Positions 1-40,000 of a stretch of 40,000 nucleotides of DNA are shown piece by piece. The position numbers and the translations under genes were made by a program. Position 1 is the first letter of the stretch; each line of letters starts with the position of its first letter. Under the pieces are notes generated by a model. That model saw nothing but the letters and a program-made list of their open reading frames with translations, was not told where the DNA came from and did not search any database. Source of the stretch: Flavobacteriaceae bacterium PS02334 (GTDB lineage: Bacteria; Bacteroidota; Bacteroidia; Flavobacteriales; Flavobacteriaceae); the NCBI GenBank assembly GCA_029959295.1, contig JASCOH010000004.1:229762-269761 (forward strand), written 5' to 3'.

Positions 1-841
1 GCTTGGTATTGCTTCCGTTGATATAACCGCCTTTCGTGCCTTTTGCAATGGCTTTCAAAGTCGCTTCATTCAATTTTGTCACCACAACCTCATCATTTCT
101 ATCGCGCTGGTAACCTTCGATTTTGCCATTTCTTTTCAACGGAATTGTGCCTCCTTTTTCAGTCCCGACTCCGATCGTAATAATTTTCAAGCCGTTTTTC
201 TCTGCTTCTTCCACAACGCTTTCTACGCCTTCAGAATGGTCTTCTCCGTCAGAAATCAAAATCACCAATTTGCTGGTTTTGCTTTTTTCGTCAAAATAAG
301 AAGCCGACATTTGAATCGCTTCGTCCAAAGAAGTTCCCTGTGAAGAAACCATTCCCGGGTTCATGCTCTGCAAGAACATTTTCGCAACGCTGTAATCTGT
401 CGTGATGGGCAAAACTGGGAAAGCGCTTCCGGCGTAAGCCACGATTCCAATCCTGTCGCTTCCTAATTTGTTGATAATTTGCGAAACCAGTTGTTTTGTC
501 TTGTCTAATCGGCTTGGCGCAATATCTTCGGCAAGCATTGATTTTGATACGTCGATGGCAAAAACGATGTCGATTCCTTCGCGTTTTACGGTTTCCATTC
601 TGGTTCCGATTTTTGGATTGACCAAACCGACAATCAAGAAGGCCAAAGCCAAAAGAAATACGGTGATTTTCAAGCTTGACTTAAAAATCGATCGTTCTGG
701 CGTTAATCTTTTGATCAGTTTGTAATCTCCAAATTCACGCTGTTTTTTCTTTTTCCAATACAAATTGAATAAGAATAGCAACACCAAAATCGGGATAACT
801 ATAAGGATGTATAAATATTTTTTTTCGTCTAATTCGTACAT
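1..841 (-). CDS. batB: VWA-domain protein, BatB-like; C-terminus lies beyond the window edge
   Basis: Minus-strand ORF open to position 1, so it is absent from the supplied track. ATG at 841 gives MYELDEKKYLYILIVIPILVLLFLFNLYWKKKKQREFG (N-terminal TM). An in-frame MIDAS-type motif GIDIVFAIDVSKSM was read from about 585-541. It starts 7 nt after the batA stop. Confidence 0.8.
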   Translation of the reverse strand, partial: MYELDEKKYLYILIVIPILVLLFLFNLYWKKKKQREFGDYKLIKRLTPERSIFKSSLKITVFLLALAFLIVGLVNPKIGTRMETVKREGIDIVFAIDVSKSMLAEDIAPSRLDKTKQLVSQIINKLGSDRIGIVAYAGSAFPVLPITTDYSVAKMFLQSMNPGMVSSQGTSLDEAIQMSASYFDEKSKTSKLVILISDGEDHSEGVESVVEEAEKNGLKIITIGVGTEKGGTIPLKRNGKIEGYQRDRNDEVVVTKLNEATLKAIAKGTKGGYINGSNTK

Positions 842-847
842 AATTTT

Positions 848-1852
848 TTAGATAAAGCTTCTGAAAATGGTGTTTTTCAATAATACTTCAAGCAATAATA
901 GCAATCCGGCGATATAAATAAACGGACGGAAATGCTCATCATAATTATAAAATTTCTGCTCTTCAATTTCAGAGGTTTCCAGCTTGTTTATTTCTTCGTA
1001 AATTTCTCTAAGCTTTTGGTTGTTCGTCGCGCGGAAATATTTTCCATCAGTATTTCTGGCAATTTCTTTCATCAGCTGTTCGTCAATTTCCACTTGCATC
1101 ATTTGGTATAAAAATTCTCCGTTTGCACCGATTGCATAAGGAGATTCGGCCATTCCTTTTGTTCCAAGACCAATCGTATAAACTTTTATTCCGTATTCTT
1201 TTGCGATATCAGAAGCCATTCTCGGATCAATAAAACCGGAATTATTCACACCGTCAGTCAATAAAATAATGACTTTGCTTTTTGCCTGGCTGTCTTTCAA
1301 ACGGTTTACGGCCGTGGCCAATCCCATCCCGATTCCTGTTCCGTCTTGCAATAAATTGTCGTATTTCACGCCTTTCAAAGCTTCCAAAACAACCGCTTTA
1401 TCACTTGTCACGGGCGTTTTCGTATAACTTTCTGCCGCATAAACCACCAAACCGATTCTGTCATTAGGCCTTCCTTCCACAAATTCTGAAGCGACTCTTT
1501 TCAAAGCTTCCAAACGGTTCGGCTTCAGATCTCGCGTCAGCATACTTCCTGAAACGTCGATGGAAAGTACAATATCTATACCGTTTGTAGTTTTCGTTTT
1601 ATTGCTGATATCAACGCTTTGAGGTCGCGCCAAAGCAACGATTATGAAACAAAGCGCTATAATTCTGAAGGCAAAAAGCAACGGATATAATTTTGGCAAA
1701 AACGAACTTTTGACCTTAAATCCGTTAAGCGAACTCACTTTCAAGGAAGCTGAAATTTTATTTCTTTTCCAGATATGCCAAGCGATTGCGACTGGAATCA
1801 GCAAGAATAGCCAGAAAAAACCGGGATTTAAAAAGGTAACATTATTCATCAT
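848..1852 (-). CDS. batA: VWA-domain membrane protein, BatA-like
   Basis: 334 aa with N-terminal TM helices, the MIDAS motif SIDVSGSM and a C-terminal TM. It sits in the MoxR-DUF58-Bat operon context. Confidence 0.85.
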   Translation of the reverse strand: MMNNVTFLNPGFFWLFLLIPVAIAWHIWKRNKISASLKVSSLNGFKVKSSFLPKLYPLLFAFRIIALCFIIVALARPQSVDISNKTKTTNGIDIVLSIDVSGSMLTRDLKPNRLEALKRVASEFVEGRPNDRIGLVVYAAESYTKTPVTSDKAVVLEALKGVKYDNLLQDGTGIGMGLATAVNRLKDSQAKSKVIILLTDGVNNSGFIDPRMASDIAKEYGIKVYTIGLGTKGMAESPYAIGANGEFLYQMMQVEIDEQLMKEIARNTDGKYFRATNNQKLREIYEEINKLETSEIEEQKFYNYDEHFRPFIYIAGLLLLLEVLLKNTIFRSFI

Positions 1853-3477
1853 TAGTTTACTTTTTTAAGTTCAACGGATTCTAAAATTCTTTCTGCAATT
1901 TGGTTCGCATATTCGTCGCCTTCCTTGTGGAAAATCATGATTTGCTGCAAACCGCCGTCTTGGCTGAAAAACAAAACTTCATAATACACTTTTATGCTTT
2001 TCTTGCTTTCTGGATCAATCTGGTCGAAAGTTCCGTAGCCTTTTTTACCCGAAATTCCTTCTCTCGTTTGGTAATCTTCCTGTTTTACAATCATGTTTGC
2101 TGCGCCATTTTTCTCTAGCAATTGCAAGCTTCCTTCCAATGCTTTTGACAAATCGATCTGCGTTTCCTGCTTGAATTTATTGGTCGAAACCATTACGTAG
2201 AAATTATCCCAAATGTCACCATAAGAGAACATTTGCATTTCTTTGATCAGCGCCATCGTTTCTTTTGGCAGTTTTTCTTCTTTTTGGCGCATCAAAACTT
2301 TTGGCGTTTCGATTAAAATTCCCGGATTTCCATATTCGCTTTTTACCCATTCGCCTTCCAGCATTTGTTTCGAAGAATTGCCGAAAATAATTCCCTGGCT
2401 CACCAAATAAAAACTCAAACCAGCAAAAAATACGAAAGAAGCAACAAATGCGATGATGGAGTTGCGTTGCTGACGTTTCTTTTTGGCTAGTTTTTCTCTT
2501 CTTTCAGCATCAAAATCAACTTCGTCTTCGATTTCTTCCTCTTTCGGAATAGCTTTGTGCAACGTGAAAATTGTTCTCTCGATACGTTTTCTATCTTCCA
2601 CAATTTCAAAATCCAAAGGTTTTGATTTCGCAAATTTCACTAAATCCGCTTGGCGGAGCACCTTTTCTAGGTTTTCCACCGTTTCTTGTGAAAGCTTCAT
2701 TTTCTTTCTCAAAACGGCATTTCTCAAGCCAACAATTACTTCCGAAGTTGTGCTTTCCATCGCTGGAACTTGAATTTCTTCTTCAATATACGTTCGGGCA
2801 ATGTCGGTCAGTTCAGAATAATAGTTTTTGACTTCGCCTTTTTCTAAAAGTTCTTTCTTTTCTAGATTTTTCAGCATGCTGGAAGCCTTTTCGATTGGCG
2901 TCGCATACACAATTTCTTCGTCTTTTTTACGCTTGTATTTTTTAGCCAGGAAGAAAACCAAAACTCCGATTCCGGCTAAAAGTAAAATTCCCAAAACCCA
3001 TTTCCACCAATTTCCAGCTGGAGATTTTACTTCGGAAATGCCTTTGATATCAAACATTTTCTGTTTTAAAGTATCGACTTTTACAGCCATAACTTCAACA
3101 GCAATTGAATCGGTCAGAAAAGGCTTTTTGTTGATCAAAACAGGAAGGCTCGGAATCAAAAATCGTCCCGAGTCAAATTGCGTCAAGCCATATCTTTTGG
3201 TCAATAAATAACGGTCTTTTTCTTTGACAGTATCTATCGGATAAGATTCTAAAACTTCCAAAGCACCAAAATTTTTCCCTTCCGGAAAAACCACGCTTGA
3301 CAAAGTATCAACAGACGTTTTTAAGGTAAGATTGATTTGCGCGCCAATTTTTATTTTGGTAGAATCGACCGCGGTGGTTACTCGTTTTTGCTGTGCAAAA
3401 CCTAAAGTTCCAACAAGCAAAAATAGTACTATGTAAAAAGTGTTTTTTTTCATTTTTCTAGTCCTAATCTTATTCAT
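1852..3477 (-). CDS. Membrane protein of the Bat/aerotolerance operon (BatD-like N-terminal region, function unknown)
   Basis: 541 aa. A signal-like N-terminus (MKKNTFYIVLFLLVGTLGFA) suggests the real start may be the internal Met near 3453. There are two TM segments (WWKWVLGILLLAGIGVLVFFLA and IIAFVASFVFFAGLSFYLV). The stop overlaps the batA start. Confidence 0.6.
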   Translation of the reverse strand: MNKIRTRKMKKNTFYIVLFLLVGTLGFAQQKRVTTAVDSTKIKIGAQINLTLKTSVDTLSSVVFPEGKNFGALEVLESYPIDTVKEKDRYLLTKRYGLTQFDSGRFLIPSLPVLINKKPFLTDSIAVEVMAVKVDTLKQKMFDIKGISEVKSPAGNWWKWVLGILLLAGIGVLVFFLAKKYKRKKDEEIVYATPIEKASSMLKNLEKKELLEKGEVKNYYSELTDIARTYIEEEIQVPAMESTTSEVIVGLRNAVLRKKMKLSQETVENLEKVLRQADLVKFAKSKPLDFEIVEDRKRIERTIFTLHKAIPKEEEIEDEVDFDAERREKLAKKKRQQRNSIIAFVASFVFFAGLSFYLVSQGIIFGNSSKQMLEGEWVKSEYGNPGILIETPKVLMRQKEEKLPKETMALIKEMQMFSYGDIWDNFYVMVSTNKFKQETQIDLSKALEGSLQLLEKNGAANMIVKQEDYQTREGISGKKGYGTFDQIDPESKKSIKVYYEVLFFSQDGGLQQIMIFHKEGDEYANQIAERILESVELKKVN

Positions 3478-3494
3478 AAAAGGGGGAATAAAGA

Positions 3495-4364
3495 TTAACC
3501 TCTCGATTTAAAATAGCCTAATAATTTGGTTACATAACTTTCGTCAACTCTAGTATTTACAGTACCAGAACCGCTTTTGCTAAAAGTTTCCTTGAAATAT
3601 TTTATTTTATCCTGATAGTGTTTTTCATATTCCATGCGAACCGATTTTGAGCCCGTATCGACCAAAAGCGTTTCTCCCGTTTCTGCGTCCAGCATATTCA
3701 CCATCCCGATGTTTGGCATTTTTTCTTCTCTCGTATCATACACTCGAATTCCGGTCAAGTCGTGCTTTTTTCCAGCAATTTTCAAGGTTTTTTCATAGTC
3801 GTCATCCGCCATGAAATCAGAAATCATAAAAACGATTGCTTTCTTTTTAATGACTCCGGAGAAAAAACGCAGCGCCTGCGAAATATTCGTCTTGTTGCTT
3901 TTCGGATGAAATTCAATCAATTCACGGATGATTCTCAAAACGTGCGATCTTCCTTTTTTTGGCGGAATAAACAATTCGATTTGATCCGAAAACAAAATTA
4001 ATCCGATTTTATCGTTGTTTTGCGTAGCTGAAAAAGCCATTGTTGCAGCGATTTCTGTCACGACATCTTTTTTGAAAGCATTCTGGGTTCCAAAACTTTC
4101 TGATCCACTGATGTCCACCATCAGCATCATCGTGAGTTCTCTTTCTTCCTCAAAAACTTTGACATAAGGCTCGTTATATCTTGCCGTTACATTCCAATCG
4201 ATGGCACGAATGTCGTCGCCGAATTGATATTGGCGCACTTCGCTGAACGTCATACCGCGTCCTTTGAAAGACGTATGATATTCCCCCGAAAAGATGTGAT
4301 CGCTCAATCTTCGGGTTTTGATTTCTATTTTTCGAACTTTTTTGAGTAATTCCTTTGTATCCAT
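3495..4364 (-). CDS. DUF58 family protein (MoxR-associated, VWA-like)
   Basis: 289 aa with the motif DDIRAIDWNVTAR, which is typical of DUF58. It lies immediately downstream of the MoxR ATPase. Confidence 0.85.
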   Translation of the reverse strand: MDTKELLKKVRKIEIKTRRLSDHIFSGEYHTSFKGRGMTFSEVRQYQFGDDIRAIDWNVTARYNEPYVKVFEEERELTMMLMVDISGSESFGTQNAFKKDVVTEIAATMAFSATQNNDKIGLILFSDQIELFIPPKKGRSHVLRIIRELIEFHPKSNKTNISQALRFFSGVIKKKAIVFMISDFMADDDYEKTLKIAGKKHDLTGIRVYDTREEKMPNIGMVNMLDAETGETLLVDTGSKSVRMEYEKHYQDKIKYFKETFSKSGSGTVNTRVDESYVTKLLGYFKSRG

Positions 4365-4443
4365 CTTTTAGATTTTTGATTTATGGTTTATGATTTATGA
4401 TTTCAGAGCGTTTCTTACATCATAAATCTAAAATCAAAAATTA

Positions 4444-5448
4444 TTAAGGTACTTCAACTTCGTTTACGATTTTATTGATGATGTCAACAGAAGTCACGTT
4501 TTCAGCTTCCGCTTCATACGTAATTCCGATTCTGTGGCGCAAAACGTCGTGAACAACGGCGCGAACATCTTCCGGAATTACATAACCTCTGCGTTTGATA
4601 AAAGCATAACATTTTGCGGCAGTTGCCAAGTTGATGCTTCCACGCGGAGACGATCCGAAACTGATCAAAGGTTTTAAGCTTTCTAATTTATATTTCTCTG
4701 GATAACGCGTCGCAAAAACAATATCCAAGATATATTTCTCGATTTTCTCATCCATATAAACCTCACGAACAGCTTCTTGCGCTCTTAAAATCTGCTCGAC
4801 AGAAACCACTTGGTTTACTTTTTCATAAGCACCTTTCAAGCTTTGGCGAACGACCATTCGCTCTTCTTCCATTTTTGGATAATCGATTACTGTTTTCAAC
4901 ATAAAACGATCGACTTGCGCTTCTGGCAAAGGATAAGTTCCTTCTTGTTCTACTGGATTTTGAGTAGCCAGAACCAAAAATGGTCTGTCTAATTTAAAAG
5001 TTGTATCTCCGATAGTCACTTGTTTTTCCTGCATCGCTTCCAAAAGTGCCGACTGAACCTTTGCCGGAGCACGGTTGATCTCATCCGCTAGAACGAAATT
5101 TGCGAAAATCGGACCTTTTTTAATAGAGAACGCATTGTCTTTAATGTTGTAAATCATTGTTCCCACAACGTCTGCAGGAAGCAAATCTGGAGTAAATTGA
5201 ATACGGCTGAAAGAACCGTGAATTGCTTGTGAAAGCGTGTTAATCGCTAAAGTTTTTGCCAATCCGGGAACACCTTCCAGTAAAATATGTCCTTGACCTA
5301 AAAGTCCGATCAACAATCTTTCAATCATATGCTTCTGACCGACAATCACTTTGTTCATTTCCATCACCAAAAGGTCAATAAAGGCGCTTTCTCTTTCTAT
5401 TTTTTCATTGATTGCTCTAATGTCTAATGCAGTAGCATTTTCTTCCAT
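4444..5448 (-). CDS. moxR: MoxR-family AAA+ ATPase
   Basis: 334 aa with Walker A GVPGLAKT, Walker B FVLADEINRA and the conserved ATQNPVEQEGTYPLPEAQVDRF. Confidence 0.95.
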   Translation of the reverse strand: MEENATALDIRAINEKIERESAFIDLLVMEMNKVIVGQKHMIERLLIGLLGQGHILLEGVPGLAKTLAINTLSQAIHGSFSRIQFTPDLLPADVVGTMIYNIKDNAFSIKKGPIFANFVLADEINRAPAKVQSALLEAMQEKQVTIGDTTFKLDRPFLVLATQNPVEQEGTYPLPEAQVDRFMLKTVIDYPKMEEERMVVRQSLKGAYEKVNQVVSVEQILRAQEAVREVYMDEKIEKYILDIVFATRYPEKYKLESLKPLISFGSSPRGSINLATAAKCYAFIKRRGYVIPEDVRAVVHDVLRHRIGITYEAEAENVTSVDIINKIVNEVEVP

Positions 5449-5616
5449 AATCTAATATTTAAAGCCGTGAAGTTAGTATTTAATTTTAATGGTGCAAATT
5501 GAAAATTTATTTACTGGCAAGACGTTAACAATGTGTTAAAAATTATTTGAATCCCTTGGTTTTAAGGATGATTTATGATTTTCTTTTCATAAATTTAGAA
5601 ACTCAAATTTAATAGC

Positions 5617-6486
5617 GTGAAAACAGCCTTATCTCCCATCATTGCGGGAACTATGAATTGGGGAGTTTGGGATAAAAATCTCAATACTTCTGAAATGGCA
5701 AACTTGATCCATGTTTGCTTCGAAAATAAAATCACAACCTTTGACCATGCCGATATTTATGGCGGTTACACGACCGAAGCTTCCTTTGGCAAAGCCTTGA
5801 CGGAAAGCAAAATAGGTCGGGAAAAAATCCAGCTTATTTCAAAGTGCGGTATCCAGCATATTTCTGAAAATCGAGAAAATAAAGTCAAGCATTATGATTA
5901 TTCGAAAGACTATATTATTTGGTCTGTAGAAAATTCTCTGAAAAATCTTCATTCTGATTATTTGGATGTGCTTTTGTTGCATCGCCCGAGTCCGTTGATG
6001 AATTCGGACGAAATTGCCGAAGCTGTAGAAAAATTGAAAGCTGACGGAAAGATTTTGGATTTTGGACTATCCAATTTTACGCCTTCGCAAACCGATTTAA
6101 TTCGTTCCAAAACGGAAGTTTCATACAACCAAGTTCAATTTTCGGCAACCGATTTTGAAGCGATGTTGAACGGAAGTTTAGATCACATGCAAGTGAACAA
6201 CATTCGTCCGATGGCTTGGAATCCGCTTGGAACGGTTTTTAGAGAAAATACGGACCAGACGAAAAGATTGAAAACGCTTCTGGCCGATTTGGTTTCAAAA
6301 TACCATGTGGGTTCTGACACGATTTTATTGTCTTGGATTTTACAGCATCCGGCAAAAATTATTCCTATTGCGGGAACGGTGAATGTTTCAAGATTGCAAC
6401 AGCTTTTTAAAGCGACGGAGTTTAAATTGGAAAGAGAAGAATGGTTTTCTATTTGGACGGAAAGTATGGGGAATCAGGTTCCTTAA
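5617..6486 (+). CDS. Aldo/keto reductase family oxidoreductase
   Basis: 289 aa with a GTG start. It has FDHADIYGGY (catalytic Asp/Tyr region) and LLLHRP, and the length fits an AKR. Confidence 0.85.
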   Translation: MKTALSPIIAGTMNWGVWDKNLNTSEMANLIHVCFENKITTFDHADIYGGYTTEASFGKALTESKIGREKIQLISKCGIQHISENRENKVKHYDYSKDYIIWSVENSLKNLHSDYLDVLLLHRPSPLMNSDEIAEAVEKLKADGKILDFGLSNFTPSQTDLIRSKTEVSYNQVQFSATDFEAMLNGSLDHMQVNNIRPMAWNPLGTVFRENTDQTKRLKTLLADLVSKYHVGSDTILLSWILQHPAKIIPIAGTVNVSRLQQLFKATEFKLEREEWFSIWTESMGNQVP

Positions 6487-6547
6487 AAAGTTATGAGTTT
6501 GCTAGATTTACTAAAAACTATTTCCCATTTTAATTACATCTTCAAAA

Positions 6548-7051
6548 ATGAAAAAACTATTTTTATGCTCTTTTGCGTTTCTGATTTTAATCAGTTGTGC
6601 ACCAAAAAAAGACACATATAATTTCGAGAAAATTATTTTTCATAGCTCTAGATGCTTTGGAAGTTGTCCTATAATCAATTTGCAAGTCAACAAAGACAAG
6701 TCAATTTTGCTTTCAAGAACGAAAAACGAAACAATGTCAAAAATTGTTGCTGATATAAATTATAACGAATTTGACTATTTCAAAGGAACATTAAGTGATA
6801 AACTTTATAATCAATTGATTTCTGAATTAGTTAAAACTAAAGACCTGAAATTTGATAGCCAAAACTGTTGCGATGCGCCTCTAAAAACGATGATTATTTA
6901 TCAAGACGGAAAAAGAAAAGAAATTGAAACAATGTTTCCGCCAGAAGAAGCAGAAAACCTTATTTCAACCCTGTATGAAATTGGCAAATTAGAAATTTTT
7001 AACAAAGTCACTGAAAAATTTGAAATTGAAAATATCAAACGCCAAGATTAA
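6548..7051 (+). CDS. Lipoprotein, function unknown
   Basis: 167 aa with a signal peptide and lipobox (MKKLFLCSFAFLILISC). I recognise no other motif. Confidence 0.6.
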   Translation: MKKLFLCSFAFLILISCAPKKDTYNFEKIIFHSSRCFGSCPIINLQVNKDKSILLSRTKNETMSKIVADINYNEFDYFKGTLSDKLYNQLISELVKTKDLKFDSQNCCDAPLKTMIIYQDGKRKEIETMFPPEEAENLISTLYEIGKLEIFNKVTEKFEIENIKRQD

Positions 7052-7073
7052 ATTTCCAGCAAAGAAATAAAAA

Positions 7074-7826
7074 ATGAAAACAGTCTTAATAACAGGTGCA
7101 ACAAGTGGCATCGGAAGAGCAACGGCAATCGAACTAGCCAAAAATAATTTCAAATTAATTCTTTGTGGCAGACGCGAAGATCGTTTGGCAGAATTGCAGA
7201 TTGAATTAGAACACCGCACAAAAGTACATACTTTGAATTTCGACGTAAGAAAGAAAAAGGCGGTTCAAGAAGCAATTGATTCTTTGCCTCCAGATTTTTC
7301 AAAAATTGATGTTTTGGTTAATAATGCTGGAAATGCGCACGGTTTAGACCCAATTCAAACTGGAGATTTAGACGATTGGGATGCGATGATTGATATTAAT
7401 GTAAAAGGTTTGTTGTATGTTTCTCACGCCATAATTCCGAAAATGGTGGAACAGCGAAGCGGTCATATCATCAACATCGGTTCGACGGCTGCAAAAGAAG
7501 TTTATCCAAATGGAAATGTCTATTGCGCAACAAAACACGCCGTTGACGCCATAAACCAAGGCATGCGAATGGATTTGAACCAATACGGAATTCGCGTCGG
7601 CGGCATTCATCCCGGAATGGTGGAGACCGAATTTTCACAAGTCCGTTTTAAAGGCGATGCCGAAAGAGCCGCGAACGTTTATAAAGGTTTTGAGCCTTTA
7701 AAACCAGAAGATATTGCCGACATTATAAAATTTGTGATCACAAGGCCTTATCATGTAAATATTGCTGATTTGGTCGTAATGTCAACCGCTCAGGCTTCGT
7801 CGACAATAGTAAATAGAATAATTTAA
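7074..7826 (+). CDS. Short-chain dehydrogenase/reductase (YdfG-like NADP-dependent)
   Basis: 250 aa with TGATSGIGRA (TGxxxGxG), NNAG and YCATKHA (YxxxK). Confidence 0.9.
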   Translation: MKTVLITGATSGIGRATAIELAKNNFKLILCGRREDRLAELQIELEHRTKVHTLNFDVRKKKAVQEAIDSLPPDFSKIDVLVNNAGNAHGLDPIQTGDLDDWDAMIDINVKGLLYVSHAIIPKMVEQRSGHIINIGSTAAKEVYPNGNVYCATKHAVDAINQGMRMDLNQYGIRVGGIHPGMVETEFSQVRFKGDAERAANVYKGFEPLKPEDIADIIKFVITRPYHVNIADLVVMSTAQASSTIVNRII

Positions 7827-7901
7827 GAAAGGATTTTTCGATGTTTCGATTGTCCGACTTTCGAAACATCGAAAAGTCTAACAATCGAAATATCTTAATA
7901 A

Positions 7902-8837
7902 ATGATCAACAAGCGCCTGCTCATCAAAAATCTTCTCGCTCACAATGACGAGAGCAGTTTTTATGACAAAAAGCGCCAATTGAACTTGCATACGCGGGAA
8001 GGAAAAGGGAAATTCTTGAAACACATTTGTGCTTTGTCTAATTCAAATCCTGCGAATAATTCTTATATTGTTGTGGGTGTTGAAGATCACGATAATGAAA
8101 TTGTGGGCGATGATTTTTTTGACGACAGCCGAATCCAAAATCTGGTAAATGCCTTTTTGGAAAACCCTCCGAAGATTCAATATGAAAATGTTCCGTTTCC
8201 TAATTTGTCTAAGGATAAAGTCGTCGGCTTAGTTACAATCAAACCCAAAAAACGCGTTTCTTATTTCAAAAAAGGAATCCATACGATTATTGCAAAACAA
8301 GCTTTTATTCGAAGAGGAAGCAATTCAATTCCGGTCGAAGAATCGGAAGTCGAGCGGAATTACCAGAACACGGAAACCGTTATCAGCATTGAAAATAATT
8401 CGAGAAACAGCATTGAATACACTTTAGAAGGCGTGATTGATTTTATGAACAACCGCCACAAGGACATGTCTCCGAAGTATAAAGTTTTTAAGGAATTATT
8501 TGTGGTTTGCTGGGCCGGACATTCCAAAAAAGTCAAAGACAAAACGTATTTATCTCGCGTGGATATTGAGTTGGTAAACGAACAGGTCAAGCTTTTTTAT
8601 TCGGCTTTGGATGAAGTTTCGATTGAATTTGACCACAATACTTTTTCGATTACCGAATATCTTGCTTTAGGCTTAAACGACAAAACGAGCTATTATCCGC
8701 TGGAAAAACAGACGATTTCTTTTTATGACAACGGCTATTATAAAATCGAAACCGAATTTCTCTTCGAACCGCCAGAATACAATCGGAAAATGCTTTTTCA
8801 TATTTATAATTCTAATCTTTCCTTGCTTTCTAATTAG
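7902..8837 (+). CDS. AlbA_2 / Schlafen-like putative DNA-binding domain protein
   Basis: 311 aa. The N-terminus (ESSFYDKKRQLNLHT...KHICALSNSNPANNSYIVVGVEDHDNEIVG) matches my recollection of the AlbA_2 divergent-AAA pattern. The C-terminal half is unassigned. Confidence 0.55.
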   Translation: MINKRLLIKNLLAHNDESSFYDKKRQLNLHTREGKGKFLKHICALSNSNPANNSYIVVGVEDHDNEIVGDDFFDDSRIQNLVNAFLENPPKIQYENVPFPNLSKDKVVGLVTIKPKKRVSYFKKGIHTIIAKQAFIRRGSNSIPVEESEVERNYQNTETVISIENNSRNSIEYTLEGVIDFMNNRHKDMSPKYKVFKELFVVCWAGHSKKVKDKTYLSRVDIELVNEQVKLFYSALDEVSIEFDHNTFSITEYLALGLNDKTSYYPLEKQTISFYDNGYYKIETEFLFEPPEYNRKMLFHIYNSNLSLLSN

Positions 8838-9113
8838 AAAAATCATTGCACTTATCAGATAGAGAGAAGAAGGATTTGTTGAATCTTCCATCTACTTTTA
8901 TGATTTGTTACCTTAACGGATTTGATGATGCAAAACAGAAATTAATCGATGCAAAACATTTGCTGAAAGCTTTTGAAAATCCGACCGTTTATATCAGTTT
9001 CAAGGAGGCTTTGCGGATTTTGAGAAAAATGAAATATGATAAAAGCGTCGAGTAATTTGTGTCAATTTTTTTAATATTTGATTATCACAAATGTTTTTAG
9101 GATATTTGAATTT

Positions 9114-9842
9114 ATGAACAGAACTTTTGTAATCGGCGACATTCACGGTGGCCTTCGCGCCTTAAAACAGATTTTTGAAAGAGCAAATGTCACCACAAAC
9201 GATACCCTTATTTTTCTTGGAGATTATGTCGACGGTTGGAGCGAATCGCCTGAAATCATTGATTTTTTAATACAAATCAAAGAAACGCACAACTGCATTT
9301 TCTTGCGAGGCAATCATGACGATTTGCTTTTATCTTGGCTAGAACACAAAAAAGATAATCCGCAATGGTTCAATCACGGCGGAAAAATTACGATGGAAAA
9401 ATACAGTCTTCTAAGTGATGAAGACAAACAACCGCACATCGATTTTCTGAAACTTTTAGAAAATTATTACCTCGACGAAGAAAACAGATTGTTCATCCAC
9501 GCTGGTTTCACAAATCTGAACGGCGTCGAATATGAATATTTCCCAAAGATGTTTTATTGGGAAAGAACACTTTGGGAGAATGCGCTTTCTTTAGATCCGA
9601 CGATTGAAAAAGACAGTCCTTATTATCCAAAAAGATTCACGCTTTACAAAGAAATTTTCATCGGACACACGCCCGTGACGCGCGTCGGAAAAACTACTCC
9701 TATTAATATAGCGAATATTTGGAATGTCGATACCGGCGCCGCTTTTAAAGGTCCGCTGACAATTTTAAATATAGACACAAAAGAATATTGGCAAAGTGAT
9801 CCGCTTCCAGAATTATATCCAGAAGAAAATGGCAGGAATTAA
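9114..9842 (+). CDS. Metallophosphoesterase (Ser/Thr phosphatase-like)
   Basis: Track ORF 9078..9842. I prefer the internal start MNRTFVIGDIHGG at 9114. Motifs are GDIHGG, GDYVDGW and RGNHD. Confidence 0.85.
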   Translation: MNRTFVIGDIHGGLRALKQIFERANVTTNDTLIFLGDYVDGWSESPEIIDFLIQIKETHNCIFLRGNHDDLLLSWLEHKKDNPQWFNHGGKITMEKYSLLSDEDKQPHIDFLKLLENYYLDEENRLFIHAGFTNLNGVEYEYFPKMFYWERTLWENALSLDPTIEKDSPYYPKRFTLYKEIFIGHTPVTRVGKTTPINIANIWNVDTGAAFKGPLTILNIDTKEYWQSDPLPELYPEENGRN

Positions 9843-9890
9843 CCACCGTAAAGTCACAATAAATAGTATATTTGCCGAAAATTTTATACC

Positions 9891-10376
9891 ATGAAGAAAA
9901 TTATAACATCAGGATTGCTTTTGACAGCATTTTTAGGAAATGCACAGGCATTTAACGGAAAAGGAGATAACAAGTTCCAAGTCGGAGCGAATTTCCAAGA
10001 TAACGCCACAGGAATTATGGCCACTTATGATTATGGAATCGGCGAAAACATGTCAATCGGTTTCTACACTACTTATTTATTGGGTGTTGACGGCGACGGT
10101 TCAGAGTTCAAGGATGAATTTGACGTAAAAGCTCGTTTTAACGCAAACATCGGAAATGTAATGGGATTGCCTGAAAACATTGACGTTTATCCAGGTTTGA
10201 ACTTAGGCTTGAGAAATTTCGGAGCGCATCTTGGCGGCCGTTATTTTTTCACAAACGGCTTCGGCGTTTTCACTGAATTTGCCGTGCCAATTGCCAAATA
10301 TGATAGCGATGTGTATGGCTACGAACACTTAAACAACCAATTTACGTTTAGTTTCGGAGCTTCTTTCAACTTATAA
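9891..10376 (+). CDS. Small outer-membrane beta-barrel protein
   Basis: 161 aa with a signal peptide MKKIITSGLLLTAFLGNAQA and an alternating aromatic/Gly-rich beta-strand pattern. A terminator follows. Confidence 0.6.
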   Translation: MKKIITSGLLLTAFLGNAQAFNGKGDNKFQVGANFQDNATGIMATYDYGIGENMSIGFYTTYLLGVDGDGSEFKDEFDVKARFNANIGNVMGLPENIDVYPGLNLGLRNFGAHLGGRYFFTNGFGVFTEFAVPIAKYDSDVYGYEHLNNQFTFSFGASFNL

Positions 10377-10398
10377 ATAAAGAAAAAACTCGATATTA

Positions 10399-10429
10399 AA
10401 ATCCGGTTCAAACGAATCGGATTTTTTTT
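10399..10429 (+). terminator. Rho-independent terminator
   Basis: AATCCG..(loop)..CGGATT stem followed by a T8 run, 20 nt after the stop of 9891..10376. Confidence 0.7.
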
Positions 10430-10497
10430 GTTCTGTTATAAATAGGTTAAAATCAAGCCATCACAAAGCTCCTGAAAAACATTCTTCGTAAATTTAT

Positions 10498-11661
10498 GTG
10501 ACAACAAACGAACGAATGACGCTTTCAGAACACTACAATTCCGTTAGAAAACATACCGAAATCATCTGCCAACCCTTGAAAACAGAAGATTTCGTGCCAC
10601 AACCCGTGAACTTTGTGAGTCCGCCGAAATGGCATTTGGCGCACACTACTTGGTTTTTCGAGCAATTTGTCTTGAAAGAACATTTGCCCGATTACAAAGT
10701 TTTTGATGACGATTTCAGCTTCCTTTTTAATAGTTATTACAACTTTGTCGGCAAACGCGTTTTCAGAGCTGACCGAGGAAACATCACGCGTCCCGGAGTT
10801 CAGGAAGTTTTTGAATACCGCGCTTATGTCGATATGCACATGCAAATTTTATTGCAGTTAAAATCTGAAGAGTTGAAAGATTTGCTTGAACTCGGATTAA
10901 ATCACGAACAGCAACATCAGGAATTATTATTGACAGACATCAAATATATTTTAGGAAACAACCCAATTTTTCCAGTTTACAACGAAGATTTAGTTTGGGA
11001 AAATGATACCAATTCTGAAACTGGTTTTGCAAAAATTGAAGAAGGAATTTATGGAATCGGACACAATTCTGAAGAATTTTCCTTTGACAATGAGCACGGA
11101 AGACACAAAGTGTATCTGCATGAATTTGAAATTTCAAAAACCTTGGTGACTAATTCAGAATATTTAGAATTTATAAACTCTGACGGTTACAAAAATTTCA
11201 AATATTGGCTCGACGAAGGTTGGTCTTGGGTAACTGAAAATAAAATTGAAGCGCCATTATATTGGCACAAAATCGACGGCGAATGGTATCATTACACCAT
11301 GAACGGATTGCAAAAAGTGAATCCGGAAGCTGTTGTAACTCACATCAGTTTTTACGAAGCTTCCGCATTTGCCGAATGGAAAAAGATGCGTCTTCCAACA
11401 GAATTTGAATGGGAAATTGCTTCTGATAAATTCAACTGGGGAAAACGCTGGGAATGGACCAATTCTGCTTATTTGCCTTATCCAAATTTCAAAAAACCAG
11501 AAGGCGCCATTGGCGAATACAACGGAAAATTTATGGTAAACCAAATGGTCTTGCGCGGTTCAAGTTGCGCGACATCGCCAAATCACAGCCGAAAAACATA
11601 CAGAAACTTTTTTCACGCAGACGAGCGCTGGCAATTCAACAGCATTCGTTTGGCAAAATAA
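10498..11661 (+). CDS. egtB: EgtB-like sulfoxide synthase (DinB_2 + FGE-sulfatase domains)
   Basis: 387 aa with a GTG start (an alternative ATG lies at 10516). The DinB-type metal motif is LNHEQQHQELLLTD. The C-terminal FGE-like region has WEWTNSAYLPYPNF and RGSSCATSP. It is adjacent to egtD. Confidence 0.8.
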   Translation: MTTNERMTLSEHYNSVRKHTEIICQPLKTEDFVPQPVNFVSPPKWHLAHTTWFFEQFVLKEHLPDYKVFDDDFSFLFNSYYNFVGKRVFRADRGNITRPGVQEVFEYRAYVDMHMQILLQLKSEELKDLLELGLNHEQQHQELLLTDIKYILGNNPIFPVYNEDLVWENDTNSETGFAKIEEGIYGIGHNSEEFSFDNEHGRHKVYLHEFEISKTLVTNSEYLEFINSDGYKNFKYWLDEGWSWVTENKIEAPLYWHKIDGEWYHYTMNGLQKVNPEAVVTHISFYEASAFAEWKKMRLPTEFEWEIASDKFNWGKRWEWTNSAYLPYPNFKKPEGAIGEYNGKFMVNQMVLRGSSCATSPNHSRKTYRNFFHADERWQFNSIRLAK

Positions 11662-11667
11662 TCACTT

Positions 11668-12627
11668 ATGAAAATCACAATCCCAACATACAATCAAGCT
11701 TTTGCGGAAGACGTTTTGAAAGGCCTGACCGACAAGAAAAAGCATCTTTCGTCCCGTTATTTTTATGACGACGAAGGAAGCCATATTTTTCAGCAGATCA
11801 TGAAAATGCCTGAATATTATCCAACGAATTGCGAGTTTGAGATTCTGTCGCAACAATCGGAAAGAATTTTAGAGAAATTAAATTTCAAAGAAAACTTTAA
11901 TATTGTTGAATTTGGTTCGGGCGACGGCACAAAAACAAAGCAATTGCTGAAAACTTTTTTGGACAAAAAGGCTGATTTTACGTATGTTCCGATTGATATT
12001 TCTGAAGAAGCGATTTTGATTTTGGAGGAAAATATAAGAGCATCACTTCCCGAAATTAAGATGAATTCAAAAATTGGAGACTACTTTGATATTTTAAAGG
12101 ATATATCGAAGGAAGAAACTCCGAATCTATTCCTGTTTTTAGGAGGAAACATCGGAAATTACAAAAAGGAGGACGCAATTGATTTGCTTCAAAAATTTGC
12201 TTCGGGAATGAAAAAAGGAGACAAATTGCTGATGGGAATTGATCTGCAAAAAAGTCCGAGAACGATTCAAAAAGCATACGACGATCCACACGGAATCACG
12301 AAGGCGTTCAATATGAATTTATTGAAAAGAATTAATCGTGAATTGGAAGCGGATATTGACTTGGATCAATTTGATTTTTATTGCCATTATAATCCAGAAA
12401 ATGGTGAAGTGAATAGTTATTTGTTTAGTTTGATCAAGCAGAACTTTTACTCTAAAATTCTTGATAAATCATTCCATTTTGAAAAAGGAGAAACGATTTG
12501 GACTGAACTTTCTAAAAAATATAGTTTTACTGAAATTGAAGAATTAGCGACCAGGTTGGATTTTAAAGTGGTAGAGAATTTCTTGGATTCTAAATATTAT
12601 TTTACGGATAGTTTGTGGGAGAAATAA
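11668..12627 (+). CDS. egtD: L-histidine N-alpha-methyltransferase (EgtD-like)
   Basis: 319 aa. YFYDDEGSHIFQQIMKMPEYYPTNCEFEIL closely parallels the EgtD N-terminal signature as I recall it. It has the SAM-MTase motif VEFGSGDG and lies 6 nt after egtB. Confidence 0.85.
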   Translation: MKITIPTYNQAFAEDVLKGLTDKKKHLSSRYFYDDEGSHIFQQIMKMPEYYPTNCEFEILSQQSERILEKLNFKENFNIVEFGSGDGTKTKQLLKTFLDKKADFTYVPIDISEEAILILEENIRASLPEIKMNSKIGDYFDILKDISKEETPNLFLFLGGNIGNYKKEDAIDLLQKFASGMKKGDKLLMGIDLQKSPRTIQKAYDDPHGITKAFNMNLLKRINRELEADIDLDQFDFYCHYNPENGEVNSYLFSLIKQNFYSKILDKSFHFEKGETIWTELSKKYSFTEIEELATRLDFKVVENFLDSKYYFTDSLWEK

Positions 12628-12666
12628 AAAAATCCCGCCAGTTTTCACCAGCGGGATTTTAAAAAA
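12627..12666. terminator. Bidirectional terminator between egtD and the ALDH gene
   Basis: AAAAAAATCCCGC..(loop)..GCGGGATTTTAAAAAA, a GC-rich stem with A/T runs on both sides between convergent genes. Confidence 0.8.
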
Positions 12667-12679
12667 TTCTATCTAAATC

Positions 12680-14233
12680 TTATAAATCAAACTTAATTCC
12701 TTGAGCCAGAGGTAAATTTGTTGTGTAATTAATTGTATTTGTTTGTCTTCTCATATACACTTTCCAAGCGTCAGAACCTGATTCGCGTCCGCCACCAGTT
12801 TCTTTTTCTCCACCAAAAGCACCACCGATTTCAGCACCAGAAGTTCCGATGTTTACATTGGCAATTCCGCAGTCAGAACCAGCAACAGAAAGAAATCTTT
12901 CTGCTTCACGCAAATTATTTGTCATAATTGCAGAAGACAATCCTTGCGCCACTCCGTTTTGGATGGCGATGGCATTGTCAATGTCTCCGTCATATTTCAA
13001 AAGATATAAAACTGGAGCGAAAGTTTCGTGCTGCACAATTTCATAATGACCTTCTGCTTCAGCAATTGCAGGTTTTACGTAGCATCCGCTTTCATAACCT
13101 TCGCCAGAAAGAACGCCACCTTCAACAATAATTTTTCCTCCTTCAGCAACAACTTTCGTTAAGGCTTTGTTATACATTTCTACAGCGTGCGTATCGATTA
13201 GCGGTCCAACGTGGTTGTTTTGATCCAAAGGATTTCCGATTTTCAATTGACCGTAAGCCGAAACAATTGCGTCTCTTACTTTGTCATAAATACTTTCGTG
13301 GATAATCAAACGGCGTGTTGACGTACAACGTTGTCCGGCAGTTCCCACAGCGCCAAAAACAGCACCGATAACCGTCATTTTCACGTCAGCATCTGGCGTC
13401 ACGATGATTGCATTGTTTCCACCTAATTCTAATAACGAACGGCCCAAACGGCCCGCAACAGTTTGCGCCACGATTTTACCCATTCTTGTTGAACCAGTTG
13501 CAGAAACCAACGGCACACGAACGTCAGAAGTCATCCATTCTCCTACCTTGTAATCTCCATTGATTAAGCAAGAAATTCCTTCAGGAAGATTGTTTTCTTT
13601 TAAAACTTCGGCAATAATATTTTGACAAGCAACACCGCACAAAGGTGTTTTTTCAGATGGTTTCCAAACGCAAACGTCTCCGGCAATCCAAGCTAAAGCG
13701 GTGTTCCAAGACCAAACTGCTACCGGGAAGTTGAACGCAGAAATGATTCCTACGATTCCAAGAGCGTGATATTGGTCGTACATTCTGTGTCCAGGACGTT
13801 CAGAGTGCATTGTGAAACCGTGTAATTGACGCGATAGACCTACTGCAAAGTCACAGATGTCTATCATTTCTTGCACTTCGCCAAGACCTTCTTGCAATGA
13901 TTTTCCCATTTCATAAGAAACCAATTTTCCAAGAGCGTCTTTTTTCTCGCGCAATTTTTGTCCGAATTGACGAACGATTTCTCCACGTTGCGGTGCCGGC
14001 ATCATACGGAAAGTTTTGAAAGCTTCGGTTGCGCTTTGCATTACTTTTTCGTAATCTTCTTTTGTTGTAGTTTTTACTTTTCCGATTAATTGACCGTCAA
14101 CTGGGGAGTAGCTTTCCAGGATTTCTCCGTTTGAAAACCAAGAATTTCCTGTTGAAGTTCCTTCGTTAATTTCTTTGATGCCTAGTTGTTGCAAGGCTTC
14201 CTGCATTCCGAATTGATTTGCTGTTGTTGCCAT
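12680..14233 (-). CDS. Aldehyde dehydrogenase, ALDH7/aminoadipate-semialdehyde dehydrogenase-like
   Basis: 517 aa with ELGGNNA, the catalytic Cys context GQRCTS, and the ALDH7-like N-terminus LGIKEINEGTSTG...WFSNGEILESYSPVDG. Confidence 0.85.
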   Translation of the reverse strand: MATTANQFGMQEALQQLGIKEINEGTSTGNSWFSNGEILESYSPVDGQLIGKVKTTTKEDYEKVMQSATEAFKTFRMMPAPQRGEIVRQFGQKLREKKDALGKLVSYEMGKSLQEGLGEVQEMIDICDFAVGLSRQLHGFTMHSERPGHRMYDQYHALGIVGIISAFNFPVAVWSWNTALAWIAGDVCVWKPSEKTPLCGVACQNIIAEVLKENNLPEGISCLINGDYKVGEWMTSDVRVPLVSATGSTRMGKIVAQTVAGRLGRSLLELGGNNAIIVTPDADVKMTVIGAVFGAVGTAGQRCTSTRRLIIHESIYDKVRDAIVSAYGQLKIGNPLDQNNHVGPLIDTHAVEMYNKALTKVVAEGGKIIVEGGVLSGEGYESGCYVKPAIAEAEGHYEIVQHETFAPVLYLLKYDGDIDNAIAIQNGVAQGLSSAIMTNNLREAERFLSVAGSDCGIANVNIGTSGAEIGGAFGGEKETGGGRESGSDAWKVYMRRQTNTINYTTNLPLAQGIKFDL

Positions 14234-14327
14234 TTATAACTTTTTGATTGTAAATTGTAATATTTTTTGCGAAGTTATGATTTATAGGTGGAATTTGCGA
14301 ATTAAAATGCGATTTTGGCAATCAGAT

Positions 14328-14479
14328 GTCATTGCGACGAAGGAAGCGATCGCATAATCTGAATAACCAAAAAACTTTTTGAACGCTGATTTGGGCGGAT
14401 GACGCTGATTTTCGCAGATTCTATTTTGTTACAATTAATATGTTGAAAATAGATTATGTGCTTCCTTCGTTGCAATGAC
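14328..14479. repeat. MITE-like intergenic repeat with ~30-bp terminal inverted repeats
   Basis: GTCATTGCGACGAAGGAAGCGATCGCATAATCT (14328-14360) matches the reverse complement of AGATTATGTGCTTCCTTCGTTGCAATGAC (14451-14479). The interior contains ACGCTGATTT / ACGCTGATTTT direct words. Confidence 0.7.
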
Positions 14480-14622
14480 AGTGGAGACAAACTGCGTCAG
14501 TAGCCCCGATTGCAGCGGAAACCCCGGAAACAAAAAAAGCCAGTGTTTTTATTTTAAAGTTTTCAGGAAAAAGCCGTATCGGTTGAATACTAAGCTTTTA
14601 TAGGAATAATCAAAGAAGTCAG

Positions 14623-14638
14623 GTAACGATTTGGTAAC
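14623..14638 (+). repeat. Left copy of the exact 16-bp direct repeat GTAACGATTTGGTAAC (candidate att core)
   Basis: Identical 16-mer at 39781-39796. There is partial flanking similarity (TCAAAG upstream, CTTGCTTTT-AAC downstream). It lies at the core/accessory transition. Confidence 0.4.
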
Positions 14639-14841
14639 GGTGCTTATTACTTTGCTTTTCAACGTGTTTCCGTTCGCTCAAAACAAATATACAAAAGAAT
14701 ATATTACATACCAAAATGATTGAAGTTGGTAAAAATTTAGTAACGTTCCGCTGCTTCTCGTCAGTTGTGAAGTTCGGAACGAATTATTTTCCGTTAAAGA
14801 TAAAAATTCTTGCGAAACGTGAACGTGAATTTACAACAAAA

Positions 14842-14855
14842 CTCGCAATTGCGAG
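14842..14855 (+). other. Palindromic hairpin CTCGCAATTGCGAG, 8 nt upstream of the intron 5' end
   Basis: Perfect 14-nt palindrome. Class C introns are known to home just downstream of stem-loops. Confidence 0.5.
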
Positions 14856-14863
14856 AAACAGAT

Positions 14864-16814
14864 GTGTTTGCCCTGCATCCGCAGGACACACTCTGTAGTG
14901 TCGAAGAAAAATTCGAAAATACAAATTTCGAATTAAGAATCAAACATATGGAGTGTTATTTTTCTAGAAGGTGTAAGTCCTTTATGGGCGGATTAACAAT
15001 TCGAACCATTAGCACGTCGCAAGGTGGTTTATCGTGAGGTATGCACTGAAGGAAGCGAAATGCGAAGCATTCATGAACTCCGATAAAGAGAAAATAAATA
15101 CTTCGTGAATAAACGGCAAAATCCGGTACTGACGAACAGAAATGTCATATGAGGCAAGTTAAAACGGATCAGCGTCCACAGCAACGTAACGTCCCAAGAT
15201 TACCAAAGTTTTAATTTGTAGATGACGCAGGAATTGGAGGAAAGAAAAAGCGGTTACCAGGGGAGGTCTTGACAACTACGAGTTGGTTACGTCAAGAAGT
15301 CAGCAGAAGTCATAGTACTTGTGGCCAACGAGGTGCAAATAGAAATTGCACAGGACTCACTAGCAAGGAAGGACCGAACGCAAAGAGGTTTTCAATGGCT
15401 AAAAGAATTCGCCACGGCGAATAGCTTTAGCTAACGAAAACAGATTGAAACAAAACTAAGATGATTGAACGCGTAGTACATCCTTATCAGCTTGAAAAAG
15501 CATTAAGCCACGTTATTGCCAACAAAGGCAGTGCGGGGGTTGATGGCGTTTCGGTACGTGAAATTTGCAAGATATTCACCGAAAAGAAACAGCAATTTAT
15601 CCAGCAAATTAAAACAGGAAACTATCAAGTGCAACCCATTTTAGGGATTGAAATTCCAAAAGGAAACGGAAAAACCCGATTATTGGGCATTCCTACCACC
15701 ACCGAAAGAGTATGGCAACAAAGTGTGGCACAAAATCTTGCACCACTATTTGAACCCGAATTCAAGCCCAATAGTTATGGATTTAGACCCAATAAAAATG
15801 CCCGACAAGCCGTTGGACAAGCACGGGAATACATCCACCAAGGGTTAAACCACATTGTAGATACCGACTTGAAGAATTTCTTTGACGAAGTGGACCATTG
15901 TTTGTTGCTGAATTTAGTGTACCAAAAAGTAAAGTGCAAAACCACGATGCAACTCCTTCGGAAATGGCTCAAAGCACCCATTAAAATCAACGGAAAACTA
16001 CAAAAACGAAGAAAAGGCGTGCCGCAAGGAAGCCCATTAAGTCCGCTCTTATCCAATATTCTGCTCCATCAATTGGACAAAGAATTGACCAGAAGAGGAC
16101 ACAAATTTGTGCGTTATGCCGATGACTTTAGTATTTATTGCAAAAGCCACAATCAAGCGAAAGCGACTAAAGTTGTTATTGAAAAGTTCCTAAAGAACAA
16201 GCTCAAACTAACCGTCAATCAAGAAAAGAGCGGTGTTCGAAAACCCGTTAACTTCACGATATTAGGCTTTAGTTTTGTGCCTGTTTACAAAAAAGGAAGT
16301 AAAAACCAATACCAACTTGTAGTAGGCGAAAAGGCATGGAAACGCCTAAAGGAACGGCTGAAAAGCATTACCCGAAAAACCACACCAGCAAAATTTGACG
16401 AGCGACTAACCAAGATAAAAGAAGTGCAACGAGGATGGTTAACCTATTTTCGGGGTACCAACATCATGGGGAAATTGCGAGATTTAGACGGCTGGCTTAG
16501 AAATCGACTGCGTTATTGCATTTGGCACGACTGGAAAAAACCTGAAAGAAAGAGGAAAAACCTCATACGATTGGGAATCGACCAAGACCACGCTTATGCT
16601 TGGAGCAGAACTCGAAAAGGCGGTTGGGCAATAGCTCAAAGTCCCATTTTAGGCACAACAATAACCTTACAACGCTTGAAGAAAAGAGGATACTTATCCT
16701 TAACCGAACTTTACATCCAACTCCATCCATCTCTTTGCGAACCGCCGAGTACGTGACCCGTACGCTCGGTGGTGTGAGAGGCTCTCCCTGCTAGTTTCTA
16801 GCGGGGCAGTCTAC
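14864..16814 (+). mobile_element. Group II intron, bacterial class C (IIC), with ORF in domain IV
   Basis: The 5' end is GTGTTTGCCCTGCATCC. GGGGAGGTCT and GAAGTCAGCAGAAGTCATAGTAC (15296-15318) match conserved strings I recall from the Oceanobacillus iheyensis IIC intron. Domain V is GAACCGCCGAGTACGTGACCCGTACGCTCGGTGGT (16739-16773). A domain VI-like stem is CCCTGCTAG/CTAGCGGGG. The 3' end at ..CAGTCTAC (16814) is uncertain by a few nt. Confidence 0.85.
15461..16756 (+). CDS. Group II intron reverse transcriptase/maturase
   Basis: 431 aa with RT motifs GVPQGSPLSPLLSNILL and RYADDFSIYC (YADD) and a maturase X-like RGWLTYF. The last codons overlap domain V. Confidence 0.95.
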   Translation: MIERVVHPYQLEKALSHVIANKGSAGVDGVSVREICKIFTEKKQQFIQQIKTGNYQVQPILGIEIPKGNGKTRLLGIPTTTERVWQQSVAQNLAPLFEPEFKPNSYGFRPNKNARQAVGQAREYIHQGLNHIVDTDLKNFFDEVDHCLLLNLVYQKVKCKTTMQLLRKWLKAPIKINGKLQKRRKGVPQGSPLSPLLSNILLHQLDKELTRRGHKFVRYADDFSIYCKSHNQAKATKVVIEKFLKNKLKLTVNQEKSGVRKPVNFTILGFSFVPVYKKGSKNQYQLVVGEKAWKRLKERLKSITRKTTPAKFDERLTKIKEVQRGWLTYFRGTNIMGKLRDLDGWLRNRLRYCIWHDWKKPERKRKNLIRLGIDQDHAYAWSRTRKGGWAIAQSPILGTTITLQRLKKRGYLSLTELYIQLHPSLCEPPST

Positions 16815-16831
16815 TCGATTGGTGGTAGTTA

Positions 16832-17431
16832 TTATTTTTCAGCAATTGGTAATTTAGAAATTCCTTCTTCAATTTTTTGTATTCCTTCTGGATAGAGTTT
16901 TTTATGATAATACATTTCATTAAAGATTTCACAAAATTTTATAATACTTTCAAAATCATTTTTTTCAATATTTATTTCAATCTCTTTATATGAATTTTGA
17001 AAAAGTTTTATATTCTTATTTTCCCTTGTTTGTTCATCGTCTTCAAAATACTCCCAGGCGAATACGCATAAATCTTCACAACCAACTTTTTCATTGTGAA
17101 TTAGCCAATTGCGAATTTCAAAATCATTTGATTTGATTTTTTTAAATTTTTCTAATTCGACTTGAGTTAAACTTTCATATTTATGAAGTTCTAGTAACTC
17201 CTTTATTTTTTCATAAAAATCACAAAATATGATATTATCTTCAATTCTATATTTATTGCATAATTTCAGTAAATTATCATCTTCATTTTCAAAAGAAATA
17301 TTATAACTATTGCGTGAGCAATAGTTATAAATATTTTCATTTTGTTTCAACCAATTATGTAATTCTGAAATTGGAAATAAAGTATTTGTTCTAAAATATT
17401 CAAGAGCTTTTTGTATTGAGTAAGTTGTCAT
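16832..17431 (-). CDS. Hypothetical protein (cassette gene D)
   Basis: 199 aa, very AT-rich and acidic, with no motif recognised. It lies 22 nt downstream of gene C on the same strand. Confidence 0.6.
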   Translation of the reverse strand: MTTYSIQKALEYFRTNTLFPISELHNWLKQNENIYNYCSRNSYNISFENEDDNLLKLCNKYRIEDNIIFCDFYEKIKELLELHKYESLTQVELEKFKKIKSNDFEIRNWLIHNEKVGCEDLCVFAWEYFEDDEQTRENKNIKLFQNSYKEIEINIEKNDFESIIKFCEIFNEMYYHKKLYPEGIQKIEEGISKLPIAEK

Positions 17432-17453
17432 TATCTTGTCTTGATTAAATTAA

Positions 17454-18719
17454 TCAGTCAATATTCCAATAGTTTTCAGGATCACCTTCAAAAGCTGAAT
17501 TTATTGTGTCATCATCGAAACCATATGCTCCATTATATTCTGAATAACTTCGTCTATCGTATTCATAATCTCCATCATCATAATCTTCATATACTTCTTC
17601 AAAATTTTCATCAAGATAATAACCAAATTTTTCAAAATTTGACTTTATATCTAAATCAAAAAAATAATTATTGAGGTTTTCATCATAACTTACACCATAT
17701 TTTTTCTCGAATTTGATATTGTTTAATGCTAAAGTTTCATTACTGAAATTTAATTTATAATCGATTAAGTTTGGAGCAAATTCAAATATTGTTGAATTCA
17801 ATCTATTAACTGTAATTTTGGATAAAAATTTTAATTTTTCAATTCTTAATAAATGTGGAGGTATAATAAATTTCTCCACATTTTTTATTGCCCAATCTAA
17901 ATAATTAATGTCTGGATTAATTAGATTGGTTTTTTCTGAAACTTCACAATTAAGGCAATCTTTGCGGTTTAATGTTCTTGTGTTGCGGAAATCACATTTT
18001 AGAATTTTTTCTATTAGATTAGAAAAAGATTCTGTTTTTTCTAATTCATTTTCAGCTTGATTCACGTAGAAGTGTTTTTCTATTGCAAAGAAATTTTTTG
18101 TAAGTAATGAATTAAATGGACTATTTCTAACATCGTCGATAGTATTTCTAATTTCGTCTGTTATTTCAAAATAAGGAACTATAATTTTATTATTAAATTC
18201 TTTGTTTTTACAAAAATCAATAATTTCATTTACATAATCTTGTATTAAATTTACCCGATTATATGTAATATTTATTTTTCCTTTTAAAACTTCAAGAATT
18301 GATTTACTTTTATATTTTCCAAAGTTGATTTTTTCTTCACTACTAATGAAACTAGAAATTCTTTTTTCAACAGCCTTTCCGTATTCAAATTTAAGCCACA
18401 AGTAATTTTCATAATAATTTGAAAAATCATCATAAATAGCATTTCCTAACCCAATTTGAATTATTCCCGAAAACCAATCAGCAAAAACAGGTTCATTTGT
18501 TTTAAAAACGTCGTAGTAATTTTGATTTGAAGTTTCTAAATTTGTTATGAATAATTTGTCATCTGTCAATTTCCAATAACCTTGATAACCTCGCCAATGC
18601 GCAGTTGTATGTGCTTCAAATTTTAAATTATTTTTTTCAATAAACGAATTTAAAGGCAAATTACTCATAGAATAATTTTCTCCTCTATATTCAATTATTT
18701 CACTCGCTTGCATTGTCAT
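17454..18719 (-). CDS. Hypothetical protein (cassette gene C) with acidic Tyr/Asp-rich C-terminal tail
   Basis: 421 aa. The N-terminal module has HWRGYQGYWKLTDDKLFITNL. The C-terminus is EEVYEDYDDGDYEYDRRSYSEYNGAYGFDDDTINSAFEGDPENYWNID. No enzymatic motif was seen. Confidence 0.65.
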   Translation of the reverse strand: MTMQASEIIEYRGENYSMSNLPLNSFIEKNNLKFEAHTTAHWRGYQGYWKLTDDKLFITNLETSNQNYYDVFKTNEPVFADWFSGIIQIGLGNAIYDDFSNYYENYLWLKFEYGKAVEKRISSFISSEEKINFGKYKSKSILEVLKGKINITYNRVNLIQDYVNEIIDFCKNKEFNNKIIVPYFEITDEIRNTIDDVRNSPFNSLLTKNFFAIEKHFYVNQAENELEKTESFSNLIEKILKCDFRNTRTLNRKDCLNCEVSEKTNLINPDINYLDWAIKNVEKFIIPPHLLRIEKLKFLSKITVNRLNSTIFEFAPNLIDYKLNFSNETLALNNIKFEKKYGVSYDENLNNYFFDLDIKSNFEKFGYYLDENFEEVYEDYDDGDYEYDRRSYSEYNGAYGFDDDTINSAFEGDPENYWNID

Positions 18720-18769
18720 AATTTCTCTCTATTTTGTCTATTTGCGCAATTTCGGCTACAATTACCACC

Positions 18770-20492
18770 AACGTCAGTCTGTGAAAAAACCGCCGTTTTA
18801 GTACCTCCAAATATAAAAAACTATTTGCATAAAAACAGGAATATTCGTATTTTTAAAGATGCAACACATCACCGGAATTTCCCGTAACCAAATGACCTTC
18901 TCTAGTTTAGATGAGCACATTGCTACTGCTAATCCCACCCGGTTTATCGATGCTTTTGTAGAGCATATTGATTTAAAATCATTAGGTTTTGAAGTGCAGA
19001 CTCTAAAAACAGAAGGCCGTCCGAGTTTTGATACCAAAATTTTTCTCAAGCTTTATCTTTATGGTTATCTCAATGGGCTTCGAAGTTCGCGAAAATTAGA
19101 GAAAGAATTTGTCCGAAATATAGAAATGCAATGGCTCTTGTGCGGGCTGGTTCCCAACTACCACAGCATATCTGACTTTAGGAAAAACAACCCTTTGGGA
19201 TTAAAAAAGCTATTTAAACTTTTTGTCTCATTTTTGAAAGATGCCGATCTCGTTGCAGGCGAAACCATCGCCATCGACGGTACCAAATCCCGAGCCCACA
19301 ACAGTAAGAAAGCCAATTTCAACCAAAAGAAAATCGATAAGCATCTGGCTTACATCGAAGAAAAAACACAGCACTACTTAGAGGAATTGGCCCAAAACGA
19401 TCAAAACGATTCAGGCATTAGCATCAGCAAAATCCAAGAAAAAATAGAGCGACTCAAGACCAATAAAATCCGATACGAACTCTTGGAAGAAAAACGCCAA
19501 GCCAGCGGTGAACCCCAAATCAGCACGACCGATCAAGATGCGCGAGCCTTGCTGGTTCAAGGCCAGGTGGTGGAAGTGAGCTATAACATTCAGGCAGCGG
19601 TGGACAGCAAGCACAATCTGGTTGTAGCCACGCACACCATCAACCGAAACGACCGAAATGCCCTGACGGCGATTGCCTTGGAGACCAAAGAAAACTTACA
19701 AGTAGAAACTTTTACTGTTTTGGTCGATAAAGGCTACCACAACGGACGCGAAATCAGCCAATGTAAAAACCATAACATTACCACGATTGTGGCGCATCCC
19801 GATCAGGGAATAAGTAATGAAAACGGTACTACAAAAGCCTATTTGGTAGCTCAATTTCTGTACGACAAAGCATCCGATACCTACACCTGTCCGATGAACC
19901 AAACCCTAAAAACCACCGGAACCTGGCACAAGAAAACCAGAGACAAGGACAGCTATGACTTTAAAAAATACCGAACGCCAGCCTGCAAGGAATGTCCAGC
20001 AAAATCGCACTGTACCAGCAGAAAAGGCGGTCGGGAAATTGACCGGAGCCAGTATGCCGATGCCGTAGAAGAAAACAACAGGCGCTACCAAGAAAACCAG
20101 CAGCTGTACCGCAAACGCCAAGAAATCAACGAGCATATCTTTGGCACTATCAAGCGCCAATGGGGCTACAACCACACCAACTTAACAGGGCTCGAAAAAG
20201 TAAACGGAGAACACAGCCTGATTATGCTGGTGTACAACATCAAGCGTACGATAAATATTTTGGGCATACCCGATCTGATGGCCCGATTTAAGAATTGGAA
20301 ATCGCCTTACAAAACAAAGGCGTGTCTTCTTTTTAAGACGATCCTTTTAAAGCTCTTTCCAAGTCATTTTGAAATCCAATTCTATTTTGTTGCTTAAAAA
20401 ACAGCCTTCCTTACAAGAGATTTATGCAAGCATCAGAAAGCTCTTTGTGAGTTAAAAATGTGAAAAAGGGAGTTTTTTCACAGCCTGACGTT
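18770..20492 (+). mobile_element. IS1182-family insertion sequence
   Basis: The terminal inverted repeats are AACGTCAGTCTGTGAAAAAAC (18770-18790) and the reverse complement of GTTTTTTCACAGCCTGACGTT (20472-20492), matching 20/21. The outer ACGT is palindromic, so it may be a 4-bp target duplication instead (IS then 18775-20487). There is a single transposase ORF. Confidence 0.85.
18859..20397 (+). CDS. IS1182-family DDE transposase
   Basis: 512 aa. The N-terminus GRPSFDTKIFLKLYLYGYLNGLRSSRKLEKEFVRNIEMQWLL is typical of IS1182/IS5-like transposases. It also has VLVDKGYHNG and a C-terminal Cys cluster CPMN...CKECPAKSHC. Confidence 0.9.
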   Translation: MQHITGISRNQMTFSSLDEHIATANPTRFIDAFVEHIDLKSLGFEVQTLKTEGRPSFDTKIFLKLYLYGYLNGLRSSRKLEKEFVRNIEMQWLLCGLVPNYHSISDFRKNNPLGLKKLFKLFVSFLKDADLVAGETIAIDGTKSRAHNSKKANFNQKKIDKHLAYIEEKTQHYLEELAQNDQNDSGISISKIQEKIERLKTNKIRYELLEEKRQASGEPQISTTDQDARALLVQGQVVEVSYNIQAAVDSKHNLVVATHTINRNDRNALTAIALETKENLQVETFTVLVDKGYHNGREISQCKNHNITTIVAHPDQGISNENGTTKAYLVAQFLYDKASDTYTCPMNQTLKTTGTWHKKTRDKDSYDFKKYRTPACKECPAKSHCTSRKGGREIDRSQYADAVEENNRRYQENQQLYRKRQEINEHIFGTIKRQWGYNHTNLTGLEKVNGEHSLIMLVYNIKRTINILGIPDLMARFKNWKSPYKTKACLLFKTILLKLFPSHFEIQFYFVA

Positions 20493-20614
20493 TTGGCGCT
20501 TGGCGAAGGTGGCGATTTTCACCACAAATGTTGATGCGGAGAACCAAACTTTGATTAACCACAAAACTGTCTGCGGAGCACTGAACCGCCACTTTTGCCA
20601 AACGCCTGTTATGC
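20488..20614. repeat. 127-bp structured repeat, copy A (right terminus GTTATGC)
   Basis: 120/127 identical to 21431-21557 with no indels. It has 20-nt inverted arms (GGCGCTTGGCGAAGGTGGCG / CGCCACTTTTGCCAAACGCC) and an internal tandem word ACCACAAA..TGCGGAG x2. The left edge abuts the IS. Confidence 0.9.
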
Positions 20615-20621
20615 CCAGTTT

Positions 20622-21071
20622 TTATTTTTCTGTCCAATATTTTTCTTTTAAATATTCTGTTTTTTGAATGTCGCAACCTAATACAAATACTCTGTAAACT
20701 GGTCTGTCTGGTCCGTAATAGGGTATTTTGTCTTCAAAAAATTCTGTTTTTATTTTCTGTAATTCACTTTTCAGGTCATTGATTTTATTTAGGTCTGTCG
20801 AAAAACCTATGCAATGAGTTTTTGCCCATTTGTCAGATTTAATTTGATTAAAAGCATACTCAATTATTTCAGGTTCAGACTTGAAGTATTTCAAATTGTT
20901 TTTTTGTCCACGTTCAGTATAATACCAAATAAAAAGTCCGCCCGAATTGTCAATTCCATAACCTTCATAAATACTGTTTCCGTTTATCGAATAACTGTTG
21001 AAATTTAAGCAATTTTCTTTCATCCATTTTTCAAGTTCACTTTCTGTCCTTGGTAAATAGTTGCTATCCAT
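20622..21071 (-). CDS. Hypothetical protein (cassette gene B), immunity-protein-like size and composition
   Basis: 149 aa with no recognised motif. Its start overlaps the stop of the upstream gene by 8 nt (ATGGATAG). Confidence 0.65.
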   Translation of the reverse strand: MDSNYLPRTESELEKWMKENCLNFNSYSINGNSIYEGYGIDNSGGLFIWYYTERGQKNNLKYFKSEPEIIEYAFNQIKSDKWAKTHCIGFSTDLNKINDLKSELQKIKTEFFEDKIPYYGPDRPVYRVFVLGCDIQKTEYLKEKYWTEK

Positions 21072-21429
21072 TTGTCAGTTTTTTATGGGTGAATGCTCGC
21101 AACTCAATTTCAGCTTTTAGTTTTTCAAATTCGTTGTCAAAATATAATTTAAAGAAGTGTTTTACATTTTCCCAGTTGTCAAGTTTAGTTTGAATTTGCT
21201 CGTCTTGATTTTCTCCATAAACAAAAAATAGGTCGAGGTTTTTGTGAACTTCAAGAACAAATTCGTTTTCCATATGTCCAACCCAAAATGCTCCGTGTTC
21301 TTCGTCCATTCGGATTGTTTCTTCTATTGCGTTTTTTATGTCTTCAAATGTTGCGTTCTCAACAGAGTCGCCCCAACCTTTTTCTATCCAAAAGTTTGTT
21401 GTCATACGTGTCGTCTTAAAATTGGGCAT
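21064..21429 (-). CDS. Hypothetical protein (cassette gene A)
   Basis: Track ORF 21064..21507 runs into repeat B. The likely start is Met at 21429 (MPNFKTTR..) or 21405 (MTTNFWIEKGW..). It is small and acidic with no motif. Confidence 0.6.
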   Translation of the reverse strand: MPNFKTTRMTTNFWIEKGWGDSVENATFEDIKNAIEETIRMDEEHGAFWVGHMENEFVLEVHKNLDLFFVYGENQDEQIQTKLDNWENVKHFFKLYFDNEFEKLKAEIELRAFTHKKLTNG

Positions 21430-21557
21430 AACGTTTTGCGGCTTGGCGAAGGTGGCGATTTTTACCACAAATGTTGATGCGGAGAACCAAACTTTGATTA
21501 ACCACAAATGTGTCTGCGGAGCACTGAACCGCCACTTTTGCCAAACCGCTGTTATGC
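21426..21557. repeat. 127-bp structured repeat, copy B, with both terminal heptamers (GCATAAC ... GTTATGC)
   Basis: GCATAAC is at 21426-21432 and GTTATGC at 21551-21557. The arms 21438-21457 and 21530-21549 pair with 17 Watson-Crick pairs, 2 G-T pairs and 1 mismatch. Confidence 0.9.
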
Positions 21558-21708
21558 GTTCGCCCTTCTTTTCCTGTAATAGTTTTAGTATCCAATATTG
21601 ATGTCTTTTTTAGGTAATATTAAATACAAAAAGCAGACTTCAAAGATAAATAACATCTTCAAAATCCGCTTAAAAAGTAATGAAATTTGTCTATTTAGGT
21701 TAGATTTT

Positions 21709-21872
21709 TTCAGCAATGGGAAAGTCAATTTCAAACTCTGTCAAGTTGTGTAAATAGTTGCTGATAATTTTATCGCCAACAACTATTATTACATCTATCA
21801 TATTGGCTTCGTTGTAACCTGCTCCAAAAAATGCTTCTCTGCTTTCTTCGTTTGCACGTCCACGGTTTTTAT
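21709..21872 (-). pseudogene. 5'-truncated remnant of a second AhpD-like (carboxymuconolactone decarboxylase family) gene
   Basis: About 164 bp at roughly 90% identity to the 3' end of 22519..23067, including the stop. It translates to ..RGRANEESREAFFGAGYNEANMIDVIIVVGDKIISNYLHNLTEFEIDFPIAEKI* with no N-terminal part. Confidence 0.8.
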
Positions 21873-21997
21873 TGCAGTAATTTTTCTATTTTTAAAAGAA
21901 TAATTGTTTCGGTAATATTACAATTGCCCCCTCGGTAAAAACGCCTTTTTTGATGTAAAAATATAAACCAGAGCGTTTATACTGAGGGGATAAAAGA

Positions 21998-22432
21998 CTA
22001 CTTTTCTTCCAAACCTGCTTCATTATAAACCACCATCAACGAAATACCCAATGCCATAATATCTTTCAAAACAAAAAAGTCTGTAGTGGGTACACCATCA
22101 ATTATTTTATTAATACCTGGCGTTGTCAATAAAAAACTTAGAGTTGTGCCAAAAATAACGACTGCTGCCCAGCCAAATATTTTTCCAACTTGGGGTTTAA
22201 ATAAACTCCAAATTAAACCAATACCTACAATGATTTCGAAAAGCCCAATGATATTTGAAACGACTTGAACGCTCAACACTTTGTACATCCACGACATCAA
22301 AAAGTGGTTTTCAACGTAAGGTTTTATGAATACAGCTTCCGATGGTGTGAATTTAAAAAAACCAATCCAAAGTAATACAACGACGACACCTGAAACGGCT
22401 ATTTTATAGCCTAACTTATTTATTTTACTCAT
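21998..22432 (-). CDS. DUF417 / RclC(YkgB)-like inner-membrane protein
   Basis: 144 aa. WIGFFKFTPSEAVFIKPYVENHFLMSWMY, TLSFLLTTPG and VLKDIMALG parallel the E. coli RclC sequence as I recall it. Confidence 0.7.
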   Translation of the reverse strand: MSKINKLGYKIAVSGVVVVLLWIGFFKFTPSEAVFIKPYVENHFLMSWMYKVLSVQVVSNIIGLFEIIVGIGLIWSLFKPQVGKIFGWAAVVIFGTTLSFLLTTPGINKIIDGVPTTDFFVLKDIMALGISLMVVYNEAGLEEK

Positions 22433-22518
22433 TTTATTTATTTTTAAAAGAATTGTAATTGAAAAAATTGGGGTGATTGCTTAGAGAAAAATACGTTTTA
22501 TTTTTACGCTTCAACCAA

Positions 22519-23067
22519 TTATAATTTTTCTGCAACAGGAAAGTCAATTTCAAACTCTGTCAAGTTGTGTAAATAATTGCTAATAATTTTATCGCCAACA
22601 ACTATTATTACATCTATCATATTGGCTTCGCTGTAACCTGCTCCAAAAAATGCTTCTTTGCTTTCTTCGGTTGCACGTCCACGATTTTCAACTGCTGATG
22701 CTGTGAATTTCGCTAAAGCGTCTAACTTACTGTCGAAACTTGCTGTTCCTTTACGAATTTCTAAAATTTGTTCGTCTGAAAAACCATTCATTTTTCCTAA
22801 TGCTGTGTGAGCCGATTGGCAATAACGACAACCATTAATTTGACTTGTTACCAAGTTTATCACTTCTCTTTCTTTGGCTCTTAATGTGCTTTTTCGATTT
22901 TGAAGCGTTAAATAGTCGCCTAATGCTGTTTCATTTTTAGCGAAATAGGCATACAAATTAGGAACAAAACCTAAACCTTTTTGGAGGTTGTCAAACATAC
23001 CTTGATTGTTTGCAGATACTTCTTCTCTTGTTGGAACCGTGTAAGTTCTTTTTTCTGATGTTGTCAT
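22519..23067 (-). CDS. AhpD-like alkylhydroperoxidase / carboxymuconolactone decarboxylase family protein
   Basis: 182 aa with the CxxC-H motif INGCRYCQSAH, which is typical of the AhpD core. Confidence 0.8.
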   Translation of the reverse strand: MTTSEKRTYTVPTREEVSANNQGMFDNLQKGLGFVPNLYAYFAKNETALGDYLTLQNRKSTLRAKEREVINLVTSQINGCRYCQSAHTALGKMNGFSDEQILEIRKGTASFDSKLDALAKFTASAVENRGRATEESKEAFFGAGYSEANMIDVIIVVGDKIISNYLHNLTEFEIDFPVAEKL

Positions 23068-23170
23068 TTTATTATTTTTTAAATATTGTTTGTCTTTATT
23101 GACGATACAAAGGTGCGATGACTTACAATAGATAAAAATGATGTAGTTTAGGAAATTTGGTTGATGTAGT

Positions 23171-23755
23171 TCAACTTTTCTTTGAAACCCTTTTATTTCT
23201 TATTCTGGATAAAAATTCATTCGTCATTCCTAAATAAGAAGCTAAAGCATATTGAGGAACTCTTTGCACGATTTGAGGATATTTATTTGAAAAAGTTTCG
23301 TAGCGTTCTTCGGCTGTTTGGGTTAGGTTTGAAATTATTCTTCTCTGTTGAGCAGCAAGTCCTCGTTCTGCCATTATCCTAAAAAAAGTTTCAAATTTGT
23401 GATTTTGTAATTTTAGTTCTTGTTCTTTTTCATAGTCAAGTTGTAAAATTATGCTGTCTTCTAATGCAACCACAAACATTGTCGCAGGTTGTTGAAAAAT
23501 ATAGCTGTTATAATCTGTAATCCACCAGTCATCAATGGCAAAAGTAATTGTGTGTTCTTGCCCTTCATCAGCCACAAAATAAGCCCTAAATGCTCCTTGC
23601 AAAACATAGTGTCTGTGCTTGGCTATAAAGTTTGGTTGAACTATGAATTGTCGTTTTTTAATTTTTTCTTCTTTGAAACAAGAACTAAAAAGCTTCTTTT
23701 CTTCTTCTGTCAGTTTTACAAACTTGTCAATATATGAAGTTATTTTGTTTGTCAT
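23171..23755 (-). CDS. Crp/Fnr-family transcriptional regulator
   Basis: 194 aa with an N-terminal cNMP-binding-like beta-roll and a C-terminal HTH (QYALASYLGMTNEFLSRIRNK). Confidence 0.8.
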   Translation of the reverse strand: MTNKITSYIDKFVKLTEEEKKLFSSCFKEEKIKKRQFIVQPNFIAKHRHYVLQGAFRAYFVADEGQEHTITFAIDDWWITDYNSYIFQQPATMFVVALEDSIILQLDYEKEQELKLQNHKFETFFRIMAERGLAAQQRRIISNLTQTAEERYETFSNKYPQIVQRVPQYALASYLGMTNEFLSRIRNKRVSKKS

Positions 23756-23898
23756 TTAGTCTAATGTTGATGATTAGTAGTGTCGCTCATAGGGTGACGC
23801 ATAACGCACAAATATCCGAAAGTTTTAATAAACACACAAATTAAACATCTATCAATACGTCAGTAACTTATGATTTTATATATTTGCAGATATTCAAA

Positions 23899-25002
23899 AT
23901 GCGAAGCTATATGGATACTCAAAATACGAACCCCGAATTTAATCCTTCTCTTTTTAAAATTACTTTAGGAACACATCGGGGAAAGAAAGTGATTTGGTTA
24001 AAATTTAATTATGATAAACTCTTAATTGAAATATTGCGACAGCACACCAAAGCACATTGGTCGCAATTGGAAAAAACTTGGTACGTGGTTGATAATCTGC
24101 ATAACAGAAATCTTTGCGGTATTCAGCCCGATATTGTGGGAAAAGATATGCTGTGCAAAATATCTGCATCCAACTTGCCCGAGTTTCAAAAATACCAAAA
24201 CATACTTACTCTCAAAAGCTTATCGCCGAATACCATCCGCACCTATTCCATTGAGTTTGCCCAATTATTATATTTGCTTAAAGATTTTCCTGTACAGGAA
24301 CTTTCACCCGAAAGACTGCAAAGCTATTTCTTATACTGTTTCAAAGAACTGAAACTTTCCGAAAACCAAATCCACAGCAGGATAAATGCAATAAAGTTCT
24401 ACTACGAAAAAGTTTTGCATCGTAAAAAAATGTTTCTTGACATTCCACGCCCCAAAAAACCTTTGCTTTTGCCCAAATCACTGAACATTGAAGATGTAAA
24501 AAAGCTTTTTTCAGTAACCGAAAATATCAAACACCGGCTTATTCTGCAACTCTGTTACGGAATGGGCTTGCGTGTAAGCGAAATCGTGAACCTGAAAATT
24601 GAAGACATCGACAGTCGGAATATGAAAGTACTCATTCACAGGGGCAAAGGCAAAAAGGACAGATATGTCAACCTGCCACATTCAGTATTGGAAGATTTAC
24701 GGAATTATTATAAAGAATATCTTCCGAAAGACTTCCTTTTTGAGGGACAGTATGGTGGACAATATACCGTACGAAGTTCACAGCTTGTTTTCAAAAAGGC
24801 AATGAAAAAGGCAAAAATAAACAAAAACATAGGCATTCACGGATTGAGGCACAGCTATGCAACACATCTTTTGGAATTTGGCACAGACATTAGTTTTATC
24901 CAAAAGCTTTTGGGGCATAACGATATCCGTACCACACAAATTTATGCCAGGGCTTCGGACACATCGATTGCTAAAGTCGTTTCTCCTTTGGATAGGATAT
25001 GA
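23899..25002 (+). CDS. Tyrosine recombinase, IntI/XerD-like (SAM_4-type N-domain) with extra N-terminal domain
   Basis: Track ORF begins at TTG 23884; ATG at 23899 is preferred. The catalytic set is GLRVSE (R), HGLRHSYATHLL (HxxR) and LGHNDIRTTQIYARA (Y). The core-binding region is NTIRTYSIEFAQLL. The C-terminus VVSPLDRI resembles that of IntI1. Confidence 0.85.
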   Translation: MRSYMDTQNTNPEFNPSLFKITLGTHRGKKVIWLKFNYDKLLIEILRQHTKAHWSQLEKTWYVVDNLHNRNLCGIQPDIVGKDMLCKISASNLPEFQKYQNILTLKSLSPNTIRTYSIEFAQLLYLLKDFPVQELSPERLQSYFLYCFKELKLSENQIHSRINAIKFYYEKVLHRKKMFLDIPRPKKPLLLPKSLNIEDVKKLFSVTENIKHRLILQLCYGMGLRVSEIVNLKIEDIDSRNMKVLIHRGKGKKDRYVNLPHSVLEDLRNYYKEYLPKDFLFEGQYGGQYTVRSSQLVFKKAMKKAKINKNIGIHGLRHSYATHLLEFGTDISFIQKLLGHNDIRTTQIYARASDTSIAKVVSPLDRI

Positions 25003-25079
25003 AATCAAAGCTCGAAGTTTCGATTGCACAACCCTGCTGAGGATTTTAGCTACAACAATAAGACTGACTCTTAACTTTG

Positions 25080-26336
25080 TTATCTAGGGTAATATTTTTT
25101 CTTCTTAATCTGATTAGCAAACACTTCTTCCTCGTAATCTTCTCCCTGTGCATCAGGTAGCAAACTGAATAATCCTAAATCAGAACTATCTGAATGCTCA
25201 ATTGAAATAATTTCAAATAGGTCTTTTGTCGGCAGATTGTCTATCGTATTCGTACTAGAAGGGCTATTCTGCATTTTTAACTCGGGCTTATTTCCATTGT
25301 CCCACCATTCGTTAAAGACATTTGCTGACAGGTTTCTATCCAAAGCTGAACCGTTCCAAACACTACGGCTTTCGTGGTCAATAAAGGTCATTCCGTAAAT
25401 TCGTCCTTCATTATTACGTCTTACAACCGTATTGATGCCCTGTTCTGCAAGTTGCTTTTTAAATTCCGTTTCGTTCTTTGTGGTATGTATAGCCAATTCA
25501 ATTGTATTCTTTAGGACAGACCTTGCAGGGTTGGTTTTCATTTTCTCTTTGGATTGTTCAAAATGTTTTTGAAGCTGTACCACACCTGCATCTTTTCCGA
25601 AAAGCGATGCCTTGAACGGATTACTTACTTTGTTCCTTTTTTCGTCCAACGCTACATACACCAATCCGTTTACGGTCTGACCGTTCCGCTCTCCTTTGAC
25701 TTCTTCCGCTGTGATACTGAAAAGGAAAAGTAACGCATTGTAACTACCTATAGTAGAATAGCTATAATACTTTGGTAGATGCCGTACTACCGAAGCAATC
25801 TGACTTTTGATGTCGCCATTTTTATGATTTACAGGCTTAAAAACTTTATTAGTTTGTTTCTGTTCCTGCTCGATGGCTTTGTTCAGGTTATATTTCGTTT
25901 CCAAATCCCGACAGATTGCCATTGAACGTGGGTGGTCGTAATCATCGGGGATTTTCTTTCCGTCAATTTCCACGCAGGTCGAAACGATATGGATATGCGT
26001 GCGGTCTATATCGGTATGCTTGAAAACAATATAGGGCTGATTGCCGTACCTCATACGTTCCATATATTCCTGTGCCATATCCGCAAACTGCTGGTCGCTG
26101 ACCTTATCCGCAGGATCTGGGTTCAGCGATATATGCCTTACCGTCTTTTCTGTTTTGATATTGGCAGACAGATACGGCTCAAAACATTTGTTGAAATATT
26201 GGGAAGAATACCTGCCGTCCACCGTATCAGGTATCTTATTTAGCAACAGAACCGCTCCGTTTTCCTTTTCCACTTTCTGCTGATTGTACAGAATTGCCCC
26301 GTACATATTGCTTCCTTTTCCAATTTTTGCAATCAT
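25080..26336 (-). CDS. Relaxase/mobilization nuclease (MobB-type of Bacteroidota mobilizable elements)
   Basis: 418 aa with N-terminal MIAKIGKGSNMYGAILYN, HISLNP and the His-triad HTDIDRTHIHIV. Confidence 0.9.
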   Translation of the reverse strand: MIAKIGKGSNMYGAILYNQQKVEKENGAVLLLNKIPDTVDGRYSSQYFNKCFEPYLSANIKTEKTVRHISLNPDPADKVSDQQFADMAQEYMERMRYGNQPYIVFKHTDIDRTHIHIVSTCVEIDGKKIPDDYDHPRSMAICRDLETKYNLNKAIEQEQKQTNKVFKPVNHKNGDIKSQIASVVRHLPKYYSYSTIGSYNALLFLFSITAEEVKGERNGQTVNGLVYVALDEKRNKVSNPFKASLFGKDAGVVQLQKHFEQSKEKMKTNPARSVLKNTIELAIHTTKNETEFKKQLAEQGINTVVRRNNEGRIYGMTFIDHESRSVWNGSALDRNLSANVFNEWWDNGNKPELKMQNSPSSTNTIDNLPTKDLFEIISIEHSDSSDLGLFSLLPDAQGEDYEEEVFANQIKKKKYYPR

Positions 26337-26340
26337 TTTT

Positions 26341-26775
26341 CTACTCTTTTTTCAGGTATTTCTTTTCAAATTCTGAGCTTAGGGCAACAACTTTCAGCAA
26401 CAATTCTTTCATTTCTATTGTCTGTTTTTCCAATTTATAGAAGTATGCAGATGCTTTCTTATCCGAAAAGTTTGTGTTCAACAGCTTTACAATCTGATTG
26501 TAATTGGTTGCTATCCCTCTGAATTGGCTAAAAAATCGGGTCAGCCCTTCGTGGTATTCTACTGCATCCATATTAATTTTGACGGTCTTTAATGTCTTCT
26601 GAAAGATGCAAGCCGTAATGAAATGTGCCGTTACTTTCATTCCCGACTGGTCAAAAAGGGCAAGGAATTTGGCATTGTCCTCGTCATTCAGGTTAAAGGA
26701 ATACCGATGTACCGCAGGGTCAATCTTTGGTTTTCTCCCTGTTTTCCTAATCTGTTTTCTGTCATTCTCTTCCAT
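26341..26775 (-). CDS. MobC-like relaxosome accessory protein (MobA of Bacteroides nomenclature)
   Basis: 144 aa with the GIATNYNQIVKLLN motif (MobC NxNQ signature). It lies 4 nt upstream of the relaxase. Confidence 0.8.
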   Translation of the reverse strand: MEENDRKQIRKTGRKPKIDPAVHRYSFNLNDEDNAKFLALFDQSGMKVTAHFITACIFQKTLKTVKINMDAVEYHEGLTRFFSQFRGIATNYNQIVKLLNTNFSDKKASAYFYKLEKQTIEMKELLLKVVALSSEFEKKYLKKE

Positions 26776-26846
26776 AATAATCCATTTTAATTTTTAAACA
26801 AACGGGCGACTTCGGAGCCGTTTCCAGCCCCCTGCAAGGGCAAGTG

Positions 26847-26885
26847 CTTTTGAGGTGCCGAAATTCATTTCGAGTACCTCAAAAG
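26847..26885. other. Nested hairpin, candidate oriT or transcript-end structure upstream of mobC-like gene
   Basis: CTTTTGAGGTGC-CGAAAT-TC-ATTTCG-AGTACCTCAAAAG, with outer stem 11/12 and inner stem 6/6. A second palindrome ATCCGTTTT-G-AAAACGGAT is at 26915-26933. Confidence 0.4.
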
Positions 26886-27325
26886 ATAACTTGCTCTGAA
26901 CAGGAGTTCAGAAAATCCGTTTTGAAAACGGATTGGAGTTAGCCGGGAAATCCCATCGATTCTATTACAAATTTCGGTAAGACTGTTTGAATAACAGTCA
27001 TTTATAGTCACGTCAATGAACGACAAATAGTTCCTCTGAATGCCACCACAATGCATATTGGGACTGCTTTAATTTCCTTTGTATATGGCTAGCTGGCTGA
27101 TTGGTTATATCCTTAGTTAGTTAACTAATTAGCATAAAGTCCGACAGTAAATCATCATAATTGATTGCAAGCGAATTGCAAATTTTTCAGTTAATGAAAC
27201 AGCTAATTATGGGTATGCAGTTGCATAAGTAAATAGATAGGTAGTTACATAGTTACAATAGTATATATAACTGGCTGTTCAGCTAACCAGTCAGCTAATT
27301 TGTGATAACATTAATAACAACAGAT

Positions 27326-27817
27326 ATGATACACGAAGAAAACAAAAATCAGCAACCCGAAACAGAGGGTTTTATAGAAAATTTCCTAACTGATAAGAAG
27401 AAGGAACCTTCCACAGGACAACAGGCGTTAAAGCATCGGGAAGACTTTGCCAAACCCCAAGTGGATGAGGAAGCGATCATGCGTGTAATGGCAGGTGAAG
27501 AACCTGCGGAAACTGAAACGGAACGCAAAAGACCGTCCGTTAACAATACTAAAAAAAGTAATTCACAGCCAAAGAAGCTGACCCAAGAAGATTACTGTGG
27601 ACAGTTCTTTAAAATCCCTACAACAACGGCAAGCAGGGGCAAATCGGTCTATGTACGGCAGGAACACCACGAAACGTTCAACAGACTTACCAATATTATG
27701 GGCATTGACAAACTCACCATTTATGCATATTTGGATAATATTATCGAATACCATTTTCGGGAGTTCGGGGAATTGATTAAAGAAATCTATAACGAAAAGC
27801 ACAAACCCTTGTTTTGA
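27326..27817 (+). CDS. DUF3408-like protein of Bacteroidota mobile elements
   Basis: Track ORF begins at GTG 27302; ATG 27326 is preferred. The C-terminal KSVYVRQEHHETFNRLTNIMGIDKLTIYAYLDNIIEYHF matches my recollection of the DUF3408 pattern. It is divergent from the mob genes. Confidence 0.7.
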   Translation: MIHEENKNQQPETEGFIENFLTDKKKEPSTGQQALKHREDFAKPQVDEEAIMRVMAGEEPAETETERKRPSVNNTKKSNSQPKKLTQEDYCGQFFKIPTTTASRGKSVYVRQEHHETFNRLTNIMGIDKLTIYAYLDNIIEYHFREFGELIKEIYNEKHKPLF

Positions 27818-27959
27818 CAATTACTTGTGTCTGCAAAAAGAATAGCAGAATATTTTGGATATTCTGCTGAAAAGCCATTGAACGCCAAACAGTACCGCTG
27901 ACAGCTACTTTGGACAAATGCTTCGCTATCAGGATTAATTTCCCGAAAAGCGAAAAATT

Positions 27960-28631
27960 ATGCTACACAAAGAAACGGTCAGCAAAGAAATGTGGGAACT
28001 TCTCCAAAGGCTGATGAAAGATGAAATACTGAAAGATTTTAATCTCGTTGGCGGAACTTCGCTAAGTCTTCAGATCGGCCACCGATTAAGCATCGATATA
28101 GATCTGTTCACTACAAAAGGCTTTGACGAACAAGCCCTGTTGAAAGATTTAGCCAATAAGTATCCGATAAGGATAAGGGATATGTTTGATAATACAATCC
28201 TGCTAGATATAGATAAGGTAAAAGTAGATATTCTCGCCCACCAATATCCTTGGCAAAAGCCCATTGAAACAATAGAAGGGGTACGGTTAGCTTCTCTAGA
28301 GGACATAGGGGCAATGAAACTTCACGCGATCTTTCAAAATGGTACACGGATAAAGGATTTCATTGATATGTACTTTCTCCTAGAACATCATCCGCTTACG
28401 ATCTATCTGGAATCTTATCGGAACAAGTATGGTGGCAATCCTGCTATGGCTTCATACGCTTTATTGCATCATAAAAATATAGATAAGGAAGTAAAAGTTA
28501 ATATGTTGAAAGGAAAAGAAGTTGATATGAAAAAGGTTGCTGAGCGATTGACAAAAGCTGTCTATAATCCAACGCTCAAATTCGGAGAAAGACCAGATCC
28601 GCCTAATAAAGGCAGAGGTTTTAAGCGCTGA
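27960..28631 (+). CDS. AbiEii/AbiGii-family nucleotidyltransferase (type IV TA toxin-like)
   Basis: 223 aa with the signature LVGGTSLSLQIGHRLSIDIDLF. Confidence 0.8.
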   Translation: MLHKETVSKEMWELLQRLMKDEILKDFNLVGGTSLSLQIGHRLSIDIDLFTTKGFDEQALLKDLANKYPIRIRDMFDNTILLDIDKVKVDILAHQYPWQKPIETIEGVRLASLEDIGAMKLHAIFQNGTRIKDFIDMYFLLEHHPLTIYLESYRNKYGGNPAMASYALLHHKNIDKEVKVNMLKGKEVDMKKVAERLTKAVYNPTLKFGERPDPPNKGRGFKR

Positions 28632-28670
28632 TATAATGAGTAACAGCTAAAAAAATCGTATCTTTATTGT

Positions 28671-28988
28671 ATGGAATTAAGAGGACAAAATAAAAACATT
28701 CCAAATCTTGACCCTGTCTTTTTTTGGGATTTCGATATTGATGCAATGGACTTTATGAAAGCCCATAAGACCATTATTGCCCGAATTATCGAACGTGGCG
28801 GTCAGGAAGAGATTGATGAAATTATCCGTTTTTATGGGTATAGCAAAGTAGTCACGGCTATCCGTGACGAAATCTACTTCCTGCCCAATTATGCTATTGA
28901 CAAAGCGCTGAAATTCTTTTCCGAACTTAAAAAGGAAGAAATGTACTGTTACCTGAACCGTAAGGGCAAGCCCTATCATTGGATATAA
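28671..28988 (+). CDS. Small protein, DUF6922-like (partner of Bacteroidota AbiEii-type NTases)
   Basis: 105 aa. LDPVFFWDFDIDAMDFMKAHKTIIARIIERGGQEEIDEIIRFYG resembles the domain I recall next to such NTases. The assignment is from memory only. Confidence 0.5.
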   Translation: MELRGQNKNIPNLDPVFFWDFDIDAMDFMKAHKTIIARIIERGGQEEIDEIIRFYGYSKVVTAIRDEIYFLPNYAIDKALKFFSELKKEEMYCYLNRKGKPYHWI

Positions 28989-29675
28989 AAATCCAATACT
29001 AAAAGCGGTGTTCTTTTTGCTTCTTTTTCTTGCTCCGCAAATTCTCCAAGAAAAAGAAGTCACGGCTAACCGATAAAGGGCAAACAAAATACCCTATCCC
29101 TCTAAAGATTGCATATAGCCGTAAAATTCTCAAAAAAATGTTTCCAAAAGAAAAAAACAAGAAAAAAAGAAAGCAGATAAACGGGAAGGGCAATGCAGAG
29201 CCAAAAGGAAACGGAATAAGTCCCGAAGGGTGAAAAAGAAAAAAATATTTGGCGAAGCTTTTTTCTTTTTCATTATGCCGTAAGCTTTTGGCTGGCCGTT
29301 GTGTGGGATGCCCTTCCCAACTTAGCTGTCTTTTTATCTGTTTATTTGGAAACCTATCTTTACTAACAGTTCCGCTTATGAAAAGCGGAATAGATTTCAT
29401 TTATAAATGATCTGGCTTTAAAAGCCACAGAAAGGATAACGGAAAATACTTTTGGGTATGTGGATGGGGTATTTTTTGTTTTGCTTTCTACAATATCCGT
29501 ACAAAACTTTTTAATTTGCCGAGGAGGAAGCGTCGGTAAATTAAAGTGTTTTGAGGATAAAAATCTGGTTATAATACTCTTATCTGGTAATTGCACGCCA
29601 AATACTACCTCTGGATGCAAGATTATAATGACTGATATAAGTAACCTATATTTTTGAAGTTTAAATTGCAAAAAT

Positions 29676-29972
29676 ATGGACGTAGCAGTTTTAGATATTC
29701 AGATTTTAAAAGCACTGTATAGGGAAGTAAAGGAAGTTTCCAATTTGATTGCGGAAATTACTGCACCCTACAAAGCACTTCAACAGGCAACGAAATGGCT
29801 TGACGGGCAGGAAGCCTGCCAATTGCTCAATATCAGCAAGCGAACGTTGCAAACGTACAGAACAAAAGGTGTTCTCGGGGCAACCCAAATCAATCGTAAG
29901 AATTATTTCAAACTGACTGATGTGGAATTGCTGATGCAGACAGAGCAACCATTAAAAAAGCGAAAGAAATGA
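29676..29972 (+). CDS. HTH_17 (MerR/excisionase-like) DNA-binding protein
   Basis: 98 aa with WLDGQEACQLLNISKRTLQTYRTKGVL. Confidence 0.8.
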   Translation: MDVAVLDIQILKALYREVKEVSNLIAEITAPYKALQQATKWLDGQEACQLLNISKRTLQTYRTKGVLGATQINRKNYFKLTDVELLMQTEQPLKKRKK

Positions 29973-30250
29973 AACAGATTGGGGATTCAAACGAGGATAT
30001 GCTTGCCTTGCTCGAAGCTGTGGTACGCATCAAAAATGAACTGTTGTACATCAGGGAATATTTCCACCCGCTCTTAAAAGGAGAAATCTACCTGTCAGGT
30101 GAACAGGTTTGCAAGATGCTTCACATCAGCAAACGGACATTGCAACAGTACAGGGATGAAGGACTGATACCGTTTATCAAACTCGAACGGAAAATACTTT
30201 TCCGAGAAAGTGATATTATCAAAGTGTTAGAAGATAACTATCAACTTTAG
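29969..30250 (+). CDS. HTH_17 (MerR/excisionase-like) DNA-binding protein, paralog of the preceding gene
   Basis: 93 aa with YLSGEQVCKMLHISKRTLQQYRDEGLIPF. It has a 4-nt ATGA overlap with the upstream gene. Confidence 0.8.
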   Translation: MKQIGDSNEDMLALLEAVVRIKNELLYIREYFHPLLKGEIYLSGEQVCKMLHISKRTLQQYRDEGLIPFIKLERKILFRESDIIKVLEDNYQL

Positions 30251-30300
30251 CCGATTAAATCAAAATGAATACTAAAAAATTATAGCTTTATCAGTCAATT

Positions 30301-30341
30301 AAAATTCAGCTCATTGCTTAAAAACAATGAGCTGAATTTTT
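30301..30341. terminator. Bidirectional terminator between convergent HTH_17 and DUF262 genes
   Basis: 15-bp perfect stem AAATTCAGCTCATTG / CAATGAGCTGAATTT with T/A runs on both sides. Confidence 0.8.
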
Positions 30342-30380
30342 GTTATGCTATTTTCGAATAAATTATGCAAGTATCAATAA

Positions 30381-32627
30381 TTATTTTTGTCCAATTTCAC
30401 TCAATGTTTGTTCGAGTAATTTTATTCTGTCTTCCAGGTCATTTCCGTCATTGGTTTGTGGTATAAAATAAAGACCATCTTTGTTTATTGTACCATTTAG
30501 CTGAAGGTCGTCTAATAAAGTATTTGCTGACCTATCGCTCATTCCATTTTCAAACAAAAAACCGTTTGGTACTGAAAAAATCAAAATCTTTTTTCGGTTA
30601 TGTGAGAAGCCAAGTTTAGCTCCATAGTTGTCAAGACTAACATTTTTAATTCTTTTTGAGTTTTTGACTTCTCTTAAAAACGGATCCCAATGCCACCCAT
30701 TAAATTGTCTTTCTTTCATTTTCCAAATGCAATAATCAGTACCTTTCAAAAAAGAATAATATCCTTGGTTGCAGTTTTCTCTAAACGAAGAATATTTCAT
30801 AAAGTAATATTTCCAATCCTTTGGACTTTTTGAATAATCAAAAAGGACTTCATCAGTTTTTTGCTGAATTGAAGCTGATTGATTGGCAATAAAGAAATCT
30901 AAACACTGTAGAATAACTGTTCGGGTTTTTTCCTGAAAATCTGATTTGTTATAGCCTGGGGTTGTTAGAAAATTTCTGACAACACGCCCTTTATTTGACA
31001 TTAAATTAGTTAATGTCCCATCGCTTTGTGAATAATCTCCGAAGCTCAACAAAAGATTACTCTTCGTATTGAAATCTGAAATAATATCATTCTCATCAAA
31101 TATTTCTAAAAATTTATTTGCTCGATTTTTAAAGTCACCAGCCAAAGGAAACAACGAGATACTTCCTCTAAGAATATCACTGTCTTCAAGTTTCTGAAGA
31201 TTTTTTTTGCTTGTTGTAACGTGATAGATGTACTCTTTTTTTGATTTTTCTTCTTGGATCTGATCCGTTTTAAACGTTTTAAAAATCTCTAAATCATTAT
31301 TTTTAATGAAATGTTCCGCTTCTTCGAAGCTGTTCCCTAAATTAGATTCACGCAATTCGTTTTCAGAATTTACGACCAAATTTCTTAAAGTTCGTATTTG
31401 GTCATTGAATAAATCATTTGGATTCTTAAGATGTGTTAAGCAGGCTAAAAGTAAAATTTGCTCAGGAAACGACAAAACCCTATTATCTGCGAAACGTAAA
31501 CATCGTTTTAAAAGGTTAGTCTCTTCTCCGGGGAAAAATAACCTTGTCTTAGTGGTTGTGAAATCATCTTTCCTAAAATAGAACAATTCATTCCAAAATG
31601 CTGGATTTTCTCGTTCTTGCCTACATATTGCATCTAGTGCATCAAACAAAAAGTTTTGATTTTCAGTGTTTTTGTAGATTGTTTTAAGTAATTCGGCTGA
31701 TTCAATAGTATTTGAATAACGGAAATCGCTTTTATCTTTCAAATCTTTTTTGAATGATATAACTGAAGTAATGAAATTGAAAAAGTTAAGGAAAGAATTA
31801 TCAACGATTAGAGCAATGTCGTCATCTTCTGTTAAAGAACCTGATTCAATAATGATATGCCAAATAGCATCTGTCCAAGTTCCATCTATTGATAATTCAA
31901 ATCGTTTCCTTTGTTCGGGTTCTGAAATAATTTCAGAAAATCCAGCCTTAAAATATTCAAACTCTGTTAAAGGCTTTCCGCGAGAGTTCATTTTGATATA
32001 CAAATCGTCTGTTAAGCCAACTTTCTCCATATCTAATTTATAAAAATAGAATGGCGAATTTTCAATAACGTTCCAAACAGATTTTACATTTAAGCCTTTG
32101 TATCTTAGTTCAATATCCTTAAGAACAACAAGCATTGCCTGAATACTGGGGTCGAAATCCCACGTTTCAAAATACCAAGGTTGGTTTGTAATTTCTTCGT
32201 TAATATGTTCGTGTGAAAATTCGGGTTTAAATTGAATTAAATTTCTGTAGAACTCAGTGGTACTGTGTCTTGTTTCATACATAAAGTTGGCAAGAAAAGT
32301 GACTTCACCATCTGAAATACCTTCCTTGACAGAAACAAACCAATACAACAGCCAAAGTGTTGTTAACCTTTGTTGTCCATCAATCGGAACAAAAGTAATT
32401 TGATTATTGGACTCTTCTTCATTGAATCCGTAAATAAAATCAAGTTCAATTTCAATCTCTGGATATAATTCCTTTTTGGAAATGAAGTCAAATAAAACAT
32501 CTAAAAAATCTTTTCGGATTTTATTAGTTTTATTATCTGTTCTTCCTTGTGCATAATCCCTTTGAATGATGGGTATTTCAACCTTGTTATTCAATATTTC
32601 GATATAATTATTTCTCATTTTCTTCAA
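30381..32627 (-). CDS. DUF262 (ParB/Srx-like NTPase) domain protein with long unassigned C-terminal region
   Basis: 748 aa with IPIIQRDYAQGR and PIDGQQRLTTLWLL (DUF262 signatures). I see no His-Me/HNH motif in the C-terminal ~450 aa. Confidence 0.8.
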   Translation of the reverse strand: MKKMRNNYIEILNNKVEIPIIQRDYAQGRTDNKTNKIRKDFLDVLFDFISKKELYPEIEIELDFIYGFNEEESNNQITFVPIDGQQRLTTLWLLYWFVSVKEGISDGEVTFLANFMYETRHSTTEFYRNLIQFKPEFSHEHINEEITNQPWYFETWDFDPSIQAMLVVLKDIELRYKGLNVKSVWNVIENSPFYFYKLDMEKVGLTDDLYIKMNSRGKPLTEFEYFKAGFSEIISEPEQRKRFELSIDGTWTDAIWHIIIESGSLTEDDDIALIVDNSFLNFFNFITSVISFKKDLKDKSDFRYSNTIESAELLKTIYKNTENQNFLFDALDAICRQERENPAFWNELFYFRKDDFTTTKTRLFFPGEETNLLKRCLRFADNRVLSFPEQILLLACLTHLKNPNDLFNDQIRTLRNLVVNSENELRESNLGNSFEEAEHFIKNNDLEIFKTFKTDQIQEEKSKKEYIYHVTTSKKNLQKLEDSDILRGSISLFPLAGDFKNRANKFLEIFDENDIISDFNTKSNLLLSFGDYSQSDGTLTNLMSNKGRVVRNFLTTPGYNKSDFQEKTRTVILQCLDFFIANQSASIQQKTDEVLFDYSKSPKDWKYYFMKYSSFRENCNQGYYSFLKGTDYCIWKMKERQFNGWHWDPFLREVKNSKRIKNVSLDNYGAKLGFSHNRKKILIFSVPNGFLFENGMSDRSANTLLDDLQLNGTINKDGLYFIPQTNDGNDLEDRIKLLEQTLSEIGQK

Positions 32628-34446
32628 CTATTTCAGGATTATACAATTCTACGCATTTTCGGATTTCATTTGAATACGTATCCCTTTCTTCTTTTGTCCA
32701 TACAGAATAATGTTGTCCATTATCGGATGCGTAATATTTCAGAAAAATCCTCTTGGTAGCTAATGGAATAAATGCTCCCGTTCTGTCTAGTTCAATAATT
32801 TTTCTGCGTTTTACTTCAAAAACTGAATTGCTTAAGGAAATATTTTCTGTAAGTCCCAGCAATGCCATATTTTGAATTTTATGTAAATATTCGTTTTCAT
32901 TGGTGTTTTCAGACGGAATGAGCTTTAAAATTCGTTCGCTTAATGTTTTGAAGTCCTCGTATCTGTAAGTTTTCTGGTCAATTGAATTGACTTCTGCGAT
33001 AATTCTTTTTGCTTTCTCTTTATCAATAGCAACATTCAATAATATATTAGAGTGAGAGCAAAGCCAACTGAACCATTCTTCTCTTTTATTCTCGTTGATT
33101 CCTTCAATGTTTTGTGAGTGAATATGTTCTAAACTTTTTGTAATGTTTTTATACATTTCAAAAGGGAAAAACTCATTACTATTTTTATTTCCTCTTATTA
33201 ATTCAATATTGGTTAAAAGCAGTACTCTGATAATTTTATCGTGGTCACTTCTTTTGTCGTATCTCAAATCTTCCCAGTCATCATCAATGTTGTTAGCAAT
33301 TAACTCGTCGATTTCTTTTTCAAAATTTTGTTTGGTATAGTTTTTCTTGATTTTTATTAAATTGGCAATAGGCGTACCTGTAGTAATAAGATAGCCAATT
33401 TTGTGATATAGATTTTTGTTTGAATACCAGTAGGCTAATGAGCGATATATTTCTTCTACCTCAATCCATTTTCTCCAAAGTGAATCGGCGGTTTCTTTTT
33501 CATCGAAAAAGTGAATAAAACTATATAAGGGGTCTTTTTCGCTTGATATTTTGTTAGAAATGATGTCAAATAAATATTCAATCTTATTACTGTATCTGTC
33601 TAATTTTTCGTTTGAAACAAACGCCCAAAATTTTGGATTGTTGAGTTGATTTTCAATTTCATCCCAAATTTGTACTAATTGTGTTCTGCGTTTAATTTTG
33701 TCATCTTCCGACATTCCTTTAAAACTGTCAGCATTTACAAATTTTGCTTTAATCAATTCAGCACTTGTAAGTGGTATTTTACCTCGATTTAAACGAGTAA
33801 ACAACTCTTCGCTTTTTTGTGTTGTATCTTTTATTTCATACCAAATTACTTGTACGCTCCATTCTGGCAGTTGTTTTTCTACTTTGTCGTTTATCAGGAT
33901 GCTTGGTAAGATGATTTTCAGTATTTCATCTTTTACCTGTCTCGGAATTCCTTTTTTTCCGTCTTCAAACCATTCTTTTATACAATTATAAGCCTCACTC
34001 ATATAGTATAAGTCTGGTTTTGTGTTATTAGATGTATTTGTTTCCAAAAATGCTTTAGATTCAAGTCGAGTCTTATAATAAATGGAATATAAATCGTTTT
34101 GATAACCTTCGGATTTCAAATTGTTTTGAAGATACTCCAATGTTAAGTAAGTAATAATACGATGAAGGGTTGTTAAGCGTTGTTGCCCGTCAATGAGTTC
34201 ATAACCTTGTATTGTTTTTCCTTCAATGTCTTGCCACTCAGCTTTTCTTACAACCACGGGTTGTAAACAATAAAATGTATTTCTGTTATTAGGTTCTTGT
34301 CTGTATTCCCAAATGTCATTGAGTAATTGTAAAACGTTAGTTTTTGTCCATCTGTAACCTCTTTGATATTCGGGAATATAAAAATTATCCCCCAAGAGTT
34401 CGGTAATACTTAATGTCTTAATTTGGTTTTCTTGCATAATTATCAA
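32608..34446 (-). CDS. GmrSD-family type IV restriction-like protein (DUF262 + DUF1524)
   Basis: 612 aa with IPEYQRGYRWTK and LIDGQQRLTTLHRI (DUF262). The C-terminal LEHIHSQN ... NMALLGLTENISLSNSVFEVKRRK is a DUF1524 His-Me finger-like motif. Its 3' end overlaps the next gene by 20 nt. Confidence 0.8.
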   Translation of the reverse strand: MIIMQENQIKTLSITELLGDNFYIPEYQRGYRWTKTNVLQLLNDIWEYRQEPNNRNTFYCLQPVVVRKAEWQDIEGKTIQGYELIDGQQRLTTLHRIITYLTLEYLQNNLKSEGYQNDLYSIYYKTRLESKAFLETNTSNNTKPDLYYMSEAYNCIKEWFEDGKKGIPRQVKDEILKIILPSILINDKVEKQLPEWSVQVIWYEIKDTTQKSEELFTRLNRGKIPLTSAELIKAKFVNADSFKGMSEDDKIKRRTQLVQIWDEIENQLNNPKFWAFVSNEKLDRYSNKIEYLFDIISNKISSEKDPLYSFIHFFDEKETADSLWRKWIEVEEIYRSLAYWYSNKNLYHKIGYLITTGTPIANLIKIKKNYTKQNFEKEIDELIANNIDDDWEDLRYDKRSDHDKIIRVLLLTNIELIRGNKNSNEFFPFEMYKNITKSLEHIHSQNIEGINENKREEWFSWLCSHSNILLNVAIDKEKAKRIIAEVNSIDQKTYRYEDFKTLSERILKLIPSENTNENEYLHKIQNMALLGLTENISLSNSVFEVKRRKIIELDRTGAFIPLATKRIFLKYYASDNGQHYSVWTKEERDTYSNEIRKCVELYNPEIVEENEK

Positions 34447-34604
34447 ATAGTTTATTTTTTGGTAATGATAAAAAGTTAATCAATCAAAATATCTCGTTTT
34501 GATTTTACTTTTATAGCACTGTTGTAGTTTCGTGATTTTTGAAATTGTCCACTTTTCCAAAGCATAAACTTTGAAAAATATGTTTTATCATTAGCTAAAA
34601 TACA

Positions 34605-34638
34605 GAAAAAAGCCAATGTACAAGACATTGACTTTTTC
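34605..34638 (-). terminator. Rho-independent terminator after the three-gene operon
   Basis: The minus strand reads AGTCAATGT-CTTGT-ACATTGGCT followed by TTTTTTC, about 65 nt after the stop at 34703. Confidence 0.7.
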
Positions 34639-34702
34639 ATTTGATTTATTTATTTCACTTTTCCAAATAGTGATTATTTCTTGTCAATGTTTACTCACTT
34701 GT

Positions 34703-36316
34703 TTAATCTTCTTCAAAGTTTAGTATTTCACCTTCAATAACCAAATTATGCAATTCAGACATCAGTTTCTCAACAATTATATTCATCTGCCCAACTTCTT
34801 CCTTATCCAGTTTTGATAACTTATGATGAAGGGTCATATGTCTATCCAAATAAGGAAAGAAATTCGTCCAGAACTGCTCAATCAAATATTCATATTTTCG
34901 AATATCAGAATCTGCATACAGGCATAACTGCCACAATGATTGACTGGATAGGTAATTAGGCAGGTAATACGTTTTCACAAAAATGTATGTCCTGCAAAAA
35001 GACAGGAAAAACAATGAAAATAGATATTCTAAACCTTGGTAGTTTCCTTTAGGATTATTGGCTATCTCAAAGAACTGGAAAGCACTGTTCTTGGTTGATA
35101 TATAATGAAAGTACAAATCAGGGTGGTAAGGATCGTGAGGAACTTCCCAATGAAATTCTGGGTGGTATGGGCTGGATGAATATATGAGGTATTTCTCTTG
35201 AATAATGCTAGTAAAGAAACTCTGAGTATGATAGAGATTTTTTTGAATCCAGCAACGGCTATGGCTTATCAAAACAAAAGCATATTTCCCGTTCATTCTG
35301 CTTTTGAGTGATTGGCTTATCAAACTTAATTTTTCGTTGCCTGCCCCTTCAGATATCAGCATTAGATAATACGTTGTTTTCTCTCCATATGTAATTTGAT
35401 GATAGAGATAAATCTGTTCGGCTTCTACAAAATTTAGTATGGTTTCAATAGCAGTTTCAAGAATTGCATCTTTCGGTTCTTTACCAATCATATTAGATAC
35501 TTTTTGCACTTTAAAAGATTGTTTTCTTATCCTTTTCTTTAATTCATCAAGACGATTTTCAATAAGATGGTAAAGACTTTGTTCTGCAATGCTAACCGCT
35601 TCGTACATCTCACTTTTATATATTACATCATCATCGGCAGTTGCTTCTTTTGCTTTTTCAAAGAGTTCAGTAAGATAATATTTGCTATGGCTATTTTTTA
35701 CAAAGTATTTTTGGATTTCAGGAATATATTCGATTAGATTGTTGATCCTTTCGTCCAAACCCAGCGAATTATGATTATTTCCTGAATAAAGTTCTTCCAA
35801 ATATTCAAGATCGTACTCTATCAATCTTGCATAGGATGTAAAAACACTGTTTGAAGAACCTTCTGAAATAAGATTTTGGACTTGAGACCTATAAAGATCG
35901 TGATCGTGGTAAAATCCTTCTTGAAAGACATTGAATTTTTTCTTGTATTTTTTCCACTCCCTTGCAATGATTAGCGAATCTCCGAACTCTTCATTTTGGT
36001 AGATAAGTGTCGAAGGCTGACAGCAGAATTCAATAAAGGGATGCCCTAGAGAAAATTTATGATAAAATTTTACGGAGTAGATGAATTGGACATCTATCTT
36101 ATATTGATTTCTAACTTTCTGTACCCATTTGCTTTGCTGTAGCTCCTGTGCATCGCTATTTTTTTCAGTATGAATAATCAGATGCGAAAATAGGGATGAG
36201 GTATTTTTTACCAAAAACAACTGAATGATATTATGCTGATTGACCAATTGTCTCAGGATATTTTCCAAAAACTCGTTTTCAAGTTTGGGAAATGTGATTT
36301 TTTTTGAAGTTTTCAT
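34703..36316 (-). CDS. Unknown protein X3: apparent tandem duplication of a degenerate NTase-like + helical (HEPN-like) module
   Basis: 537 aa. Residues ~20-115 and ~285-400 share the pattern I..L....Q..L...(hydrophobic strand)...Y.hxh..S......LIY. Each is followed by a helical region. No GS/DxD or Rx4-6H catalytic motifs were found. The call is by eye only. Confidence 0.6.
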   Translation of the reverse strand: MKTSKKITFPKLENEFLENILRQLVNQHNIIQLFLVKNTSSLFSHLIIHTEKNSDAQELQQSKWVQKVRNQYKIDVQFIYSVKFYHKFSLGHPFIEFCCQPSTLIYQNEEFGDSLIIAREWKKYKKKFNVFQEGFYHDHDLYRSQVQNLISEGSSNSVFTSYARLIEYDLEYLEELYSGNNHNSLGLDERINNLIEYIPEIQKYFVKNSHSKYYLTELFEKAKEATADDDVIYKSEMYEAVSIAEQSLYHLIENRLDELKKRIRKQSFKVQKVSNMIGKEPKDAILETAIETILNFVEAEQIYLYHQITYGEKTTYYLMLISEGAGNEKLSLISQSLKSRMNGKYAFVLISHSRCWIQKNLYHTQSFFTSIIQEKYLIYSSSPYHPEFHWEVPHDPYHPDLYFHYISTKNSAFQFFEIANNPKGNYQGLEYLFSLFFLSFCRTYIFVKTYYLPNYLSSQSLWQLCLYADSDIRKYEYLIEQFWTNFFPYLDRHMTLHHKLSKLDKEEVGQMNIIVEKLMSELHNLVIEGEILNFEED

Positions 36317-36945
36317 AATACAGTTTTATTAGGATTATTATCTGGTACATTGAAATAAGTGTAGACCGATTCTAAAAACAGACGGACTAATGCAAACCAA
36401 GCCATAAGCTCAGTGTGTTCCTGCAATTCAGGATCATTTTCCAAACCTCTTGCGCTTTCTAAGCTTAAATCTAAATCCTGAATTTTATGCTGGAACTTTT
36501 CGTAATAGTCTAACCCTACAACCGATACAATTATAATCAGCAGGTCGTGTACAAACTTGTCGGAACTTATTGAACGTAAAATATACCTGAGACTGTCATA
36601 ACTATAATCGCTGGGGTTTGGATTTTCCTTAAGCTCATAACAAAAATGTATCAGTAACTGGAGACAGGAGAAAAGCCCTGCTGTTTTCACATCGATTATT
36701 TCATTATCAGGAATTTCAAGTTCGCCAGAAAGTAGCTGTCCCAGTCCGTATTCCTGCAAAAGTTCGGGATACCTGTCCAGCAACAATTCGAGTTTTGGAT
36801 TTTCTAATTTTTTCAAAAGCTCCGAAATCCCCTTTTCGATATTGAACTTTTGTGAATCCTGCAGTAACATATTCAATGCTGTCTTCGCCTGCTGTGCCGA
36901 TTTTATAAGCCTTTTTCCTTTCTTAAAGTTTTCATTATTTTCCAT
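36313..36945 (-). CDS. Unknown all-helical protein X2
   Basis: 210 aa with no recognised motif. It has a 4-nt ATGA overlap with X3, which suggests translational coupling. Confidence 0.6.
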   Translation of the reverse strand: MENNENFKKGKRLIKSAQQAKTALNMLLQDSQKFNIEKGISELLKKLENPKLELLLDRYPELLQEYGLGQLLSGELEIPDNEIIDVKTAGLFSCLQLLIHFCYELKENPNPSDYSYDSLRYILRSISSDKFVHDLLIIIVSVVGLDYYEKFQHKIQDLDLSLESARGLENDPELQEHTELMAWFALVRLFLESVYTYFNVPDNNPNKTVL

Positions 36946-37014
36946 ATCATAAAAATTTAGCTTTGTTAAAGTTGGGAATGTGCAAAAGGATATTCTAATC
37001 CATTACTGGATGTA

Positions 37015-37566
37015 TTATTCTAATGGAAGGATATTCTTTTTTATCTTTTCAAGACCACTTTCACGCATAATCTGACTTGCATCAAGCATTTTGACCAAAT
37101 GGATATAGGGCGTGATCAGGTCATAATCAAATTCTTCGACATTAGGAGATAACGATATGTGTATGATTTCACAAAGAAAAAAGTCAAATTCATCTAGTGA
37201 TTTCTCTATAAATGCAATTTGAAATACTGTAAACGGATTGGCAAATTCTTCCTTTGTCAATGAAGCTCGGTGGAGAATCGATTTACAGTCAGATGCCTGC
37301 TTGACTTTCCATTTTTTTCCTTTGTTTTGCAGGTAAAAACAAGCCTTAAGAAAAGATCGAAGCGTAGTGTAAAAAACAAATACCTGTCCTGGATATTCTT
37401 TTTTGTAAACTTCCTGCTTACTGATATAAAGAACTGCTTCTGCTAATCTCTGCTTATAATGATCAAGATCCGCATAATCAAAAAAAGCATCAATTACCTC
37501 AAAAGGGTTTTCTATCTCATAGGCATACCAAAAATTCGTTTCAAAAGATATTTTATTCTTTTTCAT
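37015..37566 (-). CDS. Unknown protein X1
   Basis: Track ORF 37015..37908 (297 aa) overlaps the opposite-strand XRE gene. Its first 114 aa look like non-coding read-through, so I start at Met115 (MKKNKISFETNFWYAYEIENPF, 37566). No motif was recognised. Confidence 0.55.
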   Translation of the reverse strand: MKKNKISFETNFWYAYEIENPFEVIDAFFDYADLDHYKQRLAEAVLYISKQEVYKKEYPGQVFVFYTTLRSFLKACFYLQNKGKKWKVKQASDCKSILHRASLTKEEFANPFTVFQIAFIEKSLDEFDFFLCEIIHISLSPNVEEFDYDLITPYIHLVKMLDASQIMRESGLEKIKKNILPLE

Positions 37567-37734
37567 AATTGGAAATTTTAATATTGAGTAGCGAAGTTCT
37601 ATTCTTTGTAAAGGATAATCTATTCGGGATGCGGATATAATATCTGACAAAATGGATATTTTACAGTATATTTTTTTACCTTTGAGATTCAGATTTTTTA
37701 ATCCAAATGGCTTTATCTTTGAGCCTTTAGAAAA

Positions 37735-38154
37735 ATGACACTCGCTATGGAACAGAAAATACATCAGGGAAGAAATGTAAAACGCTTCAGGGAAATGCTC
37801 GGAATTAAACAAGAAGCATTGGCTTATGATTTGGGTGAAGACTGGAATCAGAAGAAAATTTCTATGCTGGAGCAGAAAGATGTAATTGAAGATAATCTTC
37901 TTAAACAAATCTCAGGAGCTTTAAGGATTCCTGTGGAAGCGTTTCAAAACTTTGATGAAGAACAAGCGGTAAATATCATATCCAATACTTTTAACGACCA
38001 ATCCAATGGATACAATTATTACCCAACTTTTAATGTCAATCCAGTAGAAAAATGGATTGAAGCATTAGAAGAAATTAAGCGCTTGAATTTGGAACTTTTG
38101 AAGGCCAAAGATGAACAGATTAAGGTTTTGGAAAAATTGGTTTCAAACAAGTAA
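37735..38154 (+). CDS. XRE-family helix-turn-helix regulator with C-terminal coiled-coil
   Basis: 139 aa (an alternative start is at 37747). The HTH is NVKRFREMLGIKQEALAYDLGEDWNQKKISMLEQ. It is divergent from X1-X3. Confidence 0.8.
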   Translation: MTLAMEQKIHQGRNVKRFREMLGIKQEALAYDLGEDWNQKKISMLEQKDVIEDNLLKQISGALRIPVEAFQNFDEEQAVNIISNTFNDQSNGYNYYPTFNVNPVEKWIEALEEIKRLNLELLKAKDEQIKVLEKLVSNK

Positions 38155-38366
38155 AAATATCAGTAATCTATTTTTATCAACTTAACTAAATCATAATGGG
38201 TTTACTAGATTTTATGTTAAAGGGACAAACGAAAAACAGTGGATTAAGGCTGTGGAGAGGTAAATCTGGAGATTATTGGAAAAGTAGTGGCTCTGGAAGA
38301 AAAGGTTTTACAGAATTTTTCTTTCCTAAAAAGAAAAAGTAACTTTAAGCATTATTCTTAATTAAT

Positions 38367-38396
38367 AAAAGGCTCAACTGATAAGTTGAGCCTTTT
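38367..38396. terminator. Bidirectional terminator between XRE region and integrase 3' end
   Basis: AAAAGGCTCAAC-TGATAA-GTTGAGCCTTTT, a 12-bp stem with A/T runs on both sides. Confidence 0.75.
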
Positions 38397-38417
38397 ATTA
38401 TGTGTATGTTTTAATTC

Positions 38418-39668
38418 CTATAATTGTGAAACAAAGGAACTTTCCATTCCTTTGAAATTTTCGGCTACCTTCTCCATATCTTTCCCTACTTTCTCATTCA
38501 ATATCTTCGCATAGATTTGTGTAGTTGCGATATTCTTGTGTCCCATCATCTTGCTCAGACTTTCAAGTGGAACGCCTTCGCTTAGAAAAAGCGTAGCAAA
38601 GGTGTGACGTGCCAAATGGAACGTTACCTTTTTGTTTTCAAGGCAGGTAATAAGTTGTGATATCTTATTAAGGCTTTCATTGCAGACAGTATTGGAAGGT
38701 ACTGGAAATACAAGTCCATTTTGTGAAAGACCTTCATACTTGCTGATAATCATTTTAGGGATATCCAATAACATCACATTCGATGAGGTTGCTGTTTTTC
38801 TCCTGCGAATTATAATCCATTCCCTGCCATCAAAAAACTCTTGAATATTGCTTTTCTTCAGTCCCTTCATATCAGAATAAGAAAGTCCCGTAAAACAGCT
38901 GAAAATAAAAAGGTCTTTTACCAATTCATATTTCTTTTTAATACACTCAAAAGTAACAAGCTGTTCCAATTCGCTTCGTAGTAGATAGCCACGATCTCTG
39001 TCCTTCTTGGTGTTCTTGTATTCACTGAACGGGTTGCTGGAAAGATGTTTTCTGCTTATAGCCAATCGGCAAACGGTAGTAAGCCCGATCATATAGACCC
39101 ATATTGTATTGTGTTCTAGACTTTGGTCATTACGAAGATAGTAATCGAATTCCTGAATAAATTCACAATCAATAGTATTGAATGCAATATCCGAACTTTT
39201 ATATTTCGAACGGACAAAACTTTTAAGGTGGATCAAAAGGCTTCTGTATTTTCCAAGTGTTCCGTATGCCCGAAGTCCGCTATCGACCTTTTTCTCAAAA
39301 TCCAGTATAAATCTATCGTAGAATTTGAAAAATGTCAGTTCTCCGCTTTCCATACCGAGGAAAACATCTTTCAGTTTATCGCTATTTACACTTCCATCAC
39401 TCTCCATAATTTTTGAGTGGCACTTTTCAATACCCATACGAATGCTGTCAAGTTTGGTGTTGAGGTTCTGTGCTTCCTTGCTTTTGCCCGAAACCCTGCC
39501 ATATTTCAAATCCCAAGTAGAAGCAGAAATATCCAGCTTGGCACTGAATGTGGATTGCTTGCCATTAACGGTTATCCTGCACATAACAGGCACCATTCCG
39601 TTTTTCTTTGGTGCATTCTTTTTTAGGTAGAATAATACCTTAAATGTTGATCTTTTTGTCGTTTCCAT
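38418..39668 (-). CDS. int: Tyrosine integrase, Bacteroidota CTn/IME type (Arm-binding + SAM_5 + catalytic domain)
   Basis: 416 aa. The N-terminus STFKVLFYLKKNAPKKNGMVPVMCRITVNGKQSTFS is an Arm-type domain. It also has HLARHTFATLFL and MMGHKNIATTQIYAKI. Confidence 0.9.
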   Translation of the reverse strand: METTKRSTFKVLFYLKKNAPKKNGMVPVMCRITVNGKQSTFSAKLDISASTWDLKYGRVSGKSKEAQNLNTKLDSIRMGIEKCHSKIMESDGSVNSDKLKDVFLGMESGELTFFKFYDRFILDFEKKVDSGLRAYGTLGKYRSLLIHLKSFVRSKYKSSDIAFNTIDCEFIQEFDYYLRNDQSLEHNTIWVYMIGLTTVCRLAISRKHLSSNPFSEYKNTKKDRDRGYLLRSELEQLVTFECIKKKYELVKDLFIFSCFTGLSYSDMKGLKKSNIQEFFDGREWIIIRRRKTATSSNVMLLDIPKMIISKYEGLSQNGLVFPVPSNTVCNESLNKISQLITCLENKKVTFHLARHTFATLFLSEGVPLESLSKMMGHKNIATTQIYAKILNEKVGKDMEKVAENFKGMESSFVSQL

Positions 39669-39780
39669 AACTCAAATTTCTTAATGTTAAATTAAAATTT
39701 GTCGAGCTGGGAAACAATATGAAATACAATGCAATAAACTGAAAAACAATCAAATACAAATATTCAAAGGTTTTTTAAAA

Positions 39781-39796
39781 GTAACGATTTGGTAAC
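39781..39796 (+). repeat. Right copy of the exact 16-bp direct repeat GTAACGATTTGGTAAC (candidate att core)
   Basis: Identical to 14623-14638. It lies 113 nt outside the integrase start codon. Confidence 0.4.
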
Positions 39797-39852
39797 CGAA
39801 CTTTTGTAATTCCTTGCGTTTTCTTGCTTTTAACTGCAATACCAAAAAGTGA

Positions 39853-39887
39853 AAAACAGTTGCAAATTCTTTATTTGCAACTGTTTT
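39853..39887. terminator. Strong hairpin, probable terminator just outside the candidate element end
   Basis: 13-bp perfect stem AAAACAGTTGCAA / TTGCAACTGTTTT. The minus-strand reading is followed by TTTTTCACTTTTT. Confidence 0.6.
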
Positions 39888-40000
39888 ACCTGTTTTCTAT
39901 CTTTGATGTATTTTATCTAAAACTTTATTTTAAAAAAGCGACCGGAGGAAGCTCTTTTTAAAATTTAAAAACACGGCTTTTTTGTTGAGGAGTTGGAGAG

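Follow-up and report, generated by a model that had tools for sequence, protein, structure and literature searches.

Integrons combine a recombinase gene with a divergent, co-oriented array of mostly promoterless cassettes. The recombinase gene is adjoined by an attI site, with a promoter that drives transcription into the array. An imperfect palindrome, delimited by ..AAC and GTT.., closes each cassette; exchange takes place at G|TT, and the ends of the cassettes are circularly permuted versions of a single site. Integrons exist in mobile and chromosomal (sedentary) versions, antibiotic resistance genes are found among their cassettes, and group IIC introns invade their arrays on the bottom strand. 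All of these features are shared by the platform described here.

The Xer-dependent pdif modules of Acinetobacter plasmids resemble it as discrete accessory-gene modules bounded by sites of Xer-type tyrosine recombinases, but these are 28-bp duplex XerC/XerD sites worked by the chromosomal Xer system of the host. We know of no dedicated recombinase, attI, folded sites, or ordered array in pdif modules.

In gut Bacteroidales, recombinase-associated acquired interbacterial defense (rAID-1) arrays, defined as Bacteroidales restricted, have been described mechanistically no further than "reminiscent of integrons" (Ross et al. 2019, bioRxiv 10.1101/471110; PMC12247911). In Riemerella anatipestifer, aph(3')-IVb, lnu(H), and blaRATA integrate independently of homology. 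Site-specific integration without flanking homology was seen for a resistance gene carrying 27 bp of 5' UTR and an attC-like 3' UTR of 140 bp; the authors termed the ~140-bp 3' stem-loop attC-like and identified neither a recombinase nor a platform (PMC13148043). IntegronFinder surveys of Bacteroidetes list only In0 and a single complete integron (Salinibacter).

Here, we analyzed a window of 40 kb (the whole stretch of DNA under study). A preliminary description had read one of its loci as integron-like from geometry. Comparative evidence bore out this core reading: recombination junctions, a site family confined to such arrays, a circular-cassette rule, and an insertion sequence (IS) and an intron inside sites. 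We consider it highly probable that the locus is an integron-like platform for gene-cassette capture and expression, carried on an integrative mobilizable element, with a dedicated Xer/IntI-clade recombinase acting on attI-like and attC-like sites. The platform is widespread in Bacteroidota and looks functional, and both its recombinase and its folded recombination sites are unlike those of integrons.

Organization of the locus

The features are collected in Table 1. As had been stated, every ORF between 23755 and 16832 is on the minus strand apart from the IS transposase. The two structured repeats of the preliminary description are real, and each folds as one long imperfect hairpin; a third hairpin site, more divergent than these and split by the intron, had been overlooked at 14735-14872. 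The 149-aa protein encoded between the repeats was given correctly, whereas its partner of "~120 aa" has 113 aa.

Table 1. Coordinates of features within the window
Feature	Position	Strand	Details
Conserved distal backbone segment after last attC	14546-14734	-	99.5% identical to L010 6452-6651 and L015 888-1089
attC-like site 3, body and R', divergent type	14735-14865	-	Covariance model 34 bits, E = 2e-5; arms pair; ends ...GCGGAAC GTT ACTAAAT
Group IIC-type intron	14866-16819	+	RT/maturase 15461-16756; Rfam RF02001, RF01998, RF00029; TIGR04416 369 bits
Locus	16815-25002		Recombinase (+), three co-oriented cassettes (-), each ending in ~130-nt imperfect hairpin bounded by AAC...GTT
Cassette C	16820-18774	-	Unknown genes (421 and 199 aa); ends in R'' box CTACCACCAA(C) at 16830-16820
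Unknown gene, 199 aa	16832-17431	-	Cassette C
Unknown gene, 421 aa	17454-18719	-	Cassette C
IS1182-family IS, 1713 bp	18775-20487	+	Transposase 18859-20397 (+); NF033551 350 bits; inverted repeats CAGTCTGTGAAAAAAC / CAGGCTGTGAAAAAAC
attC-like site 2, main part	20488-20617	-	Covariance model 120.6 bits; R' box GTTGGTGGTA continues at 18774-18765 beyond IS
Cassette B	20618-21429	-	Two overlapping unknown genes
Unknown gene, 149 aa	20622-21071	-	Cassette B; overlaps 113-aa gene by 8 nt
Unknown gene, 113 aa	21064-21405	-	Cassette B
attC-like site 1	21423-21560	-	AAC 21553-21551, GTT 21432-21430; covariance model 138.5 bits; folds
Cassette A	21561-23802	-	Four features below (Pfam)
CMD remnant, 170 nt	21700-21869	-	Cassette A; 94% identical to 22519-22688, 3' end of CMD/AhpD gene
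DUF417 membrane protein	21998-22432	-	Cassette A
CMD/AhpD-family protein	22519-23067	-	Cassette A
Crp/Fnr-like regulator	23171-23755	-	Cassette A
attI-like site	23803-23840	-	Overlaps Bacteroidota-type promoter motif pointing into array; top strand TTTG-N20-GATATTTG-TGC-GTT
Tyrosine recombinase, Xer/IntI clade, 367 aa	23899-25002	+	Alternative start 23911; Pfam Phage_int_SAM_4 and Phage_integrase
Backbone of integrative mobilizable element	25080-39668	.	Pfam; common to L011, L015, L021
Relaxase	25080-26336		Pfam
MobC_2	26341-26775		Pfam
CTnDOT/NBU-type integrase	38418-39668		Pfam

The IS and the group IIC intron, both recognized earlier as visitors of the locus, are inside attC-like sites. The IS lies in the R' box of site 2 at AACGT|T, flanked by the target-site duplication ACGT (18771-18774 and 20488-20491), and its removal in silico restored the site. 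The intron runs opposite to the cassettes and occupies the bottom strand, having entered the R'' box of site 3 at GT|T; insertion at GT|T of R'' on the bottom strand was found in three different sites. Its D5/D6 match (Rfam) ends at 16819, its 5' end was set by comparison with positions 1-36 of L006, and its 3' junction CGAT|T was seen in three different R'' boxes. Group IIC-attC introns in integrons likewise insert on the bottom strand of sites (PMC3001079).

Recombination junctions and cassette ends

The recombinase side of the window was shared with five other contigs (100% identity for L001 to L003, 93 to 99.5% for L010 and L015). L001, L002/3, L010, and L015 turned unrelated to the window precisely at 23802/23803, within GCATAAC (GTT|ATGC), and each had a different first cassette. 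These divergence points show that GCATAAC at 23799-23805 (a 7-mer with 10 copies in the window versus 3.4 expected) is a recombination junction, and they place the crossover in the attI-like site at GTT|, between 23803 and 23802.

The attI-like site is located 94 nt from the recombinase gene, upstream of it, and has the consensus TTGCGTATATTTGAGA|GTT. The extended consensus TTTG-N18-20-CGTATATTTG.G.GTT, with TTTG 18 to 20 nt upstream of TAnnTTTG, is kept in 60 distinct loci; we infer from this motif an active promoter. The 10-mer AATGTTGATG occurs three times in the window (0.21 expected). Its third copy at 23763-23772 exists as reported, but the significance attached to it found no support: this copy is located within the first cassette, related cassettes do not conserve it, and it was treated as chance or a relic.

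The cassette ends obey a rule. The ends of cassette B, GTTATGCCCA and TGGGCATAAC, are perfect reverse complements. The 5' end of cassette A (GTTATGCGTC) agrees with the reverse complement of its own R'' (GTTATGCGTT) at 9 of 10 nt, and that of cassette C (GTTGGTGGTA) matches the reverse complement of its R'' (TTGGTGGTAG). At attI, the 5' end of the first cassette matched the reverse complement of the R'' of the first attC at 9 to 10 of 10 nt in 33 of 38 arrays. Of 57 pairs of adjacent sites, 48 had 6 or more of the 7 variable nt in agreement between the reverse complement of R'' (site i) and R' (site i-1), with a mean of 5.93 versus 3.15 for the same hairpin's own R' and 2.99 for a random R'. 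A 5' end that is the reverse complement of the cassette's own 3' end (48/57) is the signature of a circular cassette. The excised circle remains part of the proposal, and none was directly observed.

Structure and distribution of the attC-like sites

The two repeats of the window (20483-20614 and 21426-21557) are 132 nt long, 93 to 94% identical, and distinguished in the outer stem by compensatory GC<->CG swaps; no further copies of the sequence are present in the 40-kb window. A covariance model trained on 12 sites was run over 83 sources (1.05 Mb, with 82 related loci) and detected 95 distinct sites in 38 of the sources. All 95 were upstream of the recombinase (332 kb) on the strand opposite to it, and the model found no attC-like site in 719 kb of recombinase gene and downstream sequence. 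Judged by these matches, the window repeats belong to one family of attC-like sites that is found only in such recombinase arrays. Counting against the platform reading, 9 of the 36 homologous loci that have over 2 kb of sequence upstream yielded no detected site.

The sites run from AAC-A through a covarying stem of ~18 bp with conserved A.C mismatches, a variable center, the returning stem, and a 4- to 5-nt bulge to C-GTT, and fall into three discrete length classes, the main one of 119 to 128 nt. Their structural conservation is evident from compensatory changes at 17 of 18 stem pairs, with 94 to 98% of cells paired and none of 500 shuffles as good. The inner A.C mismatch is missing from only one site (present in 105/106).

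By DNA parameters, the bottom strand was more stable in 73 of 93 sites (P = 1e-11). That the folded single (bottom) strand is the substrate, as in integrons, is inferred and not shown. Against a role at the DNA level alone, the transcribed (top) strand as RNA has the stronger z-score in the window copy (-7.0 for the minus strand and -4.0 for the plus strand), and in 44 of 106 sites the top strand has a T.G wobble at one position of the stem. The hairpins could act at the RNA level, additionally or instead.

An alternative that we regard as unlikely, without discarding it, retains the cassette system but has exchange occurring on double-stranded DNA at short core sites (..AAC / GTT..) in an Xer- or Cre-like manner, the hairpins being kept as terminators, insulators, or mRNA stabilizers. 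The very strong folding of the top strand as RNA would suit it, as would a recombinase that lacks the IntI domain reading folded attC and has XerA/XerC/XerD as nearest relatives, and rAID-1-type arrays manage with mini-hairpins of ~45 to 50 nt. However, invariant mismatches and an asymmetric bulge beside GTT would be meaningless in duplex DNA, DNA parameters systematically favor the bottom strand in stability, and it is this strand of the site into which the group IIC intron homes, an element with stem-loop or single-stranded DNA as its target (PMC3001079). Moreover, the R' half is exchanged with each neighbor, and a duplex "site" would therefore never be a fixed sequence.

Carrier element

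In addition to the genes in Table 1, the backbone contains DUF3408, AbiEii, two HTH_17 genes, and two GmrSD-like genes (Pfam). In L010 and L015, the distal segment likewise lies behind the last attC, whose R' is GTTACTAAAT. Three elements have differing arrays between the common attI side and this common 200-bp segment, the counterpart of a 3' conserved segment.

The relaxase and MobC adjoin the recombinase, which could then be the mere integrase of the mobilizable element, with the variable DNA to its left representing different places of insertion in the chromosome and the repeats, which are imperfect palindromes about as large as MITEs, being unrelated intergenic MITE-/REP-like sequences. 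This explanation is very hard to sustain, given that the opposite end of the element already has a CTnDOT/NBU-type integrase and that the three elements share backbone beyond the array. Homologous recombinases also occur with arrays but without mobilization genes; chromosomal arrays without any relaxase were found in Chryseobacterium gotjawalense and Kaistella antarctica (9 to 13 sites per 10 kb). Equally adverse are the single orientation and upstream position of all 95 sites, terminal complementarity between neighboring sites and not within one, and the absence of target duplications.

Recombinase and proposed mechanism

The catalytic residues R, K, H, R, H, and Y are invariant throughout the recombinase family (alignment columns), and the protein carries an extra N-terminal domain of ~95 aa. 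Its closest sequence relatives are XerA/XerC/XerD, and its best PDB folds are 2a3v (VchIntIA), the top structural match, and XerA. It scored 178 bits against TIGR02249 (cutoff, 265), in two stretches, and 116 versus 435 for PRK15417. The IntI-specific insertion (~46 residues) was not found, residues 201-248 of the 2a3v chain being unmatched in the alignment to the recombinase. Because this insertion is missing, the locus is not a canonical integron. In VchIntIA, the insertion contacts the extrahelical bases of folded attC, and a folded strand would therefore have to be recognized in some other way. The sites differ as well, in that integron attC sites have R/L boxes and extrahelical bases in place of one long covarying stem with A.C mismatches, a bulge, and discrete length classes. 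A canonical integron (IntI plus attC) overlooked by annotation tools is barely conceivable, since the divergent geometry, AAC/GTT-bounded folded sites, attI beside the integrase, IIC-attC-like intron, and VchIntIA match that favor it are opposed by both family scores, the missing insertion, the extra domain, conserved mismatches instead of extrahelical bases, and the near absence of canonical integrons from Bacteroidota in IntegronFinder surveys.

Under the favored platform reading, the recombinase would recombine two kinds of site, the fixed attI-like site and the attC-like site at each cassette 3' end, with strand exchange at the conserved (G)|TT. Recombination of attC with attC would release a circular cassette with a single hairpin site. 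Recombination of attI with attC would insert a cassette beside the recombinase, where the Bacteroidota-type -33/-7 promoter overlapping attI would read into it. The role of the recombinase as catalyst at these sites is inferred, as no experiment links it to them.

The earlier link to rAID was right in substance. A Bacteroides ovatus rAID-1-type recombinase is 45% identical over 269 aa, both proteins having 367 aa, and both systems have low-GC arrays of short co-oriented genes with repeated intergenic motifs between them. The rAID-type array also follows the cassette-end rule (8/8 junctions fit, read by eye). In contrast to the divergent array of the platform, that of rAID-1 lies downstream of its recombinase and is codirectional with it, and its short hairpins (xTAAC...CC|ATTA) were undetected by our covariance model. 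Cargo differs too, with immunity genes in rAID-1 and a stress module plus unknown genes without immunity-domain matches in the platform.

The ~140-bp element of R. anatipestifer, a host in Flavobacteriales, fits the main length class plus a spacer after the stop codon, and its integration is an experimental parallel in favor of the platform reading. The R. anatipestifer recombinase homologues retrieved were among housekeeping genes, with neither attI nor an array found, which counts against that reading, and a search for the integration locus of the resistance genes did not locate it.

Cassette cargo

Cassette A is unusually large and multigenic, an observation that counts against the platform reading. 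The truncated paralog remnant described in it is real, but the "cassette turnover" read from it is unsupported: the stress module is a single 2.2-kb multigene cassette with an internal duplication, inside which the covariance model found no attC-like site. The immunity or defense role suggested for the four unknown proteins of cassettes B and C gained no support, as none had a match in Pfam, NCBIfam, or PADLOC and the 149-aa protein had no structural match. Homologues of the cassette C proteins are hypothetical proteins of Bacteroidota. Cassette B was also found in other contexts, on L005 to L009 and on L101, where it is part of a Pedobacter array. Resistance genes, tet(X) among them, are bordered by the site type of this platform: on plasmids, such sites flank tet(X2), aadS, and catB.

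Organization of the cassette platform

The locus is a genuine, structured platform for gene cassettes and operates in the manner of an integron. It forms the left part of an integrative mobilizable element, and its run of minus-strand genes diverges from a second tyrosine recombinase on the plus strand. Beside the recombinase lies a fixed attI-like site, followed by cassettes A, B, and C, each of which ends in an attC-like hairpin; the minus strand is referred to here as the top strand of the array. R'' and R' denote the 5' (..AAC) and 3' (GTT..) boxes of the attC-like sites. When the insertion sequence (IS) was excised in silico, a complete attC-like site 2 was obtained. An assignment of the repeat to the IS itself was rejected, since a 30-nt inverted repeat (I2) meets it only via the palindromic target duplication ACGT.

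Coordinates and contents of the platform, the mobilizable element, and the chromosomal flank
Feature	Position	Strand	Content or remark
Chromosomal flank	1-14233		Ordinary-looking chromosome, including aldehyde dehydrogenase and ergothioneine-biosynthesis-like genes
Integrative mobilizable element	14546 to at least 39668		
Distal 200-bp segment	14546-14745		After the last site; 99.5% identical to the DNA after the last site in L010 (Flavobacterium MAG) and L015 (Flavobacterium erciyesense)
attC-like site 3	R'' box 16830-16820; body 14865-14735	minus	Split by group IIC-type intron
Group IIC-type intron	14866-16819	plus	Inside attC-like site 3
Cassette C		minus	421-aa and 199-aa genes, between attC-like sites 2 and 3
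attC-like site 2	20617-20488, resumes at 18774-18765	minus	R' box split by IS1182-family element
IS1182-family element	18775-20487		Target duplication ACGT
Cassette B		minus	113-aa and 149-aa genes, between attC-like sites 1 and 2
attC-like site 1	21560-21423	minus	
Cassette A	23802-21561	minus	Crp-like regulator, CMD/AhpD protein, DUF417, 170-nt CMD remnant
attI	Crossover 23803/23802	top = minus	
Second tyrosine recombinase	23899-25002	plus	
Element backbone genes			Relaxase, MobC_2, DUF3408, AbiEii, two HTH_17, two GmrSD-like
Right-end integrase of the element			CTnDOT/NBU-type; Arm-DNA-bind_5 and SAM_5 domains

A family of hairpin sites with covarying stems

The structured repeats noticed in the preliminary description are real. 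The copies at 20483 to 20614 and 21426 to 21557 share 93 to 94% identity, and each forms a single long imperfect hairpin that begins, on the top strand, with GCATAAC-A and ends with C-GTT. Their outer stems differ by a double compensatory change. No additional copies of the repeat sequence were found elsewhere in the window. A riboswitch, a leader, or another known RNA was dismissed as an explanation, as an Rfam search of the window gave group II intron families only.

The same type of site is present upstream of homologous recombinases in L010 and on the chromosome of Chryseobacterium gotjawalense (L014). Twelve sites fit one template, which runs from [NNNN]AAC-A through a 10-bp stem, an A·C mismatch, two base pairs, a second A·C mismatch, and a stem of about 6 bp to a variable center, and back through the returning arms and a 4- to 5-nt bulge to C-GTT[NNNN]. 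Compensatory changes occur in 17 of its 18 stem pairs, and 97.6% of the cells pair. None of 500 shuffles equaled the real alignment, and slid controls were 28 to 40% paired.

A covariance model was scanned over the window and 82 loci, a total of 1.05 Mb. It was used instead of a scan for paired AAC...GTT arms, which produced numerous spurious hits with energies of -17 to -25 kcal/mol. The model detected 95 distinct sites in 38 sources, in every case on the strand opposite the recombinase. All of them fall in the 332 kb upstream of the recombinase, and the scan found none in the 719 kb comprising the recombinase gene and downstream DNA. Of the 36 loci whose upstream sequence exceeded 2 kb, 27 had at least one site. 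The start ..AAC was found in 91 and the finish GTT.. in 90 of the 95 sites. In a 106-site alignment, which was fitted to the covariance model and is therefore biased towards it, 94.4% of the cells are paired; 105 sites have the inner A·C mismatch and 81 have the outer, an A follows AAC in all 106, and a C precedes GTT in 104. Across all arrays, the distance from AAC to GTT falls into three discrete classes of 73 to 90, 119 to 128, and 182 to 189 nt. Within a subfamily, sites of the 124-nt class have a conserved central sequence (TTTGTGGTTAATCAAA ... TTTGTGGTAA).

A MITE or REP palindrome would be expected in both orientations, with internal terminal repeats and target duplications. This reading was rejected because all 95 sites belong to arrays and share a single orientation upstream of a recombinase. 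It is also contradicted by the site ends, which complement the neighboring site and not their own partner end.

The attI-like junction and the circular-cassette rule

The heptamer GCATAAC at 23799 to 23805, a match that had been conceded to be possibly fortuitous, marks a genuine, attI-like recombination junction, because matching backbones all diverge at 23802/23803. An identical recombinase protein is encoded on four metagenome contigs (L001 to L004). Rightward of this point, L001 and L002/L003 show complete (100%) identity with the window, and their leftward DNA is unrelated. The break point is common to L010 (99% identical recombinase) and L015 (93% identical backbone). The comparison at GTTATGC/GCATAAC that the preliminary description had proposed thus found different DNA to the left of the junction in related backbones. 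Three versions of the top-strand junction were observed: GCGTT↓ATGC, GCGTT↓ACAAGC, and GCGTT↓GTACCC (the arrow marks the break). The 10-mer AATGTTGATG at 23763 to 23772 had likewise been singled out as a shared motif, but its significance was not supported: this copy belongs to the 5' UTR of the Crp-like gene and has no conserved counterpart in related cassettes, and it is probably there by chance. The 10-mer has three copies in the window, versus 0.21 expected, and is also found in hairpin centers.

Sixty distinct loci yielded the attI consensus ..TTTG-N18-20-(T/G)CGTATATTTG.G.↓GTT, positioned 84 to 328 nt 5' of the recombinase start. The Bacteroidetes housekeeping promoter consensus is TTTG-N19-21-TAnnTTTG. 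We infer that the attI motif drives cassette expression as a promoter, in which case transcripts would start approximately at the crossover point. It could equally be a recombinase binding site, either instead or additionally.

In integrons, the portion of R' beyond G↓TT is part of the next cassette, and the 5' end of a cassette is therefore the complement of its own R''. We compared the reverse complement of R'' of each site with R' of the preceding one. Of 57 adjacent pairs, 48 matched at six or more of seven variable nucleotides. The mean was 5.93, versus 3.15 for R' of the same hairpin and 2.99 for random R'. Exceptions were mostly gaps of 1.6 to 6.5 kb, and these long gaps probably contain a missed or interrupted site. 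At attI, the 5' end of the first cassette, which lies at a conserved motif, matches R'' of the first site at 9 to 10 of 10 nt in 33 of 38 arrays. The rule is true of all three cassettes of the window (9/10, 10/10, and, with the IS and the intron removed, 10/10). Such a pattern of cassette ends is not predicted by promoter, leader, terminator, or MITE readings.

Cassette B was found in other contexts on five contigs (L005 to L009), bounded by the same AAC and GTT. On L005 (874 to 2102), it is followed by GCATAAC-AG and then by unrelated DNA with a 340-aa gene on the opposite strand, which may be another retroelement or insertion aimed at the same site. The R'' box TTAGTTCAAC recurs in arrays of five species (L015, L021, L023, L050, and L073) after unusually long gaps of 2.4 to 4.6 kb, suggesting either that a large cassette is widespread or that an insertion is common there. 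A gene-less cassette of about 390 nt occurs twice in L014, at array positions 1 and 6 (4279 to 4578 and 9479 to 9778; 300 nt, 99% identical). The first cassette of Kaistella treverensis (L048), 387 nt in length, has a very similar start.

The probable folding strand and intron targeting

With DNA energy parameters, the bottom strand was the more stable one in 73 of 93 sites (mean difference, 2.1 kcal/mol; Wilcoxon p = 1e-11), because the conserved A·C mismatches of the top strand are G·T wobbles on the bottom strand. One stem position showed a strand bias opposite to the rest.

The group II intron provides a second indication of strand choice. Its 3' end was set by the Rfam D5/D6 alignment and its 5' end, 14866 or 14864, by comparison with contig L006, which opens with 36 nt that read as the reverse complement of GTGTGCCCTGCATCC... 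and abut a hairpin body. A 5' end at 15028 to 15034, where the Rfam D1-D4 match starts, was rejected since that model begins about 160 nt inside the intron. The 3' junction CGAT↓T was found in three different R'' boxes (window, L001, and L006); hence, the target of the intron is GT↓T in the bottom strand of these sites. Its reverse transcriptase and RNA matched only the generic models TIGR04416 and Rfam D1-D4/D5-D6. The window copy starts with GTTTG (14866 to 14870) and the L006 copy with GTGTG; the usual start of group II introns is GUGYG, and the window copy may be splicing impaired. Group IIC-attC introns in integrons insert in the bottom strand of recombination sites, counter to the direction in which the cassettes are transcribed (PMC3001079), and the window intron is placed in the same manner.

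Together, the stability bias and the strand choice of the intron suggest folding of the bottom strand as in integrons. They are not proof, and recombination on the folded strand is inferred. An RNA-level role of the top-strand hairpin is not excluded.

The recombinase and its relationship to integrons and rAID-1

When the window recombinase was compared with NCBIfam models, XerA ranked first, followed by integron integrase and XerC/D, and every score was under its cut-off. XerA reached 198 bits versus 220, and the IntI models TIGR02249 and NF011946 reached 178 versus 265 and 116 versus 435, respectively, with the TIGR02249 match broken into two stretches. The best hits were archaeal XerA and VchIntIA in a PDB sequence search, and VchIntIA and XerA in a fold search. 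The protein belongs in the Xer/IntI neighborhood. The catalytic residues are invariant across the family. The IntI-specific insertion of the catalytic domain (alpha-I2) is missing: residues 201 to 248 of VchIntIA (2a3v) stand opposite query residues 289 to 295 only. Recombination of folded attC sites is considered to require this domain. An extra N-terminal domain of about 95 aa, for which no Pfam match was found, has a beta-beta-alpha-beta-beta-alpha order at residues 15 to 72 of the AlphaFold model. The family comprises at least 7,963 proteins at E ≤ 1e-20, and a scan of one genome per species located relatives on 428 stretches from Flavobacteriales, Chitinophagales, Cytophagales, and some Bacteroidales.

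The likeness to canonical integrons is in the cassettes, which end in imperfect palindromes bounded by RYYYAAC ... GTTRRRY and whose ends represent circular permutations of a single site, R' being contributed by the neighboring cassette. However, the window recombinase lacks the additional IntI domain and falls under the curated IntI cut-offs. The sites differ as well: integron attC has extrahelical bases, an unpaired central spacer, and an R/L-box layout, whereas sites of the window type have two conserved A·C mismatches and a one-sided 4- to 5-nt bulge before C-GTT. The platform falls outside the IntI/attC family, since features that define this family were checked and are absent. Integrons are considered to be almost absent from Bacteroidota.

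The platform is a homologue and an architectural variant of rAID-1, the recombinase-associated acquired interbacterial defense arrays of gut Bacteroidales. A rAID-1-type recombinase on a Bacteroides ovatus plasmid (L100; 367 aa) is 45% identical to that of the window over 269 aa. The rAID-1 criterion is a XerD-like recombinase at least 44% identical to BF9343_RS08045; our value refers to the B. ovatus protein and not to that reference. The plasmid has the typical rAID-1 order, in which the recombinase is followed by SMI1/KNR4, Imm26, PoNi, Tdi1, and other immunity genes. Its intergenic regions of 65 to 80 nt contain mini-hairpins (xTAAC...CC↓ATTA), short sites that the covariance model missed, and all eight junctions that were read by eye obey the cassette rule. 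The array genes of both systems are low in GC (rAID-1 criterion, at most 41%; window, 0.25 to 0.39 over 17 to 24 kb with the IS and the intron excluded). In contrast to rAID-1, where at least two co-directional genes lie downstream, the window array is upstream and divergent, and its cargo has no immunity-domain match, whereas that of rAID-1 consists of orphan immunity genes. Besides L100, co-directional relatives are a Chryseobacterium plasmid (L099) and Pedobacter puniceum (L101). The recombinase of the former is 40% identical and annotated "recombinase/integron integrase"; on its strand, four sites of this family follow downstream, and an inverted group II intron is also present. The array of the latter includes a cassette B homologue. 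The rAID-1 papers mention "repetitive intergenic sequences reminiscent of integrons" and "conserved intergenic sequence motifs" and describe co-directional arrays in Bacteroidales only, without a mechanism (Ross et al. 2019, bioRxiv 10.1101/471110; PMC12247911).

Cassette cargo and resistance genes

Cassette A is a Crp-regulated module of the oxidative-stress type (CMD/AhpD and DUF417). Downstream of DUF417, 21700 to 21869 is a 170-nt copy of the CMD gene 3' end, 94% identical to 22519 to 22688; it is an internal duplication inside cassette A, and its reading as a separate cassette was rejected. The four proteins of cassettes B and C are members of Bacteroidota-wide families of hypothetical proteins. 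Pfam, NCBIfam, and PADLOC gave no domain, defense, or immunity match for them, and a fold search with the 149-aa protein gave no match. An immunity or defense role of these proteins remains speculation.

The covariance model also returned high-scoring sites around resistance genes on Riemerella, Bacteroides, and Myroides plasmids. On L095 (NC_019261.1, pRA0511; 1163 to 4575), L096 (NZ_CP072214.1; 1 to 4055), and L097 (NZ_CP013691.1; 2529 to 4055), the sites scored 58 to 109 bits, and tet(X2), aadS, and catB are each bounded by them. A site begins 14 nt past the tet(X2) stop codon (107 to 109 bits), and a second one lies just upstream of the gene. aadS is followed by a site of 96 bits, and the catB genes are inverted within their cassettes, with sites around them. 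On Myroides p63039, a truncated tyrosine recombinase diverges from a site and tet(X2), beside an IS91-family transposase. On Acinetobacter baumannii p29FS20-1 (L098, NZ_CP044520.1; 4052 to 6073), tet(X5)-estT is directly preceded by a truncated recombinase of 221 aa that is 46% identical to that of the window and is flanked by ISVsa3. Such a fragment is present on about 50 Acinetobacter plasmids and may have come from the Bacteroidota platform as a relic that traveled with tet(X); a hairpin site was not detected in the tet(X5) context of Acinetobacter.

In a 2026 AAC paper on Riemerella anatipestifer (PMC13148043), aph(3')-IVb carrying a 27-bp 5' UTR and an "attC-like" 3' UTR of 140 bp is reported to integrate site specifically without homology, and lnu(H) and blaRATA likewise. 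The size of the 140-bp 3' UTR fits the main site class. The homologous loci in R. anatipestifer lie among housekeeping genes and have neither an attI nor an array, and no recombinase could be linked to the integration locus.

A possible counterpart of integrons in Bacteroidota

In the accessible literature, which excludes subscription-only papers, we found no account of the system beyond the remarks "reminiscent of integrons" for rAID-1 and "attC-like" for Riemerella. The site architecture, cassette rule, attI, intron targeting, spread beyond Bacteroidales, and resistance-gene cassettes are not described there. With confidence only a little above even, we read the evidence jointly as a pan-phylum Bacteroidota counterpart of the integron. 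A recombinase of the Xer/IntI clade without the IntI insertion would capture circular cassettes via folded single-stranded hairpins of distinct architecture. Its geometry would be divergent or, as in rAID-1, co-directional, and its location chromosomal or on an IME. On the same reading, tet(X), aadS, catB, and further resistance genes would first have traveled on the platform and later have been moved on by ISCR2 or IS4351, and the platform would also be the unexplained mechanism of homology-independent integration in Riemerella.

As the locus and its relatives show, integron logic (attI, an inferred promoter, hairpin-bounded circular cassettes, and mobile and sedentary forms) is widespread in Flavobacteriales, Chitinophagales, Cytophagales, and some Bacteroidales, with a different recombinase and site architecture. 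For rAID-1 immunity arrays in gut Bacteroides, the platform offers a specific mechanism that can be tested, and it may account for the as yet unexplained site-specific uptake of resistance genes in Riemerella. The occurrence of tet(X2), aadS, and catB as cassettes between sites bears on the origin and movement of tigecycline resistance. The covariance model and the attI consensus can be used for annotating such arrays.

Other features of the element and its flank

No tRNA gene was found in the window, and a tRNA-linked att site was therefore rejected. Just outside the element, in the chromosomal flank, a 21-nt inverted repeat (TGTCATTGCGACGAAGGAAGC) at 14327 to 14480 has arms that are 95% complementary and 112 nt apart; it shows no kinship with the attC-like family. 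Further into the flank (10498 to 12627), an EgtB-like gene (DinB_2 and FGE-sulfatase) stands beside an EgtD-like gene (Methyltransf_33), likely an ergothioneine biosynthesis pair. Likely defense cargo of the backbone (27960 to 34446) includes an AbiEii-family toxin and its DUF6922 partner, as well as a pair of neighboring GmrSD-like (DUF262/DUF1524) genes, one of which matches the SspE/HEC-06 models of PADLOC.

Follow-up and report, generated by a model that had tools for sequence, protein, structure and literature searches.

Genes and repeats at the locus

The window analysed here, a continuous stretch of DNA of 40 kb, contains a tyrosine recombinase gene that is divergent from an array of minus-strand genes, and this array also includes long structured repeats, an insertion sequence (IS) and a group II intron. 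We divide the array into three gene units, termed cassettes 1 to 3, and use the term attC for the putative recombination sites at their ends (Table 1). The two ORFs of cassette 3 have a GC content of only 25–28%, and Pfam, NCBIfam and PADLOC suggested no function for any of the four small or low-GC cassette genes.

Table 1. Features of the array and its surroundings, in window coordinates. R1 is the covariance model described in the text.
Feature	Position	Strand	Details
Conserved distal flank of the array	14546–14744	+	~200 bp; 98.5–99.5% identical in three genomes (window, L001, L008)
Third attC-like site, degenerate, distal end of array	14735–14863	+	left terminus ATTTAGTAAC and body
Group II intron	14864–16819	+	RT/maturase 15461–16756 (Pfam RVT_1 and GIIM); Rfam RF02001, 94.7 bits
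Cassette 3, gene part	16820–18772	−	two low-GC ORFs, 17454–18719 and 16832–17431
Insertion sequence	18773–20489	+	transposase 18859–20397 (Pfam DDE_Tnp_1_6 and DUF772)
Putative attC A (repeat copy A), body and right end	20490–20614	+	R1 score 102.7 bits
Cassette 2, 942 bp	20490–21431	−	26-nt leader, two small ORFs, then attC A
Cassette 2 ORFs	21064–21405 and 20622–21071	−	no Pfam, NCBIfam or PADLOC match
Putative attC B (repeat copy B), short class	21426–21557	+	R1 score 110.8 bits, E 4.5e-20
Cassette 1, 2373 bp	21432–23804	−	ends with attC B; Pfam
Remnant of CMD 3′ end, cassette 1	21700–21869		170 bp
DUF417 gene, cassette 1	21998–22432	−	Pfam
CMD/AhpD-like gene, cassette 1	22519–23067	−	Pfam
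Crp-like regulator, cassette 1	23171–23755	−	Pfam
attI-like insertion site	23805–23935	+	putative crossover between 23804 and 23805 (...GCATAA↓C)
Tyrosine recombinase, Xer/IntI-like	23911–25002	+	363 aa; Pfam PF13495 and PF00589

The direct repeats at 20483–20614 and 21426–21557 (132 nt, 93% identity) rank second by length among the repeat families of the window, and two copies of this length and identity within 40 kb far exceed what chance would produce. An earlier sequence-only reading had described them as 127-bp copies A (20488–20614) and B (21431–21557) with an architecture resembling integron attC sites. We recovered the seven mismatches and the absence of indels that it counted, as well as the inverted arms, which form a stem of ~19 bp near the ends of both copies. 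This stem consists, in order, of 4 bp, a C·A mismatch, 5 bp, the segment GAAG/TTTT with two G·T wobbles, and 6 bp. Four of the seven mismatches are coupled swaps, GGCG to GCGG in the left arm and CGCC to CCGC in the right arm, by which two base pairs are exchanged while pairing stays intact. The caps GCATAAC...GTTATGC of copy B and the two occurrences of the interior word ACCACAAA-N6-TGCGGAG are likewise present.

The left cap GCCTGAC of copy A, in contrast, does not belong to the repeat. These letters come from the right-hand terminal inverted repeat of the IS, which is bounded by GTCAGTCTGTGAAAAAACC and GGGAGTTTTTTCACAGCCTGAC and sits exactly at AAC↓GTT, the putative crossover point of attC A. 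The IS separates the body of this site from its original left terminus, TACCACCAAC at 18763–18772. At another locus (L035), a related IS end is found at the same position of another attC. We considered whether the motif G↓TCAGGC to the left of copy A, which L035 has as well, could be what remains of an ancestral attI (its right half) and rejected this idea because inverted-repeat analysis identified it as the IS terminal repeat. No target duplications surround A or B. The proposal that each repeat precedes a two-gene cassette is correct as to position, since two minus-strand ORFs follow each copy. In functional terms, a repeat goes with the cassette that lies upstream, since a site comes after its genes.

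Besides A and B, the best match to the site model (filters off) lies at 14733–14877 on the plus strand, with 13.1 bits and an E value of 0.11. Its right-hand box is occupied by the group II intron, which is inserted antisense to the cassette genes; as read from the sequence, the intron probably begins with GTGTTTGCCC and ends with ...CTACTCGAT. After joining of the exons, the rebuilt third site did not fold into a single long hairpin and is retained only as a degenerate site. Its boundary is common to two related loci, L001 and L008, and the homology of the distal flank ends at TTTAGTAA↓C (14744), the true distal boundary of the array. The flank itself probably represents the left end of the mobile element that carries the array. 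An Rfam scan of the window at the gathering score returned the group II intron as its sole match and none to the repeats.

The site family, its cassettes and the insertion site

A covariance model of the repeats, R1, led to 74 related unique sites. Among these, the central and distal stem pairs are 92–100% paired with many pair types, in a set for which both the choice of seed sites by the regular expression GGCGAAG...TTTTGCC and the fitting of alignment A4 to the model inflate apparent conservation. In the covariation analysis, which covered 23 and then 74 sites, paired cells amount to 85.9%, compared with 72.1% in shuffled alignments (0/500 as high) and 40–47% in slid controls, and the covariation score is 0.304 versus 0.102 in the shuffles (0/500). 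The distal stem contains no unpaired cell and shows 5–10 double changes per pair. The earlier proposal of selection on a folded structure is thus supported by strong stem covariation, seen in 23 and then in 74 related sites. One G·T wobble is near-invariant (72/74 sites) and the C·A mismatch recurs in 36/74; conserved bulged (extrahelical) bases, which in integron attC sites set the choice of strand together with an unpaired central spacer, were not found in the stems, which instead show an asymmetric spacer, the wobble and the mismatch. When both strands were folded, the gene-antisense strand was the more stable one in 63 of the 74 sites, with a mean advantage of 2.4 kcal/mol (p = 1.5e-11), and the longest ORF lies opposite the folding strand in 35/41 cassettes. 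For attC B this is the plus strand, with the predicted crossover between 21431 and 21432 (TAA↓C).

The sites fall into a short and a long class of 60–85% identity that are mixed within a single array; in the short class, ~60 nt of the interior are unpaired and contain direct repeats. The median spacer between sites is 931 bp, and one locus (L005) carries at least eight sites between small ORFs. The sites end in nnnnnnYAAC and GTTRnnnnnn with an essentially invariant AAC/GTT, which agrees with the R″/R′ boxes of integrons (RYYYAAC and GTTRRRY), with the consensus purine/pyrimidine pattern only loosely kept.

The predicted link to the recombinase is evident from 80 genome loci around recombinase genes. 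There, 55 sites are located upstream on the plus strand and eight in the mirror arrangement, downstream on the minus strand; no R1 site was found upstream on the minus or downstream on the plus strand, although more downstream DNA was searched. Within these loci, all 63 sites therefore occur in two recombinase-linked arrangements. The sequence-only reading had named lack of covariation in the arms and MITE-like scatter as evidence that would speak against it; the arms covary, and no such scatter is seen within the genome loci. R1 arrays are present in only 32 of the 80 loci, and further site classes exist that R1 misses.

The boundaries of the gene units follow the integron cassette rule, in line with the cassette logic suggested earlier. 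Of 40 pairs of adjacent attC sites, 38 show reverse complementarity between the hexamer that follows GTTR in one site and the hexamer that precedes YAAC in the next (6/6 positions in 28 pairs, 5/6 in ten; mean 5.6). The same comparison within one site gives a mean of 2.85, and the random value is 2.38. Terminus complementarity thus follows the cassette and not the site (5.6/6 versus 2.85/6). In the window, the termini of cassette 2, GTTATGCCCA (20608) and TGGGCATAAC (21423), are exact reverse complements (10/10), and those of cassette 1, GTTATGCGTT (21551) and GACGCATAAC (23796), agree at 9/10 positions, as do the bounds of cassette 3, TACCACCAAC (18763) and ATTGGTGGTA (16818), which lie at the expected places. 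A model search with filters off detected no extra attC inside cassette 1. The arrays consist of co-oriented gene units, each followed by its own site.

Closely related loci show where gene content changes. The window, L001 and L008 encode recombinases that are 99% identical to each other and carry different cassettes between shared flanks. In both flanks, the homology stops precisely at ...YAA↓C, at 23804/23805 and at 14744. On the recombinase side, the flank is common to the window and L001, and L008 has the same attI motif. In the window, L001 and L002–4, again with 99% identical recombinases, the upstream sequences are the same up to AAC↓GCACAAATATCC and then diverge. A junction predicted from the terminus of the last attC was found 105–190 nt upstream of the recombinase gene in more than 20 loci, always followed by nCnCAAATATACGMA. 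This attI motif occurs in 48/72 loci, and at least nine loci in the mirror arrangement have it as well. In the window, three direct repeats of CAAA(T)ATRCGAA (23809–23820, 23893–23906 and 23918–23931) are located at +11, ~+95 and ~+120, the last one overlapping the first codons of the recombinase gene. As in integrons, where the junction lies at G↓TT, the first cassette is joined at a site that adjoins the recombinase gene.

A proposed cassette platform and its alternatives

Based on these observations, we are confident that the repeats represent attC-type recombination sites of an integron-like cassette platform widespread in Bacteroidota. Such a platform would comprise a tyrosine recombinase gene, an adjacent attI and a cassette array; every cassette would begin with a short leader, contain one to three genes and close with a structured site of 130–200 nt. 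The platform in the window would hold three cassettes, and an integrative mobilizable element would carry it at its left end. The gene-antisense strand is predicted to fold into a long imperfect hairpin. In this hairpin, one recombinase-binding box would arise through pairing of the ends nnnnnnYAAC and GTTRnnnnnn, and the second would be provided by the conserved TTGGCGAAG/TTTTGCCAA stem, which contains G·T wobbles. The recombinase would cut AA↓C on the folded strand, and exchange with attI would result in insertion, whereas exchange with another attC would excise the cassette as a circle. We infer that the substrate is folded single-stranded DNA, as is the bottom strand of attC in canonical integrons, that the gene-antisense strand is the one cut and that the recombinase of the window is the catalyst. 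Indirect support for the folded substrate comes from covariation, the strand asymmetry of folding and the complementary termini far apart in the sequence. A full-text literature search, with most subscription journals outside its coverage, returned no published description of this system.

The same cassette system could, in principle, recombine as duplex DNA at the short AAC↓GTT core, in the manner of Xer/dif or classical integrases, with the hairpin serving termination, cassette protection or binding of an accessory protein. This is the most serious alternative, and we regard it as unlikely. The recombinase is nearest to XerA-type enzymes by sequence and lacks the IntI-specific insertion I2, attI resembles a duplex site with direct repeats, and the direct repeats in the interior of short-class sites are unable to pair. 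However, the cassette-side arm of the core is the variable hexamer and therefore offers no sequence-specific binding site in duplex form. This hexamer is complementary to a partner 130–200 nt away, which is relevant only if the strand folds. Folding is likewise favored by covariation in the stems, by the G·T wobble, which hardly varies, and by the strand asymmetry.

It is much less probable that the system is a canonical integron, in which the recombinase would be a true IntI and standard tools would classify the sites as attC. The architecture is the same, with a divergent recombinase gene, attI, and co-oriented cassettes followed by palindromic AAC...GTT sites. A Foldseek search with the AF2 model of the recombinase gave VchIntIA as best structural match, and its C-terminal tail SPLDRI aligns with the end of VchIntIA, SPLSRL. 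Yet the protein scores below the cut-offs of three families: 198 bits for NCBIfam XerA_Arch (cut-off 220), 178 for the integron integrase family TIGR02249 (265) and 116 for NF011946 (435). In a HMMER alignment to VchIntIA (2a3v), IntI residues 201–248 have no counterpart, and the AF2 model shows only a short loop at residues 271–286. The stems also lack conserved bulged bases, and the conserved boxes are particular to these sites. For Bacteroidetes, the IntegronFinder paper lists only lone integrases plus one complete Salinibacter integron (PMC9024848). Because of the missing insertion and the scores under the family thresholds, we call the system integron-like and not a canonical integron, and its recombinase not a canonical integron integrase. 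The I2 insertion, an additional domain around patch III of IntI, is held necessary for recombination of folded attC sites in the integron literature (PMC9668308 and PMC7790495).

We consider it slightly less probable still that the repeats are a structured RNA (a leader, terminator or antisense RNA) unrelated to recombination. Covariation alone does not separate RNA from DNA, and G·U pairs are typical of RNA; against this, no Rfam family matches, the better-folding strand is antisense to the genes, the sites are the exact switch points of gene content between otherwise identical elements, and cassette-specific complementary termini have no RNA rationale. Least plausible of all are generic dispersed palindromes (REP/MITE-like) with genes shuffled by homologous recombination, for which A and B are similar enough (94% identity), as none of the 63 genome-locus matches lies outside the two recombinase-linked arrangements, short and long classes of 60–85% identity are mixed in one array, the junction at attI is exact without homology between attI and the sites, and target-site duplications are absent.

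Resistance plasmids and comparison with known systems

R1 sites on Riemerella and Bacteroides plasmids flank the resistance genes tet(X), ere(D), erm(F), catB, estT and aadS and class D beta-lactamase (OXA) genes, and the tet(X) and ere(D) cassettes recur beside different neighbors on plasmids of these two genera. The terminus rule applies here as well, with 9–10 of 10 positions matching in 10/11 pairs. By blastn, the long-class site was also found on Empedobacter, Myroides, Sphingobacterium and Chryseobacterium plasmids, and site remnants occur beside tet(X3) in Acinetobacter and on an IncC plasmid from Salmonella. Relatives of the recombinase on plasmids, searched for in PLSDB with tblastn, did not exceed 49% identity. 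We considered a chromosomal Riemerella homologue (62% identical; L021 and L024) as partner of the plasmid arrays and rejected it for want of any tie: it is surrounded by genes for acyl-CoA dehydrogenase, ssb and gyrB, and no repeats, R1 matches, attI motif or array were found nearby.

For R. anatipestifer, integration of aph(3′)-IVb in the absence of flanking homology has been described (PMC13148043): the gene enters along with 27 bp from its 5′ side and 140 bp from its 3′ side, the 3′ part folds “attC-like”, and the mechanism is called not yet elucidated. This unit compares with the 26-nt leader and 132-nt site of cassette 2, and the platform could explain how this species acquires resistance genes site-specifically and independently of homology, which the authors left unexplained. 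We lean, by a small margin of belief, towards a broader view in which Bacteroidota own a widespread integron-type lineage that recombines folded hairpins without I2 and is the native source of mobilized tet(X) variants, ere(D), catB, aadS, estT and OXA-347, including the tet(X3) found with a truncated “xerD” on Acinetobacter plasmids. To our knowledge, Bacteroidota are regarded as a phylum almost devoid of integrons. Standard integron detection probably misses arrays of this kind, and the cassette content of a major gut, soil and marine phylum is therefore likely uncatalogued.

The attC sites of classical integrons are targets of IS1111-attC insertion sequences and group IIC-attC introns. Similarly, the IS of the window lies exactly at the putative crossover of attC A, as does the related IS end in L035, and the group II intron occupies the end box of the third site antisense to the cassettes; unlike IS1111-attC elements, the IS encodes a DDE transposase (DDE_Tnp_1_6 and DUF772) and not one of the IS110 family. 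With Xer proteins, the recombinase shares a simple two-domain tyrosine recombinase core, and it is as near to archaeal XerA (just below the cut-off) as to any family. Xer/dif and the pdif modules of Acinetobacter differ in their ~28-bp duplex sites, in which two recombinase arms surround a 6–8-bp center and which alternate in orientation in the case of pdif. No 28-bp dif-like duplex site is present here; the sites are 130–200 nt long, structured, directly oriented and one per gene unit, and they come with a dedicated attI and arrays of up to eight or more cassettes.

The closest parallel is with classical integrons (IntI, attI and attC), among them class 1 integrons and the superintegron of Vibrio cholerae, whose VCR repeats measure 123–129 nt. 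Common to both are a recombinase gene adjoining attI and co-oriented, presumably mostly promoterless cassettes of 0.4–5 kb that each end in an imperfect palindrome. In canonical integrons the cassettes are driven by a Pc promoter within or close to intI, whereas promoters of Bacteroidota deviate from the sigma-70 consensus. Both systems also have site ends ...YAAC and GTTR... with a crossover, here predicted, within AAC/GTT, first cassette bases complementary to the start of the cassette's own site, a better-folding gene-antisense strand, and IS and group II introns inserted in sites. Like VCRs, the sites within an array resemble each other in length and sequence. The system differs from classical integrons in its recombinase, which lacks the I2 helix, stays below the IntI thresholds and carries an extra N-terminal beta-rich domain of ~90 amino acids, and in its sites, which have their own boxes (TTGGCGAAG/TTTTGCCAA), a C·A mismatch and a nearly invariant G·T wobble where integron sites have extrahelical bulges, an asymmetric end-box spacer (5–8 nt on one side, 1–3 nt on the other) and direct repeats or an extra hairpin in the interior. 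Its attI, finally, carries three direct repeats of a 12-nt motif. In integron biology, recombination of folded single strands is held to have arisen once, when a Xer-like enzyme gained the I2 helix. A second cassette system without I2, if true, would either have reached this chemistry independently or be an earlier stage that has survived, and it would make the origin of folded-site recombination a question open to experiment.

AttC-type repeats and cassettes of the window

Two direct repeats of 132 nt with 93% identity are present in the window, and within them the 127-nt copies A and B differ by seven mismatches and no indels, as counted in the sequence-only reading. Four of the seven belong to the coupled swaps noted there, GGCG to GCGG in the left arm and CGCC to CCGC in the right arm; since the changes in the two arms match, two base pairs were swapped and pairing was kept. 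Close to its ends, each copy folds into a stem of ~19 bp. The cap GCATAAC/GTTATGC pointed out in that reading closes copy B further. GCCTGAC on the left of copy A is not a site end but the right terminal repeat of a 1717-bp insertion sequence (IS). Folded as single-stranded DNA, copy B reaches –29.0 kcal/mol (z –3.7) for the + strand and –22.4 kcal/mol for the – strand. No Rfam family matched the repeats.

We conclude that the repeats are attC-type sites (attC A and attC B) of an integron-like platform, the recombinase of which is not a canonical IntI. This interpretation, first proposed from the sequence, is supported by the exchange boundaries, the linkage to the recombinase, the covariation, the strand asymmetry and the cassette rule, all of which were observed directly. 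From these observations we infer that the substrate is folded single-stranded DNA, which of its strands is cleaved, and that the recombinase of the window catalyzes the reaction.

Leftward from the recombinase follow Crp-like, CMD and DUF417 genes, then repeat B, a pair of small ORFs, repeat A, the IS, two low-GC ORFs and a group II intron. Cassette 1 contains no internal site, as judged by a search with the covariance model R1 of the sites with filters off. The 3′ end of the CMD gene recurs 819 bp downstream of this gene as a 170-bp stretch with 94% identity (21700-21869 versus 22519-22688), so that both copies bracket the DUF417 gene in cassette 1; this looks like an insertion or duplication event. 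The termini of cassette 2 match at 10 of 10 positions, and the terminus ATTGGTGGTA of cassette 3 matches its partner at 9 of 10. The IS interrupts attC A without a visible target duplication, and the original left terminus of this site, TACCACCAAC, is located at 18763-18772. A related IS end (TTTCACATCCTGAC) occupies the same position in a different, short-class attC of another locus (L035, 81-94), which suggests an IS family targeting these attC sites.

The group II intron, whose boundaries were read by eye, interrupts a third attC in its end box. Because folding of this third site gives no single hairpin, we treat it as degenerate. Classical integrons harbor group IIC-attC introns, and the position of the window intron in an attC end box, antisense to the cassette genes, recalls them.

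Features of the integron-like platform in the window
Feature	Position	Strand	Remarks
Direct repeats	20483-20614; 21426-21557		copies A and B
Tyrosine recombinase	23911-25002	+	PF13495 + PF00589; lies rightward of both repeats and diverges from the genes on the minus strand
attI direct repeats CAAA(T)ATRCGAA (CAAATATACGAA repeats)	23809-23820; 23893-23906; 23918-23931		
Cassette 1	23804 to 21432		ends with attC B
Cassette 2	21431 to 20490		26-nt leader and two ORFs; ends with attC A
IS	18773-20489		1717 bp; DDE_Tnp_1_6 + DUF772 transposase; exactly between AAC and GTT of attC A
Cassette 3	18771 to 16818		through two low-GC ORFs to ATTGGTGGTA
Group II intron	~14864-16819	+	antisense to cassettes; Rfam RF02001; RT/maturase 15461-16756
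Third attC body	14745-14863		best R1 match after A and B, filters off: 13 bits, E 0.11
CTnDOT-type integrase	38418-39668		second integrase

To the right of the recombinase, there are genes for a relaxase, MobC, DUF3408, AbiEii, two HTH_17 and two GmrSD proteins and for the second integrase, and the whole is an integrative mobilizable element (window 14546; 25080-39668). The platform lies ~200 bp inside its left end; left of 14546, the flanks differ among three genomes.

Recombinases 99% identical to that of the window are encoded on four contigs (L001-L004) and in one genome locus (L008, Flavobacterium erciyesense). Upstream of the recombinase, the window, L001 and L002-4 are identical as far as the junction between AAC and GCACAAATATCC, past which they diverge into GCATAAC, GTACAAC and GCACAAC, respectively, and then into unrelated genes. 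At the distal end, window positions 14546-14744 are 98.5-99.5% identical to L001 and L008, and homology ends between TTTAGTAA and C. Between these fixed points, the window carries three gene units, L001 two unlike them (an ANT-type adenylyltransferase and CMD-DUF1348-AraC), and L008 others again, unlike both. The fixed flanks and differing gene units thus represent the same platform with different cargo, with exchange points at AAC. In L001, which comes from a Flavobacterium metagenome bin, the first cassette codes for an adenylyltransferase (9002-9862) of PF04439, the aminoglycoside 6-adenylyltransferase family.

Covariation and strand asymmetry in the site family

The recombinase relative P0010 (73% identical; loci L005-7) adjoins at least eight repeats of ~190 nt located between small co-oriented ORFs. 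These repeats share with those of the window the ends ...TAAC and GTTA..., the boxes TTGGCGAAG and TTTTGCCAA and the stem layout, and where the stem bases flanking the boxes differ between the two sets, the differences are complementary. A scan of one genome per species yielded at least 580 recombinase relatives, of which 80 loci were kept. Nearly all of them are from Bacteroidota (Flavobacteriales, Chitinophagales, Cytophagales, Sphingobacteriales and Bacteroidales), together with a few metagenome bins under other labels.

When 23 aligned sites were scored against a hand-specified structure, 85.9% of the cells were paired, compared with 72.1% in shuffles (none of 500 reached the observed value) and 40-47% with slid partners, and the covariation score was 0.304 versus 0.102 in shuffles. 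In the distal stem, every cell is paired and each pair shows 5-10 double changes. That the box columns are invariant in this alignment is due to the choice of the seed sites by a regular expression. Among 74 unique sites from the genome loci, the window and the contig loci, pairing amounts to 92-100% at the positions of the central and distal stem, and the formerly “invariant” box positions covary too, one pair occurring as G-C (39), T-A (27), A-T (3) and C-G (2). The covariation of the arms expected in the sequence-only reading for a selected fold is therefore found in both sets of further sites.

One G·T wobble is retained in 72 of the 74 sites, where the complementary strand has a C·A mismatch. 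The modelled strand is stabler than its complement in 63 of the 74, by a mean of 2.4 kcal/mol (Wilcoxon p 1.5e-11; DNA parameters), and folding both strands, as had also been proposed, likewise favors the + strand of copy B. Further site classes with different stem sequences, such as GGCTATGAT..., occur at positions given by the terminus rule described below (L022 4308, L061 6009, L082 8730 and L045 9637). Since R1 either fails to pick them up or gives them weak scores, the array count is a lower bound.

Cassette rule, attI and orientation of the arrays

In neighboring sites, the right-end GTTR plus six nucleotides is the reverse complement of the six nucleotides plus YAAC at the left end of the next site. 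In 40 such pairs, the hexamers match at 6/6 positions in 28 and at 5/6 in 10 cases (mean 5.6), compared with means of 2.85 for the two ends of one site and 2.38 for random pairs. Hence, each gene unit carries matched inverted termini: the mobile unit is TTRnnnnnn, genes, nnnnnnYAA and the site body from C to G, and integron cassettes are built in this way. The complementarity is purposeful only if the ends pair in the folded strand of a circular cassette, and it would not arise by homologous recombination between sites.

Applying the rule to the last site of each array, we predicted the junction of attI, the insertion site beside the recombinase. In more than 20 loci, this junction was found at a distance of 105-190 nt upstream from the start of the recombinase, always followed by nCnCAAATATACGMA. 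Of 72 loci, 48 have this motif, and in at least nine more it is found on the other strand just past the recombinase stop. Two more copies are placed at ~95 nt and ~120 nt from the crossover, and the farther of them overlaps the start-codon region; in the window, the third repeat overlaps the first recombinase codons (MDTQNT). The same three-repeat attI with the same offsets occurs in L005, L009, L010, L011, L013, L015 and L036. The RCGAAG part of these repeats resembles the GGCGAAG box of the attC stem. The repeats may be recombinase-binding or autoregulatory sites.

The link between repeats and recombinase, which the sequence-only reading had proposed to test, is borne out by the 63 non-overlapping R1 matches in the 80 genome loci: 55 are upstream of the recombinase on the + strand and eight (in four loci) downstream on the – strand, with none upstream on the – strand or downstream on the + strand, although the search covered 607 kb of downstream sequence against 350 kb of upstream sequence. 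Between neighboring sites, 35 of the 41 longest ORFs occupy the other strand, and at least two of the six exceptions are ORFs with a stop codon inside the site. In a second architecture (L032, L043, L044, L053, L058, L075, L081, L085 and L086), the attI motif is on the other strand, 100-330 nt past the recombinase stop, and is followed by the array. Here, recombinase and cassettes point the same way, which explains the eight downstream matches.

The recombinase, resistance plasmids and known systems

The recombinase scores below both curated cut-offs, with 198 bits for XerA (cut-off 220) and 178 for the integron integrase (265). In an alignment with VchIntIA, which splits, IntI residues 201-248 have no counterpart. 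The IntI-specific insertion in this region has been called necessary for integron recombination (PMC9668308; PMC8138268; PMC7790495). In the AlphaFold model (pLDDT 79.7), a short loop is found where this insertion would be, along with an extra N-terminal β-β-α-β-β-α domain (residues 1-92). The best structural match of the model is VchIntIA (E 9e-15), followed by XerA, and the C-terminal SPLD tail (SPLDRI) aligns with the SPLSRL ending VchIntIA. The catalytic arginine, two histidines and tyrosine are invariant across the family. The system is therefore integron-like in its working, but the recombinase falls outside the definition of IntI.

A homologue (62% identical) is encoded on the Riemerella anatipestifer chromosome (L021 and L024, 10001-11071), between acyl-CoA dehydrogenase/CoA transferase genes and ssb/gyrB; attI motif, repeats and R1 matches are all absent within 10 kb of it.

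By blastn, the long-class site was also found on plasmids of Riemerella (6), Empedobacter (6), Myroides, Bacteroides, Sphingobacterium and Chryseobacterium, and on one Salmonella IncC plasmid beside an ere(D) fragment. The plasmid loci chosen were pRA0511 (L088), CP072192.1 (L089), OQ658822.1 (L090) and CP072214.1 (L091). On the Riemerella plasmids, R1 identified four sites in pRA0511 and nine in CP072192, all on one strand, which lie between the genes tet(X), catB, estT, erm(F), ere(D), blaOXA and one of MarR type. In 10 of the 11 neighboring pairs, 9-10 of 10 positions follow the terminus rule, and no recombinase of the window's family is annotated on either plasmid. A Bacteroides xylanisolvens plasmid carries sites between tet(X2), ere(D), aadS and OXA-347, and the cassettes of Bacteroides, too, follow the terminus rule. 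Riemerella and Bacteroides differ in the neighbors of their ere(D) and tet(X) cassettes, and one end of each homology block lies 3-6 nt or less from the predicted crossover.

The Acinetobacter indicus plasmid pFS42-2-1 (L092, 5088-7060) carries a truncated recombinase relative (45-47% identical), which points in the same direction as tet(X3) and ends up 190 bp upstream of it. The junction falls between GGCACATAA and C, and downstream, a short-class attC is preserved in its right half. By its appearance, tet(X3) is the first cassette of a platform that was captured.

According to the IntegronFinder 2.0 paper, Bacteroidetes have lone integrases only, plus one complete integron in Salinibacter (PMC9024848), and a 2024 preprint names Bacteroidota among example clades “previously found without any integrons” (10.1101/2024.07.02.601686). 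In a full-text literature collection that includes a minority of the subscription journals, we found no description of the present system. According to a 2026 paper, natural transformation brings aph(3′)-IVb into the chromosome of R. anatipestifer in the absence of flanking homology. The gene always takes along 27 bp from its 5′ side and 140 bp from its 3′ side, the latter folding “analogous to attC”; the same holds for lnu(H) and blaRATA, and the authors consider the integration mechanism not fully elucidated (PMC13148043). The geometry of the aph(3′)-IVb insert matches that of the cassettes described here.
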